Positions 1-64,000 of a stretch of DNA of 64,000 nt are shown here, one piece after another. Numbering within the stretch: the stretch's first letter is position 1; the number at the start of each line of letters is the position of its first letter. The stretch is taken from contig CAYVYJ010000002.1 in NCBI GenBank assembly GCA_964455085.1, positions 8,194-72,193 on the forward strand, written 5' to 3'. A model generated the notes under the pieces. It had not been told where the DNA came from and searched no databases. It was given only the letters and a program-made list of their open reading frames with translations. The translations under genes were made by a program, and so were the position numbers. This DNA comes from an uncultured Planctomycetia bacterium (GTDB lineage Bacteria > Omnitrophota > Gorgyraeia > Duberdicusellales > 4484-171).

Positions 1-1
1 T

Positions 2-352
2 TATCAGAGACCCTGCGGTTTTATCGCAGTTCAGATAACAAATTATGATGATTACCGGGCAAAACACGGCTTAATTGCTGCTGAAAGAGTGCTTAAGAAA
101 ATGGGTAAGGTCTTTAAAGAGACCTTAAGGCCAGTTGATATTGCCGGAAGAATTGGGCCAGGCACACTAGGGGCGATTCTCATCGAGAGCAACAAGAGAC
201 AATCCCAGGAAATAACCAATAATTTAAAGGATAATTTAAAGCAGCTTTGTGGATCTGAGATCAAATTAAACTTTTCTGTAGCTGAGAGCCCCATACATGG
301 GGTTACTGCCCACGAGCTTATGGTATTTGTCCAGAACCACAATAATGCATAA
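2..352 (+). CDS. C-terminal part of a degenerate GGDEF-domain protein (5' end outside window); active-site GG(D/E)EF replaced by GPGTLG but I-site RxxD (RPVD) retained
   Basis: Frame-2 translation ...YRAKHGLIAAERVLKKMGKVFKETLRPVDIAGRIGPGTLGAILIES... aligns with the GGDEF fold (RxxD-x3-RxGG[DE]EF region) but lacks the catalytic motif; stop at 350-352. Confidence 0.6.
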   Translation, partial: YQRPCGFIAVQITNYDDYRAKHGLIAAERVLKKMGKVFKETLRPVDIAGRIGPGTLGAILIESNKRQSQEITNNLKDNLKQLCGSEIKLNFSVAESPIHGVTAHELMVFVQNHNNA

Positions 353-378
353 TAGCTAAAAGACCATTGTAGATAAAG

Positions 379-825
379 ATGAAATTCTATAAACAAATCG
401 ACAAACCTTTAGGGCAAATATTAGTAGAGCGGGGCGTTATAAGTAACACTCAGCTCCAGCAGGCCCTGGAAGCTCAAAAGCACGGTGGAGGGCTTATTGG
501 AGAAGTTATTGTGGAGTTAGGGTATGCTAAAGAAGAGGACATTGCTTATTGCTTATCCCTGCAGTTTGGATACCCTTATCTCTCTTTAGAAAATTACGAT
601 ATATCACAGGATATTAGCGAAATTATTCCTAAGAATGTCTCTAAGCACTATTGTTTAATTCCCATAGATAAGATCGGAAATACCCTTACGGTTGCTATGG
701 CTAATCCTTTGAACATTCAAGCTATAGAGGATTTAGAGGATATAACTCACTGCGATATTCAGATATTTGTCAGCACTCCTTCGGACATAAGAAAGAGTAT
801 AAATAAGTTTTCCAAAGACAGATAA
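379..825 (+). CDS. Standalone MshEN / GspE N-terminal domain protein (putative c-di-GMP receptor)
   Basis: 148 aa; PLGQILVERGVISNTQLQQALEAQ...LIGEVIVELGYAKEEDIAYCLSLQFGYPYLSL matches the two tandem MshEN motifs; C-terminal half resembles the GspE_N/T2SSE_N fold and the N-terminus of the ATPase at 967. Confidence 0.7.
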   Translation: MKFYKQIDKPLGQILVERGVISNTQLQQALEAQKHGGGLIGEVIVELGYAKEEDIAYCLSLQFGYPYLSLENYDISQDISEIIPKNVSKHYCLIPIDKIGNTLTVAMANPLNIQAIEDLEDITHCDIQIFVSTPSDIRKSINKFSKDR

Positions 826-966
826 ACCGCACATTCATGGCTAAGTGAAATTCATAAACTACACTCTTCCTAAGGTCCGAGACTAAGTGGTCGAGTGGAA
901 GGGCTAAAGGACACTGCTTTTATTAACAAAGATGGATAAATTAAATGGTAAAAGAGGAAGAAAGGG

Positions 967-2670
967 GTGAAGCGAAAAAAATTCTCAGATTATTTGATAA
1001 AGAATAAGATCTTAACCCCCGAGGAGTTAGAGAAAGTTTTAACTGTCCACAAGAAAAGAGGCGGTTCATTAGTTGAATTGCTGGTAAAATTAGGATATAA
1101 AAAGGAACTGGAGCTTGTTGGTGTTCTCTCGGGTTATCTTTCAATTCCTCCCGTCAGGGTTCTTAACTTAAATATCCCCCAAGAAATCTTGAGTCTTGTC
1201 CCGGAAAGAATTACCCGGGATTATCATGTTTTGCCAATCGGCAAAATTGGCAGCACTTTAACTTTAGCCATGGGCGATCCTTTGAATGTCTTAATTATTG
1301 ACGACATCAAGAAGATTACCAAGTGCGAAATAAATCCAGTCATAGCTCCTCTTTCTGAAATCAAGGAAGCCATATCTAAATGTTATGTCCAGGAACCGGC
1401 AGAATCTATTGAAGAGATAATCGGATCTCAGTCAGCCGAAGGCATAAAGTATATAAAGGAATCCAGAAAAGAGGCGACCCAAGAGGAAATCATCCGTTCT
1501 ATAGAGGAGGCGCCGATATTAAAGTTTACAAACCACTTTCTTAAACAGGCAGTTGAAGAAAGAACCTCGGATATCTTGATCGAACCTCTGGAGAGTGTAA
1601 GTAGAATCAGGTTGCGCATCGACGGCGTTTTAAAGGAAGTTGAAACCTTTTCTAAGAAAATTCATCCCTTTGTGATATCCCGGATAAAGGTAATGTGTAA
1701 CCTCAACATTGCCGAACACCGGCTACCTCAAGAAGGTAGATTTCGAGGAAGAATTCTCGACAAGGATGTAGATTTTAGGGTATCAATCTTACCTTCTAGT
1801 TTGGGAGAAAAGGCTGCGATTAGGGTTTTAGATAAGGCTACAGCCCTCCTGAACTTAGACCTCTTGGGGTTTGAAGAAGACGTTTTAAAAAAGGTAAAAG
1901 AAGACAGCTTAAAATCTCACGGTATGATTCTTGCTTGTGGACCCACCGGAGCCGGCAAGACCACAACCCTCTATTCGATAATAAACCACATTTATAGCCC
2001 CGGGAAAAATATTGTTACTGTAGAGGATCCAATCGAGTATCAATTGAAAGGAATTAACCAGGTGAGCATAAAACCTAGCATAAACTTGACTTTTGCTTCT
2101 ACCTTGCGGTCGATATTACGACAGGACCCGGACATAATAATGATTGGTGAAATTAGAGACGGTGACACCGCAGATATGGCTATAAAATCGGCATTGACCG
2201 GACATCTGGTTTTGTCCACGCTCCACACTACAACTAGTTCTGGTTCAATTACTCGATTAATCAATATGGGGGTGGAACCCTTTTTGCTTTCTTCTACCCT
2301 CTTAGGAGTCCTCACCCAGAGATTAGTAAGAAAATTATGTCCTAAGTGTAAGGAGAAAGTGGAGCTGTCTAGCAGCGTGAGAGCCAAGTATTTAATTAGC
2401 AAAGGGGCGGAAACCTATAAAGCCAAAGGATGTAATTTCTGCCAAAAGACGGGCTATAAAGGGAGAATATCTCTATGTGAGTACTTACGGGTTTTGCCAA
2501 AGACCAAGGGCTTAATAAGTGCTTCAGCTACCGAGAGCGATATAAAAAAACAAGCTCGAGCCTCAGGCATGCGCACTTTAAGGGAAGATGGTATAGTCAA
2601 ACTGGGAAAGGGGATAACCACCTTGGAAGAGGTATTAAAAGTTACTAGTGCTGATGAGTCGAGTGGATAA
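967..2670 (+). CDS. pilB: Type IV pilus assembly / type II secretion ATPase (PilB/GspE family), paralog 1, with N-terminal MshEN-like domain
   Basis: GTG start; Walker A GPTGAGKTTT, Asp box and His box (IMIGEIRD), C-terminal tetracysteine CPKC...CNFC zinc motif; N-terminal GspE_N domain. Confidence 0.9.
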   Translation: MKRKKFSDYLIKNKILTPEELEKVLTVHKKRGGSLVELLVKLGYKKELELVGVLSGYLSIPPVRVLNLNIPQEILSLVPERITRDYHVLPIGKIGSTLTLAMGDPLNVLIIDDIKKITKCEINPVIAPLSEIKEAISKCYVQEPAESIEEIIGSQSAEGIKYIKESRKEATQEEIIRSIEEAPILKFTNHFLKQAVEERTSDILIEPLESVSRIRLRIDGVLKEVETFSKKIHPFVISRIKVMCNLNIAEHRLPQEGRFRGRILDKDVDFRVSILPSSLGEKAAIRVLDKATALLNLDLLGFEEDVLKKVKEDSLKSHGMILACGPTGAGKTTTLYSIINHIYSPGKNIVTVEDPIEYQLKGINQVSIKPSINLTFASTLRSILRQDPDIIMIGEIRDGDTADMAIKSALTGHLVLSTLHTTTSSGSITRLINMGVEPFLLSSTLLGVLTQRLVRKLCPKCKEKVELSSSVRAKYLISKGAETYKAKGCNFCQKTGYKGRISLCEYLRVLPKTKGLISASATESDIKKQARASGMRTLREDGIVKLGKGITTLEEVLKVTSADESSG

Positions 2671-2675
2671 AAGCA

Positions 2676-4388
2676 ATGACAATTAAAGAGAAAATCTTAG
2701 CCTATATTCAGCAAAACAATAATCTGGATAAGAAGTTACTTGCCGAGATTAATAAGAAATCTGCTAACTATAAAGACTTTAAACAAATGCTTCTGGAGAA
2801 GAACCTTATTGATGAGGAAGGTTTGCTGTCCCTCCTCTCAAAAGAGCTTAAAATTCCCTTCCTGGACCTCAAGAAATACAAAATACCTTTAAAGAATCAG
2901 GAATTTCTTCCTCAGGAAGTAGCCTTCAAGCATAAAGTGATAGTGGTTTGTAAAATCGGCAAGGCACTTACTCTTGCCACCGCTAATCCTTTAGACCCCA
3001 TCGCTTATGATGATCTAAAAATCATTACTGAAGCTGATAAGATCGACTTGGTGCTTTCTCGCCAAGAAGATATAACCAAAGAGTTAAATGTTCTCTATAA
3101 AGTTTCCGAAGATATTACCAAGTCTTTTGACGAAAGTACTTCTTTTGACGTTGAGGAAGTTAATGAAGCTAAGGAGGGCAGCGAGGATTTAGAGAATTTA
3201 ATTTCGGAAAGCAAGAATCCTCCGATTGTAAGAGCTATTGATCTAATCGTCTATAACGCCTTAAAGAAAAGAGCATCTGATATTCATGTTGAGCCCTATA
3301 AAGATAAGTTGTTGGTAAAATACAGAGTTGATGGTGTTTTAAACGAAGAATTCAACTTTCCCAAACGTAACCAGCAGGCGGTAATTGCCCGGCTTAAGAT
3401 AATTTCTTCTTTAGACATAACCGAATCTCGTCTGCCCCAAGACGGACGGTTTAAAGTGAAATTTGAGAATCGCGAAATAGATTTTAGGGTTTCCAGTCTT
3501 CCTACTAACTTTGGGGAAAAATTTGTTTTGCGGGTCTTGGATAAAAAAAGTTTGTCTATAGGACTAAAAACATTAGGATTTTCTCCCCAACCTTTAAAAT
3601 TATTTGAGGAAGCGGTAAGGGCGCCTTTTGGGATAATTTTGGTGACTGGGCCTACCGGAAGCGGCAAATCCACAACTCTTTATTCGATAATTAACCAGAT
3701 AAATAGTCCCGAAAGGAATATAATAACTATTGAGAACCCGGTTGAGTATCACTTAGAAGGCATAACTCAGATTCAGGCTAATGCTGATATAGGGCTAACT
3801 TTTTCAGCGGGCTTGCGTTCGGTCTTACGACAGTCCCCAGATGTTATAATGGTCGGGGAGATAAGAGACTCAGAGACTGCTGATATCGCGATTAAAGCCT
3901 CTTTAACCGGTGAGATTATTTTCTCAACACTCCATACTAATAGTGCAGTTGGAGCGATTATCCGCCTAAGGGATATGGGCACAGAACCCTTTCTTTTGGC
4001 TTCTTCATTAGTTGCTTTGACCGCACAGAGATTAGTAAGAAAGTTATGCCCTAAGTGTAAAGAGAAGTATAAGGTAGAGGAGGGAGCTCTAAAGGAGCTG
4101 GAGATAGATTCTTTTTGTCGTCAGCAGGGAGGAGGAAAAGAGTTTTACCGGCCTCAAGGATGTCCTTATTGTGGGCATAGCGGGTATCGAGGCCGGGTGG
4201 CTATCATTGAAATTATTCATTTAGATGATAAGATAAAAGAGATGATTGTAGAGATGCGTTCCGAAATCGAGATTGTTAATTATGCTCGGCAATTTAGAGG
4301 CTACAGTCCCTTGAGGGAAGATGGGTTTTTAAAATGTATAGAGGGAGTAACTTCTATTGAGGAGGTTATAAGAGTAACTTCAGAATAA
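2676..4388 (+). CDS. pilB: Type IV pilus assembly / type II secretion ATPase (PilB/GspE family), paralog 2
   Basis: Walker A GPTGSGKSTT, VIMVGEIRD, CPKC...CPYC tetracysteine motif, N-terminal GspE_N domain; full-length (570 aa), so PilB-type rather than PilT-type. Confidence 0.9.
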   Translation: MTIKEKILAYIQQNNNLDKKLLAEINKKSANYKDFKQMLLEKNLIDEEGLLSLLSKELKIPFLDLKKYKIPLKNQEFLPQEVAFKHKVIVVCKIGKALTLATANPLDPIAYDDLKIITEADKIDLVLSRQEDITKELNVLYKVSEDITKSFDESTSFDVEEVNEAKEGSEDLENLISESKNPPIVRAIDLIVYNALKKRASDIHVEPYKDKLLVKYRVDGVLNEEFNFPKRNQQAVIARLKIISSLDITESRLPQDGRFKVKFENREIDFRVSSLPTNFGEKFVLRVLDKKSLSIGLKTLGFSPQPLKLFEEAVRAPFGIILVTGPTGSGKSTTLYSIINQINSPERNIITIENPVEYHLEGITQIQANADIGLTFSAGLRSVLRQSPDVIMVGEIRDSETADIAIKASLTGEIIFSTLHTNSAVGAIIRLRDMGTEPFLLASSLVALTAQRLVRKLCPKCKEKYKVEEGALKELEIDSFCRQQGGGKEFYRPQGCPYCGHSGYRGRVAIIEIIHLDDKIKEMIVEMRSEIEIVNYARQFRGYSPLREDGFLKCIEGVTSIEEVIRVTSE

Positions 4389-4409
4389 GATATATACAAT
4401 AGGTAAAAG

Positions 4410-5624
4410 ATGAAATTATTTTTTTACAACATCAAAAACAAAGACGGCAAGACATCCCGAGGGATGATTGAAGCTGAGTCTCAAAGTAAGGCAATCGAAC
4501 ATTTCCAAAAAGATGGACTGATAGTTCTCTCTATTAAGGAGACCAAAAAGAAGCTCAAGACAAAGGTAAAGGGGAAGGTTAAGACCGACGATTTAGTAAT
4601 CTTCTCACGCCAATTTACCACTTTGATTGAGAGCGGGATACCAGTGGTTGAATGTTTAAGCATTCTCCAAGAGCAAATAGAAAAACCTTATTTTAAAGGA
4701 GTCATCAGCTCGGTATTAAAAGATGTTCGTGAGGGATCAGCTTTATCAGATGCTTTAGCTAAGCACAAGGATGTATTCCCTGATATTTACTTAAGTATGG
4801 TAGAAGCTGCAGAATTCTCCGGTAACCTACCCGAAATTTTAGACCGGGTATCGATTTACCTAGAGAAGAGCAATGCTTTAAGGAAAAAAGTGACTTCGGC
4901 TCTTTACTATCCGGCAATCATTATCTTAATGGCAGTTGGTATAACCGGGTTTTTGATATTCAAAGTAATTCCTACTTTTAAAGGTATATTTGCTTCTCTC
5001 GGCGGAGAATTACCTTTACCGACCCAGCTCTTAATAAATTTCTCTGATGCTTTAAGAAGGAAGGAAATTGTATTCCTTATGATTGGAAGTGTATTTGGCG
5101 GGTTCTTTGCGATTAAGACCTATATTAATACCCCTGGCGGTAAGAGAACTTATCATAAGCTTCTGCTTAAGCTCCCGATAGTGGGAGAATTAGCCAGAAA
5201 AATGGCCATTGCTAAATTCTCCCGGACATTTTCTACCTTAGTAAAAAGTGGTGTGGCTATAGTCAGATGTTTAGAGATTGTGGGTAAAACTTCTGGAAAC
5301 AAAATAATCGAAGATGCTGTTAGGGAATCTAAGACTTCTATCCAGGAGGGCCAGCCCATTTCAGTCCCCTTGGAGAAGACCGGCGTATTCACTACTATGG
5401 TTATTAAGATGGTATCAATAGGTGAGAGGAGCGGACGGTTAGAGGAGATGCTTTCAAAAATAGCCCAGTTTTATGAAGATCAGACCGATGCCATGGTGGC
5501 TGGTTTATCCAGCCTTATAGAACCCCTGGTAATAGCTTTTTTAGGCATAATTGTCGGAGGCATAGTCATATCTTTATTCCTGCCGATAATAAAAATGACC
5601 CAATTTATTGGGGGAATGCACTAA
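4410..5624 (+). CDS. pilC: Type IV pilus inner-membrane platform protein PilC/GspF (two T2SSF repeats)
   Basis: 404 aa, polytopic; repeated T2SSF-like segments (IFSRQFTTLIESGIPVVECL... / FSRTFSTLVKSGVAIVRCL...). Confidence 0.85.
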   Translation: MKLFFYNIKNKDGKTSRGMIEAESQSKAIEHFQKDGLIVLSIKETKKKLKTKVKGKVKTDDLVIFSRQFTTLIESGIPVVECLSILQEQIEKPYFKGVISSVLKDVREGSALSDALAKHKDVFPDIYLSMVEAAEFSGNLPEILDRVSIYLEKSNALRKKVTSALYYPAIIILMAVGITGFLIFKVIPTFKGIFASLGGELPLPTQLLINFSDALRRKEIVFLMIGSVFGGFFAIKTYINTPGGKRTYHKLLLKLPIVGELARKMAIAKFSRTFSTLVKSGVAIVRCLEIVGKTSGNKIIEDAVRESKTSIQEGQPISVPLEKTGVFTTMVIKMVSIGERSGRLEEMLSKIAQFYEDQTDAMVAGLSSLIEPLVIAFLGIIVGGIVISLFLPIIKMTQFIGGMH

Positions 5625-5625
5625 G

Positions 5626-5654
5626 TTGACATTTTAGCCTGGCTATGGTATATT
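5626..5654 (+). promoter_or_regulatory. Sigma70-type promoter upstream of the major pilin gene (TTGACA-17-TATATT)
   Basis: -35 TTGACA 5626-5631, 17-nt spacer, -10 TATATT 5649-5654; about 100-nt leader before the pilin start with RBS GGAGGTG. Confidence 0.55.
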
Positions 5655-5756
5655 TATGTGTGTTCTTTATAATATATTTTTGCTGCAAGGCCTGTGAAAA
5701 GGGGGTGAAAAAAGGAGCAAAAAATGGGCCTTGGCTATTAAAAATGGAGGTGAAAA

Positions 5757-6176
5757 ATGAAACGCAAGGGTTTTACTTTAGTTGAAATTATGATTGTTGT
5801 TGCCATTATTGCTCTTTTGGCAGCAATAGCTATACCTAACCTTCTAAGAGCAAGAGTAAATGCTGCTCAAGCCTATGCCCAAGCAGCTTTACGAACCATG
5901 TCTACAGCTTATGAGAGTTATGCTGCAGCCAATAGTGGCAGCTACAACGAGACCTTAGCTAATTTAGCAAGCTCTTCTGTCCATGATCCGGTTTATCTTA
6001 ACCAGAATTACGCAGCTTGTACAGCCGCTGCCCCTTGTCAAGGGTACTCTTTTGCCTGTACCCCGGCAGTGGGAAGTTACACTTGTACAGCTACCGGTCA
6101 GGGAGCTATTTCTGGCAAAGCTAATAACTACCAGATAGTAACCGGCGGAAGTTTAACTGTAGCTAGCGGGTCATAA
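5757..6176 (+). CDS. Type IVa pilin (prepilin with class III signal peptide MKRKG|FTLVEIM), probable major pilin
   Basis: N-terminal cleavage/methylation motif G|FTLVE with E+5 and hydrophobic alpha1 helix; Cys-containing C-terminal region; strong promoter upstream and terminator downstream. Confidence 0.9.
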   Translation: MKRKGFTLVEIMIVVAIIALLAAIAIPNLLRARVNAAQAYAQAALRTMSTAYESYAAANSGSYNETLANLASSSVHDPVYLNQNYAACTAAAPCQGYSFACTPAVGSYTCTATGQGAISGKANNYQIVTGGSLTVASGS

Positions 6177-6202
6177 TAAAACTTCTTCAGGAAGAAATAT
6201 AA

Positions 6203-6233
6203 CCGCCTCTTTGAAAAAAGAGGCGGTTTTTTT
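6203..6233 (+). terminator. Rho-independent terminator after the major pilin gene
   Basis: CCGCCTCT-TTGAAAAA-AGAGGCGG hairpin followed by TTTTTTT. Confidence 0.8.
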
Positions 6234-6280
6234 ATTCCCGCTAATTTTTTATCCCCTTGTCAAGCCTAGGATATTCTGCT

Positions 6281-8290
6281 ATGATTTTGCTATTAAATAT
6301 GGGTCAAAGAATTAAATCATCCTTCAGGAGCATTATTGCCGAGTCGCTTAAGATAACAACAGCCATTACCTTTCTCTTGATATTCATAGAGTCTTTAGGG
6401 AATTATACCTTTTTTTACCGGCATTTTCCCCGCAAGGGCTTCTTTACTCTTATTTTCAACTCTAGCGTATTAAAGTTTATCAGCTTGCCAATCCTTCAAC
6501 TTACTCTGGTTACTTTTATGGTTTATTTTTTCATAATCTTTTTCTTTGTCTATGCACTATTTTCCTTAAAGCAAGCCTTGAGATTAAGCAGCGGGAGGGC
6601 TTTAGGAGGGTTTTTCTTATTTTCGGCAATAAGTATTTATATAGCCCTTTATGCCATTTACGGCTTTAATGGATTTTTATGCCCGGAGTCGCAAGGCCGC
6701 CATTTTTTTCTCTATAAATTTTTCCTAGCCCAGGACAATTACCACCAACCACTTTCATTTTGGGTTCAAATTAGTTATTATCTATCCGCTGCCTATTGGT
6801 TGGGTTTATTTTTATTTACCCTCAAAGTAGCAAAATCAAAGGTGGTTCTAATCACAATGCCGTTAATTGCCGGGTTGATTATTGCCCTTTCTTTAGTGAC
6901 CTCTAACTTGTTCTTGATTAAAGAATTCAAAAAGAGAGACAACGTTATTTTAATTGGTCTAGATTCAATTCAATACAATCAGCTTTGTAAAAAGTGGGGG
7001 TATGAGAAAGATCTTGCGCCTAATATTTGTAGGTTTTTGGAGAATTCAACTTCCTTCACCAATGCCTGGTCTCCCTTTGCCCGAACCTATCCTTCTTACC
7101 TGAGTATATTGACTGGACGTTATCCGATAAATAATGGAGCCAGAGCAAATTTAGTCCCGGATCAGCATATAAAAACCGATAATATCTATTTAGGCGATAT
7201 CCTTAAAGGTAAGGGCTATTATAGATTGCATTCTACTGATGATGTGCGGTTTAGTAATATCCGGGCAGAGCATGGCTTTGATCAGCTGTTTTCTCCCCGT
7301 AAAGACGTAAGCGGCATTCTAATTACTGCTTTTTATGACTATGCTTTGGTTAATATAATGATTCAGAAGAATATATTAGCGGGACTGTTTAGCCCGATAA
7401 TTCATAATCGGGCCCACGTTGCCTATAACCCCAAGGCCTTTATAAAAGCCTTGATTAAAAGGATCAATCGTCTGCCTCAAGACAAGAGACAGTTCATAGT
7501 TATTCATCTCTGTGGGAATCATCAGCCATACTCTTCTCCTTATCCCTATACCCGGGATGAGAATTTAATAGAATCTTCTGAACGTTGCATAGCCATGGTT
7601 GACGATCAATTTGCTGAATTAGTAGAGTATTTGAAAAAGAGTGGTTTGTATGATAATTCAATAATTGCCCTTTTATCTGACCATGGATGCGGCTGGAACA
7701 GTAATAAAACTCGATTAACCCATGGAAGCGACTTCTATTATCCTTGGGCTAACCGTATGGTTCTTGCCTTTAGCCCTAATTTAAAGCCTAATGCCCCTCA
7801 GAAGATTAATGCTTTGGCCAGGAGCGTAGATATTTATCCCACGGTTCTTGAGATGCTGGACGTCGATATACCTGAAGGTATAGACGGCAGGAGCCTGATG
7901 TCTTTAATCCAGGGGGAGGAAGCAGAACCCCGTAAGTTATTTGCTGAAACCGGATACTCTTTTAGTGTTGATTTTAATCAGGAAGTAATGGTAGATCCTG
8001 AAAGCATCCGTTCCGAGCTGAAACGTTTTAACGTAGATCCGCAGACCGGGTTTATTTATATCCTTGATGATGATTACCAGGAGCTCCTAAAGAAAAAATG
8101 GTATATGTTAATTGATAGGGACCGAAGGTTAATATATAATCCCTTTTTAGATATTACTGAGGTTTTCAAAGTCGACAGGGAGACTGGTGAAGATATATCT
8201 CTTAGGCCTCAAGGACCGGATTCTTGGTTATATGCAGAGCGGGGGGGAGAGCTTCTTGGTGAGCTTAAGAAGCACTTTAAGCTCGAGTAA
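6281..8290 (+). CDS. Polytopic membrane protein with C-terminal alkaline-phosphatase/sulfatase-superfamily domain (LtaS/EptA/PptA-like); start uncertain (TTG 6257 or ATG 6281/6299)
   Basis: About 230 aa N-terminal region with at least five hydrophobic helices, then a domain with VILIGLDSIQ (metal/nucleophile region) and LLSDHGCGW (DHG motif); a possible TTGTCA-17-TATGAT promoter lies at 6257-6285. Confidence 0.6.
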   Translation: MILLLNMGQRIKSSFRSIIAESLKITTAITFLLIFIESLGNYTFFYRHFPRKGFFTLIFNSSVLKFISLPILQLTLVTFMVYFFIIFFFVYALFSLKQALRLSSGRALGGFFLFSAISIYIALYAIYGFNGFLCPESQGRHFFLYKFFLAQDNYHQPLSFWVQISYYLSAAYWLGLFLFTLKVAKSKVVLITMPLIAGLIIALSLVTSNLFLIKEFKKRDNVILIGLDSIQYNQLCKKWGYEKDLAPNICRFLENSTSFTNAWSPFARTYPSYLSILTGRYPINNGARANLVPDQHIKTDNIYLGDILKGKGYYRLHSTDDVRFSNIRAEHGFDQLFSPRKDVSGILITAFYDYALVNIMIQKNILAGLFSPIIHNRAHVAYNPKAFIKALIKRINRLPQDKRQFIVIHLCGNHQPYSSPYPYTRDENLIESSERCIAMVDDQFAELVEYLKKSGLYDNSIIALLSDHGCGWNSNKTRLTHGSDFYYPWANRMVLAFSPNLKPNAPQKINALARSVDIYPTVLEMLDVDIPEGIDGRSLMSLIQGEEAEPRKLFAETGYSFSVDFNQEVMVDPESIRSELKRFNVDPQTGFIYILDDDYQELLKKKWYMLIDRDRRLIYNPFLDITEVFKVDRETGEDISLRPQGPDSWLYAERGGELLGELKKHFKLE

Positions 8291-8304
8291 GAGCCTGGTT
8301 GGCG

Positions 8305-8333
8305 TTGACAGAGGAATGAGTCTGTAATACAAT
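8305..8333 (+). promoter_or_regulatory. Sigma70-type promoter (TTGACA-17-TACAAT) upstream of the second pilin gene
   Basis: -35 TTGACA 8305-8310, 17-nt spacer, -10 TACAAT 8328-8333. Confidence 0.6.
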
Positions 8334-8371
8334 ATAGGCGGTATTCTATAGCCGATAATAGGTAAAATATT

Positions 8372-8785
8372 ATGAAAAAAGGGTTTACACTTGTTGAAAT
8401 AATGATTGTAGTTGCTATCATTGTTATAGTAATAGCAATGGTCAGTGTTAACCTCCTGAGGCCAAAAGTAACCGCAGTTGAGACTAATGCCCAAACTACT
8501 TTAAAGACAATGGGCACAGCCCTAGAGTCTTACGCCGGTGAAAATGGCGGAATCTATGCTACTGGCAATGATTTAAGTCAATTATATAATCCTGACCCCA
8601 AGTATATTAATAAAGATTACGTTGCTGATTGCACGGTCGCCTCACCTTGCCAAGGCTATTCTTACAGCTGCCAGTTAGCAATGGCCGGTTATACCTGCAC
8701 AGCCACCCCTGATGCCGGCTATACTGGAGCCAGAACTTTTCAAATTGTAACCGGAGCTAGGTTAACAGAAGTTGCTGGGGAATAA
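8372..8785 (+). CDS. Type IVa pilin paralog (prepilin, MKKG|FTLVEIM)
   Basis: Class III signal peptide; C-terminal region paralogous to the 5757 pilin (shared ...CT.A.PCQGYS..C.....YTCTAT...QIVTG...). Confidence 0.9.
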   Translation: MKKGFTLVEIMIVVAIIVIVIAMVSVNLLRPKVTAVETNAQTTLKTMGTALESYAGENGGIYATGNDLSQLYNPDPKYINKDYVADCTVASPCQGYSYSCQLAMAGYTCTATPDAGYTGARTFQIVTGARLTEVAGE

Positions 8786-8895
8786 ATTCCTCTCTTAACT
8801 CTTTTTAGTACCATTAAGCCCACCGCTTTTGAATCAGCTTGCCTTTGTTTTTAATGCACCGATCAGTTAAATATAGTTTTTAAAGAAGAGATTCG

Positions 8896-8924
8896 TTGAC
8901 AATGCGAAGGCTAAGTTATAAAAT
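8896..8924 (+). promoter_or_regulatory. Sigma70-type promoter (TTGACA-17-TAAAAT) upstream of pilMNOPQ
   Basis: -35 TTGACA 8896-8901, 17-nt spacer, -10 TAAAAT 8919-8924. Confidence 0.5.
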
Positions 8925-9009
8925 ATTTATAAGAGTCTGTCTTTTTCCTTTCTAAAAGTATTTTTGACAACGAAAGCGTAATAAAAGATAACTCTTTAGC
9001 AGTAAATTA

Positions 9010-10185
9010 ATGAAGCTGACCTTCCTGAAAAGAAAACTTATGACAAGAGAGAATGACCAGGCCGGCCCTACTATTTTAGATAATCGTTATATAAAATGGG
9101 TGATTATTAATGGGGGTAAAATCAAAAATTACCTTCTAGAAAAGAAGAAAGATTTAACTGCCATGATAAAAAAGGCCTGCTCTGAGAGAGATTTTGCCTT
9201 CCTCAAGGATAAACTTATAACAAAAGAGGTTGAGAAGTCTGTGGTAGTTAATTTAGGTAATTGCTATATAAAGGGATTGATTATTGAGGGAGGTACGGTT
9301 AAAGATTATTTTATAGAAAAAAGGGGAGATCTAGCAACTACAATAAAAAAGATCTGGTCTGAGAGAAAGATCCCGGTTCGAAAAGTAAAGCTTTCGGTTA
9401 AAGATCCTTCCTGCCTGGTCAGATACTTCTCCTTCCCTAAGATGGATAGGAAGAAATTAAGCCAGGCACTCTTTTATGAGCTAAATAAACTTATTCCTTT
9501 CCCGCCGGATAATGTATACATTGACTTTTTTATCTTAGACGATACCTCCCCCACAGAGCTATCCATACTACTTGCTGTAGCCAAAAAAGATTTTGTCGAT
9601 AATATCATAAATGTTTTTGGAAAGGTTAATTTAAAAGTAATTGAGATTAATTTAGACAGCGTGTGCCTCACTAACCTTTTTTTGAATAATTATGGCGGCA
9701 ACAAAGAGGAAAATTATTGTATTTTAGATATAGGGTATAATTTCTCAACAATGACTATATTAAGTAAGGGTATTCCTTTTCTTACCCGTGATGTGAAGTT
9801 TAGCGCTAAAGAGATATTTCAGATTGCCTCACGGATAAGCAATAAATCACTCCCGGAGATAGAGAAACAACTGTTTTCTCCTAAAGGATACGATGAACTC
9901 CTAAAGTCAACCCGCGATAGTATTTCCAATTTTTGTACGGAATTGAAGAGCTCATTTGATTATTTTGAAGTTAATAAGGGAGAAACCATAAATAAGTTAT
10001 ATCTAAGCGGGGGGTTAGCTTCTGTAGGCGGCATAGAAGATGTCTTTATTGAAGCATTAGGCATAGAAGTAGGGCTCTTAAAGCCTTTCCCCCAAGGAGC
10101 CAACAATCTAAGTGAAGTTTTTTCTGGCAAGAAGTTCAGTGATTTTGAAAATAGCTTTTCTGTAGCTTTTGGTTTGATTTTATGA
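9010..10185 (+). CDS. pilM: Type IV pilus assembly protein PilM (actin-like ATPase fold) with an N-terminal partial internal duplication
   Basis: LDIGYNFSTMTILSKGIPFLTRDV and ...LSGGLASVGGIED... are typical of PilM; gene order pilMNOPQ; N-terminal repeat YIKWVIINGGKIKNYLLEKKKDLTAMIKK / YIKGLIIEGGTVKDYFIEKRGDLATTIKK. Confidence 0.75.
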   Translation: MKLTFLKRKLMTRENDQAGPTILDNRYIKWVIINGGKIKNYLLEKKKDLTAMIKKACSERDFAFLKDKLITKEVEKSVVVNLGNCYIKGLIIEGGTVKDYFIEKRGDLATTIKKIWSERKIPVRKVKLSVKDPSCLVRYFSFPKMDRKKLSQALFYELNKLIPFPPDNVYIDFFILDDTSPTELSILLAVAKKDFVDNIINVFGKVNLKVIEINLDSVCLTNLFLNNYGGNKEENYCILDIGYNFSTMTILSKGIPFLTRDVKFSAKEIFQIASRISNKSLPEIEKQLFSPKGYDELLKSTRDSISNFCTELKSSFDYFEVNKGETINKLYLSGGLASVGGIEDVFIEALGIEVGLLKPFPQGANNLSEVFSGKKFSDFENSFSVAFGLIL

Positions 10186-10745
10186 AAAGAATAGTTATAA
10201 ACTTAAGCCCCCAGAAAGAAACTGTTACTAGTGTTATTTCTCAAACCGTAGTCTCCTACGCTCCCTTGGTAGGGTTAACGGTAGTTTTGGTTGCAATTAT
10301 AATTTTCCTTCTGCAAATGGTTGTTTTTAAACAGACTTATGAATATGCTGGATATCATAAAAAATGGAAAGCCTGGGAAGGCAGACATAAAGAGATAAAA
10401 AGGATAAAGAACGGAATATCCAAATTAAAGAGGGAGAGGAAGGGGTTGGAGGAAGTAATAATCCCCGAGTATAATCTGGTACTTATTTTAAGCGACATTG
10501 CTTCTTCCTTGCCTGAAAATGTATGGTTTGAGGGGTTGGAGTTTAAGCAGGGAACTATTAATCTAAGAGGGTATGTGGTAAGGTGGGATGAGGACCATCT
10601 TGTATCTTTGGACGGTTTCATAAATTCTTTACGCGAAAAAAAGTATTTTTCGTCGAAATTTAAGAAAACAAATATTAAAGAATCTAAAAAGTCAGTTTTT
10701 AATAGCGTAGAGACGCTGAAATTTATTATCGAATGCGCAAAATAA
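10182..10745 (+). CDS. pilN: Type IV pilus assembly protein PilN
   Basis: N-terminal INL(S)P motif (MKRIVINLSPQKE), single TM helix, coiled coil; position after pilM. Confidence 0.75.
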   Translation: MKRIVINLSPQKETVTSVISQTVVSYAPLVGLTVVLVAIIIFLLQMVVFKQTYEYAGYHKKWKAWEGRHKEIKRIKNGISKLKRERKGLEEVIIPEYNLVLILSDIASSLPENVWFEGLEFKQGTINLRGYVVRWDEDHLVSLDGFINSLREKKYFSSKFKKTNIKESKKSVFNSVETLKFIIECAK

Positions 10746-11275
10746 ATTTGGATAGACAAACAGTTATTTTTATTACTTTGGCGACTATTTTAGCCGGAGA
10801 ATTGTTTATCCTGTTTCCCTGGGAGCTGAGGAAGATAAACACATTCACTGAAAGAATAGCCAAAATTGCTGAACGAATTAATTCTGTTGAAAATGAATGG
10901 CCGCAAAAGAAGAGATATCTGGAAAACCAAAAAAGGTTAAAAGCGGAAATCAAGAAAACACGAGAGGAATTTATTATAACTAACCAGGAGTCCAAACTGC
11001 TTTCTTTTATTTCTGCAAGCAGCAAAGATTTCGAGATTGAAATACAATCTCTTTCCCCTCAAGAGTTACAAACTTATGTCTCCACAAAGTTTGGCAAATT
11101 CAAGTATCTGCCAATCAAGGTCAAAGCAGATGGTAAATTTAATAATTTAGGGATGTTCTTAAATTTTCTCAACAACAGCCAGTATTTTTTTGAGGTTAAA
11201 GAATTAACTATATTGTCTGGCTCTCCTTCCAATTCAATAGAGATGGTAATATGCGGAGCTGTTGCGGTAAAATAA
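10733..11275 (+). CDS. pilO: Type IV pilus assembly protein PilO
   Basis: 180 aa, N-terminal TM helix plus coiled coil; position between pilN and pilP. Confidence 0.65.
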   Translation: MRKINLDRQTVIFITLATILAGELFILFPWELRKINTFTERIAKIAERINSVENEWPQKKRYLENQKRLKAEIKKTREEFIITNQESKLLSFISASSKDFEIEIQSLSPQELQTYVSTKFGKFKYLPIKVKADGKFNNLGMFLNFLNNSQYFFEVKELTILSGSPSNSIEMVICGAVAVK

Positions 11276-11619
11276 GCTTTATTTTCTTCATTGGTTTTTT
11301 GTCTTTAATATCGATTTATCCGGCTTTTTCTCAAGAGGATAAACACACTTTTGATAGTGGAGGCAGGGATCTATTCACTCCTTTAGTCAGCAAAAATGGC
11401 ACTATATTAATCTGGCGGGAAATCGACTTAAATGGTCTAACCCTAAAAGGTATAATTTATTCCCAGGAAGCGCCGGTAGCTATCGTTAATGATGAGGTGT
11501 TGGAGCCGGGGGCAACTATTGGCGAATATCGCGTTTTTGAGATAGAAGAGAAGAGGATTATTTTAAAAAAAGGCAATGAAGAATTTATTTTAGAATTAGA
11601 AGAGGAGGAAAAATTATGA
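11251..11619 (+). CDS. pilP: PilP-like lipoprotein (secretin-interacting beta-sandwich)
   Basis: Signal peptide/lipobox-like N-terminus; C-terminal IIYSQEAPVAIVNDEVLEPGATIGEYRVFEIE resembles the PilP/GspC HR domain; immediately upstream of the secretin. Confidence 0.6.
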   Translation: MRSCCGKISFIFFIGFLSLISIYPAFSQEDKHTFDSGGRDLFTPLVSKNGTILIWREIDLNGLTLKGIIYSQEAPVAIVNDEVLEPGATIGEYRVFEIEEKRIILKKGNEEFILELEEEEKL

Positions 11620-13148
11620 TAAAAAAAATAAAGAAAAAAGGAATAAGAATGAAGATAGAACTCTCATTGATATTATTTCTTTTTTGTTTTCTGTTCCCTG
11701 TTTCTGCTCAAAACAATGAACCGATTCCGGTTATTAAGTTTAAGAATGCTGACATCAGGGTAGTACTACAATCAATAGCCCAGAAAGCATTCCGGGATGG
11801 CGAAAAGATAAACATTGTAATTAGTCCAAATGTAGTGGGCCTGGTTAGCATAAATTTAGAGAATGTTAATTGGCTCTCTACTTTGGAGGCAGTCTTGAGA
11901 CCCTATGATTATAGTTACGAGTGGATAGGGGATACTATACTCTTGGTGGATACTACTGAGAAGATAAAGGAAAGAGAGGCTTTAGCTAAAGAAAGAGAAG
12001 ACATAGAGCCTGTTCGGACTAGGGTTTTTAAACTAAAATATATCGATGCCAATGATGCTAAAAAGACGATTGAACCCCTTCTGTCTCCTATCGGGAGGAT
12101 TTCAGTATTAGAAGTTACTGGCCAAGCCGGTTGGGAATTTGGTGTGGATATCACCAAGCGGTCTCGGGCTAAAGAAGGTAAGTCTTCACGGACCAAAACC
12201 CTGATCATTTCAGACATATCTAAAAAATTAGAGGAGGTAGATGCTTTGATCAGGAAAATTGATATTATGCCTAGGCAAATTCTGATTGAAGCAAAAATTA
12301 TGGAAATAAATCGGGATTTCTTAAAAGATATTGGTTTTAACTGGGGGACCGGTACTACCGGAGCAACAGCATCGGCAATTCAGCCTATTGATGCAGATAA
12401 GGTAGGCGGTGATGTTGCATCTCAGGTTGGTGCCCGGGTAGTCCCGCCGGCTACTTCTGCATTTGGTCCCAAGCAAACTAACTTAGATGCCACTGATTTT
12501 CAATTTCTCTATAAAAAACTTACCGGTTCGACATTTGAGGTAATCCTCAGCGCTTTGGAGGAAGATGTTAATACTAAAACTCTTTCTGCGCCTAACATCT
12601 TAACTTTAGATGGTCAGGAAGCTTCTATGTTGATCGGAGAGAAATTCCCGATAGTAAAAACAGAGGTTAGTACCGAAACTTCTCAGATTACCGGAGGTTC
12701 GTTAGATTACTATCAGGATATCGGAATACAGCTTAATGTGGTTCCTCAGATTTCCGGTCAAGACGGCGATTTTATAAATATGATAATTCATCCGGCAGTT
12801 ACCAGTTCTTCTGAAACTATTAAGATAAAAGATCAAAATCTGGTGACCCTTGTAGAGTATCCCCGGATAACTTCTCGTGAGGTCGAAACCCAAATATTAA
12901 TAAAGGACGGGGAGACAATTGCTATCGGCGGTCTCTATAAAGATCTAATTTCTGAAGCCGTAATCGGCGTTCCGATTTTAAGCAAGCTTCCTTTAATCGG
13001 TCGCTTTTTTAGGCGGGAAACCAAAGATATTGAGCGAATAGACTTAGTAATTTTTATTACAGCTAAACTGGTTGAACCGGGTGCGTTGGCCCCGGCGAAT
13101 GTCGTAGACCATGAAAAATTTATAAAAAAATTTAAAAAGGTGAGGTAA
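11616..13148 (+). CDS. pilQ: Secretin PilQ/GspD family outer-membrane channel
   Basis: Signal peptide, secretin N-domain, conserved C-domain (VVPQISGQDGDFINMIIHPAVTSS...TQILIKDGETIAIGGL...IGVPILSKLPLIGRFF). Confidence 0.9.
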   Translation: MIKKIKKKGIRMKIELSLILFLFCFLFPVSAQNNEPIPVIKFKNADIRVVLQSIAQKAFRDGEKINIVISPNVVGLVSINLENVNWLSTLEAVLRPYDYSYEWIGDTILLVDTTEKIKEREALAKEREDIEPVRTRVFKLKYIDANDAKKTIEPLLSPIGRISVLEVTGQAGWEFGVDITKRSRAKEGKSSRTKTLIISDISKKLEEVDALIRKIDIMPRQILIEAKIMEINRDFLKDIGFNWGTGTTGATASAIQPIDADKVGGDVASQVGARVVPPATSAFGPKQTNLDATDFQFLYKKLTGSTFEVILSALEEDVNTKTLSAPNILTLDGQEASMLIGEKFPIVKTEVSTETSQITGGSLDYYQDIGIQLNVVPQISGQDGDFINMIIHPAVTSSSETIKIKDQNLVTLVEYPRITSREVETQILIKDGETIAIGGLYKDLISEAVIGVPILSKLPLIGRFFRRETKDIERIDLVIFITAKLVEPGALAPANVVDHEKFIKKFKKVR

Positions 13149-13179
13149 TTTTTTAAGTTACTTTTAAAATTAGACCAAT

Positions 13180-13977
13180 ATGTATTTTGAATTGTACAAC
13201 CTAAAAAGCTCTCCCTTTAACATAACCAGTGATCCTCAATACTTTTTTGAAAGCCTATCTCATAAACAAGCCTTAGCTGCCCTTTTATATGGTATCCAGG
13301 AGAGAAAAGGAATCATTCTAATTACTGGAGAGGTAGGCACAGGAAAAACAACTCTTTGTAAGGTTCTCTTAAAACGTCTACCCTCGAATGTTAGAACCTC
13401 CCTGATTCTCAACCCCTATTTTAGCGAGGTCCAGCTCCTACGGGCAATAGTTGAGGATTTCGGTTTAAAACTGGAGAAGAGGAGCCGTTTGGATATCGTG
13501 GAGAAATTAAATTCTTTCTTGGTAGATGTTAGTTTGTTAGGAGAGAACGCAGTCCTAATTATCGATGAAGCCCAGAATCTAACGAACCGCCAGCTAGAAC
13601 AAATCAGACTTCTTTCTAATCTCGAGACAGCTAAAGAAAAATTATTGCAAATTATTCTTGTCGGACAGCCAGAATTAAAAGACAAGCTCAATAAATTTAA
13701 TTTAAGACAGATCCGGCAGAGAGTTTTTGTAAAGCAGAATATTTTTCCTTTAAAGGAAGAAGAGGTGCAAAAATACGTAGAGTTCAGGCTGAAGCTTTCC
13801 GGGTCGACAGAAATTAATATTTTGCCGGAAGGTTATAAGGTGATTTATGATTTTTCTAAAGGTATCCCTCGTTTAATTAATATGATTTGTGACCGCGTGC
13901 TGCTTTTAGGTTTTGTCCGGGATAGTAAAGTTTTTGACCAAGAGATGTTTAAGGCTTGCGTGGAGGAGCTTTTATGA
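13180..13977 (+). CDS. ExeA/GspA/MshM-like AAA+ ATPase (secretin assembly factor)
   Basis: Walker A GEVGTGKTT, Walker B LIIDEAQNL; 265 aa AAA domain only; location after the secretin. Confidence 0.75.
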   Translation: MYFELYNLKSSPFNITSDPQYFFESLSHKQALAALLYGIQERKGIILITGEVGTGKTTLCKVLLKRLPSNVRTSLILNPYFSEVQLLRAIVEDFGLKLEKRSRLDIVEKLNSFLVDVSLLGENAVLIIDEAQNLTNRQLEQIRLLSNLETAKEKLLQIILVGQPELKDKLNKFNLRQIRQRVFVKQNIFPLKEEEVQKYVEFRLKLSGSTEINILPEGYKVIYDFSKGIPRLINMICDRVLLLGFVRDSKVFDQEMFKACVEELL

Positions 13978-14501
13978 GTATAGTCTATGATGCCTTGAAA
14001 AAGGTTGAGAGCCAAAAGACCCCTTGGCTTATTAAGAGTATTCGCGGCAGCGTTTCTGAAGAGGCGAAACCACCACTCCTGATAAAGGAGAAGAAAGCAT
14101 CTCTTCGGGAGAAAACTATTCTTTTCTCTTCATTAGGAATCTTGATAGTTTTAAGCTTACTTTTTTTACATAGCAAGTTAACTGGATCAAGAAGGGAATC
14201 AGGAATTTTAACTTCTCGGACGCAGGCGGTAACCCAGGCTAATCCAGCTAAAAGTTATGCCGACCTAGAATTTGGGGATGAGGCCACCGGAGAGGTAGTT
14301 TCAGAAGATGGTTTAGTTAAGAAGTATACTCTTGAAGGGATTGTTTACGATAGAGAAAGCTCTTTTGCAATTATTAACGGCAGAGTTAAAAATGAGTTAG
14401 ACCTATTAGGCGATTTTCGTATAGATAAAATCAGCGAAGATACGGTAGAGATGTTCAGCATTAAGGATAATCGCAAATTAACTCTTTCCTTGCCTTATTA
14501 A
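13974..14501 (+). CDS. Small single-pass membrane protein with PilP/GspB-like C-terminal domain (ExeB/MshN-position partner)
   Basis: ATG at 13974 overlaps the upstream stop (ATGA); TM helix ILFSSLGILIVLSLLFL; C-terminal SFAIINGRVKNELDLLGDFRIDKISEDTVEMF resembles the PilP/GspC HR fold. Confidence 0.5.
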   Translation: MSIVYDALKKVESQKTPWLIKSIRGSVSEEAKPPLLIKEKKASLREKTILFSSLGILIVLSLLFLHSKLTGSRRESGILTSRTQAVTQANPAKSYADLEFGDEATGEVVSEDGLVKKYTLEGIVYDRESSFAIINGRVKNELDLLGDFRIDKISEDTVEMFSIKDNRKLTLSLPY

Positions 14502-14528
14502 CCGGCCAAGGAATGATTTTTAAATTGG

Positions 14529-16070
14529 TTATTTTAAGAAGTCTTTGAAAAGGTCTTTGACTTTATCAAAGTTCTCTAAAGCTGGGATTAGCGAAACTTT
14601 GATATTGTATCGGGGGTTTTTGAGAGTTCCTTTAACCTCAATCGATAAACTACCTCCACCCAGGAGGGTAGTCAGGTATTTTTGTAAGCCTTTTGATGAA
14701 TCGATAAGTTGTTGGCTAAATTGAGGGAGCAGTAGAAAATCAAGGCTACCTTGCCAAGTTATCTTTCCACTGCCTTCTATGTTCATTTGAGTCGCGTTTA
14801 GCTGAAAGTTTTCAAAAACAATGTCTTCTCCCCTAAACAAGAGGTCGCTATAGGCCCTTTTAAATACTAGGTTATCAAATCCGGGGATGGACAAGAATTT
14901 TCCCAAGCCCTTTAAGAAATTTATTTGCCAGATATTCCCTTCGCTAATAACGATCTGGCCCTCACCGCTTAACTCCTTCCACTGGAAGAAATCTACATTC
15001 TTTAAGTGAGTCACAAGGGATAATTTCCCAGAGCTTTCCTGCCCCTTTACATCTAGTTCACTTATAGCTTGGGCAATGTCGATATTATCAGCAGTTAAGT
15101 ATAAGCTTCCCCTCTTATTGGAAGTATTTAATAGCGCTTGAAGCTCAATTCCCCCCCCACTCAGAGCTGCTAAGCAGACAAGAGTGAGTTTATTCCCCTT
15201 TTTTACGAGGTCAAATCTCAAATCAGTTACTTTCGATTTTTGAATTTTTAACTCGCTAGAAGCACCGCTGAGTTCAAGTTGTCCTTCCTCCTCAAGGGTA
15301 TTTTTGCGAAGCGTAAATCTTACTTCCAAGTGTCCCTGGGGATTCAACTTAGATATTGCCGGCGATTTTAATCCCAAGCTATCTAGAGTCGCCACGATAT
15401 CAGCCAGATTCAAGCGGCCTTCTCCCCGAACATTTAACCGGGGTTCCTTAATGTCTATTTTTGCCTGAGTTTGGATTTTTGTATCTTTACCTTGGATAAA
15501 GAACTTACTTACTTCAAGTATTTTTCCCTTGCGTTGGGCCTCGGCCTTTAAATCCCAAAGATTATTAGTGATGGTTAAAGCTATTTTAGGTGATGAAAAA
15601 TTTTCCAATCGGCCGGTTATCCCAAAAGGAACATTTTTGTAAATCAAGCCTCCTTTATTTAAGAGTAATTCGTCTTTTTTAAGAAAACCCTTAATCTGTA
15701 TTGCACTGACGCTCTTAAGTTTAGAGAAGTATCCATCTTTGATTTGATAGTTAATATGGTAGTCAAGTCCTTGCTGGGGCAAGTTTAAGTAGCCTAAAAG
15801 TTTTATATCTCCTTTAAAGGTTACATCTTGCTGAGCGAGGTTAAGTTCCCTGACTTCCAGCTCACCCTTTAAGGAGTAGGTTTTTCCTGCTTCTAGGTCA
15901 ATATCTCCCTTCTTTATATAGCCACCCAGGGGCAGTGCTATGTGTTGGCCGAGATTGTTGAGGTCAAAATCTTTGAGCAATACTTTTACCTTCAAAGAGT
16001 TGTTGCTAGAGTCGCAGCGACCGGTTAAATTTATTTTATCCAGAAGCGATAATTCAAAACTCAAGGTCAA
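14529..16070 (-). CDS. AsmA-family-like outer-membrane biogenesis protein; N-terminal membrane anchor appears to be encoded upstream of the first canonical start (true start possibly ATT near 16205)
   Basis: Beta-rich 513-aa protein with AsmA-like C-terminal region; the in-frame upstream extension encodes KKLPLFFTATLSFGLLLFLAEA after an AGAGGGAG Shine-Dalgarno but contains no ATG/GTG/TTG. Confidence 0.45.
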   Translation of the reverse strand: MTLSFELSLLDKINLTGRCDSSNNSLKVKVLLKDFDLNNLGQHIALPLGGYIKKGDIDLEAGKTYSLKGELEVRELNLAQQDVTFKGDIKLLGYLNLPQQGLDYHINYQIKDGYFSKLKSVSAIQIKGFLKKDELLLNKGGLIYKNVPFGITGRLENFSSPKIALTITNNLWDLKAEAQRKGKILEVSKFFIQGKDTKIQTQAKIDIKEPRLNVRGEGRLNLADIVATLDSLGLKSPAISKLNPQGHLEVRFTLRKNTLEEEGQLELSGASSELKIQKSKVTDLRFDLVKKGNKLTLVCLAALSGGGIELQALLNTSNKRGSLYLTADNIDIAQAISELDVKGQESSGKLSLVTHLKNVDFFQWKELSGEGQIVISEGNIWQINFLKGLGKFLSIPGFDNLVFKRAYSDLLFRGEDIVFENFQLNATQMNIEGSGKITWQGSLDFLLLPQFSQQLIDSSKGLQKYLTTLLGGGSLSIEVKGTLKNPRYNIKVSLIPALENFDKVKDLFKDFLK

Positions 16071-16252
16071 CGGTTCCCTTAGGTCGATAACGATAGATAT
16101 GCTGGCCGGATTTTTTTTATCTAAAGGTTTAGCTTCGGCTAGAAAGAGGAGGAGACCAAAACTAAGCGTTGCTGTAAAAAATAGTGGTAATTTCTTTACT
16201 AAAATTATTTTTCTCCCTCTAGAATGAAGTTTAAGTGTTTTTCGGCCAAGAC

Positions 16253-18892
16253 TTAGGCCAAGTATACCGTAAGGTTGAGTTCTTTTTTCTTTATCTCATT
16301 TAACTGATCTCTCTTTATAATATAGCTATGGTTAGTTTGGGAAACTTTTTTTCCCTCTAAAAGCACCTTTTTTATCTGGGAGCTTTTTCCCTTCATATAG
16401 GTGATTCTAACTATTTTCCCTGATTGGACTAATTTGACTTCAATAGTCCTTTTGCGAAAATCTAAAGGCGTAAGTTTTGGAGACAAAACAAGATTCCCGA
16501 GAGCAGACTGCACCCCTAATATTTCTTCTATCAAGGTGTGAACATACCAACTTGCTGAGCCAGTAAGATAAAGATAAAGACCGGATCCTGAATTATTAAA
16601 GTACTCCGGGATTAGGGGGTATATTTTGGCTTTAGGGCTTGTAGCCATCTTATAAATAGAAGCAAATACTTGGGAACCTTCTTTTGTGAAACCGCGGCGA
16701 TATAAGGCGTTAGCCAACATCACTACCATGTGGTTAAAAAAAGCCCCGTTTTCTTTCTCACCCCAAGAGAAAGAAAAGGCTCTTCCCAGATCAAGATAAG
16801 AGGGACCAAAGTTTGTATTGAGCCGAAAACCACCCAGAGCCTTATCTTTAAGATGTTTTTTAATCGAAACCCAGGTTTTTTTAATCTGACTGGGTGTGGC
16901 TATTCCGCTCATTATGGCAAAAACCTGAGAGGCCAGTTCAATTCTTACGCCCTTCTTTGATCGGCCCCCGACTGGCCTACCCTTATTATCGTAGTAACCG
17001 TTAAAGAATCCTGAACTAAACCACTCTTTCTCCTGCAGCCACCGGGAGAGGTGTTTGCTTTTTCTCTCTAAATCATAAATTAACCGTTCAATTCTTACCT
17101 TCTTTTTCTGGCCGCTTATATTTTTAGATATTTCAAGATATCTTTCCAACCTTTTTTGTTTAGCCCTAAAATTATTATAGTCTATGGGTTTATTTATTTG
17201 GTCCAGGAGAATAAACAACTCTTTCATTAAGGATACTTGCTTTGTTTTTTTACTTAAGCAGTTCAAGAGTAAACATATACTTTTTAGATTATGGGCATAC
17301 ATAAAACTAAAACTAACACTCTCGCCTAATTCCGCTGCCATATCCAGGCCATCATTCCAATCGGCGTTTTCCAGACGGATAATATTATGCTGGCCAACAT
17401 TGAAAAAGGAAGTCAAGTGTTGAATCAACAGGTGTTCTAAGATGCTGCCTTTATAAATTTTGCCCCCACTGGCCCGCAAGTAAAAATCTTTTTGAGAGAA
17501 GTTTAAGTCTATTTCTTTTGCTCTCTTTAAGAGGTGGTCACGAAAGTACGTAGTGTTTTTATTAAGGATGCCTAGATCTCCGGTCTTGTCAATATATAAG
17601 CCCAAAGTAAGTAGCGGCCAGATACCATGGTCAGACCAGACTCGGCTGATTTTATTCCGGTCAGTGATAAAACCACCAGATTTAGTTATTATTGTGGCAT
17701 TTGAACCGTCGACTCTGATTCCCTTGAAACTATTCAAGAGAAAAGTTTTTGCTTTAGCTGGTTCATTAAGCAGAAGGGTTAAAGCGTCCTGCCAGAGGTC
17801 CCGCCAGCCCCTACCGCCTTTTCCATAATCGAAGTGAGGTAGGAATGAACAGCCGAATAGTTTGCGTAAGGTCGGCTGTAGCTTGACCCAGAGGAGCCAG
17901 TTATTAAAATTGCGGTCTTTAAAGTCAAAGTTAACCCTTGAGAGGTAATCAAACCAGTATTTTTTAGTTTCTTCCAGGCTCCTTTTGACTTTGGCCGGAG
18001 TGTTTAGCCGCTTAAAGATGCCCATTATTCGCTGGTGAGGATTTCCCTTTAAGCCAGAATCAATTCCCATAATCAGAAAGTAATTTACACTTTCATTCCT
18101 GGCTAGTCTTCGGCAGTTGAACCTAAATGCAGCCAGGGCTTCTTGACCTTGGAATTCTGGTTTGTTTTCTTTAGCTGGTTTTAATTTTTCTTCTAAGCTT
18201 TGGGGATTAAGTAAACTTCCTGTACCAGAGAAGTAATCAAGAGTAGGGAATTGTCCCTGAGGCGCAATTGTTTTGTCTTGGAATCCCAGACAGAAATAAG
18301 TAGTTTCATTCACTTGGTGGCCTTTCTCGTTAAAACTGAGAGTTGGTTTAAGAAATATCCCATACTTATCGAGATGGATACGGTTGAGCAGGCTACTTAC
18401 ATGGCGATGGTCTCTTAAGTTTCGTTCGCCTCTTCCGTAAAAAGGAATCAGGGAAGTAGGAGTAATTTTTACACTTCTTGAGCCCCGGTTAATTATCTTA
18501 ACCGACATCACCTCAACGCCTAGGTTGTGGGGGACGAAGTTTAAGATTTCTATATCCAGTGAATTCGCTTTTTTTATTAGCTTATGGTAAAGAAAGCCTA
18601 TCTCTAGGGTGTCTTTGTAGGAGGATGATAATCTTAGTAACTTTCTCGGTCTTCCTTTAGATTCTAGGTCGATAAAGAAATCTCGACGGCAAAGAAGGTT
18701 ATTTTTTATGTCTACAATGCTGGCTGGCGGGGTGAGAAAATGCTGATTATCGGCTTTTATGTCCCCACCTAAATTAGGGCTGATTGAGCTTAAAATACTG
18801 CCGTCTTTATTGGTAAGCGGAAAGTAGAGCTTATACTTTTGAGGGTCCTTAACCCTAAAAGTTCCTTTATTGTCAATAAATTTATAAATCAT
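16253..18892 (-). CDS. Glycoside hydrolase family 94-type glycoside phosphorylase (cellobiose/chitobiose/beta-1,2-glucan phosphorylase-like)
   Basis: 879 aa; contains the GH94 catalytic-region signature ...RLENADWNDGLDM... (cf. GRADWNDCLN of cellobiose phosphorylases) and the overall size of that family. Confidence 0.6.
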   Translation of the reverse strand: MIYKFIDNKGTFRVKDPQKYKLYFPLTNKDGSILSSISPNLGGDIKADNQHFLTPPASIVDIKNNLLCRRDFFIDLESKGRPRKLLRLSSSYKDTLEIGFLYHKLIKKANSLDIEILNFVPHNLGVEVMSVKIINRGSRSVKITPTSLIPFYGRGERNLRDHRHVSSLLNRIHLDKYGIFLKPTLSFNEKGHQVNETTYFCLGFQDKTIAPQGQFPTLDYFSGTGSLLNPQSLEEKLKPAKENKPEFQGQEALAAFRFNCRRLARNESVNYFLIMGIDSGLKGNPHQRIMGIFKRLNTPAKVKRSLEETKKYWFDYLSRVNFDFKDRNFNNWLLWVKLQPTLRKLFGCSFLPHFDYGKGGRGWRDLWQDALTLLLNEPAKAKTFLLNSFKGIRVDGSNATIITKSGGFITDRNKISRVWSDHGIWPLLTLGLYIDKTGDLGILNKNTTYFRDHLLKRAKEIDLNFSQKDFYLRASGGKIYKGSILEHLLIQHLTSFFNVGQHNIIRLENADWNDGLDMAAELGESVSFSFMYAHNLKSICLLLNCLSKKTKQVSLMKELFILLDQINKPIDYNNFRAKQKRLERYLEISKNISGQKKKVRIERLIYDLERKSKHLSRWLQEKEWFSSGFFNGYYDNKGRPVGGRSKKGVRIELASQVFAIMSGIATPSQIKKTWVSIKKHLKDKALGGFRLNTNFGPSYLDLGRAFSFSWGEKENGAFFNHMVVMLANALYRRGFTKEGSQVFASIYKMATSPKAKIYPLIPEYFNNSGSGLYLYLTGSASWYVHTLIEEILGVQSALGNLVLSPKLTPLDFRKRTIEVKLVQSGKIVRITYMKGKSSQIKKVLLEGKKVSQTNHSYIIKRDQLNEIKKKELNLTVYLA

Positions 18893-19005
18893 CTGAGGTA
18901 TATTCTACAACAAATCCTGTCTTTTTCAATAATTGGTTAAAGCTCAGCCTAAGTTAGGAAAATAGGGTAGCTTTTTAAAGACATTCTGATATAATTTTAA
19001 ACAGA

Positions 19006-20133
19006 ATGCGTAAGATTATTCTTTTTCTTGTAATTCTTATTACCTTACCGGTTTCTTCAAATGCGGCTACGAAGATATCGGCAACTCTATTTTACTCTCA
19101 TCACTGCAAGATTTGCCATGAGGTAAGGGAAGAGATTCTGCCTCAGATCAAAGAGAAGTACAAAGATAATCTTAGTTGGCAGGAGTTAGATACTTCCGCT
19201 GGCGCCGATAACCTAGAGTTGCTTATATCATTAAGCAAGCAATTTAACCGCAAAGCCTTAATTCCTAGTATCGCCGTGGGGGATATCTTTTTAGTCGGGG
19301 GACAGGAGATTAGAGGAGGTTTGGAGCTGGCGATTGAACGGGCCTTAGAGAGGGAAAAGCACCCTTTGTCCTTCTTACGGACAGATTTAGTAGATTTTTT
19401 TAAGAGGTTTTCCGTCTTTACTGTAATCGGCAATGGTTTAATTGACGGGATAAATCCTTGTGCTTTTGCGGTAATCATATTTTTTATATCGTTCTTAGCC
19501 GTATATGGCTACAAAAAAGAAGAGATAGTTTATGTCGGCACATTTTATTGCCTGGCCGTGTTTATTACCTACCTCCTGATTGGTTTAGGGGTTTTCAACT
19601 TTTTTTACTCTCTATCCCAAATCCACCTGATTATAAAGTTCTTCTATTATTTTATAGCCTTTTTCTGCTTTTTAATGGCTATAGCTGCTTTAAGCGATTA
19701 TCTGCGGTTTAAAAAAACAGGGCAGGCCAAAGAAGCGATTCTCCAGCTACCGAAGTTCTTAAAGAGGAGAATAAATGTTGTTATTGGTTCAAGGATGCGG
19801 GAAAGAAAAGGCGGTGTCTGGGGCCTATGCTTTAGTTCTTTTGTGGTCGGCTTTCTTGTTTCTTTGCTGGAAGCGGTATGTACCGGTCAAATCTATTTGC
19901 CGACAATAGTTTTTATTTTGAAAAATACCGATTTAAAGTTAAAAGCAGCTGCCTATCTCTTTCTTTATAATTTCATGTTCATCCTTCCTTTAATCATTAT
20001 TTTTCTTCTTTCTTTGGCCGGAGTTAACTCAGCAAGACTCAGTGATTTCTTAAAACGAAACTTAGGGCGAATTAAAATTTTAATGGCCATAGTCTTCTTC
20101 TGTCTGGGTATTTTTATACTAGTTTTGAGTTAA
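19006..20133 (+). CDS. Thiol:disulfide interchange protein: N-terminal thioredoxin-like domain (CKIC) fused to a CcdA/DsbD-type transmembrane electron transporter
   Basis: Signal peptide; CxxC CKICHEV; TM domain with conserved Cys pair (GINPCAF ... CTGQIY) typical of CcdA/DsbD. Confidence 0.7.
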   Translation: MRKIILFLVILITLPVSSNAATKISATLFYSHHCKICHEVREEILPQIKEKYKDNLSWQELDTSAGADNLELLISLSKQFNRKALIPSIAVGDIFLVGGQEIRGGLELAIERALEREKHPLSFLRTDLVDFFKRFSVFTVIGNGLIDGINPCAFAVIIFFISFLAVYGYKKEEIVYVGTFYCLAVFITYLLIGLGVFNFFYSLSQIHLIIKFFYYFIAFFCFLMAIAALSDYLRFKKTGQAKEAILQLPKFLKRRINVVIGSRMRERKGGVWGLCFSSFVVGFLVSLLEAVCTGQIYLPTIVFILKNTDLKLKAAAYLFLYNFMFILPLIIIFLLSLAGVNSARLSDFLKRNLGRIKILMAIVFFCLGIFILVLS

Positions 20134-20145
20134 GTACTTTCCCCG

Positions 20146-21405
20146 ATGAATTTACCTTATTTAGTCTTTTCTGATAAAAAAGGGAAAATTTATCACCACC
20201 TTTATTTAAGGATGAGTGTTACATCTTTGGAGAAAGTTAGCCTGCCCAAAGAAGCCGAATTGATCAAACTGCCTCCAGGAAGCGCCCTTTTTTATCTCCC
20301 TCAGCGACAGCCAATAGGTTTTGATCCCGGAAAGAAACAGTTCGAAGTATTAGATGAGTTTAAAGGTAAAGAGGTCTTTGCAGTCTCGGCATTTCCTATC
20401 CCAGCATTCTTGAGATTATATAACCCAGCCTGCATAACTAAAACAAAAAAGACACTTCCTCTTTGGGCTTATGCAGCTTGCGGTTATTATAAGGGTAATT
20501 TCTATATAACAGCTAAGAGAATAGATAAAAGAATCCGCCAGAGCCCCCGGTTTTACGATAATAAGTTGGTTAGTGAACGGACAAGAGCCTTTCTTAAAAA
20601 GGATCCTGATAATCGGCTTTACCGGCACTTGGCTAATTGTGCCCTTAATTATAATTGTTTAGCGGCAAAGAATCTTTTTCTTAAACGTTGGGAGGCACCT
20701 CTGCCTACAGCAAGACTTTGTAATGCTCGTTGTATTGGTTGCCTTAGCCATCAAGAGTCAGATTGCGCTTCATCTCACCAGAGGATAGATTTTAGACCTA
20801 GGGTAGATGAGGTCGTTAAGGTTATGATTAATCACTTGAAGGTAGCTAAAGAAGCAATAGTTAGCTTTGGCCAGGGTTGTGAAGGAGAACCTCTGCTTGA
20901 GAGCGACTTAATTGCCAAGAGTATAATCAAGGTAAGAGAGAGTGTCAGAAGAGGTACAATAAATATAAACACAAATGCTAGTATTCCTAAAAAAATAGAG
21001 ATGCTTTGTCAGGCTGGTATGGATTCTTTTCGGGTTAGTCTAAATAGCCCTGATCAGAAATTCTATAATCTCTATTTTCGGCCTAAAGGCTATAAATTTT
21101 CAGATCTTGTCAAATCAATAGCCATAGCTAAGAAGTATAAGAAGTTTGTTTCAATAAATTTATTTGTCTTTCCGGGATTTTCTGATTCGTCCCAGCAGAT
21201 AAAGTCTTTGGTCAGGTTCGTAAAAAATACCGGCATTGATATGATTCAGTGGCGTAATTTAAATATAGATCCTGATTACTACCTAAAACATATTCCCTAT
21301 AAGAGGCTAAAGCCCCAAGGAGTTCTTTGCCTCCTGAATACAATAAAGAAGGAATTCCCCTCTCTAAAGCAGGGCTATTTTAACCTTTCCAAAGAAGATT
21401 TTTAA
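20146..21405 (+). CDS. Radical SAM enzyme of unknown specificity (true start probably the internal Met MSVTSL...)
   Basis: CNARCIGC = CxxxCxxC cluster motif; GCEGEPLL glycine-rich SAM motif. Confidence 0.7.
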   Translation: MNLPYLVFSDKKGKIYHHLYLRMSVTSLEKVSLPKEAELIKLPPGSALFYLPQRQPIGFDPGKKQFEVLDEFKGKEVFAVSAFPIPAFLRLYNPACITKTKKTLPLWAYAACGYYKGNFYITAKRIDKRIRQSPRFYDNKLVSERTRAFLKKDPDNRLYRHLANCALNYNCLAAKNLFLKRWEAPLPTARLCNARCIGCLSHQESDCASSHQRIDFRPRVDEVVKVMINHLKVAKEAIVSFGQGCEGEPLLESDLIAKSIIKVRESVRRGTININTNASIPKKIEMLCQAGMDSFRVSLNSPDQKFYNLYFRPKGYKFSDLVKSIAIAKKYKKFVSINLFVFPGFSDSSQQIKSLVRFVKNTGIDMIQWRNLNIDPDYYLKHIPYKRLKPQGVLCLLNTIKKEFPSLKQGYFNLSKEDF

Positions 21406-21563
21406 TTCCCGGTCCTTAAATGCGCCGCCAATTTTTTTTATTTCGCCCCTTGACAAGTAGGGAATATATGGTATGTTTTAATTACTACTAAAGCTATAGA
21501 CTTGGTAGGAATTAAAAACAGTGTGTTTATCGATATTAATGCAGACAAAAGGAGGGAAAAGAG

Positions 21564-22289
21564 GTGAGTTTATTGGATAACAAAGATGATCTAAAGGTAT
21601 TGGTGGAGAAGTTAAATTTTAAGGAAAAGGTTGACCGGTCTCTAGCTCTTATCAATGAAGCTTACGAGAAGTACGGTGACAGTTTAGTAGTAGCTAATAG
21701 CCTTGGCAAAGATTCGGTGGCAGTCTGGCATCTTGCAAAAAAGGTTAGTCCGAAAATAAAAGGGTTTATCGTTACAACCCGATTTAAGCCCAAAGAAACC
21801 ATAGAATTTATGAATCAAGAAGTGGCGCGCTACCAGGAACTAAAAATTTACAAAAGTGATGTGGATATACCACCAGAGCTCTACAAGACCGACCCTGATA
21901 GGTGTTGCGATTTGCTTAAGGTAGAGCCGGTAAAGCGGGCAGTTGAAGAAATGAAAGTAACTTGTTGGGTTACTGGCTTACGTTGTACTGAAGGCCGTAC
22001 CAGGACTGATTATAAAGAAGTTGAAGAAAGAGACGAAGGGCTAACGAAGCTGAACCCTATTCTTATCTGGAAAGAGCGGGAAGTTTGGCAATATCTTGCC
22101 CTATACGGAGTCAAGGTTAATCCTTTGTATGCAAAAGGGTACCGTTCCTTAGGTTGCGAGCCTTGTACAAAGATAACTAATGAAGATAATGAACGTTCAG
22201 GCCGTTGGATTGGTACAAGTAAATGTGGCGGAGAGTGTGGTATACACACCAGACCGCTTAAAACAAACTTAGACGGCGAAGGCATTTGA
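21564..22289 (+). CDS. cysH: Adenylyl-sulfate / phosphoadenylyl-sulfate reductase (CysH family, Fe-S type)
   Basis: GTG start with AAGGAGGG RBS; PP-loop SLGKDS; CC...CxxC cluster motif (RCCDLL, GCEPC); C-terminal ECGIH catalytic motif. Confidence 0.85.
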   Translation: MSLLDNKDDLKVLVEKLNFKEKVDRSLALINEAYEKYGDSLVVANSLGKDSVAVWHLAKKVSPKIKGFIVTTRFKPKETIEFMNQEVARYQELKIYKSDVDIPPELYKTDPDRCCDLLKVEPVKRAVEEMKVTCWVTGLRCTEGRTRTDYKEVEERDEGLTKLNPILIWKEREVWQYLALYGVKVNPLYAKGYRSLGCEPCTKITNEDNERSGRWIGTSKCGGECGIHTRPLKTNLDGEGI

Positions 22290-22387
22290 AAAGGGATTAA
22301 TTCGACTAGACACTTTTACGAAGTAAAAGTGTAAGTCTCATTGAGGAGTAAACTCTGATATTCGCTAAGTACGGAGCTTTAGCCTTA

Positions 22388-23332
22388 TTGGTGGTATTTT
22401 TCTCTCTAAATATGGGGGGCAGTAATTTCGGTGCTTCGTTTGCTGCAGCCCACGGAGGGAAGATAATTACCAAAAGAAGGGCCCAGCTTCTTTTCGTTAT
22501 CTTTATTTTATTGGGCGCAGTTTTAATGGGGCGTCCAGTAACAGAGACTATCGGAAAAAAAATAATTCCTCCGGAGCTTATTAACTTCGAAGTACTTCTT
22601 GTAATCTTTACTTCTACAGCGCTTAGTTTATTCATTGCTAACCAACTGCAGGTACCTCAATCGACTAGTCTTGTTACTATTGCTTCGATATTGGGAGTAG
22701 GGGCGTATTTAGGACGAGTTTACTTTGGTACATTAGCTTATTTATTGCCTTTCTGGGTATTATTACCAGTAGTAGGGTACTTATTGACATTTTTTCTGGG
22801 AAGGATAATATATCCTCCTCGAAGGAGTAATTTTTGGATTTACGAGAAATTAGTAAACCACAAAAACAGATTAAAAGCCTTTGTTATAATAGCTAGTTGT
22901 TATAATGCTTTTAGTATTGGTACTAATAATGTAGCCAATGCAGTTGGTCCTCTCCTTGGAGCCGGGATTGTGGATAAGACATTGGGGCTAGTTTTAATAG
23001 CTCCTATTTTTGGTTTAGGCAGTATAGTTTTTTGCGGCCCGCTGGAAACTACCGGAGGGAAAATAGTTCCTTTGGGGCTCTTATCAGCTACAATAATTTG
23101 CCTTGTAACCGGGACGCTTATGGTTACAGCTTCCTTTTTGGGAGTTCCTCAATCTTTTGTGATGATAAAGGTAGCGTCGGTCTTTGCTATTGGGAGCTTA
23201 AAGGATGGACACAGGCTTACATTTTTAAATCCGGTGACAAGAAAGACATACCTTACATGGCTTATAACTCCCATTGTTGCTTTTGGGCTTTCTTTTATTT
23301 TGAGTTGGCTAAAGGGTACATTTTTTGTTTAA
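22388..23332 (+). CDS. PiT-family anion permease (phosphate/sulfate; CysP-like given context); start codon uncertain
   Basis: Two PiT signature repeats (GGSNFGASFA; GTNNVANAVGPLLGAG), about 10 TM helices; adjacent to cysH; the in-frame hydrophobic extension upstream of the TTG at 22388 suggests an earlier non-canonical start. Confidence 0.7.
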   Translation: MVVFFSLNMGGSNFGASFAAAHGGKIITKRRAQLLFVIFILLGAVLMGRPVTETIGKKIIPPELINFEVLLVIFTSTALSLFIANQLQVPQSTSLVTIASILGVGAYLGRVYFGTLAYLLPFWVLLPVVGYLLTFFLGRIIYPPRRSNFWIYEKLVNHKNRLKAFVIIASCYNAFSIGTNNVANAVGPLLGAGIVDKTLGLVLIAPIFGLGSIVFCGPLETTGGKIVPLGLLSATIICLVTGTLMVTASFLGVPQSFVMIKVASVFAIGSLKDGHRLTFLNPVTRKTYLTWLITPIVAFGLSFILSWLKGTFFV

Positions 23333-23362
23333 AAAAATCTACTTATCGAGGTTAATAAATAT

Positions 23363-24394
23363 ATGGGTTTAATAGTTGTAGGTACAAGTTATAAATATAG
23401 CTCTCTTCAATTAAGAGAGAAGATGGCATTTTCTAAGAAAAAGGCAAAAGAAGCCCTCCTTCTTTTAAGACACAAGAAGCTATTAAGTGGGGCAGTCGTT
23501 CTTTCAACTTGCAATAGGACAGAAATCTATGCTAGTTCAAAAGATACTGAATTTGGCCTAGAGAAAATAGAGGAATTTATTTGTTCTTACCACGAACTAG
23601 AAAGAGGTGATGTCTCACCTTACCTGTATAAACATAAAGACTCACAGGTCTTGGAGCACCTCTTTTGTCTTGCTAGTGGTGTAGATTCTTTGATTTTGGG
23701 TGAAAGACAAATCGCCGGACAAGTAAAAGAAGCTTTACTCCAAAGCCAAGAAGCCAAATTTACCGATGAGCTTTTAGATGGAGTATTTGAGGCGGCTTTG
23801 ACCTTTGCCAAAAGAGTGCATGAGCAAACAACAATATCTGAAGGGAAGGTATCAGTAGGCAGCATAGCTATAGATTTTATAAAGGGAAAACTTAAAAGCC
23901 TTTATAATAAAAGTATTTTAATTATTGGAGTTGGTAAAGTCACCGAACTTCTACTTAAATATCTTAAAAAAGAAAAACCTAAAGTCGTATTTATATCTAA
24001 TCGGACCTTTGAGAAAGCAAAAGATTTTGCCTCATTAATAGGTGCAAGAGCAGTTAATTTTAACCAGTTTAGCCAATATCTAAAAGAGGCAGATGCTATT
24101 ATAACTGCTACCAAGAGCCCCAATTTTATTATTAAAAAGGAAGAAATCGCAAAGGCCAGAAGAGCTGAACTGTTGATTTTGGATCTAGCCTTGCCAAGAG
24201 ATGTTGATCCTGAGGTAAGGCAAATAAAGGGAGTGGATCTCTTCCATTTAGAGGAGTTGAATAAGGTTATAAGAGATAATTTCAAGAGAAAAAGTATTCA
24301 GGCAGAGATAGTAAAAGATCTTGCCCGTGCAGAGGTAGAAGAATTATGGAGCAAATTTATAAAGCTGGAACCAGAACCAGCCCTCTTGCCTTAA
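23363..24394 (+). CDS. hemA: Glutamyl-tRNA reductase
   Basis: Catalytic LSTCNRTEIY motif, NADPH-binding IIGVGKVTE. Confidence 0.85.
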   Translation: MGLIVVGTSYKYSSLQLREKMAFSKKKAKEALLLLRHKKLLSGAVVLSTCNRTEIYASSKDTEFGLEKIEEFICSYHELERGDVSPYLYKHKDSQVLEHLFCLASGVDSLILGERQIAGQVKEALLQSQEAKFTDELLDGVFEAALTFAKRVHEQTTISEGKVSVGSIAIDFIKGKLKSLYNKSILIIGVGKVTELLLKYLKKEKPKVVFISNRTFEKAKDFASLIGARAVNFNQFSQYLKEADAIITATKSPNFIIKKEEIAKARRAELLILDLALPRDVDPEVRQIKGVDLFHLEELNKVIRDNFKRKSIQAEIVKDLARAEVEELWSKFIKLEPEPALLP

Positions 24395-25029
24395 AACAGG
24401 TTGATGAGGTTTTAGCAAGTTTGCGAAAGATTTACCCGAGGCTTAAGGTAGAGGTAATAGGTATTGATACCTGTGGGGATAAAGATAAGTCTAAACCTAT
24501 ATCGACCATAGAAGGCAGTGATTTTTTTACAAGAGAGATAGATGAGGTTCTCCTGAAGGGAGAAATAGATTTTGCTGTTCATAGCGCTAAAGATTTGCCA
24601 GATAAGATTGCCAAGGGCCTTAAGGTTGCTGCAATTACTGCTTCAATCGACCCTAGAGATGTTTTGGTCTCCAAAGGCAATCTAAGGCTTAGTAAACTTC
24701 CCATAGGTGCAAAGATTGGAACGAGTAGCCTTCGTCGTAAGAGCCAATTAAAGGCCTACAGAGATGATTTTGAGATAATTGATATCCGCGGTAATATAGG
24801 GGACAGGCTAAAGATTTTAGGCAATAACGATTTGGATGCGATTCTTATAGCTGCCGCTGGTTTAATTAGGTTAGGATTAGAAGATGAAATTAGCCAAAGG
24901 CTTCCTGTTGATATAATGCAGCCACATCCTTATCAGGGTGCATTGGCAGTTGTTGTCCGCAGAGAGGATAGAACACTATTTAAGTTATTAAGCGTGTTAG
25001 ATAACAAAAAAGAGTTAAGTAAAGTATGA
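24346..25029 (+). CDS. hemC: Porphobilinogen deaminase (HemC) domains 1-2 only; C-terminal domain 3 with cofactor-binding Cys is absent
   Basis: GTRTSPLALKQ, IDFAVHSAKDLP motifs; ends at the point where E. coli HemC continues into domain 3 (...EGGCQVP...). Confidence 0.7.
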   Translation: MEQIYKAGTRTSPLALKQVDEVLASLRKIYPRLKVEVIGIDTCGDKDKSKPISTIEGSDFFTREIDEVLLKGEIDFAVHSAKDLPDKIAKGLKVAAITASIDPRDVLVSKGNLRLSKLPIGAKIGTSSLRRKSQLKAYRDDFEIIDIRGNIGDRLKILGNNDLDAILIAAAGLIRLGLEDEISQRLPVDIMQPHPYQGALAVVVRREDRTLFKLLSVLDNKKELSKV

Positions 25030-25053
25030 CAATTTTAGGGAGGTGGTTTAGAC

Positions 25054-25266
25054 ATGAATATTAAGGTTAATGGTAAGGAGAAAAGTTTTGATAAGGTTTC
25101 GCTCTCAGTATCTGAATTATTGAAGGTGAGTGAGGTACAGAGACCAGAAGTGGTTTCAGTGCAGCTCAACGGAGAGTTTGTTAAAAAAGAATATTTAGCG
25201 AGCACACATTTAAAAGAGAATGATCAGGTTGAGTTTTTGTATTTTATGGGTGGAGGCATAAGTTAA
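25054..25266 (+). CDS. ThiS/MoaD-family sulfur-carrier protein (HcyS/CysO-like) with a C-terminal extension after the GlyGly (..MGGGIS)
   Basis: 70 aa beta-grasp, MNIKVNGKE...VEFLYFMGGGIS; adjacent to metY, an E1 and a JAMM protease. Confidence 0.75.
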   Translation: MNIKVNGKEKSFDKVSLSVSELLKVSEVQRPEVVSVQLNGEFVKKEYLASTHLKENDQVEFLYFMGGGIS

Positions 25267-25291
25267 TGCCAAGATTAGAATAAGGAGTAGT

Positions 25292-26530
25292 ATGAAGAAG
25301 TTAAAGTTTATAACAAGAATCCTTCACAATAAGTTTTTAAAGAAAGATGTTCACGGCTCTCTACATATGCCTATTTACAATAATGTGGCTTTTGAATTTG
25401 ATACTGCGGAAGATATTGAGTTGGCATTTCAAGGTAAAAAGCCTGCCCATATGTATAGTAGGATAAGTAATCCTACAATTGAGAATTTTGAACAGAAGGT
25501 CAGGGTTGTTACTGATGCTTTAGGGGTTATTGCTCTGTCTTCGGGTATGGCTGCTATTTCAAATCTTATTTTGGCGGTCTGTGAGGCTGGAGATAACATC
25601 ATAACTACTAAACATTTATTTGGGAATACATATTCTTTGTTTGAGAAGACCCTTAAAAGCTGGGGGCTTGGGGTAAAATACACTGACTTAACCCAGCCCG
25701 GAAACCTTAAACACTTAATCGATAGTAAGACTAGAGCGATATTCTTTGAGACTATAACTAACCCTCAATTAGAGGTGGTAGATGTTAAGGCCTTATCTAA
25801 AATAGCAAAGGCTAAAGGTGTCTTGCTTATTGTTGACACAACTCTTACTCCTCCCTATACCTTTGACTCCAAAGCTTCTGGGGCTGATGTTGAAGTTTTA
25901 TCAAGCACTAAATACATATCTGGCGGTGCAACTTCAGTCGGTGGATTGATAATTGATAATGGTACTTATGATTGGGGTAAGAATAGTAAACTAAAAGCCG
26001 ATGTAAAGAAATATGGTAATTTTGCGCTTATCAATAAACTAAGGCGTGAGGTATATAGGAATATAGGTGCTTGCTTGTCTCCCCAGAATGCTTTTCTGCA
26101 AAGTGTCGGCTTGGAAACTTTACCATTACGGGTAGATGCCTCTTGTGCCAATACCTTAGAGATTGCCAAGTTTTTGCAGAGTTCACCTAAGGTAAAGTCG
26201 GTAAATTACCCCGGCCTTGAAGGCTCAAAATTTTATGAGATAGCTAAGAAGCAATTTGGCGTTAATCCCGGGAGTTTGCTTACCTTTGATTTAACTTCAA
26301 AACAGGAGTGTTTTGAGTTTATGAATAAATTAAAACTTATCAGGAGGTCGACTAATCTAAACGATAATAGGACTTTAATATTGCATCCGGCATCAACTAT
26401 ATTCTGTGAGTATGATGATAAGCTTAGAGCGGAAATGAATATAGGCGAAGCTATGATTCGTCTTTCTGTAGGTATTGAGGATCCAGTTGATCTGATTTCT
26501 GACATAAAAAGCGCATTGGAGGGGATATGA
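25292..26530 (+). CDS. metY: O-acetylhomoserine sulfhydrylase (MetY; Cys/Met-metabolism PLP enzyme)
   Basis: PLP-lysine region SSTKYISGGATSVGG, YSRISNPT motif, about 410 aa. Confidence 0.85.
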   Translation: MKKLKFITRILHNKFLKKDVHGSLHMPIYNNVAFEFDTAEDIELAFQGKKPAHMYSRISNPTIENFEQKVRVVTDALGVIALSSGMAAISNLILAVCEAGDNIITTKHLFGNTYSLFEKTLKSWGLGVKYTDLTQPGNLKHLIDSKTRAIFFETITNPQLEVVDVKALSKIAKAKGVLLIVDTTLTPPYTFDSKASGADVEVLSSTKYISGGATSVGGLIIDNGTYDWGKNSKLKADVKKYGNFALINKLRREVYRNIGACLSPQNAFLQSVGLETLPLRVDASCANTLEIAKFLQSSPKVKSVNYPGLEGSKFYEIAKKQFGVNPGSLLTFDLTSKQECFEFMNKLKLIRRSTNLNDNRTLILHPASTIFCEYDDKLRAEMNIGEAMIRLSVGIEDPVDLISDIKSALEGI

Positions 26531-27339
26531 TAAATTTCAGCGAAGAACAATTAAATCGGTATAGCCGCCATATTATTTTAGCTGATGTCGGAGTAGAGGG
26601 GCAACAAAAAATAATGGCTGGTAAAGTTCTAATCATCGGGGCCGGAGGCTTGGGTGCACCAGCCAGCCTTTATTTAGCTGCTGCTGGCGTAGGTACAATA
26701 GGGATAGTTGATGGAGATGTAGTTGAGACATCGAATTTGCAGCGGCAGGTAATCCACTTTACTGCCGATGTTGGTAAACCCAAGGTAGTTTCAGCTAAAG
26801 AGAAGATGGAAGCTATAAATCCAGAAGTAAAAGTAGTTACTCATCAGGAAAAAGTATTTGCGAACAATATCTTGGAGATAATAAAAGGCTATGATTTTGT
26901 CATTGACGGTACTGATAATTTTCCAGCTAAATTTCTTATTAATGATGCTTGTGTCTTAAGCAAGAAACCTTTTTCTCATGGCGGAATCCTAAGGTTTGAC
27001 GGTCAGGCCATGACCTATATCCCTGGTCAGGCTTGTTATCGCTGTGTATTCACTACTCCTCCTCCTTCAGATGCTGTGCCGAGTTGCTCTCAGGCCGGAG
27101 TTTTAGGAGCTGTTGCCGGAATGTTAGGGACAATACAAGCTGCCGAGTCCTTAAGATATTTGATTGGAAGAGGAGATCTTTTGGTGAACAGGTTGTTTAT
27201 TTTTGATGCCTTTAACATGAAATTTAGGAGTGTGAATATAAAGAAAAATCCTAAATGTCCAATATGCTCGGATAAACCAACAATCACCGAGCTAATTGAT
27301 GAGGTGCAGTCGGTTTGTGAATGGAAGAAAAGGAACTAA
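26527..27339 (+). CDS. MoeB/ThiF/HcyF-type E1-like adenylyltransferase for the sulfur-carrier protein
   Basis: Nucleotide-binding GAGGLG, conserved Cys, C-terminal CxxC...CxxC zinc motif (CYRC...CPIC); no rhodanese domain. Confidence 0.85.
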   Translation: MINFSEEQLNRYSRHIILADVGVEGQQKIMAGKVLIIGAGGLGAPASLYLAAAGVGTIGIVDGDVVETSNLQRQVIHFTADVGKPKVVSAKEKMEAINPEVKVVTHQEKVFANNILEIIKGYDFVIDGTDNFPAKFLINDACVLSKKPFSHGGILRFDGQAMTYIPGQACYRCVFTTPPPSDAVPSCSQAGVLGAVAGMLGTIQAAESLRYLIGRGDLLVNRLFIFDAFNMKFRSVNIKKNPKCPICSDKPTITELIDEVQSVCEWKKRN

Positions 27340-28634
27340 GGTTAAGGAGCTTAAGGTGGATGAAGATAAAAAGAGAAATTATTAAAAAAATCATTGTCCA
27401 AGCAAAAAGAGCTGCTCCGATAGAAGCCTGCGGTTATTTAGCATCTAAGTCTGGCATAGTGGCTAAACACTACACAATGACTAATATTGATAAGAGTCAA
27501 GAGCATTTCTCTTTTGCTCCCGAAGAGCAATTTAAGGCGGTAAAAGATGCCCGGGCAGAAGGTTTTGAAATTTGCGCAGTTTATCACAGCCATCCGGAAA
27601 CCGGCGCCAGACCTTCGCCGGAGGATATAAAGCTGGCATTTGATCCTAATTTAGTTTATGTAATTGTGTCTTTGCAAAAAGGAAATGAAGATGTTAAGGC
27701 ATTTACCATTAAACAGGGAAAAGCAAAAGAGGTAGAGATGGAAATAGAAGATAAAAATACTGGTGAGATTTCTAAGGCCGAGACAGACCTAGCTGAATTA
27801 AAAAGAGTAGGAATAATTCAACAGAAGCAAAAAAACTATTTTGTAATGAGGCTTAGGGCAGTAGGTGGAGATCTTACTACAACCCAGCTTAAGAAAATTG
27901 CCGAAGTTGCTGATAAATATGCTGACAGCCAAGTGCATTTATCTACTCGTCAGGGAGTAGAAATACATAATGTGCATCGCAAGAATTTGGCAGACGCACG
28001 CCAGGAGCTAAAAGAGGCAGGAGTAGAAATGGGTGCTTGCGGTCCTCGCATAAGAGTTATTGTAGCTTGTCCGGGATCAATAACCTGCCGCTGGGGCATT
28101 ATCGAAACAAAACAATTGGCCAAAGAACTTGATGCTAATTACTTCAGAAAAGATACGCCGCATAAGTTCAAGATTTCAGTCACTGGGTGTCCGCATAATT
28201 GTGCAAAAGCAACAGAGAATGATGTTGGTATTATGGGTGGTATACTTCCCAAGTGGGAAGAGGAAGAATGCATACATTGTGATTTGTGCGTTAATATTTG
28301 TCCGACTAAAGCCATCTATAAGCAAAATGGCCAGTATAAACTAGATAAGAAAAAATGTATTCTATGTAGTATTTGTACTGCTTCTTGTCCGACGAACAGT
28401 TGGGTGCCGGAGAAAAAAGGATATATTCTCTTTATCGGCGGAACCATGGGGAAAAAACCCAGACTTGCGACCCGGTATCCGGGACTCATAGAGAATAAGA
28501 CGAAACTTATGAAATTGGTTGAGCGAGCACTTCTTTTTTTTAGAAAACATGGCCGGAAAAAAGAAAGATTTGGGCATTTTATCGATAGATTTGGTGAAAA
28601 AAAGGCAGTAAAGGAGATTTCCGATGGAGTTTAA
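27321..28634 (+). CDS. Fusion protein: N-terminal JAMM/MPN+ metalloprotease (Mec+/HcyD-like) and C-terminal small siroheme sulfite/nitrite reductase with two ferredoxin-type 4Fe-4S motifs (start possibly ATG 27360)
   Basis: JAMM motif EACGYL...HSHPETGARPSPED (HxHx7SxxD); NiR/SiR ferredoxin-like half domain; siroheme-4Fe4S Cys pattern CPGSITC...CPHNC; CIHCDLCVNICP and CILCSICTASCP. Confidence 0.8.
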   Translation: MEEKELRLRSLRWMKIKREIIKKIIVQAKRAAPIEACGYLASKSGIVAKHYTMTNIDKSQEHFSFAPEEQFKAVKDARAEGFEICAVYHSHPETGARPSPEDIKLAFDPNLVYVIVSLQKGNEDVKAFTIKQGKAKEVEMEIEDKNTGEISKAETDLAELKRVGIIQQKQKNYFVMRLRAVGGDLTTTQLKKIAEVADKYADSQVHLSTRQGVEIHNVHRKNLADARQELKEAGVEMGACGPRIRVIVACPGSITCRWGIIETKQLAKELDANYFRKDTPHKFKISVTGCPHNCAKATENDVGIMGGILPKWEEEECIHCDLCVNICPTKAIYKQNGQYKLDKKKCILCSICTASCPTNSWVPEKKGYILFIGGTMGKKPRLATRYPGLIENKTKLMKLVERALLFFRKHGRKKERFGHFIDRFGEKKAVKEISDGV

Positions 28635-28860
28635 TGTTGTTAAGAGAATAGACTTGCACGGTATTGCTTGTCCAATGAATTTTGTTAAAACCAAAGTTGC
28701 CTTGGAAGCGATTAATTCCGGTGAAGTATTGGAAGTTATTCTCGATGAGGGAGAAGCAATGTTAAATGTTCCAAGGAGCCTTAAGGAAGAGGGCCATAAG
28801 ATTCTAAAAGTTATCCCTGCCGCAGACGGGATATACAAAGTTATCGTGGAAAAGAGATAA
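28624..28860 (+). CDS. TusA/SirA-like sulfurtransferase
   Basis: 78 aa; LHGIACPMNFVKTK resembles the TusA CPxP region (variant CPMN). Confidence 0.6.
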   Translation: MEFNVVKRIDLHGIACPMNFVKTKVALEAINSGEVLEVILDEGEAMLNVPRSLKEEGHKILKVIPAADGIYKVIVEKR

Positions 28861-28862
28861 AG

Positions 28863-30266
28863 ATGAAGAGAAGAAAAGTATATTTAGTCGGAGCAGGCCC
28901 GGGTAAGCCTGATCTCATAACTGTGAAGGGACAAAATATCCTAAGAGAAGCAGATGTTATAATTTATGACTATCTTGTTAATCCCGCTATTTTAGCTAAG
29001 GCTAACAAGAGAGCCGAAATAATAAACTGCCGGAATTTAGTTTCGGATAAAAGGTTCAGAAGCCCTCGTGCAAGGCAATTAGCCATAAATAATTTATTAG
29101 TAACTAAGGCTAAACAAGGCCGAAAGGTCTTGAGGCTCAAAGGTGGAGATCCAACTGTTTTTGGTCGTTGTTCAGATGAAACAAGAGCTTTGGCCAATCA
29201 AAAAATTGAGTTTGAGGTTGTTCCCGGGGTGAGTGCCGCAAGTGCCGCAGCTACTTTCGGCGGCATACCTTTAACTGACAATAGATTTGCTTCAAGTTGT
29301 CTTATTGTAAGTGGGCATAAGGGTTCAAAAAGAGGAGGTTCAAATCTTGATTGGGAAAATTTAGCTGGAGTTGATACTCTGGTTCTTTATATGGCCGTCG
29401 GTAATTTAACTAATATAATTAAGAAAATTATCTCAAGTGGTAAAAATGATAATACCCCAGTAGCTATAGTCAAAGACGCAAGTCTTATAACCCAGAAGGT
29501 CATAATCGGGACCTTAAAAGATATTGGAATCAAGGCTGAACAGAATAAATTAAAAGCTCCGGCGATAATCATTGTTGGTAAGGTAGTCGAAGTAGAAAAA
29601 AGGTGTAACTGGTTAAAAAAGAATAAGAGAATTCTTTTTACTGGTTTATCTAAGGAGAGATTCTTTCTCAAAGGTACTTATTTTCATCTGCCTTTAATTA
29701 AAATAGCTCCACTCAAGAGCTATAAGAGATTCGATAATTACCTAAAAAATATAGATAAATTTGATTGGATAGTTTTTGCTAGCCGTTTCGGTGTAGAGTA
29801 TTTTTTCAAAAGGTTAAATGGTTTAAAGTTAGACTCAAGAGTTATTGTTAGGGCTAAAGTTGCAGCTGTAGGTAATTCTACCAAAAACAAACTCCTTAAT
29901 TTTGGAATTTTAGCTGATCTAGTTCCCAAGATAGAATCGTCACAAGGGTTGTTAGAGGAATTCAGAAAACACGATCTTAAAAATAAAAAGATATTTTTGC
30001 CGCGTTCCGACTTATCTGATAAGGGTCTGGGCAAAGGGCTTGAAAACCTTGGTGCTAAGGTGAGCGTGGGTTTTGCCTATAGTAATTCCATGCCCAAGAA
30101 CTTACCAGATTTAGATTTAGAAAGTTTTGATGAAATTCATTTTACCAGTCCTTCAACCGTGAAGAATTTTAAGAAGCGATATAAAAGTGTACCCAAAAAT
30201 GTTAAGGTACGATGTATAGGGAATGTAACTTTAAAAGAGGCCAAAAGATGCCAGCTGTTAAGTTAA
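28863..30266 (+). CDS. Uroporphyrinogen-III C-methyltransferase (CobA/SUMT) fused to uroporphyrinogen-III synthase (HemD)
   Basis: N-terminus VYLVGAGPGKPDLITVKG...GGDPTVFGR (SUMT); C-terminal 230 aa HemD-like. Confidence 0.85.
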   Translation: MKRRKVYLVGAGPGKPDLITVKGQNILREADVIIYDYLVNPAILAKANKRAEIINCRNLVSDKRFRSPRARQLAINNLLVTKAKQGRKVLRLKGGDPTVFGRCSDETRALANQKIEFEVVPGVSAASAAATFGGIPLTDNRFASSCLIVSGHKGSKRGGSNLDWENLAGVDTLVLYMAVGNLTNIIKKIISSGKNDNTPVAIVKDASLITQKVIIGTLKDIGIKAEQNKLKAPAIIIVGKVVEVEKRCNWLKKNKRILFTGLSKERFFLKGTYFHLPLIKIAPLKSYKRFDNYLKNIDKFDWIVFASRFGVEYFFKRLNGLKLDSRVIVRAKVAAVGNSTKNKLLNFGILADLVPKIESSQGLLEEFRKHDLKNKKIFLPRSDLSDKGLGKGLENLGAKVSVGFAYSNSMPKNLPDLDLESFDEIHFTSPSTVKNFKKRYKSVPKNVKVRCIGNVTLKEAKRCQLLS

Positions 30267-31234
30267 GAAGATTACGTAAAACTAAGATTGTAAGAGATTG
30301 GATTAGCCAGACCAAATTCAATGCCAGGGATTTTATTATGCCTTATTTTATCTGCGAAGGTAAGAACAAAAAGGAACCCATTGAGTCAATGCCAGGGGTT
30401 TGGCGCTTATCACTCGATAGAGCCTTGGAAGATTTAAAGAAAACTAAAGGTATAAAAGCAATACTTTTGTTTGGCGTTCCAGCTAGGAGAGACGTGGTAG
30501 GTTCTTTTGCTTACAAAAAGAATGGCATTATTCAGAAGGCTGTGAGGGCGATAAAGCAGAGATATAAAGATTTGATTGTGATAACCGATGTTTGCCTTTG
30601 CGGTTATACATCGCACGGTCATTGTGGCTTATTGAGTGAGCCAAAAGCAAATAAGAGGCAAGAAGTAATTATAGATAATGACGATACTTTAAAAATCCTA
30701 ACTAAAATCGCTCTTTCTCATGCTGATGCCGGAGCAGATTTTGTTGCTCCTTCAGCAATGATGGATGGGCAAGTAAGAGCAATAAGAGAAGCGTTTGATA
30801 ACAAAGGATTTAAAGAGGTGGGGATTATGGCTTATTCTGCCAAATATGCCTCGCACTTCTATAGGCCTTTTAGAGAGGCTTTAGATTCTGTACCGCAATT
30901 TGGTGATAGAAAAAGCTATCAGATGGATTTTAGAAATTCAGATGAGGCTTTAAGAGAGATAAAGCAGGATATAGATGAAGGTGCAGATATAGTTATGGTA
31001 AAGCCAGCCTTAGCTTATTTAGATATTATTTATAGAGCAAAACAGAAATTTAATATTCCTATAGCTGCTTACAATGTAAGTGGTGAATATAGTATGATTA
31101 AAAAAGCAAGTGAAGGCAACAAAGCAGAAGAAAAAGAGCTATGTCAAGAAGTGCTTACTTCTATAAAAAGAGCTGGTGCAGATTTAATCATAACTTATTG
31201 GGCTAAAGATTTAATAAAATGGTTAAAACAATAA
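30248..31234 (+). CDS. hemB: Porphobilinogen synthase (delta-aminolevulinate dehydratase), zinc-type
   Basis: Cys-rich zinc site DVCLCGYTSHGHCG; ATG at 30248 (MPAVKL...). Confidence 0.9.
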   Translation: MPAVKLRRLRKTKIVRDWISQTKFNARDFIMPYFICEGKNKKEPIESMPGVWRLSLDRALEDLKKTKGIKAILLFGVPARRDVVGSFAYKKNGIIQKAVRAIKQRYKDLIVITDVCLCGYTSHGHCGLLSEPKANKRQEVIIDNDDTLKILTKIALSHADAGADFVAPSAMMDGQVRAIREAFDNKGFKEVGIMAYSAKYASHFYRPFREALDSVPQFGDRKSYQMDFRNSDEALREIKQDIDEGADIVMVKPALAYLDIIYRAKQKFNIPIAAYNVSGEYSMIKKASEGNKAEEKELCQEVLTSIKRAGADLIITYWAKDLIKWLKQ

Positions 31235-32538
31235 ACTTAGACGCTAATCGTAAATTATTTAATGAAGCAAAAAAGGTTATACCTGGGGGTGTAAACAGTC
31301 CTGTTCGTTCGTTTGTTTCTGTAGGTGGGCACCCAATTTTTAGTAAAAAAGGATGCGGCCCTTATCTTTGGGATGAGCAAGGCAAAAAATATATAGACTA
31401 TTGTCTTTGCTGGGGAGCGTTGATTTTAGGTCATGCTCATCCAGGGTTACTAAAAGTTTTAAAGAGTAGAATAGATAAAGGAATAGGTTTTGGCACAGCT
31501 ACTGAGCCGGAGATAGCTCTAGCCAAACTTATTACTCAAGCTTTTCCTTTGATTGAGCAGGTAAGATTGGTTAATTCCGGAACAGAAGCAGTAATGTCTG
31601 CAATAAGGCTGGCAAGAGCTTATACGAAAAAACGAAAAATTATAAAGTTTGAAGGTTCATACCATGGCCATGCTGATCATCTTTTAGTAAAAGCTGGTTC
31701 AGGTCTTGCTACTTTGGGTATATCAAATAGTTGTGGCGTCCCGCAAGATTTTGCCAAACATACAATTGTTATTCCTTTTAATAACTTAGAAGTTTTTAAA
31801 TCAACAGTTAAAAAATATCAAGGTGATTTAGCAGCAGTAATAGTTGAGCCGATAATGGCAAATTGTGGCTTAATACTTCCGAAAGAAGCATTTCTGAAAA
31901 CCTTAAGAAAACTTACTAGTGAAAATGATATTGTTTTGATCTTCGATGAAGTTGTTACTGGTTTTAGGCTGGGGTTTGGCGGAGCTCAAGAGTTTTTTGG
32001 AATCAAACCTGATCTTACATGTTTAGGTAAGATAATCGGGGCAGGTCTTCCTATAGGAGCTTTTGGTGGTCTCAGAAAAATAATGAAATTATTAGCACCC
32101 ATAGGTAGTGTGTATCAAGCCGGCACACTTTCCGGTAACCCCATCTCTGTTACAGCGGGAATTTTTACCTTAGAGACTTTAAAAAAACTAAATTCTTACA
32201 AGAGTCTTGAGAATAAGACAAAAAAAATATCTTTGGCATTAAAATCAGCAGCAGAGAAAAATAATATAGATTTAAAAGTAAATCGTATCGGTTCTATGTT
32301 TTCATTATTTTTTACAAAAAAGGAAGTCATAGACTACAAAACAGCAAAAACTCAAAACTTGGATTTATTTAGAAGTTTTTTTAAGACTATGTTGTTTCAA
32401 GGGGTATATCTTTCTCCTTCTGGTTTTGAGACAAATTTTTTATCTATTGCCCATAGTAATGATGATATCGAAAAGACAATTAGGATTTTTGAAAAGACAT
32501 TAAAGAAATTTGGGAGGAAAAAGAATGATAAATGTTAA
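31219..32538 (+). CDS. hemL: Glutamate-1-semialdehyde 2,1-aminomutase
   Basis: Class III aminotransferase fold, 439 aa, typical HemL N-terminus (FNEAKKVIPGGVNSPVR). Confidence 0.9.
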   Translation: MVKTINLDANRKLFNEAKKVIPGGVNSPVRSFVSVGGHPIFSKKGCGPYLWDEQGKKYIDYCLCWGALILGHAHPGLLKVLKSRIDKGIGFGTATEPEIALAKLITQAFPLIEQVRLVNSGTEAVMSAIRLARAYTKKRKIIKFEGSYHGHADHLLVKAGSGLATLGISNSCGVPQDFAKHTIVIPFNNLEVFKSTVKKYQGDLAAVIVEPIMANCGLILPKEAFLKTLRKLTSENDIVLIFDEVVTGFRLGFGGAQEFFGIKPDLTCLGKIIGAGLPIGAFGGLRKIMKLLAPIGSVYQAGTLSGNPISVTAGIFTLETLKKLNSYKSLENKTKKISLALKSAAEKNNIDLKVNRIGSMFSLFFTKKEVIDYKTAKTQNLDLFRSFFKTMLFQGVYLSPSGFETNFLSIAHSNDDIEKTIRIFEKTLKKFGRKKNDKC

Positions 32539-33463
32539 CCAGCAGGTTGCAAACAATGTATTAGAGCTTATAGGTAATACTCCTATGGTTAGACTTAATA
32601 GGATTTGTGAAGCCGGAATGAGTCAAATTCTTGCAAAGGTTGAGCTTTTTAACCCTGGTGGGAGTGTAAAGGATAGGATATGCCTTTCTATGGTTGAACA
32701 AGCTGAGAAAAATGGCCTATTAAAGCCCGGTTCAACTATCATTGAACCTACAAGCGGAAATACCGGCATTGGTTTGGCTATGGTTTGTGTTGTAAAGAAT
32801 TATCGCTGCGTACTTATTATGCCCGAGCTTATGAGTTTAGAAAGAATTTATATACTTAGATCTTATGGAGCAGAAGTTATACTTACTCCGGCGATTGAAG
32901 GTATGTTAGGAGCGATAAAAAAGGCAAAAGAGGTTGCAAAAAATACTCCTAATAGTTTTATACCCCATCAGTTTACTAATAAAGCCAACCCTCAAGTTCA
33001 TCGGGAAAGTACAGCCCAGGAGATTTTAGCTGTTGCCGGGAAAGATATAGATGCATTTGTTGCCGGAGTCGGCACAGGTGGGACTTTAACCGGAGTCGGT
33101 GAGGTTTTAAAGGAGCATAACCCGGAAGTTAAAATAATAGCTGTTGAGCCCAAAACAAATGCTGTACTATCGGGCGAGAAGCCCGGTCCGCATAAAATTC
33201 AGGGTATTGGCGCCGGATTTATACCCGAAATTCTTAACCTAGATGTAATTGACCGGATAATTAAAGTAGATGACAACGATGCTTTTAGAACTGCAAGAAG
33301 GCTGGCTAAAGAAGAGGGTTTATTTGTAGGGATATCATCTGGAGCTGCCACCTGGGCGGCTTTAGAAGTTGCTAGAGATTTAGGAAAAGGAAGAAAAGTT
33401 GTTGTCTTTTTGCCTGATACTGGTGAAAGATACTTTTCGATGGAACAATACTTTGAGGCTTAA
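32524..33463 (+). CDS. cysK: Cysteine synthase (O-acetylserine sulfhydrylase), paralog 1
   Basis: PLP-lysine region [23 protein letters not shown] motif; ATG at 32524. Confidence 0.9.
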
Positions 33464-33500
33464 AAATTAACAGATGTTGGTTGGATAAGATAATTAGAAA

Positions 33501-33947
33501 ATGGCTATGAAGATTTCGACAAAAACACGTTATGGTGTTAGGTTAATGCTGTTACTTGCTCTTAACTATGGTAAAGGGCCGCTACTTCTTAAGGAGATCT
33601 CCAGGAGAGAGGGGATTTCAGAAAAGTATTTAGGACAGATAATAATTCCTTTAAAGAGTGCCGGCCTTGTTACTTCCATCCGGGGAGCACGGGGAGGTTA
33701 TGAGTTGGGCAATCATCCCGCTGAGGTGACTTTAAAAAGCATCATTGAAGTTCTTGATGGTGAGATAAGTTTAGCTGAACGAATTAATGGATTCGCTTCT
33801 CCTAGCCGGGCAGCTTATTGTTCCAGTCATTTTGTGTGGGAAACATTGGAGAGAAACATATCTAAGACACTGGAGGCAATAACTCTTGAGAATTTAGTCT
33901 CAAAATACGGAGAGAATAAGAAGAACTCTATCATTTATAACATATAG
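33501..33947 (+). CDS. Rrf2-family transcriptional regulator (CymR/IscR-like)
   Basis: MKISTKTRYGVRLMLLLA..., wHTH and GYELGNHPAEVTLKSIIEVLDG; sits between cysK and the ThiI-like gene. Confidence 0.8.
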   Translation: MAMKISTKTRYGVRLMLLLALNYGKGPLLLKEISRREGISEKYLGQIIIPLKSAGLVTSIRGARGGYELGNHPAEVTLKSIIEVLDGEISLAERINGFASPSRAAYCSSHFVWETLERNISKTLEAITLENLVSKYGENKKNSIIYNI

Positions 33948-33959
33948 GGTGTTTATTCT

Positions 33960-35000
33960 ATGAAGGCCTATCAGCAGAGTCAACTAAGTACAATATCTAC
34001 TACGAGAAGAAGAGCAGTGGTGTTATTCTCCGGTGGCTTAGATAGTACTCTGGCAGCCAAAGTAATTATTAACCAGGGGTTAGAGATAATTGCTTTGAAT
34101 TTTAGGAGTCCTTTTTGTCGGTGTGATCGATCAAGCAGGTGTGGATCTTCAATAAGAGATATGGCTAATCAATTGGGGATAGAGTTTAAATCAGTCTATT
34201 TGGGTCAGGAGTATCTTCGAATAGTTAAGACTCCGGATTATGGTTATGGCAGAAATTTAAATCCTTGCATTGATTGTAGAATATTTAAATTTAGAAAGGC
34301 AAAAGAATACATGAGAGAAATAGGTGCTTCTTTTGTTATTACTGGAGAAGTTCTAGGCCAGAGGCCAATGTCTCAGCATAGAAGGGCTTTGGAAGTAATA
34401 GAAAGAGAAGCCGGGCTCACAGGTCTTATTTTACGACCCTTGTCAGCTAAATTATTTTCACCCACAATTGCTGAGCAAAATAACTGGGTGAATAGAGAGA
34501 GTTTACTTAGTATTTCCGGGAGAACAAGAAAGCCCCAGATAAAATTGGCAACAGAATTGGGTTTAAAGAATTATCCTTGTCCGGCTGGGGGGTGTCTTCT
34601 AACAGATCCTGCATTTACGCGGCGCCTGAAGGATCTTATGGAACATGAAGATTTCAATATAGCTAACGTAGAATTATTAAAACTAGGAAGACATTTTAGG
34701 ATAAATTCTTCCTTTAGGCTGGTTGTAGGAAGAGATGAGAAAGAAAATGCTAAACTTAAAAACTTTCTTCAAAAAGATGATTTATATTTTGAACCTACAA
34801 AGCTTGCTGGACCTTCAGGGCTGCTTAGAGGTAAGTGGGATAATGAATTTAAAAATATAGCTGCTAAAATTATTGCATATTATACGTCAAGAGAACAAAA
34901 AGTAGAAATTTCTGTTTCGAATATCTCTGGTAACAATGAAGATAAAATATTTGCAGAAGCAATTCAAGAGTCGGTTGCGAGGAAATTAATGATTTTATAG
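33960..35000 (+). CDS. ThiI-type PP-loop ATP pyrophosphatase domain protein (no THUMP or rhodanese domain) with additional Cys clusters; putative Fe-S/sulfide-dependent thiolation enzyme
   Basis: PP-loop VVLFSGGLDS; ITGEVLGQRPMSQ and ILRPLSA match the ThiI core; Cys clusters CRCDRSSRC, CIDC, CPAGGC. Confidence 0.6.
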   Translation: MKAYQQSQLSTISTTRRRAVVLFSGGLDSTLAAKVIINQGLEIIALNFRSPFCRCDRSSRCGSSIRDMANQLGIEFKSVYLGQEYLRIVKTPDYGYGRNLNPCIDCRIFKFRKAKEYMREIGASFVITGEVLGQRPMSQHRRALEVIEREAGLTGLILRPLSAKLFSPTIAEQNNWVNRESLLSISGRTRKPQIKLATELGLKNYPCPAGGCLLTDPAFTRRLKDLMEHEDFNIANVELLKLGRHFRINSSFRLVVGRDEKENAKLKNFLQKDDLYFEPTKLAGPSGLLRGKWDNEFKNIAAKIIAYYTSREQKVEISVSNISGNNEDKIFAEAIQESVARKLMIL

Positions 35001-35050
35001 ATAGAGAATATTTATAAAGAAATTGTAACAGTCTAAAGAAGGAGGTTCTC

Positions 35051-35977
35051 ATGGAAAGAGTTTTTTCAGATATTACTAAAACCATAGGTGGTACTCCTTT
35101 AGTTAAGATTAACAGATTGAGCAAAGGTCTAGATGCCACAATATTAGCTAAGCTGGAATCTTTCAATCCGCTTTCAAGCGTAAAGGACAGGATTGGTAGG
35201 GCCATGATTGAAGCAGCTGAGGAGAAAGGCTTAATTAATAAAGATACGGTTATAGTTGAGCCGACAAGCGGTAATACCGGGATTGCTCTGGCTTTTGTCT
35301 GCGCTGCTAAAGGGTACAAGCTAATCCTTACAATGCCCGACACCATGAGTATAGAGCGTCGGCAACTTTTGAAGATCTTTGGGGCTGAATTAGTTTTGAC
35401 CGAAGGAGCCAAGGGAATGAAGGGAGCGGTTGAGAAAGCCGAAGAGATTGCCAAAACCACTCCTAATAGTTTTCTCCCTCAGCAATTTAACAATTTAGCA
35501 AATCCCCAAATTCATAGAGAGACTACTGCTGAGGAAATTTGGAGCGACACCGAAGGTAAGATCGATATTTTTATCGCCGGGGTAGGAACCGGGGGAACCG
35601 TTACTGGAGTCGGAGAGGTACTTAAGAAGAAGAAGCCGGGAATCAAAGTTATTGCTCTTGAACCAGAGGATTCTCCGGTGCTTTCCGGGGGCTCTCCTGG
35701 CGCCCACAAAATTCAAGGTATCGGTGCTGGATTTGTCCCGGAAGTTTTAAACCAAGGGGTAATAGATGAGGTTATGACTGTAGCTGATGCTGTTGCCGGA
35801 GATTTAGCAAGACAGCTGGCCAAAGAGGAAGGTATTTTTGTGGGAATATCCAGCGGTGCAGCTATGTGGGCGGCAGTAGAGGTAGCAAAGCGTCCGGAAT
35901 CAAAGGGTAAGGTAATTGTGGTTGTTTTTCCCGATACCGGTGAGAGATATCTTTCGACCTGGTTATTTACGGAGTAA
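35051..35977 (+). CDS. Cysteine synthase paralog 2 (CysK/CysM type)
   Basis: [24 protein letters not shown]; clearly paralogous to 32524-33463. Confidence 0.9.
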
Positions 35978-36053
35978 TTAAAGCAGAATAAAAAGTTTGA
36001 ATATTGTCCCACATTATGGTCTAATAAAGGTTAGCTAATTCAAGCTTAAAACC

Positions 36054-37178
36054 ATGAGAAATAAAGATAGTTTAGGAATAATCGAAACTCAGTATTTTAC
36101 TTTTGCTCAAGGGTCAAGCCAGCTTAGGCTCGACAGTGGAGCGCGACTGGGGCCAGTCACTTTAGCTTATGAGACTTACGGAGCATTGAATGAGAGCAAA
36201 GACAATGCCATTCTCATTGTTCATGCTTTATCCGGAGATGCTCATGCAGCTGGCCTTCATCAGGGAGATGAGAAACCTGGATGGTGGGATAATATGATTG
36301 GTCCGGGTAAGGCCTTTGACACTAATAAATACTTTATTATCTGTTCTAATATTATCGGCGGCTGCCGGGGGAGTACTGGGCCCTCAACTATTAATCCGGC
36401 AACCGGTGAGCCTTACGCCCTCAAATTTCCATTGATTACCATTAAGGACATGGTTAAGGCCCAAAAAAAACTAATAGACCATCTTGGTATTTCCCAACTT
36501 TTATCAGTCTCTGGTGGCTCAATGGGGGGAATGCAGGTTTTAGAGTGGGCTGCTTCTTATCCTGAAATGATTCGTTCGGCAATTCCCATTGCAACAGCCT
36601 TAAAACACTCTCCGCAGCAAATTGCTTTTGATGAGGTAGGCCGGCAAGCAGTAATGGCTGACCCTGACTGGCTAGATGGCAATTATTATGGCAAGAGGCA
36701 ACCGGAAAGAGGTCTAGCGGTCGCCCGGATGATTGGCCATATCACTTACATGAGCGATAAATCTATGGAGAGTAAGTTTTCTCGGAAGTTGAAAGATAAA
36801 AACTATAGTTTTGCTTTTAAAACCGATTTTGAAGTTGAAGGCTATTTACGCTATCAAGGAGATAGCTTTGTAAAGCGTTTTGACGCTAACTCTTATCTTT
36901 ATATTACCAAAGCTATGGATTACTTCGATTTATCGGGAGGTAAACTGATTGCTAAGAATGATAAAATTGATACCCGGTTTCTGGTAATAGCTTTTAAGTC
37001 CGATTGGCTTTATCCGGCATATCAATCGCTGGAGATAGTACACCAGCTTAAAATGCGGCAGGTAGATGTGACTTATTGTGAGATGCAGTCTACTTATGGA
37101 CACGATGCCTTTTTGCTGGAAGTTGATGAACAAACACGTCTGATTAAGCATTTTTTGAAAAAAACCGCCAGTCTTTAG
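36054..37178 (+). CDS. metX: Homoserine O-acetyltransferase
   Basis: Alpha/beta-hydrolase nucleophile elbow GGSMGGMQ, about 370 aa, followed by metW. Confidence 0.85.
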
Positions 37179-37181
37179 GAG

Positions 37182-37775
37182 ATGGATAAGATAAGGTTAG
37201 ACCACAGAGTTATTTATAAGATTATTAAACCCGGTTCCAAGGTTTTAGATTTAGGGTGCGGAGACGGGGACTTACTATATTTTCTGGTTCGCGAAAAAAA
37301 GGTTAAAGCTCAGGGCATAGAGTTAGATGAGCAGGCAATATATAAGTGTGTTGAGAAAGGTTTAAGCGTATTTCATGGTGATATTGAGAGCGGCCTCTCA
37401 GGTTTCCCGGATAAGTGCTTTGATTATGTGATTTTGAATCAAAGTATGCAGGAAGTCAAGAAAGTTGATTATGTAATGAATGAATCTTTGCGTATCGGTA
37501 AGAAAGTTATAGTCGGGTTTTCTAATTTTACCTATATTTCCGCTCGCCTAAGAATATTTTTAGGAGGAAAAGTTCCCATAACCGCTTCCCTGCCCTATCA
37601 CTGGCATAATACACCCAATGTGCACTTCCTTAGCATAAGCGATTTTCAAGATTTTTGTAAAGAGAAGAACCTTGCGATTATTAAGTCTTTTTATTTAGGC
37701 AGAAAAAGACTCATAAGATTATTTCCTAATCTGCTTGCTTTAAATGCAATTTTTCTTATTAGTTCAGATAAATAA
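37182..37775 (+). CDS. metW: Methionine biosynthesis protein MetW
   Basis: About 200 aa, methyltransferase-like LDLGCGDG, immediately after metX. Confidence 0.8.
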   Translation: MDKIRLDHRVIYKIIKPGSKVLDLGCGDGDLLYFLVREKKVKAQGIELDEQAIYKCVEKGLSVFHGDIESGLSGFPDKCFDYVILNQSMQEVKKVDYVMNESLRIGKKVIVGFSNFTYISARLRIFLGGKVPITASLPYHWHNTPNVHFLSISDFQDFCKEKNLAIIKSFYLGRKRLIRLFPNLLALNAIFLISSDK

Positions 37776-37781
37776 TAAAAG

Positions 37782-38054
37782 ATGGTAAAGGTAAAGATTC
37801 CGGGATTATTGCAACAAGATGCTAATGGCAGTAGTGATGTTGATTTAGAAGCAAAGACTATCCCTGAAGCTGTAAGAGGGCTGGTTAAACAATATCCCCA
37901 GCTGGCCCAGCGGCTTTGTGATTCAAAGGGTAGGATAAAGAAATACGTCCGTTTTTACATAAATCAAGAAGTCATTGAAACCGATAAGTATCAAAGCTTA
38001 TCTTTAAAAGAAGACGACCTTATCTCTATAATTATTCCTGTCGCCGGGGGATAA
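37782..38054 (+). CDS. MoaD/ThiS-family sulfur-carrier protein ending directly in GlyGly
   Basis: 90 aa, ...SIIIPVAGG-stop. Confidence 0.7.
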   Translation: MVKVKIPGLLQQDANGSSDVDLEAKTIPEAVRGLVKQYPQLAQRLCDSKGRIKKYVRFYINQEVIETDKYQSLSLKEDDLISIIIPVAGG

Positions 38055-38127
38055 TTTACCAACCTTTAACTATATGTCGCTGACAAAAGAACAATTCCAA
38101 AGAAGTTAAGCCGGGAGGAGGAAAAAG

Positions 38128-38922
38128 ATGTCGAGTAAAAAGATTTTTAGTAGCGTAGGAGAAAAAGAAGTTACCCGGGCAATTGTTGATGAGTTTTCAA
38201 AGCAGTTCTCAGAGTATACTGAGAGCGATGTAATTATTATTGGTGCTGGTCCCAGCGGACTTATGGCTGGTAAGGAATTAGCACTCACCGGACTTAAAGT
38301 GCTTATTGTTGAGAGGAATAATTACCTCGGCGGCGGTTTCTGGATTGGCGGGTATCTAATGAATAAACTTACCGTAAGAGCACCAGCTGAAGAAATCCTA
38401 AAAGAGCTGGGAGTTCCCTATAAAGAGACTAATCCTGGGCTTTTCGTTGCTGATGGTCCTCATGCTTGCTCTAAGCTTATTGCAGCTGCTTGTGATGCCG
38501 GAGTTAAAGTTGCTAACATGACTGTCTTTGAAGATATTGTCTTAAGAGAAAAGAATCGTGTAGCTGGAGCAGTAATTAACTGGACTCCGGTTCAAGCCTT
38601 GCCTCGGCAGATTACCTGTGTTGATCCAGTAGCCATAGAGGGAAAGATTGTGATTGATGCTACTGGCCACGATGCCATGGTTTGCCAGAAAATGGAAGAA
38701 AGAGGCCTGCTTAAGACTAGAGGTTACGGAGCAATGTGGGTTGAGCGCTCTGAGGATTTGCTAGTTGAGCATACCGGCGAAGTAACCCCTGGTCTTATAG
38801 TCATTGGTATGGCTGTATCAACTATGTATGGGCTGCCTCGTATGGGCCCTACTTTCGGGGGAATGCTTTTATCGGGCAGAAGAGGCGCTGAGGTTACAAG
38901 AGAGAAGCTAAAGCAACTATAA
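38128..38922 (+). CDS. thi4: Thi4-family thiazole synthase, His-type (sulfide-dependent, non-suicide)
   Basis: FAD/NAD fold [12 protein letters not shown]; active-site segment IDATGHDAM carries His where the suicide enzymes have Cys. Confidence 0.75.
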
Positions 38923-38930
38923 GATAAAGA

Positions 38931-39749
38931 ATGCCTAGGCGAAGCCTCACCTTTAGGGACGCCATCTCTTCTATTTATGTTTATAAATGTGATGGTCCAC
39001 CCCAGTACAGAATAGAAGAAATTACTGGTTATATAGAGAAAACATATCCCAAAGCAAAAGTAGAAGAAAGGGAAGATTTTTTTTCTTTAACGCTTAAGAA
39101 AGAAGACTACCCTGATATCGATAATCTAGCCAGAAGAATTACCCTTTGCCGAGTTCATAAAGTTAACCAAGAGACAGAAGACTTCACTCCTTTAGCCTTA
39201 GAGATTGACTATGAGAAAAAGAGACTAATTGCTCATAAACAGTTAAAAGGGGTGATTTATGATGGCTTTAAGCTGCAAGTTGTCTACAGAAAACTTCTGG
39301 TGCCCGGTGAACTTAATTTCTCGACCTGCCATATAATATTTACCAACCAACTATTAGCTAGTTTCGATAGCAATGATAGACGCTATCATCTCAGAGTCGG
39401 TATCTATGGACAACCTAATATTATCTCTGTTCCGGGATTAGTAGAAGCTTTAGCTAAGCCTAAGGAGTACTATAGAAAGATGCAGATCGGTCAGGACCCT
39501 TTGATTTTAAGCCAGGAGTTCAAAGGAGATATTATCGGGTATGAAGATACCCGGATTACAGAATTATTAAAAGGCTATTGTCTTCAAGCCCTTTTTTATC
39601 ACTTAACCGGAAATCCTTTTTGCTTAGATAAGAATTGCCGTCTTTATAATGCTCATTGGCAAAAAGAGGCTATCTGGGCCCAGATAGAGGCTGAGTATGA
39701 ATTTTGCCCAAAACACGCCGAAATTATCTCCCAATGGCAAACCAACTAA
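38931..39749 (+). CDS. Hypothetical protein (Cys/His-containing, no recognisable family)
   Basis: 272-aa ORF closing the operon; motifs CHIIF, CLDKNCRLYNAHW, CPKHAE; no assignable fold. Confidence 0.5.
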   Translation: MPRRSLTFRDAISSIYVYKCDGPPQYRIEEITGYIEKTYPKAKVEEREDFFSLTLKKEDYPDIDNLARRITLCRVHKVNQETEDFTPLALEIDYEKKRLIAHKQLKGVIYDGFKLQVVYRKLLVPGELNFSTCHIIFTNQLLASFDSNDRRYHLRVGIYGQPNIISVPGLVEALAKPKEYYRKMQIGQDPLILSQEFKGDIIGYEDTRITELLKGYCLQALFYHLTGNPFCLDKNCRLYNAHWQKEAIWAQIEAEYEFCPKHAEIISQWQTN

Positions 39750-39751
39750 TT

Positions 39752-39935
39752 CGGGACAGGTCCCATTAAAATCCGTCTTACTGAGCTTAGCTTTTTTGCG
39801 GTTTTTTTCAATTTTTCTTCAGAATCCCGGAATGGGAAAATGGTTGTTTTTTAGCAAAATGCCTAAAAAACCCTTTACCAGCTTAGCTTTTTCTAATGGG
39901 ACCTGTCCCGACAGGGACAGGTATTTTTAAGACGG
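39752..39935 (+). repeat. Non-coding element: 17-bp perfect inverted repeats (39752-39768 / 39894-39910), 13-nt direct repeats AGCTTAGCTTTTT (39785 / 39880), a second 8-bp inverted pair, and a terminator-like hairpin 39901-39922 followed by a U-tract
   Basis: CGGGACAGGTCCCATTA and its reverse complement TAATGGGACCTGTCCCG; ACCTGTCCC-GACA-GGGACAGGT followed by ATTTTTAA; CCGTCTTA paired with TAAGACGG. Confidence 0.6.
39901..39930 (+). terminator. Probable intrinsic terminator of the long sulfur/heme operon
   Basis: 9-bp GC-rich stem, 4-nt loop, then ATTTTTAA. Confidence 0.5.
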
Positions 39936-39952
39936 AAAAAATTACTTTTATC

Positions 39953-39982
39953 TTGACATACCCTAGGGGGGTATGGTATAAA
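39953..39982 (+). promoter_or_regulatory. Sigma70 promoter (TTGACA-18-TATAAA) with a CsoR-type operator ATACCCTAGGGGGGTAT in its spacer
   Basis: The operator closely matches the B. subtilis copZA CsoR operator TACCCTACGGGGGTATGGTA; csoR is encoded two genes downstream. Confidence 0.7.
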
Positions 39983-40040
39983 TGATTTAGGGGAAAAGAG
40001 TATTGAAGGGGTTAGGTATTAAGGAAAAGGAGGAAGTAAG

Positions 40041-40604
40041 ATGAGAATTTTGTTTATTTTTGCTTTATCGATTTTCTTGAGCACAGGAGTGGTTTATTCT
40101 AATCAATGTCACCAGGAGCATATGATGAGTGGAGATCATACTGAGGCTGGCCATCATACGGAGAATGAGGAACAGGTAGAAGCTGATGAAAATTTAGGGA
40201 TTTGTCCGGTTATGGGTGGGGCTGCTTCAGAAGAGTATTCTTATACCTATGAGGGAAAAACTTATTATTTTTGTTGTCCGATGTGTATAGGAGAATTCAA
40301 GAAGAATCCTGAGAAGTATATATCGAAGATTAAGGAAATTAATCTAGAGGCTTATCAATTTGGCTATGAGCCCGAAGAGGTAGTGGTAAAGAAGGGGGAT
40401 ATAGTCAGATTGCTTATCAGCTCCCGGGATGTTGCTCACGGAGTTTATATTAAAGAATATGGAGTAAGTGCTCGGGCCGAAAAGGGAAAGGTAAAAAAGG
40501 TAGAGTTTATTGCTAACGAGAGCGGTAAATTCCCAATTCTTTGTTCGGTTTATTGCGGCCGGGGACATTCGACGATGCAGGCTGTATTAATTGTTGAAGA
40601 ATGA
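40041..40604 (+). CDS. Secreted metal-binding protein: His/Met-rich N-terminus, YHS domain and CuA-like cupredoxin domain
   Basis: Signal peptide; YHS motif CPVMGG...YYFCCPMC...F..NPEKY; cupredoxin motif H...[12 protein letters not shown] (CxxxCGxxHxxM). Confidence 0.7.
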
Positions 40605-40634
40605 AGAGAATATTGGTTTATTTGGAGGTGAAGA

Positions 40635-40916
40635 ATGCCGCATAAAACAACTCATACAGCAAGTTTAATTGCTTTAAGAAGAATTGAAGGGCAAATTAAG
40701 GGGGTTCAGCGGATGATCGAAGAGAAGAAGTATTGCATAGACATTGTTAATCAGATCCATGCTTCGATTAATGCTCTGCGTAAGGTAGCTGAGACAATAT
40801 TAGCTAAACACATGGAACATTGTGTAGTAGATGCCATAAAAGGAAAATCAGAGCAGCAGAAAAAAGAAAAAATAGGTGAAATAATGGAAGTAATAAGGAA
40901 ACTGCAAAAACTATGA
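40635..40916 (+). CDS. csoR: CsoR/RcnR-family copper-sensing repressor
   Basis: 93 aa four-helix-bundle family with the Cys-His-Cys metal triad (YCIDIVNQIH...HMEHC). Confidence 0.8.
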   Translation: MPHKTTHTASLIALRRIEGQIKGVQRMIEEKKYCIDIVNQIHASINALRKVAETILAKHMEHCVVDAIKGKSEQQKKEKIGEIMEVIRKLQKL

Positions 40917-42178
40917 AAGTGTTTAGGGTTCTTCTTATATTTGCCTTTAGTTTTGCGATTTTTGAAGGTTTAGCTTTAGCTGAGGTTGATAGCTTTGTCT
41001 ATAACTTAGTAACTCAGGCTTTGGATAATAACCCTCAGATAAAAAGCTTAGGAAAAGAATGGCAGGCTAAGCAAGCGAAAATAGTATCAGAGAAATCACT
41101 ACCTCAGCCGGAGATTAGTTTTACTCATTTCGGGGAGTCTGTTCAAACAAGAGTAGGACCCCAGAAAAGAAAATTCGGGATAAAGGTGCCGATACCTTTT
41201 CCGACTAAACTTTCTACTAAGGGTAAGATTGCCAAGAACGAAGCCGAGATTGCTTACTCCCAGTATATCTTAGGTATAAGAGGAGTCGTTGAAGAGCTAA
41301 AGGCTTATTTTTATGATTATTATTTTGTCAGACAATCCATTAACATTTTACAGGAGGAGAAACTCATATTAGAAAGTATACACAAAAACATTCAAACCAA
41401 GTATGAAGTTTTAGAAGCTCCTCAGCAAGACCTGGTAAAGGCAGATTTAGAGATTTCAAAGATAGAAGACAGGATTTTAAACTTAATGCGTCAGCGAAAC
41501 CTTTTGCGGGCCCAGATAAACAGAGTATTAAATAAGCCTCAAGAAGAGCGCCTTGAGCTCCCCTTAGGCTATAAGCTTTTGGCTAGTGAGTTTGGAACCC
41601 GGAAAGATGTTTTATTAGATAAGGCTTTTAAAGAGAGCCCTCATATATTGCTGGAAAGGATAGGAGTAGAGAAGCAGGAGCAGAAACTTTCTCTAGCTAA
41701 ACAAGGGTTTCTGCCTGATTTTACGGTTATGGCTGAATATATAGAGGTGGGTTCGGGAGAGACTACTGCTGCTGAGGACGGGCAAGATGCCTGGATGATT
41801 GGAGTGGGGGTTAAAGTTCCTTTATGGTTTTGGAAGATAAAGTCGGATATTAAATCAGAAGAGTTTAGGCTAGAGTCTAAAAAGTATAGTTTTGAGGAGA
41901 AAGAGAACTTTTTGTCTTTTAAGATTGAAGATTCATTTTTTAAGCTAAAGACTGAAGAGCAGCTGGTAGATTTATATGAGAATGTATTGTTGCCTCAGGC
42001 TGAACAAAATTTTTCTGTATCTCGTATTGGCTATGAGGGTGGAGAGGTTGACTTCTTAAGTTGGCTTGATGCCGAAAGAAACTTAATTTCTATAAAAATA
42101 GCGAAGCTTAAGCAAGTAGTTGATTATAAAAAGACAATTGCTCAACTTGAGTATATTGTGGGAGAAGATTTAGAGTAG
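40913..42178 (+). CDS. TolC/CusC-family outer-membrane efflux protein
   Basis: Signal peptide, two OEP repeats with coiled-coil segments, 421 aa. Confidence 0.75.
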   Translation: MKVFRVLLIFAFSFAIFEGLALAEVDSFVYNLVTQALDNNPQIKSLGKEWQAKQAKIVSEKSLPQPEISFTHFGESVQTRVGPQKRKFGIKVPIPFPTKLSTKGKIAKNEAEIAYSQYILGIRGVVEELKAYFYDYYFVRQSINILQEEKLILESIHKNIQTKYEVLEAPQQDLVKADLEISKIEDRILNLMRQRNLLRAQINRVLNKPQEERLELPLGYKLLASEFGTRKDVLLDKAFKESPHILLERIGVEKQEQKLSLAKQGFLPDFTVMAEYIEVGSGETTAAEDGQDAWMIGVGVKVPLWFWKIKSDIKSEEFRLESKKYSFEEKENFLSFKIEDSFFKLKTEEQLVDLYENVLLPQAEQNFSVSRIGYEGGEVDFLSWLDAERNLISIKIAKLKQVVDYKKTIAQLEYIVGEDLE

Positions 42179-42217
42179 TTCACCTAGGCTTTAAGTTTCG
42201 GTGGACAGGGAGGTTTT

Positions 42218-43372
42218 ATGAAAAAAATAATATTTATAGTCTTAGTTATAGTTATTGGTTTAGCCTTATTTACGAGGAAAGAGAAGGAGGTTGCTAAGAG
42301 TCCTGTAGAGAATAAAGAAAGCCAAGCCCAAGCATCAGAAGAACCTAAAATACTATATTATACCTGCGGTATGCATCCTTCAGTTAAAGTAGGCCTTAAG
42401 GAGTACGATAAAGGAAATAAAACTTGCCCGATATGTAATATGTTTTTAACGCCAGTATATGAAAAAACAAAAGGAGCAGTTTCAGATGAAGATGTAGTAT
42501 CTATTGATTTGAAAGGTTTATCTTTAGCTGGCATTGAGACTTATGAGCTTAAAATTATTCCTTTATCTAAACAGATAGAGACCGTAGGTATTGTAGCTTA
42601 TGACCCAGCTCTGCGCACAGCCGAGGAGGAATACTTGCAAGCTTTAAAGACTTATAAGAAGATTTCTCAATCGGACTTTCAAGATGCTAAAGATAGGGCT
42701 AAGGATATCCTAGAAGCTGCTAAAATAAAATTAAAAATTTTAGGTTTGAATCAAGAGTCAATTAAAGAATTAGAAAAAAGAGGCAGCGCTGATAAGAGCT
42801 TAATCTTACCAGATGAGACTATGTGGGTGTATGCTCATCTTTATGAATATGAATTAAGTTGGCCTCAAGTAGGAGATAAGGTCGAGATGGTATCGGAGGT
42901 TGACCCTTCAGTAATTATTGAAGGAGAAATTAAAAACATTGAACCAATTGTCCAAGAGAGAACAAGGACTTTAAAATTACAAATACTTGCTGATAACAAG
43001 AGTAATATTTTAAAACCAAATATGTATGTTGATGTTCGCTTCAATATGGAATTAGGTAAGGCCCTAGCTCTACCCAAAGAAGCAATTTTAGATACTGGCA
43101 AGAGAAAGATTATCTATGTAGATTTGGGCCAAGGTGATTTTCAACTAAGAGAAGTGTTGGTTGGACCTTTGGTTCAAGGAACTGCTAAAGGTGAAGACCT
43201 ATATTTTTACCCCTTAGTCGAAGGGGCAGAAGCTGGTGAAAGAGTTGTGTCAAAGGGAAACTTTTTAATCGACTCTCAATCTCAACTAGGGGCAGCCTCC
43301 TCTGTTTATGGAGGAGCCTTAGGGGCTGAAGAGGAGTCTGAGGCACCTGAAGCAGCAACACACCAGCATTAA
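42218..43372 (+). CDS. CusB/CzcB-family membrane fusion protein with N-terminal heavy-metal-binding CGMHP motif
   Basis: YYTCGMHPSV heavy-metal-binding motif plus C-x-x-C; HlyD-like beta-barrel/lipoyl domains. Confidence 0.8.
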   Translation: MKKIIFIVLVIVIGLALFTRKEKEVAKSPVENKESQAQASEEPKILYYTCGMHPSVKVGLKEYDKGNKTCPICNMFLTPVYEKTKGAVSDEDVVSIDLKGLSLAGIETYELKIIPLSKQIETVGIVAYDPALRTAEEEYLQALKTYKKISQSDFQDAKDRAKDILEAAKIKLKILGLNQESIKELEKRGSADKSLILPDETMWVYAHLYEYELSWPQVGDKVEMVSEVDPSVIIEGEIKNIEPIVQERTRTLKLQILADNKSNILKPNMYVDVRFNMELGKALALPKEAILDTGKRKIIYVDLGQGDFQLREVLVGPLVQGTAKGEDLYFYPLVEGAEAGERVVSKGNFLIDSQSQLGAASSVYGGALGAEEESEAPEAATHQH

Positions 43373-43471
43373 TGAGGCCAAAACTTATGGAGCAAAGCGA
43401 ACATAAGTTTAAAGGCCGAATTAATCCGCCGAAGCCTTGGCGGAGGCGGATAAAATACTTATGACCGAATC

Positions 43472-46400
43472 ATGATTAATAAAATCATAGAAGATTGTCT
43501 TAAAAACAGATTTCTAGTTATTGCCGGGTTTGCTTTGATTATCTTTTGGGGAGTTGTGTCGATGAAGGATACCCCGGTAGATGCTATACCGGATATCGGA
43601 GAACTGCAAGTACTTGTCTATGCTGATTGGCCGGGTCGAAGCCCTAAAGATGTAGAAGACCAGGTAATTTATCCTTTGACTACCGGCCTTATGGGTACCC
43701 CGGAAGTAAAAGTGGTGCGTTCGACATCTGCATTTGGCTTTGGTTTAGTAAATATGATATTTAAACAAGGTACTGATTTTTACTGGGCCCGGACCCGGGT
43801 ACTGGAGAGATTAGATTTTGCTAAACGCGATATTCCTAAAGATGCAAAAGTTACCTTAGGCCCTGATGCAACTGCTTTGGGCCAGATTTTTTGGTACACA
43901 GTGGAAGGAGAAGGATATGATCTTGCCCAATTGCGTTCAATCCAAGATTGGTATATCAGATATCAATTAAATGCTGTGGAAGGGGTTTCTGAAGTTGCTT
44001 CAGTGGGAGGCTACCTCCGGCAATATCAGATAGATATTAACCCCAATAAGCTTTTTACTTATGGAATAGGCATACATAAGGTTGTTGAAGCGGTTAAGAA
44101 GTCAAACATTGATGTCGGAGCTAAGGTTTTTGAGGAGGGGGGGGTTGAGTTCATTGTCAGAGGATTAGGTTTTATAAAGAATACTGCTGATATTGAGAAT
44201 ATTGTTATTGACCAACGAGAAGGTGTACCTATATATCTTAAGAATATTGCCAATGTAACTATCGGGCCAGAATTTAGAAGGGGTGCTTTGGATAAAGAGG
44301 GTAAAGAAGTTACCGGTGGTGTCATCCTTATGCGCTATGGCGAGAATCCACTTGAGGTTATAAAAGAGATTAAAGAAAAGATAAGTGAGTTATCAGTGGG
44401 GTTGCCGGAAGGGGTAAAAATAGTTCCTTTTTATGACCGCACCGGTCTTATACAGCGTTCGATTAATACCTTAAGCAGTGCTCTCACCCAGGAGATTGTT
44501 ATCACTATTTTTGTGATAATGGTTTTTCTTCTTCACTTCTGGGGGAGTGTAGTTATATCAATAGTCTTACCGATAGGAGTTCTGATCTCTTTTATCTTGA
44601 TGAGGCGAATAGGCGTAGATGCTAACATTATGTCTTTAGGTGGCATTGCTATAGCAATCGGGGTTATGGTTGATTCCGGATGTGTATTAGTTGAGAATAT
44701 CTACCGAAGAATTGTCGATCGAAGAAAGGAATTAGGGGTCAGGCGTCTTAGACCTGAGGAGAGATTGGATACCTGTCTAAGTTCAGCCCAAGAGGTAGGC
44801 AAGCCAGTGCTTTTTGCCTTGCTTACAACTATTGTTGGTTTTATCCCGGTATTTGTTTTAACCGGCCAGGCCGGAAAGCTTTTCCGGCCGCTTGCCTTTA
44901 CCAAGACATTTGCTATGGCCGGAGCTGCTGTTATTGCTTTAACTCTCCTACCCACACTTTGTTATTACCTCTTGAGAGGAAGATTAAAGTCGGTTGATGA
45001 GAATAGAACAGCTCAAGGTTTACATGAGGTATACAAACCGACAATTACCTGGGCCGTTAAAAACAAAGGCAAAATTGCCATAATTTCTATTGCAATTATA
45101 ACTTTAGGCCTTATTTGTGGTTCTCTTCTCGGCCAGGAGTTTATGCCGTCCTTAAATGAAGGTGACTTTTTGTTTATGCCGGTACTTTTGCCAGGAGCAT
45201 CCTTAACTCAGGTTATGGATGTGATGAGAAAGCAAGATATTATTATTAAGAACGAATTTCCCGAAGTTGAATCGGTGGTGGGAAAATTAGGCCGGGCCGA
45301 GACTGCTACTGATCCGGCACCAGTAGGAATGATTGAGACCATTATTCATCTAAAGGATAAGAAGTTTTGGCGCCGGGGTTATACCAGGGAGAAACTTATC
45401 TCTGAAATTCAAGAAAAGACAAGGATGCCAGGAGTAAGTCCAATAATGACCCAGCCAATAAGGAACAGAATTGATATGTTGGCAACCGGGATTCAGACTC
45501 CGGTAGGAATTAAGGTCTTCGGGCCAGACTTAGAGAAAATAGTTGATATAGCCATTAAGGTGGAAGGCATTGTTGGTAGAGTCAGGGGCGCGGTAAGTCC
45601 TTATGCTGAACGTACCTCTAACCGACCTTACTTTGAGATAGAAGTAGATAGAGAAAAGGCAGCTAAATATGGAGTAAAGGTTGCTGATATCCAGCAGGTT
45701 ATTATGACTGCAATCGGTGGGATGAACTTAACCACTACTGTTGAAGGAAGAGAGAGATACCCAGTACGAATTAGATACTTAAGAGAGTTGAGGGATAGCC
45801 CGCAAGCTCTGGAGCGTATTTTTGTTCCAACTAAAGATGGAGTACGTATCCCTTTAGCTCAGATTGCAGATTTAAGAAAATCTCCTGGTCCGGCAGTAAT
45901 TAATGCTGAGAATACCCTTACTTATGCCAGAGTTTTTGTAAATGTTAATCAAGATGAACAGGGTCTAATAGATTTTGTAAATGAGGCTAAAGATGAAGTA
46001 AATAGAGAAATAAAAAATGGAAATTTAGTATTACCGCCAGGGTATTATATTTCCTGGTCTGGACAATTTGAGTCCGAAATGGAATCTCGCAGGAGACTAA
46101 TTCCCTCTTTGGTAATTTGTTTAGCTCTTATTGTTGTCATACTTTATATGGCATTTAAAAATGTAACATCTTTATTGATTCTTCTAACCGGATTACCAGT
46201 AGCATTAATGGGGGGTATTATATTATTATTTCTTTTAGGTTTTAATTTTTCTACCGCAGTATGGGTGGGATTTATTGCTTTGTTTGGAGTGGCTACCGAT
46301 AATGGTGTGGTATTACTCTCGGCTTTAGATGATTTATTTAGAAAAAAAGTGCCTAAGACTATTGAAGCAATAAGAGAGACAGCTATAGAAGCTGGGCTGT

Positions 46401-46621
46401 TAAGAGTACGGCCGGCGATTATGACTACTGCAACTACAATCCTTGCTCTCCTGCCAGTGATGCTTTCAAAAGGAACCGGTTCTGAGTTTATGAAGCCAAT
46501 GGCAGCACCCACAGTAGGTGGTCTTATTACAGCTACCCTTTCGAATCTCATTTTGGTTCCGGTTCTCTATTGCTGGGCTAAAGAAAGAAAGTTAAAAACT
46601 AAAGAAGCCAAGAAATCTTAA
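43472..46621 (+). CDS. CusA/CzcA-family heavy-metal efflux RND transporter
   Basis: 1049 aa, 12-TM RND architecture. Confidence 0.9.
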   Translation: MINKIIEDCLKNRFLVIAGFALIIFWGVVSMKDTPVDAIPDIGELQVLVYADWPGRSPKDVEDQVIYPLTTGLMGTPEVKVVRSTSAFGFGLVNMIFKQGTDFYWARTRVLERLDFAKRDIPKDAKVTLGPDATALGQIFWYTVEGEGYDLAQLRSIQDWYIRYQLNAVEGVSEVASVGGYLRQYQIDINPNKLFTYGIGIHKVVEAVKKSNIDVGAKVFEEGGVEFIVRGLGFIKNTADIENIVIDQREGVPIYLKNIANVTIGPEFRRGALDKEGKEVTGGVILMRYGENPLEVIKEIKEKISELSVGLPEGVKIVPFYDRTGLIQRSINTLSSALTQEIVITIFVIMVFLLHFWGSVVISIVLPIGVLISFILMRRIGVDANIMSLGGIAIAIGVMVDSGCVLVENIYRRIVDRRKELGVRRLRPEERLDTCLSSAQEVGKPVLFALLTTIVGFIPVFVLTGQAGKLFRPLAFTKTFAMAGAAVIALTLLPTLCYYLLRGRLKSVDENRTAQGLHEVYKPTITWAVKNKGKIAIISIAIITLGLICGSLLGQEFMPSLNEGDFLFMPVLLPGASLTQVMDVMRKQDIIIKNEFPEVESVVGKLGRAETATDPAPVGMIETIIHLKDKKFWRRGYTREKLISEIQEKTRMPGVSPIMTQPIRNRIDMLATGIQTPVGIKVFGPDLEKIVDIAIKVEGIVGRVRGAVSPYAERTSNRPYFEIEVDREKAAKYGVKVADIQQVIMTAIGGMNLTTTVEGRERYPVRIRYLRELRDSPQALERIFVPTKDGVRIPLAQIADLRKSPGPAVINAENTLTYARVFVNVNQDEQGLIDFVNEAKDEVNREIKNGNLVLPPGYYISWSGQFESEMESRRRLIPSLVICLALIVVILYMAFKNVTSLLILLTGLPVALMGGIILLFLLGFNFSTAVWVGFIALFGVATDNGVVLLSALDDLFRKKVPKTIEAIRETAIEAGLLRVRPAIMTTATTILALLPVMLSKGTGSEFMKPMAAPTVGGLITATLSNLILVPVLYCWAKERKLKTKEAKKS

Positions 46622-46654
46622 ACAACTCTTAAAATACTACAGGTATTAATTATA

Positions 46655-47629
46655 ATGGCAAAGATAGATAAGGATTTAGATTATATAATTCTTCAACAGT
46701 TAAAGGATAATCAGGGCTATACTTCTGGAGAGGAGCTAGCCGGTAGACTAAAGATTAGTCGCCAGGCCCTCTGGAAGCATATTGGTAAGCTTAGTGATAA
46801 AGGTTATGAGATTGTAGCTGCTCCGCATCTAGGCTATAAGCTTATTTCTTGCCCTGATAAGTTTTATCCTTGGGAAGTTCAACATAATTTAAACACTCAT
46901 CTTATCGGCAAAGAGATTCAACATAAAGAGGTAATAGATTCCACCCAGAACCTGGCTTGGCAATTAGGGTTAGAAGGTGTCCCTGAGGGTACAGTAGTAT
47001 TTGCTGAAACCCAAAAGAAAGGAAGAGGCCGTATCCAGAGGCAATGGATTTCTCCCCGAGGAGGAATTTATTTCTCATTACTCTTAAAGCCTCATTTTCT
47101 TCTTATCCAAGAGGTTCCTCAAATCACTCTGCTTATTGTTTTAGGTTGTCTGCGGGGGATAAAAAAAGCAACTGGTGTGGAGTGCTCAGTAAAATGGCCT
47201 AATGATATTTATCTTAAAGGAAAAAAATTAGGAGGAATACTCTGTGAGATAAATGCTGAGATAGATAGAATTCACTTTGTAGTAGTAGGGATAGGTATTA
47301 ATGTTAATTCAAAGGATCTACCTTCTCAGGCTACTTCTTTATTCTTAAATTTAAAGAAGAAAGTGTCGCGAGTAGAGATCGCTAAAAGAATACTTGAAGA
47401 AATAGAAGCTTGTTATCGCCAGGCTGAAGCCGAAGGTTTTTCTAACTTGCTTGGAGAGTGGAGTCAATTTTGTTTTCTTTGGGGTAAGCGAGTAAAAGTA
47501 AAGGTCTTTAACAAAAGAATAGAAGGTGAAGCTGCTGGAATAGATGAGAAAGGGTACTTACTCTTGCGCAAAGACAATGGCTTAATCGAAAAAGTATCTG
47601 CCGGAGACGTGACCAAGCTTGTCCTCTAA
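46655..47629 (+). CDS. birA: Bifunctional biotin--[acetyl-CoA-carboxylase] ligase / bio-operon repressor
   Basis: N-terminal wHTH (GYTSGEELAGRLKISRQALWKHIGKL), BPL domain GRGRIQRQWISPRGG, C-terminal SH3-like domain. Confidence 0.9.
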   Translation: MAKIDKDLDYIILQQLKDNQGYTSGEELAGRLKISRQALWKHIGKLSDKGYEIVAAPHLGYKLISCPDKFYPWEVQHNLNTHLIGKEIQHKEVIDSTQNLAWQLGLEGVPEGTVVFAETQKKGRGRIQRQWISPRGGIYFSLLLKPHFLLIQEVPQITLLIVLGCLRGIKKATGVECSVKWPNDIYLKGKKLGGILCEINAEIDRIHFVVVGIGINVNSKDLPSQATSLFLNLKKKVSRVEIAKRILEEIEACYRQAEAEGFSNLLGEWSQFCFLWGKRVKVKVFNKRIEGEAAGIDEKGYLLLRKDNGLIEKVSAGDVTKLVL

Positions 47630-47661
47630 AAGCCTACCATTTTAAATCTTTCCTTTTGAAA

Positions 47662-47734
47662 TCGTAAACCTTTAGAACCAATACTTACACACCCGGTGTG
47701 CAAGGGAGTTGTGGTTGTAATTGTAAACCTTTAG
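47662..47734 (+). promoter_or_regulatory. Two direct copies of (T/C)TGTAAACCTTTAG (47662-47675, 47721-47734) between birA and bioB; candidate BirA operator half-sites
   Basis: TTGTAAACC is identical to the E. coli bioO half-site; the copies here are direct, not inverted. Confidence 0.4.
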
Positions 47735-47751
47735 TGATAGAATGGGTGACA

Positions 47752-48660
47752 ATGGATGTAAATTCTCTCCTAAAGTTACCCTTACCAGAGTTACTGGCTT
47801 TAGCTAATAAGGTTCGAGAAGATTATTTCGGTTCTAAGCTTGAATTATGCAGCATTATAAATGCTAAATCCGGTTATTGTAGCCAAGATTGTAAGTTCTG
47901 CGCTCAGTCAACCCATCACTCTGCTGATATATCTACCTATTCCTTAAGAAGAAAAGAAGAAATTGTAAGGGCTGCTAAAAAGGCAAAGGATATTGGAGCT
48001 GAGAAGTTCGGTATTGTAACTAGCGGAAATTGTCTTGCCGCTAGAGAGTTAGAGGAAATAATTTTAGCAATCTCTTCAATAAGAAAAAAAGTCGGCATTG
48101 TTGTCTGCGCTTCTTTAGGAGCTTTAAGCGAGGGTGAGCTAAAGAGATTAAAAGAAGCCGGCCTCATTCGTTATCATCATAACATTGAAACCTCTCGACG
48201 ATTTTACAAACAAATTGTCTCAACCCATGAGTTTGGCCAGAGAGTTGATACAATAAAAGCTGCCAAAGCAGTTGGCTTAGAGGTCTGTAGCGGCGGAATA
48301 ATCGGGATGGGTGAGACCTGGGGAGATAGAATTGATATGGCTTATACTTTAGGAGAGTTAGATGTAGATTCAGTGCCGATAAACATTTTAGTTCCGATAA
48401 AAGGAACTTCTTTGGAGAATTTAAAGCCAATTTCTTGTAATGATGTTATTAGAACTTTAGCTATTTTTAGAGTAATTTTAAAAGATAAACTTATAAAGAT
48501 AGCAGCCGGAAGAGAGAGCGCTTTAGGAGATTTTCAGGGTTTAGGTTTTATGGCTGGCGCTAATGGAATGCTTATCGGAGGCTATTTAACCATTAAGGGA
48601 AGAGAGCTCGAGGCTGACTATAAGCTTATAGAAGAAGTAAAAAAAATATGGGGCGGATAG
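47752..48660 (+). CDS. bioB: Biotin synthase (radical SAM)
   Basis: CSQDCKFC = CxxxCxxC; start taken as ATG 47752 (MDVNSLLKL..) because the track's longer N-terminus overlaps the regulatory repeats. Confidence 0.9.
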   Translation: MDVNSLLKLPLPELLALANKVREDYFGSKLELCSIINAKSGYCSQDCKFCAQSTHHSADISTYSLRRKEEIVRAAKKAKDIGAEKFGIVTSGNCLAARELEEIILAISSIRKKVGIVVCASLGALSEGELKRLKEAGLIRYHHNIETSRRFYKQIVSTHEFGQRVDTIKAAKAVGLEVCSGGIIGMGETWGDRIDMAYTLGELDVDSVPINILVPIKGTSLENLKPISCNDVIRTLAIFRVILKDKLIKIAAGRESALGDFQGLGFMAGANGMLIGGYLTIKGRELEADYKLIEEVKKIWGG

Positions 48661-49787
48661 AAGAATTCTTAAAGCAAAGGCAAGAAGCTAATCTACTCAG
48701 AGTCCTAAAGCCGGCAACTTCCCGGGGCCAGGGTTTAAGGTTCTCAGAGGAGAGAGAATTTATTGATTTATCTTCTAATGATTACTTAGGCTTTTCAACC
48801 CATCCTAAACTAAAACAAGCTTCCAAAGCGGCAGTAGATAGATTAGGTGTAGGCTCATCAGCTTCTCGGCTCCTGAGCGGAGATTTAGATATTTTTCATC
48901 AGTTAGAGGAGGAAACAGCTAAATTTAAAGGTAAAGAAAAAGCCTTAATTTTTAACTCTGGTTACCAAGCTAATGTCGGTATAATCAGTGCTTTTTGTAG
49001 CCGCGGTGATGTTATTTTCTCGGATAAGCTAAATCATGCCAGTATAATCGACGGCATAGTCTTATCCGGGGCAAAGTTTTTCCGTTTCTCACATTGTGAC
49101 TTAAACCACTTAGAGCAACTATTAAAAGAACAGAGAGATAAGTTCAAGCAAGCCTTAATAATAACCGAGAGTGTATTTAGTATGGATGGCGATAAGCCAG
49201 CATTAGGAGAATTAGTTAGCTTGAAAGAAAGATATAATTGTAAATTAATGGTAGATGAGGCTCACGCAACCGGCATATTTGGCAAAAGTGGGGCTGGTGT
49301 AGTTGAAGAAGAAGGGGTGACTAAGAAGATCGATTTAATAATGGGAACTTTTAGCAAGGCCCTGGGGAGTTTTGGTGGTTATGTTGCTTGTTCGAAAGTT
49401 TTAGTTGATTACTTAATAAATACTGCTAGAAGTTTTATCTACTCTACTGCTCTTCCACCTTCGGTAATTGCAACTAATTTAGCTAGCTTAGAATTAGTAG
49501 CAGAGGAGCCAGAACGCAGAAGAGACCTGATCAATAATGCGGATTATTTTCGCATGAATTTAAAAGAAGCAGGATTTAAAATAAAAGGTTCATCTCAGAT
49601 AGTGCCGTTGATTGTTTTTGATAACCAGAAAGTGATTAAGGCCAGTCAAGAGTTGCAGAGAAAAGGTTATTGGGTTCTCCCGATACGGCCGCCTACTGTG
49701 CCGCCAGGAGAATCTCGGTTAAGATTTTCACTGACCATTAATCATTCAAAAGAAATATTAAAAAAACTGATTAAAGACTTATGCTAG
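48648..49787 (+). CDS. bioF: 8-amino-7-oxononanoate synthase
   Basis: Class II aminotransferase fold with PLP-lysine GTFSKALG. Confidence 0.85.
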   Translation: MGRIEEFLKQRQEANLLRVLKPATSRGQGLRFSEEREFIDLSSNDYLGFSTHPKLKQASKAAVDRLGVGSSASRLLSGDLDIFHQLEEETAKFKGKEKALIFNSGYQANVGIISAFCSRGDVIFSDKLNHASIIDGIVLSGAKFFRFSHCDLNHLEQLLKEQRDKFKQALIITESVFSMDGDKPALGELVSLKERYNCKLMVDEAHATGIFGKSGAGVVEEEGVTKKIDLIMGTFSKALGSFGGYVACSKVLVDYLINTARSFIYSTALPPSVIATNLASLELVAEEPERRRDLINNADYFRMNLKEAGFKIKGSSQIVPLIVFDNQKVIKASQELQRKGYWVLPIRPPTVPPGESRLRFSLTINHSKEILKKLIKDLC

Positions 49788-50461
49788 ACCTGAGTTTTAA
49801 ATATTTAGACCGAGGAAACAATAATACGATTGCACTTATCCCAGGCTGGGCTACTGATTATAAGATTTTTGGCTCATTAAATCTAAAATTTAATTATTTA
49901 TTACCTCTTAATCTTTCTCCTCCTACCTTTGAGAACAGTATTCTTAATGCTTTGAAAGAGAAGTGGATAGAGAGGATTTCTTTATTGGGTTGGTCTTTAG
50001 GTGGATTTTTAGCAGCTGAGTTTGCCATAAAATATCCTGAGTTAGTAAATGAACTTATCTTAGTAAGTATCAGAAAAAAATACCAACCAGAGGAGATAGC
50101 GGGTATAAAAGAACTACTCAAGAAGAGTAAGAGAGGTTATCTTTATAAGTTCTATACCCAGTGTTTCACTGACCCGGTGAGTTTAAGCTGGTTTAAGAGA
50201 AACTTACTTAAAACTTACTGTGAGAAGTTTGATTTAGAATATTTACTTAAAACTTTAGACTATTTAGCAAAATCTCAGATAAAGACTCAAGAGTTGGCTG
50301 GAATCGGGAGGGTAAGAATAATCCATGGAGAGCATGACAGGATAGCACCTATTGCTGAGGCAAGAGAAGTCCAATCTGCTATAACCGGCGCTGAGCTGAT
50401 AGCTATTAAAAATTGCGGTCATATTCCTTTTTTAGAAGCTGATTTAGGTAGCTATATATGA
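49781..50461 (+). CDS. bioH: Pimeloyl-ACP methyl ester esterase (BioH-like alpha/beta hydrolase)
   Basis: GWSLGG nucleophile elbow, 226 aa, sits between bioF and bioC. Confidence 0.7.
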   Translation: MLDLSFKYLDRGNNNTIALIPGWATDYKIFGSLNLKFNYLLPLNLSPPTFENSILNALKEKWIERISLLGWSLGGFLAAEFAIKYPELVNELILVSIRKKYQPEEIAGIKELLKKSKRGYLYKFYTQCFTDPVSLSWFKRNLLKTYCEKFDLEYLLKTLDYLAKSQIKTQELAGIGRVRIIHGEHDRIAPIAEAREVQSAITGAELIAIKNCGHIPFLEADLGSYI

Positions 50462-51225
50462 TAGATAAAAAAATAATCGAAGCAAACTTCTCAAAGCATG
50501 CCCGGGATTATGATCAGCATTCAAGGGTTCAGAACCTTTGTGCTGCTATACTGATTAAAGAAGTTAATAGCGATGGTTTCGCTAGTATTTTAGATATCGG
50601 CTGCGGAACCGGAAATTATACTATGCTTCTTAAGAATAAATTTCCCCAAGCTAAGATAAAAGCTGTAGATATATCAGCTGAGATGATTGAAGTTGCCAAA
50701 GACAAGCTAGAGAGGAGGCAAGTCGAATTCATTGTTGCTGATGCTGAAAACCTTAATCTTAAAGAGAAGTTTGATCTTATAAGTTCCAATGCTAGTTTTC
50801 AGTGGTTTCAAGATTTAGAATCAGACTTAATAAGATACAAGGAAGTTCTTAATGAGGGAGGTTTTATTTTATTCTCTACTTTTGGGCCCAAGACTTTTTC
50901 CCAATTGCATAGTTGTCTAGAGGAGTTTCTCAATAAGTCTCTTTCGATAAGTGCCGCCAATTTCCTAAAACAGGAAGAAGTAGCGAAGATATTAAAAAAT
51001 ATTTTTAGTGAGGTCCAAGTAAAAGAAGAGATTTATAATCAAAATTATAACTCATTATTAGAGTTATTAGAAAGCGTAAGATGTACCGGGACAAGGGGTG
51101 ACAGCTTAAGAGGAGAAATCTTCTGGACTCCTAGAACAATAACCTCAATAGAGGAGATTTATAAGAAGAGATTTAAAAATATAGTAGCTACTTATCAGAT
51201 GTTCTTTTGCCGGGGCATTAAATAG
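50458..51225 (+). CDS. bioC: Malonyl-ACP O-methyltransferase
   Basis: SAM motif LDIGCGTGNYT, typical BioC N-terminus (FSKHARDYDQHSRVQ). Confidence 0.8.
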   Translation: MIDKKIIEANFSKHARDYDQHSRVQNLCAAILIKEVNSDGFASILDIGCGTGNYTMLLKNKFPQAKIKAVDISAEMIEVAKDKLERRQVEFIVADAENLNLKEKFDLISSNASFQWFQDLESDLIRYKEVLNEGGFILFSTFGPKTFSQLHSCLEEFLNKSLSISAANFLKQEEVAKILKNIFSEVQVKEEIYNQNYNSLLELLESVRCTGTRGDSLRGEIFWTPRTITSIEEIYKKRFKNIVATYQMFFCRGIK

Positions 51226-51236
51226 TGGGCAAGCAG

Positions 51237-51314
51237 CCGGTTGAGGCTTAGCCTCAACCGCAAAAGCACGGAAAAGCTACAGAGCGGCCCGGTTGAGGCT
51301 AAGCCTCAACCGCA
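51237..51314 (+). repeat. Two tandem 26-nt palindromic hairpin repeats (CCGGTTGAGGCTTAGCCTCAACCGCA / ...CTAAG...) between bioC and bioD
   Basis: Each forms a 10-bp GC-rich stem with a 3-nt loop (TTA / TAA); neither is followed by a T-tract. Confidence 0.7.
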
Positions 51315-51330
51315 CTGTTGGAGATAAGAG

Positions 51331-52023
51331 ATGAGAGGGATTTTTGTTACTGGGACAGATACCGGAGTAGGTAAAACTATTGTAACCGGATTGCTGGCTA
51401 AGTTCTTAGATGATCAGGGCTATAAAGTCATAACTCAGAAGTGGGTTGAGACCGGCTCTTTAGGATTTTCTAAAGATGTTAGTCTTCATTTAAAGTTAAT
51501 CAATAAAAAGAAGCACAAGCTACGAGATCACCTATCGAATATTTCGCCTTATACCTTTAAATTCCCCTCTTCGCCTCATCTGGCCTCAAGCTTGGAGAGG
51601 AGAAAGATAAGTATAGAGAGGATAAAAAGGAGTTTTAAGTATTTAGAAAAAGTTTTTGATTTTGTAGTAGTTGAAGGAGTAGGCGGAGCCTTAGTCCCTT
51701 TGAATAAGAGGAAATTAGTAATAGATCTAGCTAAGGAACTAAATCTTCCGGTATTGGTTGTAGTTGGCAATAAGTTAGGAGCGATTAATCATACCCTTCT
51801 TACCATTGAAGCTCTTAAGGTCAGAAAGATGAAAATAGCCGGAGTTGTATTTAATAATTTAAAGGATAAAGCAAGCAATATAATTCTAAAAGATAATCCC
51901 AAGATAATAGAAGCAATAAGTGGTAAGAAGTCTTCAGGGAGCCTGCCTTGGACTAAAGATAAAGATATACTGCATAAGAGCTTTAAGAAAATAGGCAAAA
52001 AGATATTGTCTAATTTAAAATAA
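51331..52023 (+). CDS. bioD: Dethiobiotin synthetase
   Basis: P-loop GTDTGVGKT. Confidence 0.9.
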   Translation: MRGIFVTGTDTGVGKTIVTGLLAKFLDDQGYKVITQKWVETGSLGFSKDVSLHLKLINKKKHKLRDHLSNISPYTFKFPSSPHLASSLERRKISIERIKRSFKYLEKVFDFVVVEGVGGALVPLNKRKLVIDLAKELNLPVLVVVGNKLGAINHTLLTIEALKVRKMKIAGVVFNNLKDKASNIILKDNPKIIEAISGKKSSGSLPWTKDKDILHKSFKKIGKKILSNLK

Positions 52024-52033
52024 AGATTAAAGA

Positions 52034-53374
52034 ATGAATAATTGGATTAAAAAAGACCTAAAATACATCTGGCACCCTTATACTCAAGCCAAGGACTGTA
52101 AGAGGCTTCCTCCGATTCTGATCGAGAGAGCCAAGGGGATAAAGCTCTATGATAATCAGGGAAATTGTTATTATGATACTATATCCAGCTGGTGGTGTAA
52201 TATCCATGGCCATAACCACCCAGAGATAAATAAGGCTATTAGAAATCAGCTAAATTCCTTGGAACATGTTTTATTTGCCGGTTTTACCCATAAGCCGGCA
52301 ATTAAATTAGCCGAGCAACTGGTTACAATCACCCCGGATAATTTAACTAAAGTTTTCTTCTCTGATAATGGTTCAACAGCAGTTGAGGTGGCATTGAAGA
52401 TGTCATTTCAATATTGGCAGAATATCGGCAGGAAGAAAAAGACAAAATTCCTATCCTTAGACTCTGCTTATCATGGTGATACTGTGGGTGCTATGAGTGT
52501 GAGTGGAGTAGGCTTATTTAATCAGGTCTTCTCACCTTTATTCTTCAGGAGCTTTAAAGCTCCTTCGCCTTATTGCTATAGGTGTCCGGTAGGTAAGTGT
52601 AAGTCTACTTGTAATATTGAGTGCATAAACTCTCTAGAGGTTATTTTAAAGAAAAAAAGTAAAGAAATTGCTGCTTTGATTTTAGAGCCAATGGTAATGG
52701 CTGCCGGAGGCATGATTATTTATTCTCACTCTTATCTTAAGAGGGCTGCTCAGCTGGCTAAGAAGTATAATATTCATTTAATCTTAGATGAAGTTGCCAG
52801 CGGTTTTGGCCGAACCGGAAAAATGTTTGCCTGTGAGCATGCAAGAGTTAAGCCGGACTTTATCTGCCTCTCCAAAGGCATAACTTCTGGCTATCTTCCC
52901 TTTGCAGCAACTCTAACTACTAATAAAATCTACAATCGGTTTTATGCCGATTATGAAAAAAGGAAGACTTTTTACCACGGCCATACCTATACAGCTAATC
53001 CTATTTCTTGTGCTATAGCTTTAGCTAGTTTAAAGGTATATGAGCAGGAGCATACTCTAGGAAAGATCAATAAACTTATTCCCCTATTTCATAAAAAATT
53101 AGAAGCTTTTAAGGATCTTCCTTTAGTCGGCGATGTAAGATGTATAGGTATGATTGGGGCAATAGAGTTAGTAAAGAATAAGCAGACAAAAGAGCCTTTT
53201 GGGTTAAGGGAGAGGATAGGCTTGGAAGTTTACAGAAAAGGATTAGGAGAAGGGCTGATCTTGCGCCCCTTAGGCAGTATTGTCTATTTTTTCCTACCCC
53301 TATGCATAAAGAGAGGTCAGATCATTGAGGTTTTAGATAAGACCTACCGGATTATTAAAAGTTTAAAAAAATAG
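52034..53374 (+). CDS. bioA: Adenosylmethionine-8-amino-7-oxononanoate aminotransferase
   Basis: Class III aminotransferase, 446 aa, bio-operon context. Confidence 0.85.
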   Translation: MNNWIKKDLKYIWHPYTQAKDCKRLPPILIERAKGIKLYDNQGNCYYDTISSWWCNIHGHNHPEINKAIRNQLNSLEHVLFAGFTHKPAIKLAEQLVTITPDNLTKVFFSDNGSTAVEVALKMSFQYWQNIGRKKKTKFLSLDSAYHGDTVGAMSVSGVGLFNQVFSPLFFRSFKAPSPYCYRCPVGKCKSTCNIECINSLEVILKKKSKEIAALILEPMVMAAGGMIIYSHSYLKRAAQLAKKYNIHLILDEVASGFGRTGKMFACEHARVKPDFICLSKGITSGYLPFAATLTTNKIYNRFYADYEKRKTFYHGHTYTANPISCAIALASLKVYEQEHTLGKINKLIPLFHKKLEAFKDLPLVGDVRCIGMIGAIELVKNKQTKEPFGLRERIGLEVYRKGLGEGLILRPLGSIVYFFLPLCIKRGQIIEVLDKTYRIIKSLKK

Positions 53375-53375
53375 A

Positions 53376-53419
53376 TTGACAGGACTTTTATTTTAGCTAT
53401 AATTGATTTTGAATTTCAA
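53376..53419 (+). promoter_or_regulatory. Sigma70 promoter (TTGACA-16-TATAAT) overlapped by a palindromic box TTGATTTtgaATTTCAA
   Basis: -35 53376-53381, -10 53398-53403, box 53403-53419 directly upstream of the Fur-family gene. Confidence 0.55.
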
Positions 53420-53436
53420 TATCAAGTGAGAAAGAT

Positions 53437-53886
53437 ATGGTGGAAGAAAAAGCGATATTTATTGATTTTTTAAGGAAAAAAGGGTTAAAGCTTACCCAGC
53501 AGAGGGAAGTAGTTTTAGAGACTTTTTTAAAGATTGAAAAGCACCTTAGCACTGAAGACCTTTATAAGCTTATCAAGAGGAGGAGTCCCGATATCGGCCA
53601 GGCTACAGTTTTTCGCACCCTAAAGCTTTTAACTGCAGCAGGTATTGCTAAGGAAATTTATTTAGGCGATAAGCGAGTAAGATTTGAGCATAAGCATGGA
53701 CACCAGCACCACGATCATCTGGTTTGCACCAAGTGTTCGAAATTAATTGAAGCTGTAGATTCTAAAATCGAAAAATTACAAACCGAACTATGCCGGAGGT
53801 TCCAATTTACCCCTACAAGCCACCGGCTTCAGATATTCGGAATATGCAAACAGTGTAGGAAAGGAGGAAGTAGGAAGAAGAAGTAA
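53437..53886 (+). CDS. Fur-family metalloregulator (Fur/Zur/PerR type)
   Basis: N-terminal wHTH (TQQREVVLETFLK...), H-rich HKHGHQHHDH, CxxC...CxxC (CTKC...CKQC). Confidence 0.85.
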   Translation: MVEEKAIFIDFLRKKGLKLTQQREVVLETFLKIEKHLSTEDLYKLIKRRSPDIGQATVFRTLKLLTAAGIAKEIYLGDKRVRFEHKHGHQHHDHLVCTKCSKLIEAVDSKIEKLQTELCRRFQFTPTSHRLQIFGICKQCRKGGSRKKK

Positions 53887-53912
53887 CCGGGAAAATTTTT
53901 TTTAAAATATGA

Positions 53913-53929
53913 TTGAAATTGAATTTCAA
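53913..53929 (+). promoter_or_regulatory. Perfect 7-3-7 palindrome TTGAAATtgaATTTCAA upstream of the OMP gene (second copy of the Fur-family box)
   Basis: 15/17 identity to the box at 53403-53419. Confidence 0.5.
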
Positions 53930-53948
53930 AATCAATAAGGAGATAGCA

Positions 53949-54668
53949 ATGAGGATAAAAAGTTTATTTTTAACTGCCATGGCAGTATTTTTACTAACCG
54001 GAGTAAATACTTATGCTGATCAGAGAAGTTATGTTTGGACATATGAATATATGACTATGCCTAAAGGTAAAGCTGAGATAGAATACTATCACACAACTAA
54101 AATCCCTGACACTTCAGATGCTGATATTAACACTATGAAGCATCAGATAGAGTTTGAGTATGGGATTACTGACCATTGGGACCTGGCTCTTTATCAGCGC
54201 TTTGAGCAGAAGAATAACAAAAAGGAAGTAGACTTCACCTATGATGTCTTTAAGCTAAGGACGCGGTATCGTTTTGGTGAGAAGGGGCAATTTATAGTAG
54301 ACCCCCTACTTTATCTTGAATACATAAGGGATGTTAACTTTTCTAAGCCTAATGTTTTTGAGGCGAAAATAATCTTAGCAAAGGATATTGGGAATTTTAA
54401 TCTTGTTTATAACCAAATTTTCAAGCAAGAGGTTGAGAGAAGGGGCGCAACCGAATATGAGTATGCCTTCGGAGCTAACTATAGACTAAGCCCTAAGCTT
54501 TCAATAGGATTAGAGTCAAAAGGTAATTACACAGATAGAGAATTTTATTTAGGGCCAACTTTCTCTTATTCGAGGGATACGAATTGGGTTGCTTTTGGTA
54601 TTTTGCAGGCATTGAATTCCCAGAGTGATGATATCCAGACTCGGTTAATTTTTGGGATTCCTTTCTAA
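53949..54668 (+). CDS. Outer-membrane beta-barrel protein of unknown function (probably Fur-family regulated)
   Basis: ATG 53949 with AAGGAG RBS; signal peptide MRIKSLFLTAMAVFLLTGVNTYA; alternating beta-strand pattern; C-terminal ...IFGIPF (terminal Phe). Confidence 0.55.
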   Translation: MRIKSLFLTAMAVFLLTGVNTYADQRSYVWTYEYMTMPKGKAEIEYYHTTKIPDTSDADINTMKHQIEFEYGITDHWDLALYQRFEQKNNKKEVDFTYDVFKLRTRYRFGEKGQFIVDPLLYLEYIRDVNFSKPNVFEAKIILAKDIGNFNLVYNQIFKQEVERRGATEYEYAFGANYRLSPKLSIGLESKGNYTDREFYLGPTFSYSRDTNWVAFGILQALNSQSDDIQTRLIFGIPF

Positions 54669-54681
54669 GGGGTAGGAATTA

Positions 54682-56634
54682 ATGAATTTAAAAAAAATCT
54701 CCATTGTTGGCTCACCCAATGTCGGTAAGTCTTCAATTTTTAATAATTTAAGCGGCCGCTATGCTACGGTTTCAAATTATCCCGGGACTACCGTTGAGCT
54801 TTTTAAAGCAAAGATAAATATAGAGGGAGTTGAGTGCCAAATAGTAGATACCCCGGGAATGTATTCTTTGCTTCCCTTAAGTGAGGAAGAACGGATTGCC
54901 CGCTTGATTCTCTTTAAAGATAGTCCCGATCTGGTTATCCATGTTGGAGCGGCAAAAGATTTAGAGAGAACCTTACCCTTAACCTTACAACTCATCGAAG
55001 CCGGGTTCCCGGTTATTTTAGTCTTAAATATTATGGATGAGGCCAGGAAAGATGGCTTGGATATTAATGTCGATAAGTTAGAGAAGATATTGGGTATTCC
55101 GGTTGTTGCTACCGTCTCAGTAAGAGGAGAAGGGGTAAGAGAGTTGCGGCAGAGGATAGTACAAGCCTTAACTTTCCAAGATAAAGCAGCCAGTAAGAAA
55201 GAACCAATAATTAAATACACTCCGATTATTGAGGCCGCGGTTGAGAAAATAGCTTTGCAGCTGAAGAGGAGTTATTCTCTGGATAAAAACATCTTAAGTT
55301 TATTATTGTTAGAGGGGGATGAGGAGACCTATAGCTTGGTTAAGAGTAAGGAGGCGGAGAAGAGTTTAAGCGAAATTGAGAATATAAGAGATGCTCTTAA
55401 GAAGAAGCTGCCTCAGCCGGTAGAATATTTAATTAATTTAGCTTTAAGAAGAAAGGCCGAGGTAATTATAAAGAAGGTAGCTAGCCAGACTCAAAAAACC
55501 AGAAATTTTTCCCGTATTCTCGGCGACATAACCTTAAGGCCGGTAATTGGGATACCCTTACTTGGCTGTTTTCTTTATTTTGGTATCTATAAATTAGTTG
55601 GAGAGTTTGGAGCCGGAGTTTGCGTGGACTTTTTAGAAACTAAGATTTTCCAGGACCAGATTAACCCGTTTTTTACCTCTCTATTTGATAAACTTATTAC
55701 TTATCAGTGGCTTAAGTCGCTTTTTGTAGGAGAGTACGGGATAATTACCTTAGGTCTCCGTTACGCTATTGCCATAGTTCTTCCGATTGTAGGGATATTC
55801 TTCCTTGTATTTAGCTTTGCTGAAGATACTGGCTATCTGCCGCGGGTAGGGGTAATGCTTGATAGAGCTTTTAAAAAGATAGGGCTTAGCGGAAGGGCTG
55901 TTATCCCGATTATCTTAGGCCTCGGTTGTGATACTATGGCTACCATGGTTACCAGGATTTTACCCAGCAGGAGAGAAAGAGTTATTGCTACTCTCCTGCT
56001 TTCATTGAGTGTGCCTTGTTCAGCCCAATTAGGGGTTATAATGGCTGTGCTTTCCAAAGAGACTAGCGCCTTAGTTTTATGGTTTTTAGTTATTTCGGCA
56101 GTATTTGCAACTACTGGATTTTTGCTTAATAAAGTTCTTAAAGGCAAACGTCCTTCTTTTCATATCGAGCTTCCTCCTTTGCGTATACCCCGGTTGAGTA
56201 ATATTTTTACTAAAACTTACACCAGGTTAAAGTGGTACTTTAAAGAAGTTTTGCCGATATTCATCTGGGCCAGTGTGTTAATCTGGCTTGGTCAAATCAC
56301 TAAGATCTTTGAGGTCATAGTTTCTATTTTAGCTCATCCGGTAAAAGCTATCGGTTTACCTTTAGATATGGCTAAGATTTTTTTATTTGGGTTTTTCAGG
56401 AGAGATTACGGTGCAGCCGGACTCTACGATCTGGAAAAACAAGGGTTACTTTCAACCAGAGAATTAATAGTTGCCGCAGTAGTGCTAACCCTGTTTTTGC
56501 CCTGTATCGCCCAGTTCTTAATGAACCTAAAAGAGAGGGGGGTAAAGTTTGCTTTAGGGATAGCGGGATTTATCTTGTTTTTCTCATTTTCAGTGGGTTT
56601 TGTTTTGAATAAGATATTAATAATTTGGGGGTGA
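54682..56634 (+). CDS. feoB: Ferrous iron transporter FeoB
   Basis: N-terminal G-domain (ISIVGSPNVGKSS, DTPG), followed by gate and membrane domains. Confidence 0.9.
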   Translation: MNLKKISIVGSPNVGKSSIFNNLSGRYATVSNYPGTTVELFKAKINIEGVECQIVDTPGMYSLLPLSEEERIARLILFKDSPDLVIHVGAAKDLERTLPLTLQLIEAGFPVILVLNIMDEARKDGLDINVDKLEKILGIPVVATVSVRGEGVRELRQRIVQALTFQDKAASKKEPIIKYTPIIEAAVEKIALQLKRSYSLDKNILSLLLLEGDEETYSLVKSKEAEKSLSEIENIRDALKKKLPQPVEYLINLALRRKAEVIIKKVASQTQKTRNFSRILGDITLRPVIGIPLLGCFLYFGIYKLVGEFGAGVCVDFLETKIFQDQINPFFTSLFDKLITYQWLKSLFVGEYGIITLGLRYAIAIVLPIVGIFFLVFSFAEDTGYLPRVGVMLDRAFKKIGLSGRAVIPIILGLGCDTMATMVTRILPSRRERVIATLLLSLSVPCSAQLGVIMAVLSKETSALVLWFLVISAVFATTGFLLNKVLKGKRPSFHIELPPLRIPRLSNIFTKTYTRLKWYFKEVLPIFIWASVLIWLGQITKIFEVIVSILAHPVKAIGLPLDMAKIFLFGFFRRDYGAAGLYDLEKQGLLSTRELIVAAVVLTLFLPCIAQFLMNLKERGVKFALGIAGFILFFSFSVGFVLNKILIIWG

Positions 56635-56640
56635 GTTAGG

Positions 56641-57288
56641 ATGTATAAATTATCAGATGCCGAGGAAGAAATCTTGGAATCTCTTTGGATTGAGATTGAA
56701 GAGAACAAAGACAAACCAAACACCAGGGTCTTAAAAGACGAGTCAGCTTTCCAGGAATTAATCGAAAAAGGGCTAATTGATACCAGCAAGCGAGAACTTT
56801 TTACCAAAGAAGGTTTAAAGGAAGCTAAGGGTTGTGTTCGCCGGCACCGCTTAGCGGAAAGGCTGGTGGCCGACGTCTTAGACGTAAAAGACCCATTAAT
56901 GCATGAGGCAAGCTGCAAGCTTGAACACGGTCTTCACTATGGTTTAGAGGATAATGTTTGTACACTCCTGGGGCATCCTAGGGTTTGTCCTCATAGAAAA
57001 CCGATCCCGGCTGGTGATTGCTGCAGAGATTTTAAGAAAACCCCTCAGCGGATAATTGTTACCTTGCATGAGATGGTTGTTGGCAGTAGCGGTAAAATAA
57101 GCTATTTAAATACTCACGACAATGAAATATTAAAAAAGTTAATTTCAATGGGTATCTTGCCTGGGAATAAGATAAAACTGCTTCATCGCTTTCCTTCCTT
57201 TGTCTTTGAGATGGACAATTCCTCTTTTGCTGTGGATAAGGATCTGGCTTCAAATATCCACGTCCTTTTATTAAAAGAGGAAGAGTAA
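56641..57288 (+). CDS. DtxR/MntR-family metal-dependent regulator fused to a C-terminal FeoA (SH3-like) domain
   Basis: RRHRLAERLVADVL dimerisation/metal-binding region; C-terminal VTLHEMVVGSSGKISYL...MGILPGNKIKLLHR FeoA fold. Confidence 0.75.
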   Translation: MYKLSDAEEEILESLWIEIEENKDKPNTRVLKDESAFQELIEKGLIDTSKRELFTKEGLKEAKGCVRRHRLAERLVADVLDVKDPLMHEASCKLEHGLHYGLEDNVCTLLGHPRVCPHRKPIPAGDCCRDFKKTPQRIIVTLHEMVVGSSGKISYLNTHDNEILKKLISMGILPGNKIKLLHRFPSFVFEMDNSSFAVDKDLASNIHVLLLKEEE

Positions 57289-57350
57289 GGATATTATAGG
57301 TCTAGCCTCCTTAATTGGCTCCTTTTTTGCTTTCCCCAAAATTTAATTTT

Positions 57351-57361
57351 TGTGCTATAAT
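57351..57361 (+). promoter_or_regulatory. Extended -10 promoter TGTGCTATAAT
   Basis: TTTTGTGCTATAAT at 57348-57361; an identical 14-mer recurs at 57823-57836. Confidence 0.5.
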
Positions 57362-57418
57362 AAATTAAATAATTGAGTTTGACCCTGTAAGAGGCGGAGA
57401 AATTCCAGGAGGTGAGGT

Positions 57419-57778
57419 ATGTTAGTCAAAATCATCGGGTTTATCTGGGTTATTTTCGGTATTCTGGTCTTGATTAAGCCGCAGATCTTGAAAAAGAAAC
57501 TGCAAACCAAGAGCATCAAAAAGTTAAAACGAAGCTTATTTTTACTGACGATTATTCTATCGGCCACCTTGATTATAACCGCTTTTAAAGCCCAGGGCCT
57601 ACTATCAAAAATACTGATGGTTATAGGGATTTTAGGGATTTTTAAGGGATTTATCTTCTTAAGCAATAAAGGAGCTGAGAAACTGATCGGCTTATCTTCT
57701 CGGATGTCCTTGGGGCTCTATCGTTTAGGTGGTGCAATCTATATTGTGATCGGCCTAAGCATCTTAAAATTCCTCTAG
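57419..57778 (+). CDS. Small integral membrane protein (3-4 TM helices), unknown function
   Basis: 119 aa, strongly hydrophobic, RBS AGGAGGTGAGG. Confidence 0.5.
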   Translation: MLVKIIGFIWVIFGILVLIKPQILKKKLQTKSIKKLKRSLFLLTIILSATLIITAFKAQGLLSKILMVIGILGIFKGFIFLSNKGAEKLIGLSSRMSLGLYRLGGAIYIVIGLSILKFL

Positions 57779-57825
57779 AGTCGTTGATTGATGTTGCGAA
57801 TTTTGGCTTGGGAGTGGAATTCTTT

Positions 57826-57836
57826 TGTGCTATAAT
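57826..57836 (+). promoter_or_regulatory. Extended -10 promoter TGTGCTATAAT upstream of otsA
   Basis: Second copy of TTTTGTGCTATAAT. Confidence 0.5.
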
Positions 57837-57880
57837 TAAAAGCTCGATGAAAGGGTCTTTAAACCAAAAAAAAACGTTAA

Positions 57881-59353
57881 ATGCTAAAAGTTTGGGATAA
57901 AAAGTCAGTTTTAGAACTAGTAAGGGGTAAGTTTTCCGACTATACCTTTGTGGTAGTTTCTAACCGTCAACCCTATATCCATAAATTGTCCCGAGGAAAA
58001 ATTGAGTGTACTCGCGGTCCCGGTGGGGTAGTTACGGCTTTAGACCCGATTATGCAGGAGCTGGGCGGACTGTGGGTTTGTTGTGGCAGCGGCGATGCAG
58101 ATCAGCTGGTGGTAAAGAACTCGAAAGTAAAGGTTCCGCCGGATAATCCGTCTTATGAGCTGAAATATGTCTGGTTAAGTAAGACCGAAAATTTAGGTTA
58201 TTACTTTGGATACTCTAACCAGGGGCTTTGGCCGCTCTCTCACTTAGTTTTCATGAAGCCGGAATTCAAGAATGAAGATTGGAAAATTTATAAACAGGTA
58301 AATAAGAAGTTTGCTCAAAATATCAGTAAAGAGATAAAGGATAAGAAAGCAATTGTTTTTGTACAGGATTACCACCTGGCTTTAGTGAGTAATTATTTAA
58401 AAGAGATAAATCCTCAGGTGGTTACCCTTCTTTTCTGGCACATTCCTTGGCCTACCTATGATCTTTTCCGAATTCTGCCTCAGCGTCAGGAGCTGTTAGA
58501 AGGGATACTCTCTTACGACCTTTTAGGATTTCAGATAAAATACTTCTGCAATAACTTCTTCGATGCCGTAGCTAATGAAATTGAGGCTAAGATCGACGAT
58601 GAGAAACAATTAATCGTACACCGAAAACACACCTCTTTAGTAAGGAACTACCCGATAAGTGTTGATTTTGAAGGTATAAGTAAGACTTCTGAGGCTGATG
58701 AGGTGGAAAGCTTAGCCTGCTCACTTAGAGAGGAATTTGGCCTAGAAGGCTATAAAGTAATAATTGGCTTAGACCGGATAGATTATACCAAGGGTATTGT
58801 GGAGAGAATAGATGCAATCGATAAGCTCTTAGATACCCATCCGGAGCTAAAAGAGAAGATAATTTTTATTCAGATGGGAGAAATTTCCCGCATCCATCTC
58901 ATCCAATATAAGCAACTTAATGAGAAGGTCAATGCCCGGGTAGAGGAGGTAAATTTTAAACACTCTCAGAAACTTTGGAAACCAATAATTTTCTTAAGGA
59001 GACATCTTAATTTTAAAGAAGTCTTAGCTTTTTACAAAATAGCTGATATTTGCGTGGTTAGTTCTCTGCACGATGGGATGAATCTTGTGGCTAAAGAATT
59101 TATCTCAGCTAATACCAGCGAAAAAGGAGCACTAGTCTTAAGTCGTTTCACCGGAGCCAGCAGAGAGTTAGCCGATGCTATATCTATTAACCCCTACCAT
59201 CCTGAGGAAGTCAGCGCAGCTATTTATAAAGCCCTTACCATGAATGAGGACCAAAAGAAAAAAGTAATGAGGAAGCTACGGCAGAATGTCCAGCGTAATG
59301 ATATTTGGCGTTGGATTGGCAAGGTAATTTCTGATATCCCCCAGGAAGAGTGA
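57881..59353 (+). CDS. otsA: Trehalose-6-phosphate synthase (GT20)
   Basis: FVVVSNRQP N-terminal motif, 490 aa GT-B fold, followed by otsB. Confidence 0.85.
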   Translation: MLKVWDKKSVLELVRGKFSDYTFVVVSNRQPYIHKLSRGKIECTRGPGGVVTALDPIMQELGGLWVCCGSGDADQLVVKNSKVKVPPDNPSYELKYVWLSKTENLGYYFGYSNQGLWPLSHLVFMKPEFKNEDWKIYKQVNKKFAQNISKEIKDKKAIVFVQDYHLALVSNYLKEINPQVVTLLFWHIPWPTYDLFRILPQRQELLEGILSYDLLGFQIKYFCNNFFDAVANEIEAKIDDEKQLIVHRKHTSLVRNYPISVDFEGISKTSEADEVESLACSLREEFGLEGYKVIIGLDRIDYTKGIVERIDAIDKLLDTHPELKEKIIFIQMGEISRIHLIQYKQLNEKVNARVEEVNFKHSQKLWKPIIFLRRHLNFKEVLAFYKIADICVVSSLHDGMNLVAKEFISANTSEKGALVLSRFTGASRELADAISINPYHPEEVSAAIYKALTMNEDQKKKVMRKLRQNVQRNDIWRWIGKVISDIPQEE

Positions 59354-60135
59354 GATATATTTTTAATCCAGAAATAACTAAGGTACTGAAAAACAAAAAG
59401 AGGCTTTTTCTCTTCTTGGACTATGACGGTACGCTGGCAGCAATAGTCAAGGACCCTGAGAAAGCAAAGCTTACCTCAACTACCAGAAGACTGCTCAGAG
59501 AACTTAACCGGCAGAGAGAAATAGTTTTAGGTATTATTAGCGGAAGAAGTTTGTCGGATCTTAAGAAGAGAGTGGGGGTAAATAATATATTTTATGCCGG
59601 AAACCATGGTTTGGAAATTTTGTTTAAAGGAAAAAAGATTTTAGCCAAAGAAGCATTAATTAAGCAATGTCGGTTACCGTTAATTTTAGCTAAGAAGGAC
59701 TTAAAGAAAGTCTTAAAAGGCATTAAAGGAGTAGTCTTTGAAGATAAAGGAGTTATGTTTGCTGTCCATTACCGCAAGGTAACTAAGGGTTTAAGAAAAG
59801 TAAAATTAGCTTTCCGGCGAGCCACTGCACCTTTCTTGCGAAACAATAAGCTAAAGGTAAGTGCTGGCAAGAAAGTCTTAGAAATAAGACCTAATATTGC
59901 CATCAATAAGTTCGATGCCGTTAGTTTCCTCCAGAAGAAGCTTAAGAAGAAAAAAGACGAATTAACTATTTTTATCGGCGATGATTTAACTGATGAGGAT
60001 GTTTTTAAAAACTTAGGTCCCTCTGATTTTGGAATAAGAGTAGGCAGGAAACAAGGTTCCCGGGCTAAGTACTTCTTAAAAAGCCCTCAAGAAGTGAATA
60101 AACTGCTGACTAAGATATTAAAGTCTAAAGATTAA
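59350..60135 (+). CDS. otsB: Trehalose-6-phosphate phosphatase (HAD family)
   Basis: HAD motif I LFLDYDGTLA, motif IV GDDLTDED. Confidence 0.85.
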   Translation: MRYIFNPEITKVLKNKKRLFLFLDYDGTLAAIVKDPEKAKLTSTTRRLLRELNRQREIVLGIISGRSLSDLKKRVGVNNIFYAGNHGLEILFKGKKILAKEALIKQCRLPLILAKKDLKKVLKGIKGVVFEDKGVMFAVHYRKVTKGLRKVKLAFRRATAPFLRNNKLKVSAGKKVLEIRPNIAINKFDAVSFLQKKLKKKKDELTIFIGDDLTDEDVFKNLGPSDFGIRVGRKQGSRAKYFLKSPQEVNKLLTKILKSKD

Positions 60136-60262
60136 ATTGTTGCACAAGATGCTTGGTATCAAAGCCTTAGGCACTAATATTTTTGATTTTACCCTTATAT
60201 TTTTCAAAAAAGCTTGCTAACTAAGGAATCTTGTGATAAATTCCTTTGTTGAAGGAGATTGA

Positions 60263-62143
60263 ATGTCTAAAGATTATTTAAACTTTTTAAAACAGCGGCT
60301 GGATCAAGAAAGCCTCAAGAAGCTTACTATGCTTGAGAACCCCAAAGTTATTAGCTTTGTTGGTGAGTATTTAGAGCTTTGCAGTCCTCGATCAGTCTTT
60401 GTCCGCACTGATTCTCTTTCCGATTCAACTTATATTAGAGCCAAAGCCCTGGCTGCTGGCGAAGAGAGGAATTTAAACCTCAAAGGCCATAGTATTCACT
60501 TTGATGGTTTTTTTGACCAAGCCCGGGATAAAAAGAATACCAAGTATCTTATCGCCGGGGACGCAGGTAGCGGTTATTTAAATAGTATTGACCGCCAGGA
60601 GGGTAGAGCTGAGGTAAGGAACATATTAGGCGATATCATGAAGGGTAAGGAGATGTTTATTTGTTTCTTCTGTTTGGGCCCGACTAATTCTCCCTTTTCT
60701 ATCTTAGCCGCTCAGATTACTGATTCCGCTTACGTCGTACATTCCGAAGACATTCTCTACCGTCCAGGCTATGAGCAGTTTAGGAAACGTAAAGGGGAAG
60801 GAGATTTTTTCTCCTTTGTGCATAGCGCCGGAGCTTTAGCTGACAATGTAAGTAAGGATGTAGATAAACGAAGAATATATATTGATTTAGAAGATAACTT
60901 AGTTTATAGCGTCAACACCCAGTATGCCGGTAATACCGTAGGCTTGAAAAAACTCTCCTTACGTCTGGCGATAAAAAAAGCTTACCAAGAAGGTTGGCTG
61001 GCCGAACACATGTTTTTAATGGGGGTTTTCGGCCCGGGAGAAAAAAAGACCTATTTTTGCGGAGCCTATCCCAGTATGTGTGGTAAAACTTCAACTGCCA
61101 TGCTCAGTGGAGAAGCTATTGTCGGCGACGACATAGCTTATTTAAGAGCCAAAGATAGTAAGGCTTTCGCGGTAAACGTAGAAAGGGGTATTTTTGGTAT
61201 TATTAAAGATGTAAACCCTAAAGATGATCCGGTATTATTTAAATCCTTAACCAAGAAAGGTGAGGTTATCTTCTCTAATATTTTAGTCGATAAAGAAAAT
61301 AATACTTTTTGGATCGGTAAGAGCGATAAAGTTCCTTCGCAAGGGGTAAACTACTCAGGAGCTTGGATGCTGGGGAAGACCGATAAGGGAGGAGCAACTA
61401 TTCCGCCTTCTCATAAGAATGCCCGCTATACTATAAGACTAAATGCCTTGGAGAATGTCGATGAAGATTTGGATAATCCTCAAGGGATAGAGATTAAGGG
61501 CTTAATTTACGGCGGACGGGATTCGGACACATTAGTTCCGGTGGAGCAAGCCCTCACCTGGCAGCAGGGAATTATTACTAAGGCTGCAAGTTTAGAATCA
61601 GAGACAACCGCGGCTACTTTGGGCAAGGAAGGGGTAAGAGTTTTTAACCCCATGTCTAACATGGATTTTCTTTCTATTCCTTTAGGTAAATATTTAGAGG
61701 CAAATTTAGGATTTGCTGAAAAGTTAACTAATCCGCCTTTAGTATTTTCGGTTAATTACTTCTTGAGAGATAAAAAGGGTCAATTTTTAAACCAGATACA
61801 AGATAAACGTATCTGGCTTAAATGGATGTGCTTAAGGGTTGAGAAAAAAGTTAAAGCGCTCCTGACCCCAACCGGGTTAATACCCCAATATGATTGCCTA
61901 AAGCAGCTGTTCAAAGAGGTCTTGGGCAGAGATTATCAGGAAGCTGAGTATCTTGAGCAATTTAGCCTAAGGGTGGTTGAGAACTTAGCTAAAATCGCAA
62001 GAATTAAAACAATCTATGAGAAGTTAGAAGATATTCCTGCTTGTTTGTTCGAAGAATTAAATGATCAGGATAAACGGTTAAGAGAGTGTCAAGAGAAATA
62101 CGGGGATTATGTTAGTCCTAAAAACTTTATCTGTGAGGTGTAA
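60263..62143 (+). CDS. pckG: Phosphoenolpyruvate carboxykinase (GTP)
   Basis: Kinase-1a/P-loop AYPSMCGKTSTAML (cf. AFPSACGKTN), 626 aa. Confidence 0.85.
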   Translation: MSKDYLNFLKQRLDQESLKKLTMLENPKVISFVGEYLELCSPRSVFVRTDSLSDSTYIRAKALAAGEERNLNLKGHSIHFDGFFDQARDKKNTKYLIAGDAGSGYLNSIDRQEGRAEVRNILGDIMKGKEMFICFFCLGPTNSPFSILAAQITDSAYVVHSEDILYRPGYEQFRKRKGEGDFFSFVHSAGALADNVSKDVDKRRIYIDLEDNLVYSVNTQYAGNTVGLKKLSLRLAIKKAYQEGWLAEHMFLMGVFGPGEKKTYFCGAYPSMCGKTSTAMLSGEAIVGDDIAYLRAKDSKAFAVNVERGIFGIIKDVNPKDDPVLFKSLTKKGEVIFSNILVDKENNTFWIGKSDKVPSQGVNYSGAWMLGKTDKGGATIPPSHKNARYTIRLNALENVDEDLDNPQGIEIKGLIYGGRDSDTLVPVEQALTWQQGIITKAASLESETTAATLGKEGVRVFNPMSNMDFLSIPLGKYLEANLGFAEKLTNPPLVFSVNYFLRDKKGQFLNQIQDKRIWLKWMCLRVEKKVKALLTPTGLIPQYDCLKQLFKEVLGRDYQEAEYLEQFSLRVVENLAKIARIKTIYEKLEDIPACLFEELNDQDKRLRECQEKYGDYVSPKNFICEV

Positions 62144-62145
62144 CT

Positions 62146-63024
62146 ATGGTTGATGATTTAGAAATTAAAGGATTGAAGCTATTTAAAAAAGGAAAAGTAA
62201 GAGATGTTTACGATTTAGGCGATAAACTGCTACTTGTGGCTAGCGACAGAATTTCTTGTTTTGATTTTATCTTACCTACTCCGATTCCTGATAAGGGAAA
62301 GATTTTGACCAAAGTTTCATCATTCTGGTTCTCGTTTCTAAAAGATACGGTAGAGAACCATCTTATTTCTACCAATTCAGAGGATTTGCCGGATCAGCTC
62401 AAGAGTTATAAAGAAAGAATAGCCGATCGGTTTATGATTGCCAGGAAGTGTGAAGTAGTACCATTTGAGTGCGTGGTTAGGGGTTACCTCTCTGGCTCAG
62501 GCTGGAAAGAATATAAGACTAAGCAAAGTATTTGCGGTATAAACTTGCCTTCTGATTTAGGAGAGTCAGCTAAGTTGCCAGAACCCATATTCACTCCGGC
62601 TACTAAGGCTGAGACTGGCCACGATGAAAATGTAGATTTTGATTATATGAAAAAAGAGATCGGAGTGGAATTAGCTGAAAAAATAAGGGGAATTAGTATT
62701 AGTGTTTACAATAAAGCTGTTGGCTACGCCCAGGAGAGAGGCGTAATTATTGCTGATACTAAATTTGAATTTGGTATTTGTAATGGTAAACTGATCTTAG
62801 TCGATGAGGTCTTGACTCCGGATTCTTCTCGTTTCTGGCCCAAGGATCAGTATCAGGCTGGAAGGCCTCAGGCCAGCTTTGATAAACAATTTGTCCGTGA
62901 TTATCTAGAATCATCTGGTTGGGATAAAACCCCTCCGGTTCCTACCTTGCCGCTTGAGGTGGTAGGTAAAACTCAAGAGAAGTACAAGCAGGTTTTAAAG
63001 TTACTTACTGGCGCTAATTTATAA
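62146..63024 (+). CDS. purC: Phosphoribosylaminoimidazole-succinocarboxamide synthase
   Basis: SAICAR synthetase signature LLLVASDRISCFD. Confidence 0.9.
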   Translation: MVDDLEIKGLKLFKKGKVRDVYDLGDKLLLVASDRISCFDFILPTPIPDKGKILTKVSSFWFSFLKDTVENHLISTNSEDLPDQLKSYKERIADRFMIARKCEVVPFECVVRGYLSGSGWKEYKTKQSICGINLPSDLGESAKLPEPIFTPATKAETGHDENVDFDYMKKEIGVELAEKIRGISISVYNKAVGYAQERGVIIADTKFEFGICNGKLILVDEVLTPDSSRFWPKDQYQAGRPQASFDKQFVRDYLESSGWDKTPPVPTLPLEVVGKTQEKYKQVLKLLTGANL

Positions 63025-63098
63025 AAATTAGGCCCTTAGTTACCTCCTCCTGCCGGCGAATAGTATTGACAATTACTAAATATATAGTATTTTAAATT

Positions 63099-63893
63099 AT
63101 GGTGAAGATAGTAGTCTGCATAAAGCAAGTCCCCGATACTACCGACGTAAAAATTAATCCCGAAACCAATACTTTAATCAGAGAAGGGGTTGATTCTATG
63201 ATTAATCCTTTTGACATGTATGCTATTGAGGAGGCAGTACGCCTCAAGGAACGTTTCAATGGTCAATCAATAGTTATTACCATGGGGCCGCCTCAGGCCC
63301 AGAGCGCTTTAAGAGAAGCTTTAGCTTTAGGGATAGATTCAGCAATTCACCTTTCAGATAGAGCTTTTGCCGGGTCCGATACTTGGGCTACTAGTTTGAT
63401 TTTAGCTAAGGCGATTGCCAAAATTGGCGACTGTGATCTGGTAATTTGCGGCAAACAAGCTTCCGACGGAGATACTGCTCAGGTTGGCCCGGGCATAGCC
63501 ACCCATCTTAATTTGCCCCAAGCTACTTATGTTCGGCGCATAGATTCAGTGCATCTTGATACTACCCCAAGAGTTATAATGGTGGAGAGGTTGCTTGAGG
63601 AAGGCTATGAGATGTTAGAGCTTAAACTGCCAACGCTTATTACCGTGGTGAAAGAAATAAACGAGCCCCGTCTACCTTCTCTTAGGGGAAAGATGAAGGC
63701 TAAGAAGGCTGAAATTACGGTTTGGGATAATAAAGATTTAGGGCTAGCCGAAGATCAGATTGGACTCAACGGTTCACCCACTCAAGTAATTAAAATATTT
63801 ACGCCGCCTCCTAAGGAAGGCGGAAAAATTTTACAGGGCGAACCAGGGGAAATAGTGGAAGAGTTATTTGGGGAGATCAAAGATTTAATATGA
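63099..63893 (+). CDS. etfB: Electron transfer flavoprotein beta subunit
   Basis: MVKIVVCIKQVPDT N-terminus, 264 aa. Confidence 0.9.
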   Translation: MVKIVVCIKQVPDTTDVKINPETNTLIREGVDSMINPFDMYAIEEAVRLKERFNGQSIVITMGPPQAQSALREALALGIDSAIHLSDRAFAGSDTWATSLILAKAIAKIGDCDLVICGKQASDGDTAQVGPGIATHLNLPQATYVRRIDSVHLDTTPRVIMVERLLEEGYEMLELKLPTLITVVKEINEPRLPSLRGKMKAKKAEITVWDNKDLGLAEDQIGLNGSPTQVIKIFTPPPKEGGKILQGEPGEIVEELFGEIKDLI

Positions 63894-64000
63894 GCGGGAT
63901 AAAGATAATTTTAGATAAATGTGTTGGTTGTGGCTTATGTCTTGGGGCCTGCCCGCTGGCAGCCATAAAGTTGATAGATAAGAAAGCAATAATTGATTTA
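63890..64000 (+). CDS. etfA: Electron transfer flavoprotein alpha subunit with N-terminal 4Fe-4S ferredoxin domain (3' end outside window)
   Basis: Begins MSGIKIILDKCVGCGLCLGACP (CxxCxxCxxxCP) directly after etfB. Confidence 0.6.
   Translation, partial: MSGIKIILDKCVGCGLCLGACPLAAIKLIDKKAIIDL

Follow-up and report, generated by a model that had tools for sequence, protein, structure and literature searches.

To our knowledge, the decoration of type IV pilins with phospho-forms is known almost only from pathogenic Neisseria, and the gene of one of the enzymes involved, pptA, is as far as we know not encoded beside the pilin gene pilE. Pilins are also modified by TfpO (PilO) and TfpM of Pseudomonas, Acinetobacter and Moraxellaceae, which are polytopic membrane O-oligosaccharyltransferases; tfpO adjoins pilA, and tfpW is another pilin accessory gene. 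The residue that TfpO and TfpM modify is a Ser or Thr at the C-terminus of the pilin they act on (PMC9829042). In Neisseria, PptA, a member of the EptB-like family, adds phosphoethanolamine or phosphocholine to PilE (PMC4010543), and PptB of Neisseria meningitidis transfers phosphoglycerol onto Ser93 of PilE, tuning pilus-pilus interaction (PMC8445170). Such phospho-forms change how Neisseria pili bundle, aggregate and disperse, as well as their antigenicity (PMC4010543, PMC8445170). Campylobacter EptC (Cj0256) is an EptA-type transferase that acts on lipid A and on FlgG, a surface appendage protein (cited in PMC4010543). With these systems we compare a membrane protein gene of an uncultured Omnitrophota bacterium that an earlier reading of the sequence (the original prediction) had put forward as a candidate pilin phospho-form transferase. 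A full-text literature search of incomplete coverage returned no earlier account of a sulfatase-like gene linked to pilin or to Omnitrophota pili.

The pilin genes and the enzyme gene between them

The window, i.e., the whole 64,000-nucleotide stretch of DNA that was analysed, contains a type IV pilus cluster on the plus strand, to which all coordinates below refer. Its upstream block (379..5624) encodes a stand-alone MshEN-domain protein (379-825), two PilB-like ATPases (967-2670 and 2676-4388) and PilC (4410-5624), and the downstream genes encode PilM, PilN, PilO, a PilP-like protein and the PilQ secretin (9010..13148). Around the middle gene, which encodes a membrane protein with a Sulfatase-fold domain, lie two prepilin genes, 5757-6176 and 8372-8785. 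Both of their products match PF07963 (N_methyl) and TIGR02532 and have the class III signal peptide G/FTLxE and the hydrophobic alpha1-N helix of type IV pilins, with PilB, C, M, N, O and Q encoded nearby. Pilin 1 (139 aa; PF07963 E 1.2e-8), presumably the major pilin and type IVa-like, has the leader MKRKG, a mature N-terminus FTLVEIM, four Cys and a Gly/Ser-rich tail ending in VASGS, and its orthologues stand directly 5' of the enzyme gene in related loci (pilin alignment A2). Pilin 2 (137 aa, ending in VAGE) is 51% identical to it over the full length (E 5e-33) with all four Cys aligned, which agrees with the paralogy claimed in the original prediction.

The other elements of that prediction, namely the enzyme motifs, the promoter-like sites and the terminator, are likewise found in the window. 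Upstream of pilin 1 is a sigma-70-like promoter match, TTGACA-17-TATATT with TG (5626..5654; 11/12 positions), and a Shine-Dalgarno sequence, GGAGGTG, precedes its ATG (5757) by 5 nt. The gene is followed by an intrinsic terminator hairpin with a 12-bp stem and a T run (6201..6228; fold -24 kcal/mol, z = -6.05), kept in three related loci (L009, L010 and L019). After the pilin terminator, the enzyme gene appears to have a conserved promoter-like element of its own, the extended -10 sequence TTGTCA-17-TGcTATGAT with TG (6257..6285; 10/12 positions), kept in four loci (alignment A3). Pilin 2 is preceded by a further sigma-70-like match, TTGACA-17-TACAAT (8305..8333; 11/12 positions).

The reading frame of the middle gene is open from TTG 6257 (677 aa), ATG 6281 (669 aa) and ATG 6299 (663 aa). 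We discarded the first two starts. Since the codon at 6281 is ATT in two orthologous loci (L010 and L019), and the homologues without exception start with the Met that 6299 encodes, the start codon is probably ATG 6299, which gives a protein of 663 aa (gene 6299..8290). The extended -10 element ends 13 nt ahead of this codon and would thus imply a transcription start very close to the gene and a very short mRNA leader.

Architecture and active site of the enzyme

The protein was predicted to combine a polytopic membrane domain with a soluble domain of the alkaline-phosphatase superfamily, and the profile and model results agree: PF00884 (Sulfatase) matches residues 229-536 at E 1.4e-31, the motifs GLDS and SDHG are present, and the AlphaFold2 model (pLDDT 80, pTM 0.85) places five long helices ahead of an alpha/beta domain. 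The N-terminal membrane domain (6299..6925) has five predicted transmembrane helices, at about residues 18-45, 72-95, 105-133, 160-183 and 188-209 (numbered from ATG 6281), together with short interfacial helices, as judged from models, hydropathy and the distribution of Lys and Arg. Lys and Arg are denser in the loops predicted to be cytoplasmic, and on the strength of the model and this charge bias the Sulfatase-fold catalytic domain (6941..7915) is predicted to be periplasmic. It is followed by a C-terminal beta-rich subdomain (7937..8287) of sulfatase/phosphonate monoester hydrolase type in the model secondary structure, and PF16347 (SGSH_C) gives a sub-threshold match at residues 502-609. 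The membrane domain holds 17 positions that are invariant in the family. No Pfam family matched residues 1-220 at E<=10, and a Foldseek search of the PDB with the isolated membrane domain gave no significant match (best E 3.8), so that a likeness to the EptA membrane domain is not demonstrable by fold search. The N-terminal domain is unlike any known lipid-binding transferase domain.

Conservation of the active site was counted in 143 family members, each from a different 50%-identity cluster. D228 (6962-6964), T269, the putative nucleophile (7085-7087), H409 (7505-7507), H414 (7520-7522) and D467-H468 (7679-7684) are invariant, R268 is kept in 142, and position 481 (7721-7723) is His in 129 members and Gln in 13. 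In the alignment with sulfatases, T269 falls on the formylglycine Cys and H481 on the Lys; in that with E. coli EptA, H414, D467-H468 and H481 have their counterparts in the motifs 'SHGP', 'SDHG' and 'LHG'. Because hhalign left the region of T269 and D228 unaligned, we take these two residues to be the equivalents of the EptA Thr and Glu from their fold position. The residue set (Thr nucleophile, Asp, Asp-His and two further His) supports an active site of the phosphoryl-transfer type rather than the sulfatase type.

The protein can be related to the known transferases only in part. It has the catalytic make-up of EptA-type enzymes (PF00884, a nucleophilic Thr, Asp-His with an acidic residue at the metal site, and two more His), and it would share the layout of LtaS and OpgB, in which five transmembrane helices precede a Thr-nucleophile domain outside the cytoplasm, an orientation suggested here by charge bias. 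The proposed relation to PptA therefore stands at the level of the alkaline-phosphatase superfamily and the PF00884 assignment, but not at the level of the PptA/EptA family, which we dropped: PF08019 (EptA_B_N) is absent from the full protein at E<=0.1 and from residues 1-220 at E<=10, although E. coli EptA scored 2.5e-44 in the same scan, and hhalign of the family alignment (A1) against E. coli EptA was weak and partial (probability 76.5%, E 2.2e-5, 153 columns, all in the catalytic core). None of the NCBIfam equivalogs for EptA, CptA, OpgB or LtaS came near its cut-off for the enzyme; the CptA and MCR models scored 13-14 bits against cut-offs of 404-1235, LtaS (NF053595) 22.4 against 970 and OpgB (PRK12363) 17.9 against 572. 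For LtaS chains in the PDB, the match is confined to ~130 residues (E 2e-11 to 6e-11). The nearest relatives are instead the S1 sulfatases and the phosphonate monoester hydrolases, a group to which PDB entry 9hh2 and the phosphonate monoester hydrolases 2w8s, 2vqr and 4upk belong. It supplies the best PDB sequence-profile matches (E 7e-25 to 1e-18, the former to sulfatases) and the best Foldseek matches (E ~1e-16, target-normalised TM-scores of 0.55-0.67), with the C-terminal subdomain included. Both in sequence and in fold, the catalytic domain thus lies nearer to hydrolases than to known lipid-head-group transferases.

Neisseria PptA likewise crosses the inner membrane several times, has its PF00884 domain in the periplasm and shares the Thr, the Asp-His and two further His, and it acts on a type IV pilin, a substrate that is only proposed for the enzyme here (PMC4010543). 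The N-terminal domain of its EptB-like family is PF08019, which the enzyme lacks, and in contrast to PptA the enzyme has a sulfatase/phosphonate monoester hydrolase-like catalytic domain with an extra C-terminal beta subdomain. PptB, compared by its published description, has the attachment of a charged phospho-form to pilin as its dedicated task, and an outcome of the same kind is proposed here. EptC is an EptA-family enzyme with several substrates and, unlike the present one, no known link to a pilin gene. TfpO is a Wzy_C-type glycan transferase, whereas the enzyme, which has no match to Wzy_C (PF04932), differs from it in fold and in chemistry, with its phosphoryl-transfer-type active site.

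Conservation of the pilin-enzyme gene pair

First homologue searches with word-indexed methods had suggested a small family confined to Omnitrophota, a view overturned by an exhaustive HMMER search that returned 1960 cluster representatives (50% identity; about 2000) at E<=1e-30. Besides the window, eleven further loci (L009, L010, L019, L021, L001, L011, L008, L002, L004, L005 and L029) have the enzyme gene beside a prepilin gene, as do distant relatives of 27-37% identity (L006, L026 and L028). In the closest relatives (L009, L010, L019 and L021) only type IV pilus genes surround the pair, and across pilin-enzyme loci the upstream genes vary between PilBC, a GT2 glycosyltransferase and sugar-nucleotide genes. 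In Pseudomonadota, the enzyme gene stands beside pilA within the pilSR / pilA / pilBCD locus, the classical position of pilA accessory genes, for example in the orders PilS-PilR-Wzy_C-E-PilA-PilB-PilC and PilR-PilA-E-E-Wzy_C-PilB-PilC/D-CoaE (E, enzyme). A strict prepilin ORF was found in 14/18 family loci vs 0/40 control loci taken from more distant sulfatase relatives (Fisher p = 3e-10), and the arrangement is therefore beyond chance.

The unit that is kept is pilin followed by enzyme. Insertion between two pilins, as the original prediction had it, is not a conserved feature, since pilin 2 is confined to the closest relatives and is absent even from two of these (L019 and L021). Three family members are without an adjacent pilin gene, namely L014, L074 (from Legionella adelaidensis) and L071, in which a prepilin gene appears at the locus edge only. 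Among plasmid records, tblastn recovered only the Legionella adelaidensis homologue, which is not beside a pilin. Sulfatase-fold proteins of the next tier, also membrane-anchored and of Thr type (P0021; L017 and L018), are not accompanied by pilin genes, which indicates that the pilin linkage is specific to the enzyme's own family. In this fixed position the enzyme gene differs from pptA, which is not known to lie beside pilE. Conservation of the gene order across divergent contexts and two phyla bears out the predicted functional tie between enzyme and pilin gene.

In the Omnitrophota clade, the terminal residue is Ser in 12/13 partner pilins vs 0/13 other prepilin-like ORFs of the same loci. 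A C-terminal Ser is also present in the partner pilin of L028 and absent from the proteobacterial pilins of L006 and L072, so a C-terminal acceptor would not be general. Apart from the polytopic membrane character common to all these proteins, the likeness to TfpO and TfpM lies only in gene position and in the C-terminal Ser of the partner pilin.

Proposed function and its alternatives

Recurrence of the family directly after or beside the major pilin gene in two phyla makes the enzyme a strong candidate for a new class of enzymes that decorate pilin subunits. From the observed domain architecture, residue conservation and conserved gene order we infer a mechanism in which an inner-membrane enzyme specifically serves the type IV pilin whose gene immediately precedes its own. 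Its five transmembrane helices would hold the periplasmic catalytic domain at the membrane surface, where a metal bound by Asp228 and Asp467-His468 may activate Thr269, with His414 and His481 forming a second site. Thr269 would most likely attack the phosphodiester of a membrane phospholipid head group, giving a covalent phospho-Thr intermediate, from which the phospho-form, possibly phosphoglycerol or phosphoethanolamine, would pass to a hydroxyl of the membrane-anchored pilin before assembly. The phosphoethanolamine or phosphocholine chemistry of the original prediction, and pilin modification itself, are put forward in the same conditional sense. In Omnitrophota the most likely acceptor would be the Gly/Ser-rich C-terminal tail, specifically its terminal Ser. 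Pilin would be made in bulk, given its strong promoter, ribosome-binding site and terminator, whereas the weak promoter of the enzyme gene would yield little enzyme. The modified pilus might carry an altered surface charge and therefore show altered bundling or adhesion. The scheme has precedents in PptA, PptB, TfpO and TfpM; points against it are the nearness of the catalytic domain to hydrolases, the unfamiliar N-terminal domain, the three family members away from pilin genes, the proteobacterial pilins without a terminal Ser, and the glycosylation genes of several loci, which would also fit a pilin glycan as acceptor. To this entire scheme of a pilin-dedicated phospho-form transferase, which is built on sequence and model data, we assign a probability of about 0.5.

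Other explanations invoke a different chemistry or a different target. A true formylglycine-dependent sulfatase would account for the name of PF00884, for the 'arylsulfatase A-like' annotations and for the top PDB matches, but S1 sulfatases and phosphonate monoester hydrolases are soluble and convert the Cys or Ser of CxPxR to formylglycine, whereas the enzyme carries an added five-helix membrane domain and, in place of C/S-x-P-x-R, the aligned motif T-Y-P-S-Y. All 143 members have Thr at the Cys position, 131 have Trp and 8 have Tyr at that of the Arg, the Lys is replaced by His, and we know of no conversion of Thr to formylglycine; we dropped this function on the basis of the motif and give it next to no weight. 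A membrane-anchored periplasmic or surface hydrolase that is co-expressed with the pilus and cleaves phosphodiesters or phosphonate or phosphate esters away from the pilin is a less remote idea, though an unlikely one. Its substrates during pilus-mediated attachment could be polymers of a host or prey envelope, extracellular DNA or phosphoesters from the environment, or it could remove a modification. The sulfatase and phosphonate monoester hydrolase matches given above favour it, as does the NPP-type family PF01663, which scores 44 bits over the whole protein against a cut-off of 23, with its best stretch in the N-terminal part of the catalytic domain (residues 230-305, profile 1-72 of 342, E 3e-11); the nucleophile motif T-Y-P-S-Y..LTGRYP also resembles what we take to be the NPP motif. 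However, a five-helix domain with 17 invariant positions exceeds the needs of an anchor, multi-helix membrane domains in the alkaline-phosphatase superfamily are typical of lipid-dependent transferases (EptA, LtaS, OpgB), and tight adjacency to the major pilin gene, rather than to assembly genes, makes the pilin the likely partner.

The phospho-form could also reach the pilus by way of a sugar, i.e., the enzyme might add a phosphoethanolamine- or phosphoglycerol-type substituent to an O-linked pilin glycan instead of the polypeptide. Glycosylation genes in several loci allow for such an acceptor: a GT2 glycosyltransferase in L002, UDP-sugar dehydrogenases and epimerases in L004, DegT, GFO_IDH and CTP_transf_3 genes downstream in L001, and O-antigen-ligase-like Wzy_C genes adjoining the enzyme in two Pseudomonadota loci; the active site is compatible with a glycan as well. 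Yet the closest relatives have nothing but type IV pilus genes around the pair, and no Wzy_C or other oligosaccharyltransferase-like gene occurs among those ORFs of the window up to 42178 that were scanned, and we regard the glycan as an improbable acceptor, on a par with the hydrolase. Still less probable is another envelope target (for instance lipid A or core, glucans of the periplasm or a different polysaccharide), with pilin adjacency lacking functional meaning. The architecture does match enzymes of the EptA, OpgB and BcsG type, and L014 and the Legionella gene are not beside a pilin, but the adjacency survives two phyla and reshuffled neighbourhoods at the frequency given above, and the equivalog models for EptA, CptA, OpgB and LtaS all remain far below their cut-offs.

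Returning to the pilin-dedicated transferase, a broader reading, which we hold tentatively and consider somewhat doubtful in its entirety, is that the enzyme is the founding member of a large, unnamed pilin-accessory family of sulfatase/phosphonate-ester-hydrolase origin that places phospho-forms on type IV pilins, at the C-terminal Ser in Omnitrophota. Such an origin might have involved Cys-to-Thr, Arg-to-aromatic and Lys-to-His replacements and fusion to a new five-helix membrane domain, and would constitute a route to pilin phospho-forms independent of Neisseria PptA and PptB.

If true, a separate enzyme family would occupy a fixed place beside the major pilin gene of uncultured Omnitrophota and of many Pseudomonadota from the environment, and the short list of pilin accessory genes (TfpO, TfpM, TfpW) would gain a new class. 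Genes that at present carry the annotation 'arylsulfatase A-like' or 'sulfatase-like hydrolase/transferase', which number in the hundreds, would acquire a function, and a sulfatase-fold hydrolase scaffold would have been turned into a membrane-bound transferase. Phospho-form decoration of pili would then be a widespread environmental trait and not a speciality of Neisseria.

Genetic setting of the enzyme gene

The window holds a type IV pilus gene cluster in a low-GC genome (about 39%), and the closest relatives of the cluster proteins are found in Candidatus Omnitrophota metagenome-assembled genomes. The cluster opens with a stand-alone MshEN-domain protein (379-825, 148 aa) and continues with two full-length PilB-type ATPases (967-2670 and 2676-4388), PilC (4410-5624), pilin 1 (5757-6176), the sulfatase-family membrane protein considered here (the enzyme, whose reading frame is open from 6257 and ends at 8290), pilin 2 (8372-8785) and PilM, PilN, PilO, a PilP-like protein and the PilQ secretin (9010-13148). 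The MshEN domain binds c-di-GMP; across 379-4388 each of the tandem ATPases carries one of its own besides the stand-alone protein, and this duplication recurs in two of the compared loci (L008 and L019). As the original prediction held, paralogous pilin genes flank a membrane sulfatase-family gene: the two pilins share 51% identity from end to end (E 5e-33) with four Cys aligned, both carry the prepilin cleavage/methylation motif (PF07963, TIGR02532), and PF00884 is encoded between them. No other prepilin-type ORF occurs in the 64-kb window.

The separate promoter and terminator claimed for pilin 1 were recovered as a promoter-like site matching 11/12 positions (5626-5654), with GGAGGTG as ribosome-binding site, and a strong hairpin terminator (6201-6228, -24 kcal/mol, z = -6); a further 11/12 site at 8305-8333 agrees with the claim that the next promoter serves pilin 2. 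The pilin-enzyme spacer was aligned across four loci with enzyme identities of 65-90% (window, L009, L010 and L019). In all four the terminator is kept, as is an extended -10 promoter-like element directly after it (6257-6285; TTGTCA, 17-nt spacer, TGcTATGAT). ATG 6281 was rejected as the start of the enzyme, being ATT in two loci, whereas ATG 6299 is conserved and is the start point of every homologue; the gene was therefore placed at 6299-8290 (663 aa). Since the -10 element ends 13 nt 5' of ATG 6299, before which no Shine-Dalgarno sequence is visible, the enzyme transcript may be nearly leaderless. Such an arrangement is consistent with high expression of a structural protein and low expression of the enzyme behind it.

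Elsewhere in the window, a 437-aa ORF (27321-28634) encodes a prokaryotic JAB deubiquitinase-like domain (PF14464) joined to a sulfite/nitrite reductase (NIR_SIR and ferredoxin domains). Nearby lie ThiF (26527-27339), a PAPS reductase (21564-22289), two PALP (CysK/CysM-like) genes and a siroheme/heme biosynthesis set (HemA, HemC, CobA-HemD, HemB, HemL), and the region looks like a cysteine pathway of the sulfur-carrier-protein type with an unusual fusion. The minus strand at 16253-18892 encodes an 879-aa protein whose catalytic domain is of the GH94 type (cellobiose/chitobiose phosphorylase-like); it adjoins two ORFs of 513 and 375 aa with no Pfam match.

Catalytic core and membrane domain

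Residue numbers of the enzyme count from ATG 6281; subtracting 6 gives the count from ATG 6299. Pfam assigned residues 229-536 to PF00884 (Sulfatase, E 1.4e-31); PF01663 matched in part, PF16347 (sulfatase C-terminal domain) matched below threshold, and no NCBIfam equivalog came close to its cut-off. Among solved structures, a sequence-profile search ranked S1 sulfatases and phosphonate monoester hydrolases closest (E 7e-25 to 1e-18), far ahead of LtaS (E 2e-11) and NPP enzymes (E 1e-9), and the Foldseek ranking agreed (E about 1e-16, target-normalised TM-score 0.55-0.67). A true sulfatase is nevertheless excluded by motif, as C-x-P-x-R is absent: in HMMER alignments its formylglycine Cys corresponds to Thr269, its Arg to Tyr273, and the conserved sulfatase Lys after the DHG motif to His481. 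Against E. coli EptA, hhalign aligned the catalytic core only (153 columns, probability 76%), pairing HLCGNH(414)QPY with 'HTIGSHGP', SDH(468)G with 'SDHG' and TH(481)GS with 'LHG', as did a MAFFT alignment. Among 143 family members, each from a different 50%-identity cluster, D228, T269, D320, F324, N376, R377, Y382, H409, H414, Q443, S466, D467, H468 and G482 are invariant, R268 is kept in 142, and position 481 is His in 129 and Gln in 13. From these residues, the family is predicted to comprise active enzymes of phosphoryl-transfer type, neither sulfatases nor degenerate regulators.

In the AlphaFold2 model (pLDDT 80, pTM 0.85), five long helices (about residues 18-45, 72-95, 105-133, 160-183 and 188-209), accompanied by short interfacial ones, precede an alpha/beta domain and a C-terminal beta-rich subdomain. 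The odd number of helices and the Lys/Arg density of the short predicted-cytoplasmic loops, about twice that of other loops, would place the catalytic domain in the periplasm, where to our knowledge it lies in all characterised polytopic members of the superfamily. Residues 1-220 matched no Pfam family even at E<=10, whereas the same scan of E. coli EptA returned PF08019 at 2.5e-44. Modelled separately (pLDDT 76, pTM 0.73), the membrane domain found no counterpart in the PDB (best E 3.8). Within the Omnitrophota clade it contains 17 invariant positions, which exceeds what mere anchoring would require.

Linkage to pilin genes across the family

Loci were gathered for homologues spanning a range of identities. 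Within the Omnitrophota clade, the gene for the enzyme adjoins an orthologous pilin gene in the window and in 11 further loci, with enzyme identities of 90% (L009), 67% (L010), 66% (L021), 65% (L019), 56% (L001), 49% (L011), 45% (L004), 44% (L002), 42% (L029) and 41% (L005); the pilin lies directly upstream except in L008 (about 50%), where it is downstream. The pair is kept although the genes 5' of it vary: most loci have PilB/PilC there, L002 has a GT2 glycosyltransferase and L004 has sugar-nucleotide enzymes. Pilin 2 is absent from L019 and L021; thus the predicted placement of the enzyme between two pilins stands for the window as a local feature and not as a conserved one. At L014 (40% identity) no pilin was found nearby. 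The L010 and L014 contigs are labelled 'uncultured Planctomycetia/Planctomycetales bacterium', yet the locus or enzyme is clearly of Omnitrophota type, and the labels are probably taxonomic misassignments of the MAGs.

Distant relatives from GC-rich organisms (27-37% identity; L006/L007, L026/L027 and L028) are also pilin-adjacent. In L006 (313-7608) and L007, the distant family member is accompanied by a small MFS and SpeE-like pair, the order being a sulfatase-like protein (725 aa), MFS (218 aa), spermidine-synthase-like protein (529 aa), enzyme (721 aa) and PilA. As a control, a strict prepilin motif was applied to all ORFs of family loci and of loci encoding more distant sulfatase-family proteins retrieved by the same scan; it scored in 14/18 family loci vs 0/40 control loci (Fisher p = 3e-10). 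Of the four family loci without a score, three do contain a prepilin-type gene, which is frameshifted in one, reads GVTLLE in another and lies at the edge of the locus in the third.

Word-indexed searches had returned about 16 family proteins, an impression of a small family overturned by an exhaustive HMMER scan with the family profile, which yielded 1960 cluster representatives (E<=1e-30), at least 150 of them full-length matches (650-730 aa, above 320 bits). A search seeded with one representative gave 695 proteins (E<=1e-20) from Pseudomonadota genomes, including Steroidobacteraceae, named, where at all, only 'sulfatase-like hydrolase/transferase' or 'arylsulfatase A-like enzyme'. At two Pseudomonadota loci the gene adjoins pilA in the classical gammaproteobacterial arrangement (PilS-PilR-Wzy_C-enzyme-PilA-PilB-PilC, and in L072 PilR-PilA-enzyme-enzyme-Wzy_C-PilB-PilC/D-CoaE-ZapD-YacG), a position next to pilA that in Pseudomonas aeruginosa is occupied by pilin accessory genes such as tfpO. 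In L072 (6319-12277, MAG GCA_037200665.1) pilA and pilB are separated by two enzyme paralogues in tandem (628/642 aa and 680 aa) and by a Wzy_C gene in convergent orientation, which suggests a multi-enzyme pilin modification island. The association with pilins is strong but not universal, as the homologue in Legionella adelaidensis is not pilin-linked. This 668-aa protein of a cultured organism (NCTC12735, NZ_LR134413.1, 5782-7788; L074) has His for Arg268, keeps the Thr and adjoins dnaX-ybaB-recR. Its 20-kb record is labelled 'plasmid 4', an apparent chromosome fragment given its housekeeping genes (dnaX, recR, ffh, rpsP).

A candidate pilin phospho-form transferase

Partner pilins of the Omnitrophota clade and L028 have a Gly/Ser-rich tail with a C-terminal Ser in 12/13 cases, L002 being the exception (...ASGS, VSGS, GTGS, GVSS, VAGS, ASSS, SGGS, GGGGS), whereas none of 13 other prepilin-like ORFs of the same loci ends in Ser, pilin 2 (...AGE) among them; collapsed to lineages, the contrast is 9/10 vs 0/13 (p = 1e-5). 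The pilin O-oligosaccharyltransferases TfpO and TfpM attach their glycan at precisely this position, a Ser or Thr at the C-terminus of the substrate pilin (PMC9829042), and by analogy the terminal Ser is most likely the acceptor in Omnitrophota-clade pilins. It cannot be a general one, because in the partner pilins of Proteobacteria the C-terminus is the usual disulfide loop (...ECRG, ...NCRA).

Beside the observed architecture, conservation and gene linkage of the enzyme, we infer a donor, acceptor, acceptor site and phenotype for a reaction modelled on EptA, MCR-1, LtaS and OpgB. The membrane domain would present a phospholipid to metal-activated Thr269, which would attack the phosphodiester of the head group; diacylglycerol would depart, leaving a phospho-Thr intermediate that a hydroxyl on the membrane-anchored pilin would then resolve. 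The enzyme is proposed, by analogy, to work like PptA, PptB and EptC. In Neisseria, the EptB-like family member PptA transfers phosphoethanolamine or phosphocholine onto PilE (PMC4010543), and PptB transfers phosphoglycerol onto Ser93, weakening pilus-pilus interaction (PMC8445170).

There are rival readings. The acceptor may be a pilin glycan, as glycosylation genes stand alongside several enzyme loci. The enzyme may also be a pilus-associated hydrolase with another substrate, its nearest relatives being hydrolases, or it may modify another envelope component, to which the exceptions L014 and L074 point.

The enzyme differs from the EptA family in lacking PF08019 and full-length homology, from LtaS/OpgB in scoring far below cut-off, and from S1 sulfatases in lacking CxPxR; it resembles TfpO/TfpM in gene position but is unrelated to them. 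A full-text literature search of incomplete coverage returned no paper joining a sulfatase-like gene to pilin genes. The enzyme would represent a pilin-linked, phosphotransferase-like family that is non-orthologous and has a new membrane domain, a hypothesis for which the comparative evidence is strong and which is directly testable.

Follow-up and report, generated by a model that had tools for sequence, protein, structure and literature searches.

The protein-thiocarboxylate pathway of Wolinella succinogenes, with its HcyS, HcyD, HcyF, MetY and Sir-type components, has been established experimentally (Krishnamoorthy & Begley 2011). Gene neighbourhoods of this type with SirA/TusA make up row 4e of Table 1 in Iyer, Burroughs & Aravind (2006), where their E1 enzymes are described as always rhodanese-less and always accompanied by SirA/TusA. 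The pathway type is thus already known, catalogued in 2006 and biochemically proven in Wolinella in 2011. A second point of comparison is the CysO/CysM/Mec+ system of Mycobacterium tuberculosis, which serves cysteine synthesis. Here we describe five consecutive genes at 25054-28860 of a 64-kb stretch of DNA (the window), which very probably turn sulfite into homocysteine by way of a protein thiocarboxylate, in a route that is orthologous to the Wolinella pathway and set inside one long transcription unit for sulfate assimilation, siroheme and methionine/cysteine synthesis. What is new is the union of the trimming protease with the sulfite reductase in a single protein.

Genes and domains of the cassette

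All five genes were found on the + strand where the original prediction had placed them, with domains scoring far above chance, and the profile searches it had suggested returned ThiS, Cys_Met_Meta_PP, ThiF, Prok-JAB and NIR_SIR. The first gene (25054..25266) encodes a ThiS-type, HcyS-like sulfur carrier (Pfam E 4e-10; TIGR01683 53.9, above the cutoff of 37.45), with the ThiS-like protein 2k5p/3cwi as its top PDB match. Its C-terminus reads ...FLYFMGGG-IS; the ThiS model stops at G68, and the leftover I69 and S70 form a tail that would need to be trimmed off. MetY (25292..26530; Cys_Met_Meta_PP E 3e-105), whose gene starts 25 nt after that of the carrier, is classed as a Wolinella-type O-acetylhomoserine sulfhydrylase, the kind that uses a thiocarboxylate. 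Its best match among solved structures was 3RI6, the W. succinogenes O-acetylhomoserine sulfhydrylase, at 440 bits versus 301 for the next and with 51% identity over 404 aa. It scores under all NCBIfam equivalog cutoffs and, as judged by sequence, is the orthologue of the Wolinella thiocarboxylate-dependent enzyme. The third product is a ThiF/MoeB-type E1 adenylyltransferase (HcyF-like) of 270 aa (26527..27339; ThiF E 4e-81), in which GAGGLG, the zinc motifs CYRC and CPIC, and a Cys within ...PSCSQAGVLG were recognised by eye; profile searches of its 270 aa found no rhodanese domain. The last gene (28624..28860; TusA E 5e-21) shares its first 11 nt with the end of the SiR gene and encodes a TusA/SirA-like protein whose one Cys sits in a C-P-x-N motif.

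Between the E1 and TusA lies a fusion of a JAMM/MPN+ protease with a siroheme sulfite reductase (27360..28634; 424 aa; Prok-JAB 2e-22, NIR_SIR_ferr 1e-20, NIR_SIR 8e-32), comprising a JAB domain (~27375-27704), a variable linker (~27705-27815) and an SiR domain with a 2x[4Fe-4S] insert (~27816-28634). The original prediction was right about the fusion gene. Its start is most likely the ATG at 27360 and not 27321, because all relatives in the alignment begin with MKI or MRI, database records hold the 424-aa form on 13 contigs and the 437-aa form on none, and a Shine-Dalgarno sequence lies upstream of this ATG. Across 21 aligned fusion proteins the JAMM motif E...HxHx7SxxD (E35, H89, H91, S99 and D102), both CxxCxxCxxxCP motifs and three of the siroheme-cluster cysteines (CX5C...CX3C; C250, C256 and C294) were invariant, and C290 was conserved in at least 90%. 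The sulfite-binding R355, R423, K460 and K462 of Fsr correspond to identical residues R177, R245, K282 and K284, and Fsr R388, an assimilatory hallmark, to R210. The predicted catalytic residues of the fused JAMM and SiR domains are thus all intact. In an AlphaFold2 model (pTM 0.51) the two domains fold separately on either side of a low-confidence linker (residues 144-155 with pLDDT below 50), and no fixed JAB-SiR interface was seen in this model.

Conservation across related loci and the surrounding unit

The order ThiS-MetY-ThiF-JAB-SiR-TusA was shared by some 45 of the 82 related loci, in Bacillota, Syntrophia and other Deltaproteobacteria, Omnitrophota, Planctomycetota, Spirochaetes and Elusimicrobia, and also in Margulisiibacteria, Victivallales, Nitrospinota and two Methanomicrobiales (methanogens), so spanning some ten bacterial phyla overall. 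JAB and SiR are mostly separate, adjoining genes in these loci. Carrier and MetY are adjacent in about 40, cysH-cysD often follows downstream of the conserved cassette, an Rrf2 gene accompanies it in many relatives, and in one locus (L080) MetX and MetW stand immediately upstream. Among the 38 carriers from loci in which JAB adjoins or is fused to SiR, 37 end in Y[FY][MLV]GGG (usually ...FLYFMGGG) followed by 1-18 variable residues, while all six Chlorobiaceae carriers, from cassettes without an adjacent JAB, terminate exactly at GGG. The carrier tail therefore correlates with the presence of JAB beside SiR.

The cassette lies in a unit of 22 co-directional (+) genes separated by gaps of at most 98 nt (21.5-39.7 kb), and the flanking genes claimed for it, namely cysH, the PiT permease, the hem genes, two CysK genes, MetX/MetW and a second GlyGly carrier, were all present. 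The 158-nt gap upstream of cysH holds, as its best sigma-70-like match, TTGACA-16-TATGTT with a TG extension (21450..21477), and the best intrinsic-terminator-like hairpin (39901..39922; 9 bp stem with 6 GC pairs, T-run) follows the last gene; both are consensus matches in a region whose site totals equal those of shuffled sequence, and as unit boundaries they are suggestive only. The first gene, cysH (21564..22289; PAPS_reduct E 3e-40; NF002537 169.5, above the cutoff of 154), encodes an Fe-S sulfonucleotide reductase with CC...CxxC and ECGIH motifs, which we take to mark the APS-reductase type, and APS kinase would therefore not be needed. The PiT/PHO4-family permease that follows (22388..23332; PHO4 E 2e-35) is probably a CysP-like sulfate permease, its single NCBIfam match being the CysP model at 216 bits, under the 400-bit cutoff.

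Siroheme-precursor genes flank the cassette on both sides. Upstream are hemA, for a glutamyl-tRNA reductase of 343 aa (23363..24394; TIGR01035 318.9 versus a cutoff of 209.55), and hemC, for a hydroxymethylbilane synthase of 227 aa (24346..25029; TIGR00212 249 versus 164). Both products are short forms: HemA covers positions 2-340 of 416 of its model and has no C-terminal dimerisation domain, and HemC covers positions 2-219 of 293, has no domain 3 and also matches the short-HemC model NF002202 (241 positions). Downstream, profile matches identified a cobA-hemD fusion (28863..30266) for uroporphyrinogen-III C-methyltransferase and synthase, which yields the siroheme precursor precorrin-2, and hemB, for porphobilinogen synthase (30212..31234), followed by hemL, for glutamate-1-semialdehyde 2,1-aminomutase (31219..32538; TIGR00713 592 versus 527). 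The expected absence of ATP sulfurylase, APS kinase and the siroheme-forming steps after precorrin-2 was borne out by a domain search, as no window ORF of at least 110 aa contained an ATP sulfurylase, APS kinase, SirC or SirB/CbiX domain. With ATP sulfurylase absent from the 64-kb window, the sulfate-assimilation steps upstream are thus putative here.

The two cysK paralogues (32510..33463, TIGR01139 444.7 versus 350.95, which may really begin a few codons past the TTG; and 35051..35977, TIGR01139 471.3) share 57% identity. Between them lie two genes unmentioned in the original prediction, one for an Rrf2-family, CymR-like regulator (33501..33947; above the Rrf2 superfamily cutoff, and at 122 bits under the CymR cutoff of 195), the other for a ThiI-like PP-loop ATPase fused to NFACT-R_2/DUF814 (33960..35000; profile matches), predicted to be an alternative 4-thiouridine synthase. 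Next come metX, for homoserine O-acetyltransferase (36054..37178; NF001209 520.8 versus 331), and metW (37182..37775; TIGR02081 228.9 versus 189.5). The second beta-grasp carrier (37782..38054), of 90 aa, is MoaD/SAMP-like and ends ...PVAGG with no tail. It had been counted with the methionine/cysteine genes; it is indeed part of the unit, but groups instead with a thiamine thiazole module made up of a Thi4 thiazole synthase (38128..38922; TIGR00292 251.9 versus 148.3), with a Cys in ...GHDAMVCQK, and its recurrent partner DUF6775, a putative metal-binding protein (38931..39749).

The proposed route and its alternatives

Sulfate would enter through the CysP-like PiT permease, an ATP sulfurylase whose gene lies elsewhere would activate it, and the Fe-S-type CysH would then convert APS to sulfite. 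The C-terminal half of the fusion is predicted to be a group-IIId Dsr-LP/Fsr-C-type siroheme-[4Fe-4S] reductase, taking sulfite to sulfide with six electrons that would enter through its two ferredoxin-type clusters; for group III Dsr-LP proteins no biochemical characterisation has been reported, and methanogens with such proteins reportedly make no use of sulfite. The N-terminal JAMM domain would remove Ile-Ser from the carrier and expose ...MGGG-COOH, ThiF would adenylate this carboxylate, and the acyl-adenylate would react with sulfide, either free or delivered by the single-Cys TusA-like protein standing in for a rhodanese domain, to give the carrier thiocarboxylate. MetY would then join the thiocarboxylate to MetX-made O-acetylhomoserine, an S-to-N acyl shift would yield a carrier-homocysteine amide, and the same JAMM domain would hydrolyse it, releasing homocysteine and recycling the carrier. 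The likeness to the Wolinella pathway is read from gene set, motifs and MetY sequence, and every in silico test agreed with it: the carrier tail, JAMM motif and rhodanese-less E1, with further support from the MetY-3RI6 match, the SiR residues, MetX and the shared gene order. The Wolinella half of the original analogy thus stood, whereas its CysO-CysM half proved weaker.

It is rather unlikely that the carrier supplies cysteine synthesis in the manner of CysO/CysM/Mec+, instead of or besides homocysteine, with one CysK paralogue accepting the thiocarboxylate. Two CysK genes do lie within the unit, CysK stands directly upstream of ThiS in four related loci (L002, L007, L008 and L079), Chlorobiaceae show the order MetY-CysK-ThiS-ThiF, and in L081, from an actinobacterium, ThiS is fused to CysK beside SiR-TusA-cysH-JAB. 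However, here the carrier is followed closely by MetY, a pairing widely kept, and this MetY is the apparent specific orthologue of the Wolinella enzyme; both PALP enzymes exceed the CysK equivalog cutoff and fall under that of CysM; and the E1 does not have the rhodanese domain typical of MoeZ.

We also consider it improbable that sulfur stays protein-bound, with the TusA-like protein shuttling persulfide or thiosulfonate among CysH, SiR and the carrier adenylate on the E1, so that the thiocarboxylate would form from TusA-SSH and not free sulfide, TusA taking the role of a rhodanese domain or DsrC. In 71 of the 82 loci, some of them without ThiS or JAB, the gene right after SiR is TusA, mostly with an overlap, and the TusA Cys is invariant; the constant pairing of rhodanese-less E1s with SirA/TusA mentioned above fits as well. 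The protein also matches YeeD/TsuB, and TusA homologues are reported to bind thiosulfonate or persulfide sulfur. Against this, the SiR active site looks assimilatory (R210; CX5C), in Fsr a narrow channel leads to the buried siroheme and HS- leaves the enzyme without a DsrC-like partner, and in five Chlorobiaceae loci SiR is followed directly by cysH and TusA is absent. Moreover, the Wolinella reconstitution reportedly worked using sulfide.

That MetY and CysK use ordinary free sulfide, leaving ThiS, ThiF and JAB to thiamine synthesis, tRNA thiolation or ubiquitin-like modification, is very unlikely. Thi4, the ThiI-like enzyme and the second carrier do need activated sulfur and have no E1 of their own, and ThiF and JAB gave sub-threshold matches to archaeal SAMP E1 and desampylase models; nevertheless, the tight and widely conserved ThiS-MetY-ThiF-JAB order, the co-occurrence of carrier tails with JAB and the MetY orthology all argue otherwise, no ThiG, ThiH or MoaE was found in the window, and in some relatives neither Thi4 nor the PP-loop gene accompanies the cassette. 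The idea of an anti-phage system for ubiquitin-like conjugation (CBASS Cap2/Cap3-like or Bil-like) that lies by chance beside sulfur genes is effectively refuted by the PADLOC results and the conserved metabolic synteny, since the matches of the ThiF Rossmann domain to E1-E2 models (up to 67.7 bits) and of JAB (17 bits) are limited to the generic E1 fold, no E2 domain, cyclase or effector was found, the carrier, MetY and TusA had no PADLOC matches, and the surroundings are wholly sulfur and tetrapyrrole metabolism.

For the homocysteine route, the fusion bears on how its steps may be organised. SiR-JAB fusions were found in at least 8 loci (about 8 of the 82) and some 29 protein clusters, an SiR-ThiF fusion occurs in one (P0069/L003), and an SiR-ThiS fusion has been described in actinobacteria (Iyer et al. 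2006); together they point to a physical association of the reductase with the carrier machinery. The JAMM-reductase fusion should keep carrier processing near the site of sulfide production, and the ThiF-SiR and ThiS-SiR fusions of other lineages would likewise keep activation close to it.

Organisation of the cassette and its transcription unit

The ORF table placed five co-directional genes at 25054-28860 (+), the positions given in the original prediction, and their domains were assigned using Pfam and NCBIfam. The first gene encodes a ThiS carrier (25054-25266), which was matched by both libraries and scored 53.9 bits with TIGR01683 against a cutoff of 37.45. It is followed by genes for a Cys/Met-metabolism PLP enzyme, MetY (25292-26530; E 3e-105), a 270-aa ThiF/MoeB E1 without a rhodanese domain (26527-27339; E 4e-81), a protein combining Prok-JAB, NIR_SIR_ferr and NIR_SIR domains (E 2e-22, 1e-20 and 8e-32) with two ferredoxin-type cluster motifs (27321-28634), and a TusA-like protein (28624-28860; E 5e-21; Pfam TusA 74.7 against a cutoff of 28.6). 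The HMM check proposed in advance was thereby run, with the ThiS, Cys_Met_Meta_PP, ThiF, JAB and NIR_SIR domains all matched in the cassette.

The cassette lies within a unit of 22 genes on one strand (21564-39749), running from cysH to a DUF6775 gene with gaps of no more than 98 nt. The flanking genes previously listed, namely cysH, a PiT permease, hemA, hemC, cobA-hemD, hemB, hemL, two cysK, metX and metW, were all recovered, and the unit also includes genes for an Rrf2 regulator resembling CymR and for a ThiI+DUF814 PP-loop protein, both absent from that list. The best promoter-like match (21450-21477) and the best terminator-like hairpin (39901-39922) bracket the cysH-DUF6775 stretch, both being consensus matches of kinds whose overall site counts equalled those in shuffled sequence. 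An Rfam scan of the whole window returned no riboswitch (SAM, T-box, TPP) and no other RNA family.

Also as predicted, Pfam analysis of all ORFs of at least 110 aa in the 64 kb detected no ATP sulfurylase, APS kinase, precorrin-2 dehydrogenase or sirohydrochlorin ferrochelatase domain. CysH (21564-22289) contains the CC...CxxC cysteines and ECGIH, which we take to be the mark of Fe-S, APS-using CysH reductases, and the missing APS kinase is no gap because CysH is of this APS-reducing type. The sole NCBIfam match of the PiT permease was the CysP sulfate permease model, while MetX scored above its NCBIfam equivalog cutoff and O-acetylhomoserine should therefore be available. The C-terminal dimerisation domain is missing from HemA (343 aa), as is domain 3, the site of the cofactor-binding Cys in the E. 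coli enzyme, from HemC (227 aa); both proteins are similarly short (345 and 240 aa) in L001, one of the related loci fetched from other genomes. The short HemC was dropped as a novelty, as NCBIfam holds a 241-position short-HemC model (NF002202).

The PP-loop gene (33960-35000) encodes a fusion of a ThiI-like PP-loop ATPase and NFACT-R_2/DUF814 with several Cys motifs, and it also adjoins the cassette in L001 and two other related loci, L010 and L030. This fits the 'ThiI+DUF814' class, a predicted alternative 4-thiouridine synthase whose association with TusA is conserved (PMC4075521). Upstream, a radical SAM gene (20146-21405) was dropped as a unit member, having no homologue (E < 1e-5) in any fetched related locus. 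It is preceded by a 375-aa ORF (19006-20133, +) which, along with a 513-aa ORF (14529-16070, -) and a 251-aa ORF (53913-54668, +), had no Pfam match at E <= 1e-5. Downstream of the unit, 40041-57288 encodes, in order, a YHS/cupredoxin protein, a CsoR-type repressor, a CusCBA-like efflux system, the biotin genes birA-bioB-bioF-(bioH-like)-bioC-bioD-bioA and then Fur-FeoB-DtxR/FeoA.

The JAB-SiR protein, MetY and the two carriers

The original prediction of a JAMM-sulfite reductase fusion was borne out, although the gene most likely starts at ATG 27360 and not at 27321. The resulting 424-aa JAB-SiR product (27360-28634) is recorded on 13 independent contigs, and an equivalent MKI/MRI start is present in all 20 of the 20 aligned homologues. 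AAGGAG and AAGGTGG are found 5' of ATG 27360, and the first 11 residues of the longer, 437-aa form had a pLDDT of 34 in AlphaFold2. The start at 27321 was rejected since an exact-sequence look-up gave no database record of the 437-aa form, while the 424-aa form is recorded.

Across 21 JAB-SiR fusions, the JAMM motif E...HxHx7SxxD is intact (E35, H89, H91, S99 and D102 invariant), as are C250, C256 and C294 of the siroheme-coupled cluster, C290 being present in at least 90%, and both CxxCxxCxxxCP motifs are invariant. In the PDB, the JAB half has matches to small JAMM proteins that stand alone, 2kks (E 2e-25) and JAMM1, while the SiR half has its closest solved relative in Fsr's C-terminal half (7NP8, E 2e-40), the alignment reaching Fsr residues of about 311-612 only. 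In the Fsr structure paper, the ligands of sulfite are R355, R423, K460 and K462, and R388 and the CX5C motif are given as hallmarks of assimilatory enzymes; these correspond to identical positions in JAB-SiR, namely R177, R245, K282, K284, R210 and C250. With its CX5C...CX3C coupled cluster, two extra [4Fe-4S] motifs and four sulfite-binding Arg/Lys residues, all in common with Fsr and the group IIId Dsr-LP proteins, the SiR half is classified by sequence as group IIId Dsr-LP/Fsr-C type as defined by Susanti & Mukhopadhyay (PMC3448663). In contrast to Fsr, JAB-SiR has no N-terminal F420H2-oxidase (FrhB-like) domain and carries Prok-JAB in its place, and its predicted role is assimilatory whereas that of Fsr is detoxifying. 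An AlphaFold2 model of the fusion built on the 21-sequence alignment (mean pLDDT 73.9, pTM 0.51) had a disordered linker and no fixed JAB-SiR interface. Overall, the cassette proteins look functional as judged from their conserved motifs.

The closest PDB match of MetY was 3RI6 (440 bits, 51% identity over 404 residues), the next O-acetylhomoserine sulfhydrylase among all PDB sequences scoring 301 bits. As 3RI6 comes from W. succinogenes (Tran, Krishnamoorthy, Begley & Ealick), MetY is assigned to the Wolinella, thiocarboxylate-using OAHS, type. The carrier encoded next to it was matched by ThiS models above their cutoffs and ends in ...MGGG-IS, with the ThiS model finishing at G68.

A second carrier ending in GG, likewise predicted for the wider region, was found at 37782-38054, and we assign it provisionally, by contiguity and published clustering, to Thi4-DUF6775 thiazole synthesis. 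This 90-aa MoaD/SAMP-like protein ends in AGG-G with no tail, and shares only 29% identity with the first carrier, over 31 residues. Its gene is contiguous with Thi4 and DUF6775 (37782-39749), and the only ThiF gene lies 10 kb upstream, within the unit (26527-27339). Clustering of Thi4, ThiS, ThiF and DUF6775, including an Omnitrophica example, has been published together with pilot evidence of ThiS/ThiF dependence (Oliveira-Filho et al. 2026, PMC13325395), and the window likewise has Thi4 beside DUF6775 and a ThiS-family carrier, with ThiF in the unit. Because the trio matches this published clustering, the second carrier most likely serves thiazole synthesis, borrowing the single ThiF of the unit. 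No related cassette locus has the trio; Thi4 is again paired with DUF6775 in a Chloroflexi MAG (L087), and the complete Omnitrophota genome CP070807.1 (L086) encodes ferredoxin-ThiS(90 aa)-ThiF-Thi4-DUF6775. In the latter genome Fur-FeoB-DtxR directly follows DUF6775, its counterpart in the window being further downstream. By-eye alignment suggests that GHDAMVCQK of Thi4 likely places a Cys at the position equivalent to the active-site Cys.

Distribution and variants of the cassette

A database search with the fusion protein as query returned about 29 clusters of JAB+SiR proteins, a single ThiF+SiR fusion and hundreds of 285-aa reductases without a fusion partner. Eighty-two loci were fetched, and their ORFs were labelled by phmmer with the window proteins as queries. 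The order ThiS-MetY-ThiF-JAB-SiR-TusA was found in about 45 of them, often followed by cysH-cysD, and ThiS-MetY adjacency in about 40. The hosts comprise Bacillota, Syntrophia and other Deltaproteobacteria, Omnitrophota, Planctomycetota, Spirochaetes, Elusimicrobia, Margulisiibacteria, Victivallales and Nitrospinota, as well as the methanogens Methanosphaerula and Methanoculleus. The full cassette is present in two cultured methanogens, Methanosphaerula subterraneus (L035) and Methanoculleus palmolei (L038), in both around 10001-11290. Synteny over the whole operon, Rrf2-cysH-PiT-hemA-hemC through cysK, was seen with L001 and L004, and the closest named relatives are Omnitrophota MAGs, with 83% identity for DUF6775 and 74% for the SiR domain. 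The window is therefore probably part of an Omnitrophota genome, in line also with the Fur-FeoB-DtxR genes shared with CP070807.1.

JAB and SiR are separate, abutting or overlapping genes in most loci, and are fused in the window and seven fetched loci. In a neighbour-joining tree of SiR domains, the window sits beside two Omnitrophota MAGs whose genes are unfused, within a clade of mostly fused proteins, and two Planctomycetota MAGs together with the related locus L002 make up another fused clade; therefore fusion or fission happened more than once. The ThiF-SiR protein, P0069 (566 aa; L003, 3062-4762), is preceded by Rrf2-cysH-PiT and followed by TusA, cobA-hemD and CysK, with no ThiS, MetY or JAB nearby within the 14.7 kb of L003. 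L003 may have arisen by deletion from a JAB-SiR cassette, or may reflect an E1-SiR partnership using a carrier encoded elsewhere. In six Chlorobiaceae loci (L052, L061 and L064-L067) MetY-CysK-ThiS-ThiF on one strand faces SiR-(TusA)-cysH-cysD with no adjacent JAB; five Chlorobiaceae loci have no TusA after SiR. An Actinomycetota MAG (L081) encodes SiR-TusA-cysH-JAB, then an apparent ThiS~CysK fusion and a MoaD~ThiF fusion, and is a CysO/CysM-like variant around the reductase-TusA pair.

The carrier tail tracks JAB. Where JAB adjoins or is fused to SiR, 37 of 38 carriers extend by 1-18 variable residues beyond a conserved Gly-rich motif, usually ...FLYFMGGG, and in the six Chlorobiaceae cassettes with a carrier and no adjacent JAB the carrier ends exactly in ...GGG. 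This is expected if a protease must unmask the carrier, as a 2011 abstract on Wolinella reportedly describes for HcyD acting on HcyS-Ala, in which the tail is a single Ala.

TusA is encoded directly 3' of SiR in 71 of the 82 loci, including loci without ThiS or JAB, and in most its start overlaps the SiR stop by 8-17 nt. All 71 of these SiR-linked proteins have an invariant Cys in a C-P-x-N motif, and most have a single Cys; the canonical motif, as in E. coli TusA, is C-P-x-P. According to Iyer et al. (2006), the E1s in this class of neighbourhood are invariably rhodanese-less and invariably accompanied by SirA, for which the authors proposed a rhodanese-like role.

Relation to known pathways and proposed route

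The cassette closely resembles the W. succinogenes protein-thiocarboxylate methionine pathway (HcyS-Ala/HcyD/HcyF/MetY/Sir), reportedly described by Krishnamoorthy and Begley and by Tran and colleagues in 2011. The window holds, as had been predicted, a gene content of this type, and in it were found a masked carrier, an intact JAMM protease, a rhodanese-less E1, a 3RI6-type MetY and an intact siroheme SiR. Shared features are the ThiS-like carrier with residue(s) beyond Gly-Gly, the protease, the E1, MetY (51% identity), the clustering of sulfite reductase with sulfate-assimilation genes, and SirA/TusA, for which W. succinogenes has an entry in Iyer et al. (2006). In contrast, the window encodes protease and reductase as one polypeptide, has an Ile-Ser carrier tail where that of Wolinella is said to be a single Ala, and adds siroheme-precursor genes, two cysK, metXW, a regulator and the thiazole module, while its cluster lacks ATP sulfurylase, 3RI6 serving in this comparison as proxy for the Wolinella locus. 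The start of the unit also recalls the Bacillus subtilis cysH-cysP-sat-cysC-sirABC operon, in which a PiT-family sulfate permease and siroheme genes likewise come after cysH within a single unit; the window differs in lacking sat, cysC, SirB and SirC, and in adding hemA, hemC, hemB, hemL and the carrier-protein module.

The neighbourhood matches exactly that described by Iyer, Burroughs & Aravind (2006; Table 1, row 4e), which comprises ThiS/MoaD, JAB, a rhodanese-less E1, SirA, PAPS reductase, sulfite reductase and O-acetylhomoserine sulfhydrylase, with examples including W. succinogenes, Geobacter, Desulfitobacterium, Clostridium and Chlorobium. However, of the SiR fusions that survey reports only ThiS-SiR (actinobacteria), not JAB-SiR or ThiF-SiR, it does not cover Omnitrophota, Planctomycetota, Nitrospinota or methanogens, and it is silent on carrier tails. 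A partial literature search found no published description of the JAB-SiR or ThiF-SiR fusion, the carrier tail/JAB correlation, the C-P-x-N signature, or the cassette in Omnitrophota, Planctomycetota, Nitrospinota or Methanomicrobiales. The fusion, tail correlation, C-P-x-N signature and new hosts are refinements of a known pathway, not a new kind of system.

The Wolinella scheme is the best-supported reading of the cassette, and the gene order, motifs, 3RI6-type MetY and tail/JAB correlation all support it; from it we infer all the chemical steps. Sulfate would be taken up by the CysP-like permease, activated by an ATP sulfurylase encoded outside the window and converted to sulfite via CysH, and the SiR domain would then reduce sulfite to sulfide. 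The JAMM domain would trim Ile-Ser from the carrier, which would be adenylated by ThiF and converted to the thiocarboxylate with sulfide, possibly via TusA. MetY would join the carrier thiocarboxylate to O-acetylhomoserine, and the JAMM domain would free homocysteine.

In the M. tuberculosis CysO/MoeZ/CysM/Mec+ system a carrier thiocarboxylate is the sulfide donor to a PLP enzyme and a JAMM hydrolase frees the amino acid. The likeness to this route that had been proposed holds for the carrier and the JAMM protease, and in both a PLP enzyme would be fed by a carrier thiocarboxylate with JAMM release, but not for the remaining components. The M. tuberculosis acceptor enzyme is the fold-type-II CysM with O-phosphoserine and its E1 has a rhodanese domain, and that system has no sulfite reductase fusion, whereas in the window the carrier pairs with the fold-type-I MetY, the E1 lacks rhodanese, and both PALP proteins, 57% identical to each other, pass the CysK cutoff and not that of CysM. 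An additional, CysO-like use of the carrier for cysteine is possible, though not favoured.

Fusions of SiR to JAB (window), to ThiF (P0069 in L003) and to ThiS (actinobacteria; Iyer et al. 2006) argue, as Rosetta-stone evidence, for reductase, protease, E1 and carrier acting as a physical complex. We regard as rather improbable the more extensive proposal that JAB-SiR, ThiF, the carrier, MetY and the C-P-x-N TusA form one assembly taking CysH-derived sulfite to homocysteine and never releasing free sulfite or sulfide, with TusA as a thiosulfonate/persulfide shuttle like DsrC or rhodanese; if true, it would give a physiological role to the group III Dsr-LP reductases and the C-P-x-N TusA subfamily. 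The assimilatory type of the SiR active site, and the fact that siroheme is buried in the Fsr-type fold, speak against a DsrC-like role for TusA. It is also unlikely that MetY uses purely free sulfide, with the ThiS/ThiF/JAB trio serving something else, since the conserved synteny speaks against this. An anti-phage Ubl system (CBASS Cap2/Cap3, Bil) was rejected, as PADLOC gave partial E1-fold matches only, with no E2 or effector.

The cassette represents, with a domain-fusion variant, an already known pathway type, the predicted observation being confirmed and its interpretation supported. The thiocarboxylate route to homocysteine is proven in one organism only, W. succinogenes, where it is reported to have been shown biochemically in 2011. 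KEGG and MetaCyc still lacked it in 2017, and because of this absence Hcy-type loci are routinely mis-annotated; homologues of the reductase are named 'dissimilatory sulfite reductase alpha/beta' or 'anaerobic sulfite reductase subunit C' in databases. JAB-SiR is a convenient single protein for probing the sulfur source of the thiocarboxylate and the role of TusA. The locus also gives functional context to the group III Dsr-LP proteins, which the Fsr structure paper describes as biochemically uncharacterised and whose role in methanogens is regarded as unknown in the literature. Finally, a survey of Omnitrophota took COG2221 'DsrA' matches in 23 genomes as possibly dissimilatory (PMC10066038), and the present locus argues that at least some of the Omnitrophota COG2221 matches are assimilatory.

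Follow-up and report, generated by a model that had tools for sequence, protein, structure and literature searches.

A protein-thiocarboxylate route to methionine was reportedly described from Wolinella succinogenes by Krishnamoorthy and Begley, in JACS in 2011, with HcyD and Sir as separate proteins. In the CysO/CysM/Mec+ system of Mycobacterium tuberculosis (Burns et al., 2005), Mec+ is said to hydrolyse the carrier–amino acid adduct that derives from a ThiS-like thiocarboxylate. The Wolinella pathway, with its components HcyS, HcyD, HcyF, MetY and Sir, is cited in passages of PMC5764234 and PMC8191291. Iyer, Burroughs and Aravind (2006; PMC1779556) recognised a class of operons, their 4e, that combines ThiS/MoaD, a JAB, an E1 and SirA with sulfate assimilation genes; they called the JAB of these operons 'standalone', predicted that SirA/TusA replaces the rhodanese of the E1, and reported an actinobacterial fusion of ThiS to sulfite reductase. 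On the side of the reductase the closest described enzymes are Fsr, the F420-dependent sulfite reductase of Methanococcales (PDB 7np8, 7npa), and the group IIId Dsr-LP proteins (Susanti and Mukhopadhyay, 2012), which add a peripheral and an additional [4Fe-4S] cluster, together with four Arg/Lys residues, to the features of group I.

The window – the whole 64-kb stretch of DNA analysed – contains a forward-strand open reading frame of 437 aa (27321–28634) with no internal stops, in which a JAMM (Prok-JAB) domain and a small siroheme sulfite reductase (SiR) are joined in one polypeptide. The original prediction had proposed exactly this architecture, and Pfam annotation, which it named as a check, finds Prok-JAB, NIR_SIR_ferr and NIR_SIR in the uninterrupted frame. 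It had also taken 27321 as the beginning of the gene. The frame is open from that point, but the most likely start is the ATG at 27360, since M14 is the first residue in all homologs, an AAGGAG box lies 10 nt 5′ of the ATG that encodes it, and public collections carry the protein in the resulting 424-aa form. The gene (27360–28634) thus begins 20 nt past the stop codon of thiF, with no overlap between the two.

The N-terminal half is a Prok-JAB (JAMM/MPN+) domain (PF14464; ORF residues 19–128, 27375–27704, forward strand), matched by the Pfam profile at 2e-22 and 79.7 bits against a cut-off of 25. The JAMM site claimed for this half is complete: E35, H89, H91, S99 and D102 (HSHPETGARPSPED) fill the motif E...HxH-x7-S-xx-D and are invariant among 21 fused homologs. 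Structure comparison of the model places this half in the MPN fold (2kks: TM 0.81, rmsd 2.0; JAMM1-SAMP2, 5lda: TM 0.87). The context is that of the HcyD/Mec+ type, with thiS-metY-thiF directly upstream of the fusion in an arrangement kept in ~40 species; the form is different, for in place of a standalone protein of ~130–150 aa the domain is fused to a SiR of 280 aa. From the intact site and the operon we infer a zinc peptidase of the carrier-processing HcyD/Mec+ type.

The presumed substrate is a ThiS-like sulfur carrier of 70 aa (25054–25266, forward strand; Pfam ThiS, TIGR01683), whose C-terminus reads ...FMGGG-IS. Carriers encoded beside a JAB have a tail of 1–7 residues after GGG, and those of JAB-less Chlorobi loci stop exactly at GGG. 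Because related JAB-less carriers end at this point the removable part is IS, following GGG, and not the GG-GIS division that had been put forward.

The SiR half (27816–28619, forward strand) consists of NIR_SIR_ferr at residues 166–233 (E=1.4e-20, 73.2 bits, cut-off 24) and NIR_SIR at 241–433 (E=8.4e-32, 110.2 bits, cut-off 27). Like the Prok-JAB match, both lie well outside what chance would give. Within the latter Pfam recognises an inserted 2x[4Fe-4S] ferredoxin domain (28251–28400, residues 311–360; C317/320/323/327 and C346/349/352/356), the presumed entry point of electrons. The half-domain, the siroheme cysteine pattern and the two CxxCxxCxxxCP motifs were all part of the original prediction, and all are present both in the Pfam matches and in the alignment of 21 fused homologs: the motifs at 317–327 and 346–356 are invariant, as are the siroheme/[4Fe-4S] cysteines C250, C256 and C294, while C290 is absent solely from P0027, a protein with an internal deletion. 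By sequence the SiR half matches solved Fsr at E=2e-40, over residues ~311–612 of the Fsr chain only, and by structure it superimposes on the Fsr sulfite reductase domain at an rmsd of 2.9 A over 277 columns. Siroheme-binding features, the lack of which would have spoken against a reductase, are thus retained in the structural alignment: C250, C256, C290 and C294 (CX5C...CX3C) align with Fsr C428, C434, C468 and C472, and the sulfite-binding R177, R245, K282 and K284 with R355, R423, K460 and K462. R210 occupies the assimilatory-type position of Fsr Arg388 (residues as given in the Fsr structure paper). The set of features by which group IIId Dsr-LP is assigned – the peripheral and additional [4Fe-4S] clusters and the four Arg/Lys – is matched as well. 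On these features the SiR half is identified as the Fsr-C/group IIId Dsr-LP type with all catalytic residues present; it would bind siroheme and reduce sulfite to sulfide, probably as a homodimer.

Between the two halves lies a variable linker (27705–27809, forward strand; ORF residues ~129–163) of ~30 residues, with low conservation and low pLDDT (below 50 at model residues 132–140). Compared with the unfused proteins of L006 and L007, two Omnitrophota loci, it is made up of the old C-terminal tail of the JAB, ~10 extra residues and the old N-terminus of the SiR. AlphaFold predicts two confident domains joined by a disordered linker (pTM 0.63), and the model contains no fixed JAB-SiR interface.

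The genes around the fusion, all on the forward strand, make up a sulfate-to-homocysteine operon. Directly upstream, following the carrier gene, are MetY, an O-acetylhomoserine sulfhydrylase (25292–26530; Pfam 2.6e-105), and a ThiF/MoeB-type E1 adenylyltransferase that lacks a rhodanese domain (26527–27339; Pfam/NCBIfam profiles). In the PDB, MetY scores highest with 3ri6 (440 bits; other MetY reach 301 at most), from which it is probably of the type that uses a carrier thiocarboxylate. Downstream, a TusA/SirA sulfurtransferase (28624–28860; active-site Cys in GIACPMN) overlaps the SiR stop by 11 nt. Sulfite would come from CysH, a (P)APS reductase (21564–22289), beside a CysP-type sulfate permease of the PHO4 family (22388–23332), both identified by profile matches. 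Siroheme precursor genes are interleaved with these: hemA and hemC (23363–25029; translations, NCBIfam side matches and synteny), and a cobA/hemD fusion with hemB and hemL (28863–32538; the fusion by profiles, hemB and hemL by synteny and translation). Their presence indirectly supports the use of siroheme by the SiR. A CysK-type cysteine synthase (32510–33463, with a second copy at 35051–35977), an Rrf2-family regulator that also adjoins related operons (33501–33947), and MetX (an a/b-hydrolase-type homoserine O-acetyltransferase) with MetW (36054–37775), which would supply O-acetylhomoserine to MetY, complete the set. Both PALP proteins look like ordinary CysK and were rejected as CysM/CysO-type cysteine synthases. 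A scan of ORFs of at least 110 aa between ~9 and 47 kb of the window revealed no sat, cysDN or cysC for sulfate activation, which counts against a sulfate-to-homocysteine route, and at Rfam gathering thresholds the whole 64 kb contains no riboswitch or other regulatory RNA.

The same arrangement is found elsewhere. The 13-gene order is identical in a further Omnitrophota locus (L001); L006 and L007, with 74% similarity to the window, are its closest syntenic relatives; and the order thiS-metY-thiF-JAB-SIR-tusA-cysH occurs in Bacillota, Syntrophia, Methanomicrobia, Omnitrophota, Planctomycetota, Nitrospinota and others. Gene set and gene order together uphold the predicted context, a protein-thiocarboxylate route of the HcyS/HcyD/HcyF/MetY/Sir type.

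A search for the domain pair in other genomes, also suggested at the outset, showed that the fusion recurs, with JAB-SiR proteins forming ~29 clusters at 90% identity. In 35 of 79 species loci SIR is immediately preceded by an unfused JAB gene, typically with a 4-bp overlap; in 5 the two are fused. On an NJ tree computed without bootstrapping, from which the number of fusion events was counted, fused forms occupy at least three clades, and the unfused L006 and L007 are nested inside a fused clade; P0124 is a further, distant fused form. This distribution indicates that the fusion originates by loss of the stop codon between adjacent, translationally coupled genes, and that this has happened repeatedly. 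The architecture had been thought undescribed. Our literature search, which did not reach the primary W. succinogenes papers, found no description of a JAB-SiR fusion, and the fused form of neighbours from a known pathway is apparently new to print; it is nonetheless less singular than supposed, being a repeated stop-loss merger already present in databases under misleading names.

JAB is not the only partner of the reductase. Triple fusions of JAB, a two-module SiR and a C-terminal TusA form at least 32 clusters, their SiR belonging to a class non-orthologous to that of the window, and ThiF–SiR and ThiS–SiR fusions exist in other lineages. One pair of loci, L082 and L085, has flanking proteins that are 83–95% identical and JABs that are 81% identical; the two carry different SiR classes, with the JAB fused in both. 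In Spirochaeta thermophila, which is cultured and fully sequenced, the JAB gene overlaps a gene for SiR–TusA in an operon of the same type, which also encodes a DsrE-like protein and a second TusA. The recurrence of SiR fusions to JAB, TusA, ThiF and ThiS suggests that these proteins are physically associated.

A central question is what the fusion does. We favour, with a probability of roughly 0.6, a bifunctional JAMM-SiR enzyme of a protein-thiocarboxylate sulfate-to-homocysteine route, in which the carrier is kept near the source of sulfide within a loose assembly. This reading builds on the architecture, the intact catalytic residues of both halves, the operon context, the repeated occurrence of the fusion and its derivation from neighbouring genes, which can be seen directly. 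From these we infer the enzymatic activities, the electron donor, the dimerisation and any hand-off or channelling of sulfur. Sulfite delivered by CysP and CysH would be reduced to sulfide by the SiR domain, with electrons passing through the two extra [4Fe-4S] clusters, probably from ferredoxin. The JAMM domain would remove the IS tail of the carrier; the exposed GGG terminus would be adenylated by ThiF, and the adenylate converted to a thiocarboxylate by sulfide, possibly relayed by the co-translated TusA. MetY would then couple the carrier thiocarboxylate to O-acetylhomoserine from MetX/MetW, and hydrolysis of the carrier–homocysteine amide by the JAMM domain would release free homocysteine and recycle the carrier. 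The fusion most likely serves to tether the carrier-binding protease, and hence the carrier, beside the sulfide source, in an assembly, loosely held around the SiR, that also includes ThiF and TusA. The stronger proposal of the original prediction, direct channelling of sulfide from the reductase onto the carrier acyl-adenylate, is plausible. The acyl-adenylate forms on ThiF, however, and not on the JAMM, so that the JAMM-SiR fusion alone does not bring the electrophile to the sulfide source; the disordered linker comes with no predicted fixed interface; moreover the two CysK-type enzymes encoded nearby presumably depend on sulfide in free form, a point against tight channelling.

Other explanations must be weighed against this one. 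That two separate genes were joined by a frameshift, a chimeric assembly or miscalling, which would have undone the original prediction, was rejected: tiny gaps between adjacent genes do favour false merging, and one related match (P0128, a MetY C-terminal fragment with SiR, which may be truncated or miscalled and was left out of the fusion count) may be such a case, but 13 independently assembled contigs encode the identical 424-aa protein, the ~29 fused clusters, at 54–86% identity, come from NCBI, JGI, ENA and Logan, and the linker stays in frame although its sequence varies. It is also very improbable that the system serves something other than assimilation, whether the reductase is AsrC-, DsrAB- or Fsr-like, with a role in dissimilation or detoxification, or E1, JAB and Ubl form an anti-phage conjugation system. 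IMG does label homologs 'anaerobic sulfite reductase subunit C' or 'dissimilatory sulfite reductase alpha/beta', and the ThiF has partial matches to CBASS E1-E2 profiles. The NCBIfam scores nevertheless fall far under the cut-offs for AsrC (TIGR02912, 134 bits against 324), DsrB (114 against 341.5; the motif is CX5C, not CXnCCX3C) and DsrA (89 against 393, with Arg210 at the assimilatory hallmark position), and Fsr is set aside by an N-terminus that is Prok-JAB and not the FrhB-like F420H2 dehydrogenase domain. Among the neighbouring genes examined there is neither asrA nor asrB, nor any dsr partner; the operon comprises cysH, cysP, metY, cysK, metX/W and siroheme genes. A defence system of the CBASS or Bil type was likewise rejected: the PADLOC matches cover the E1 adenylation core alone, the E2 domain is absent, the JAB scores 17 bits, and the carrier and TusA are without match. 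More weight attaches to the idea, still somewhat unlikely, that the fusion is neutral, an accidental stop loss after which both halves act as separate HcyD-like and Sir enzymes and the sole effect is 1:1 expression. The merger would be tolerated because the flexible linker leaves both domains free, as the disordered linker and the pTM of 0.63 allow; across a typical 4-bp overlap it is a small mutational step; and of the 41 species in which JAB and SIR are neighbours 35 keep them as separate genes, among them the nearest relatives, L006/L007, which lie within the fused clade, so the fusion is dispensable. Neutrality fits poorly, however, with the comparison of neighbours. In the same 79 loci JAB and SIR are fused in 5/41, as against 0/172 for other equally compact pairs, even though SIR and tusA overlap in 68/68; that JAB-SIR alone is fused is evidence for selection. 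Nor is it easily reconciled with the appearance of the fusion in three or more clades and also on another SiR class, not orthologous to the first; with its retention where one SiR class replaced another in place next to JABs that are 81% identical; or with the joining of SiR elsewhere to ThiF, ThiS and TusA.

Two further possibilities concern the chemistry. In one, which we consider unlikely, the SiR is the hub of a sulfur-insertion assembly that releases no free sulfide: the flexible GGG tail of the carrier in its adenylated form, or the TusA Cys, enters the siroheme pocket like the DsrC arm in DsrAB and picks up the sulfur there directly, and the JAMM docks and positions the carrier. If true, this would explain why JAB, TusA, ThiF and ThiS are each found fused to SiR, and why the JAB fusion outlasts a change of SiR class. 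In the other, less likely still, TusA acts like DsrC: its Cys takes the reductase sulfur at the siroheme before any free sulfide is released, the resulting persulfide attacks the carrier acyl-adenylate, and the JAB holds the carrier at this site. Rhodanese persulfides attack the acyl-adenylates of MoaD and ThiS in just this way. Such a relay would account for the overlapping stop and start of SIR and tusA in all 68 loci that have both, even those without ThiS, ThiF or JAB, for the large family in which TusA is covalently joined to a two-module SiR, and for the DsrE-like protein and second TusA of S. thermophila. Yet the W. succinogenes pathway was reportedly reconstituted with sulfide and without TusA, which counts against it, and the conversion of sulfide to persulfide requires an oxidant. 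The E1 without a rhodanese, for which SirA/TusA is the predicted replacement (Iyer et al., PMC1779556), speaks for the relay; R210 (Fsr Arg388) and CX5C speak against, being assimilatory hallmarks which, according to the authors of the Fsr structure, go with reduction by the full six electrons.

The fusions JAB–SiR, JAB–SiR–TusA, ThiF–SiR and ThiS–SiR, along with a swap of SiR class that left the JAB fused, are Rosetta-stone evidence for one physical unit. The natural fusions bear on how sulfide is delivered to ThiS-like carriers in sulfate-assimilating anaerobes and on the role of the obligatory TusA, and they are ready-made single-chain constructs for tests of sulfur hand-off; S. thermophila, with its JAB overlapping SiR–TusA, offers a tractable cultured system. 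There is also a consequence for annotation. Fused proteins are named 'Mov34/MPN/PAD-1 family protein' at NCBI, and AsrC or dissimilatory sulfite reductase at IMG, so that a genome survey may overlook assimilatory sulfite reduction or take it for a dissimilatory trait. According to one survey (PMC10839748), most Nitrospinota MAGs outside Nitrospinia lack Sir, and another, of Omnitrophota (PMC10066038), counted COG2221 proteins as DsrA; the JAB-SiR gene occurs in both phyla, an overlap with these surveys at the level of phylum.

Set beside known systems, the locus resembles the W. succinogenes pathway, which has the same set of components in one operon – a tailed ThiS-like carrier, a JAMM, a rhodanese-less E1, MetY and a sulfite reductase – but in which HcyD and Sir are separate where the window has one polypeptide, and in which TusA, an invariant partner in operons of the window type, is not known to have an assigned role. 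The CysO/CysM/Mec+ system resembles our proposal in the hydrolysis of a carrier–amino acid adduct by a JAMM, yet it makes cysteine via CysM, whereas the PALP enzymes of the window are CysK-like and the carrier-dependent enzyme is MetY. Class 4e (PMC1779556) has the same neighbourhood, rhodanese-less E1 and obligatory SirA/TusA; JAB-SiR, fused in the window, was not reported there, nor were JAB-SiR-TusA and ThiF-SiR fusions. DsrAB-DsrC (PDB 2v4j) pairs a siroheme reductase with a small sulfur acceptor that reaches into the channel of the active site with a flexible C-terminal arm, a possible analogue of the carrier GGG tail or of TusA. That complex, however, is a dissimilatory heterotetramer carrying a DsrB-type motif, and the window protein scores far below the DsrA and DsrB cut-offs. 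Fsr and group IIId Dsr-LP, finally, share with the SiR half its fold, the 2x[4Fe-4S] insert, CX5C...CX3C, the assimilatory-type Arg and the full set of four sulfite-binding Arg/Lys. In Fsr, too, a further domain is fused to the N-terminus of a SiR module, but there the partner is an electron-supplying F420H2 dehydrogenase; in the window it is a peptidase with no redox role, and the logic of the fusion is therefore one of handling substrates and partners, not of supplying electrons.

The gene at 27321..28634 (forward strand) is a single open reading frame of 437 aa without interruption, with Pfam matches to Prok-JAB, the JAMM/MPN+ protease domain (residues 19–128, 2e-22), and to a small siroheme sulfite reductase (SiR) – NIR_SIR_ferr (166–233, 1.4e-20) and NIR_SIR (241–433, 8.4e-32) – with a two-cluster ferredoxin insert at 311–360. 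Protease and reductase thus share one polypeptide, as originally predicted. The predicted JAMM site, siroheme cysteines and two ferredoxin motifs are likewise complete: aligned with 20 fused homologs, E35, H89, H91, S99 and D102 (JAMM), C250, C256 and C294 (siroheme cluster) and both CxxCxxCxxxCP motifs are invariant, while C290 is missing only from P0027, a homolog carrying an internal deletion. Residues ~129–163 differ among homologs in length and sequence. Translation most likely starts at 27360, because homolog N-termini all coincide with M14, AAGGAG lies 10 nt 5′ of the M14 ATG, and the 424-aa form is an exact public-collection sequence. That identical sequence occurs on 13 contigs, the longest of 113 kb, which rules out an assembly artefact; no frameshift or sequencing error separates the two halves.

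An AlphaFold model of the fusion, built on a 71-sequence alignment (mean pLDDT 90, pTM 0.63, pLDDT dropping under 50 across linker residues 132–140), indicates two confident domains with a flexible tether between them. [quoted passage not shown] Read against the Fsr structure paper, the sequence alignment of this half with Fsr places R177, R245, K282 and K284 on four sulfite-binding residues, C250/C256/C290/C294 on the CX5C...CX3C cluster ligands, and R210 on Arg388, which the Fsr structure authors consider a hallmark of assimilatory enzymes. Fold and residues together bear out the sulfite reductase identity proposed for the C-terminal half. A dissimilatory reading was rejected, the scores for AsrC (134), DsrA (89) and DsrB (114) lying under the NCBIfam cut-offs of 324, 393 and 341.

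The gene stands in a co-directional run: cysH, a CysP-type sulfate permease, hemA, hemC, a ThiS-like carrier, MetY, a ThiF/MoeB E1 without rhodanese, JAMM-SiR, TusA (28624–28860, overlapping the SiR stop), cobA/hemD, hemB, hemL, CysK and Rrf2, with a second CysK and MetX/MetW downstream. The MetY scores 440 bits against PDB 3ri6, which we take to be the thiocarboxylate-dependent enzyme of Wolinella succinogenes, and at most 301 against other MetY structures. We consider it about 85% probable that JAMM-SiR combines an HcyD-like peptidase and an assimilatory sulfite reductase in one bifunctional enzyme, working in a sulfate-to-homocysteine pathway that runs via a carrier thiocarboxylate. A defence-system reading of the operon was rejected.

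In most related loci, sulfate-activation genes (ATP sulfurylase, CysDN, APS kinase) come after tusA; a scan of the ORFs of 110 aa or longer between 9000 and 47000 of the window found none, and the operon here instead interleaves a near-full siroheme precursor set (hemA, hemC, cobA/hemD, hemB, hemL). In five other loci (L026, L033, L037, L039, L046) ORFs lying 3′ of the sulfur genes have matches to hemC as well as to cobA/hemD, and are apparent fusions. Across positions 1–64000 no Rfam family reached gathering score, so no S-box/SAM riboswitch lies ahead of the methionine/sulfur genes; the recurrent neighbour of related operons is an Rrf2 regulator. Right after Rrf2 in the window (33960–35000), a PP-loop ATPase with a ThiI/MnmA-like HUP domain is fused to an RNA-binding domain, NFACT-R_2; the protein may be a tRNA thiolation enzyme drawing on the same sulfur supply. 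Further on (38128–39749) a Thi4-family thiazole synthase precedes a 'probable metallopeptidase' of the DUF6775/DUF7001 type (E=1e-78).

The fusion recurs in other genomes. Among 5.8 billion clustered proteins, 630 relatives scored E≤1e-10; among the best 120 of these clusters, 29 are full-length JAB+SiR proteins (54–86% identity) and the remaining 91 are SiR proteins of ~288 aa. In a survey of 79 loci from species-representative genomes, five are fused (an unclassified bacterium, Omnitrophota, two Planctomycetota, Nitrospinota), 35 have a separate JAB immediately upstream of the SiR gene (gaps of −58 to +9 bp, most commonly a 4-bp overlap), and 39 lack an adjacent JAB, 37 of them lacking any JAB gene in the locus. 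The order thiS-metY-thiF-JAB-SIR-tusA-cysH is also found in Bacillota, Syntrophia, Methanomicrobia, Margulisiibacteriota, Elusimicrobia and others, and the window's full 13-gene order is common to fused L001 and to unfused Omnitrophota L006 and L007 (5-bp gap). At the junction the linker comprises the JAB C-terminal tail, ~10 extra residues and the usual SiR N-terminus (TDLAELKRVG, versus MDPSELKKIG in L006), the signature of a simple stop-loss merger. Fused proteins fall in at least three clades of a neighbour-joining SiR-domain tree, with L006/L007 and a ThiF–SiR fusion (P0069) nested in the window's fused clade; since the tree carries no support values, the number of fusion events is an estimate.

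Three observations suggest that the fusion is more than accident. Of the equally compact neighbour pairs at these loci, JAB-SIR is the one that is ever fused (5/41, versus thiS-metY 0/33, metY-thiF 0/34, thiF-JAB 0/37 and SIR-tusA 0/68); SIR and tusA overlap by stop and start codons in all 68 loci holding both, yet are never fused there. A scan of 1.84 billion representatives, followed by domain annotation, revealed further fusions: a distant JAB–small-SiR protein (P0124, 41% identity); triple fusions of JAB, two-module SiR and TusA (860–960 aa; L082 8001–10751, L083 8001–10742; P0153, P0186, P0235, P0291, P0297), of another SiR class without the ferredoxin insert, which form at least 32 clusters at 90% identity within a large SiR–TusA family and occupy the same operon (thiS-(metY)-thiF-...-cysH-cysD-cysNC); and an N-terminal ThiS–small-SiR fusion (P0143, 398 aa), whose ThiS GG would lie inside the chain and have to be freed by proteolysis. 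The ThiF–SiR fusion P0069 (566 aa) occurs on two independent contigs (L080 3062–4762, L081 494–2194) beside Rrf2, cysH, cysP, tusA, cobA/hemD and cysK, without thiS, metY or JAB. Finally, L082 and L085, from two closely related genomes, have identical synteny, flanking proteins 83–95% identical and JAB domains 81% identical, and in both the gene at 8001 fuses JAB to SiR; the SiR parts, however, are only ~30% identical (two-module with fused TusA versus small with free TusA, the TusAs 58% identical). The reductase was exchanged in place, by domain or cassette swap, with the JAB fusion retained or re-formed. SiR–ThiS fusions in actinobacteria were already known (Iyer et al. 2006, PMC1779556). 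Two other proteins bear mention: P0195 (451 aa) has a C_GCAxxG_C_C redox domain N-terminal to a small SiR, and P0128 (423 aa), possibly a miscalled gene, joins a MetY C-terminal fragment to one.

The carriers hint at what the JAMM domain does. In JAB-bearing loci their FMGGG (rarely FLGGG, FVGGG or similar) is extended by a tail of 1–7 residues, which is IS in the window and K, R or NF at the other loci with a fusion, whereas Chlorobi carriers, from loci without JAB, stop exactly at GGG. Tail-less carriers ending ...FAGGG, with no JAB nearby, occur in the Chlorobiaceae loci L049, L058 and L061–L064, where metY-cysK-thiF is divergently oriented beside SIR. The comparison moves the predicted boundary from GG-GIS to GGG-IS, and because tail and JAB co-vary it supports tail trimming as one probable job of the domain.

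The original prediction also suggested that sulfide is channelled through the fusion onto the carrier acyl-adenylate. Tight channelling sits poorly with the disordered linker and the lack of a predicted JAB/SiR interface in the model, with separate JAB and SIR genes in most species, with an adenylate that forms on ThiF and not on JAMM, and with two ordinary CysK-type enzymes, presumably users of free sulfide. We tentatively favour, at a little under even odds, a looser arrangement: the tether would hold the carrier-binding JAMM domain, and hence the carrier, beside the sulfide source, in a loose SiR-centred assembly including ThiF and TusA. A live alternative is a persulfide relay via TusA. 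SIR-tusA coupling is invariant (window 28624–28860 and L001–L079), even in Chlorobi loci without thiS, thiF or JAB on that strand, and TusA appears to be chiefly a partner of the reductase; SiR–TusA fusions exist; and cultured Spirochaeta thermophila (CP001698.1, L084 3634–9214) has thiS-metY-thiF-DsrE-like-tusA-JAB, a 4-bp overlap, then SiR–TusA, with a hemC–cobA–hemD triple fusion downstream. Its extra DsrE-like/TusA pair suggests such a relay; the assimilatory type of the SiR active site speaks against it. For the SiR-centred hand-off complex, the cross-lineage pattern – SiR fused to each carrier-system partner, and a JAB fusion that seems to have outlived a change of SiR class – makes a concrete, testable hypothesis, with S. 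thermophila as the organism for testing it.

Pathway and operon are already known, and databases already contain the fused form, though its names there say little or mislead: 'Mov34/MPN/PAD-1 family protein' at NCBI (P0002, P0007, P0390), and 'anaerobic sulfite reductase subunit C' or 'dissimilatory sulfite reductase alpha/beta' at IMG (P0004, P0011, P0025). Both would hide an assimilatory sulfite reductase, and MAG surveys may undercount assimilatory sulfite reduction or label it dissimilatory. Literature searches found no paper describing the JAB-SiR fusion. Among known systems, Fsr differs in having an F420 domain, which the window protein lacks; the SiR half, which has two additional [4Fe-4S] sites, matches the feature set of a group IIId Dsr-like protein. 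All components of Krishnamoorthy and Begley's HcyS/HcyD/HcyF/MetY/Sir pathway are present in the gene neighbourhood. Class 4e of Iyer, Burroughs and Aravind (2006, PMC1779556) has the same neighbourhood, rhodanese-less E1 and obligatory SirA/TusA, but its JAB is termed 'standalone', whereas that of the window is fused to SiR.
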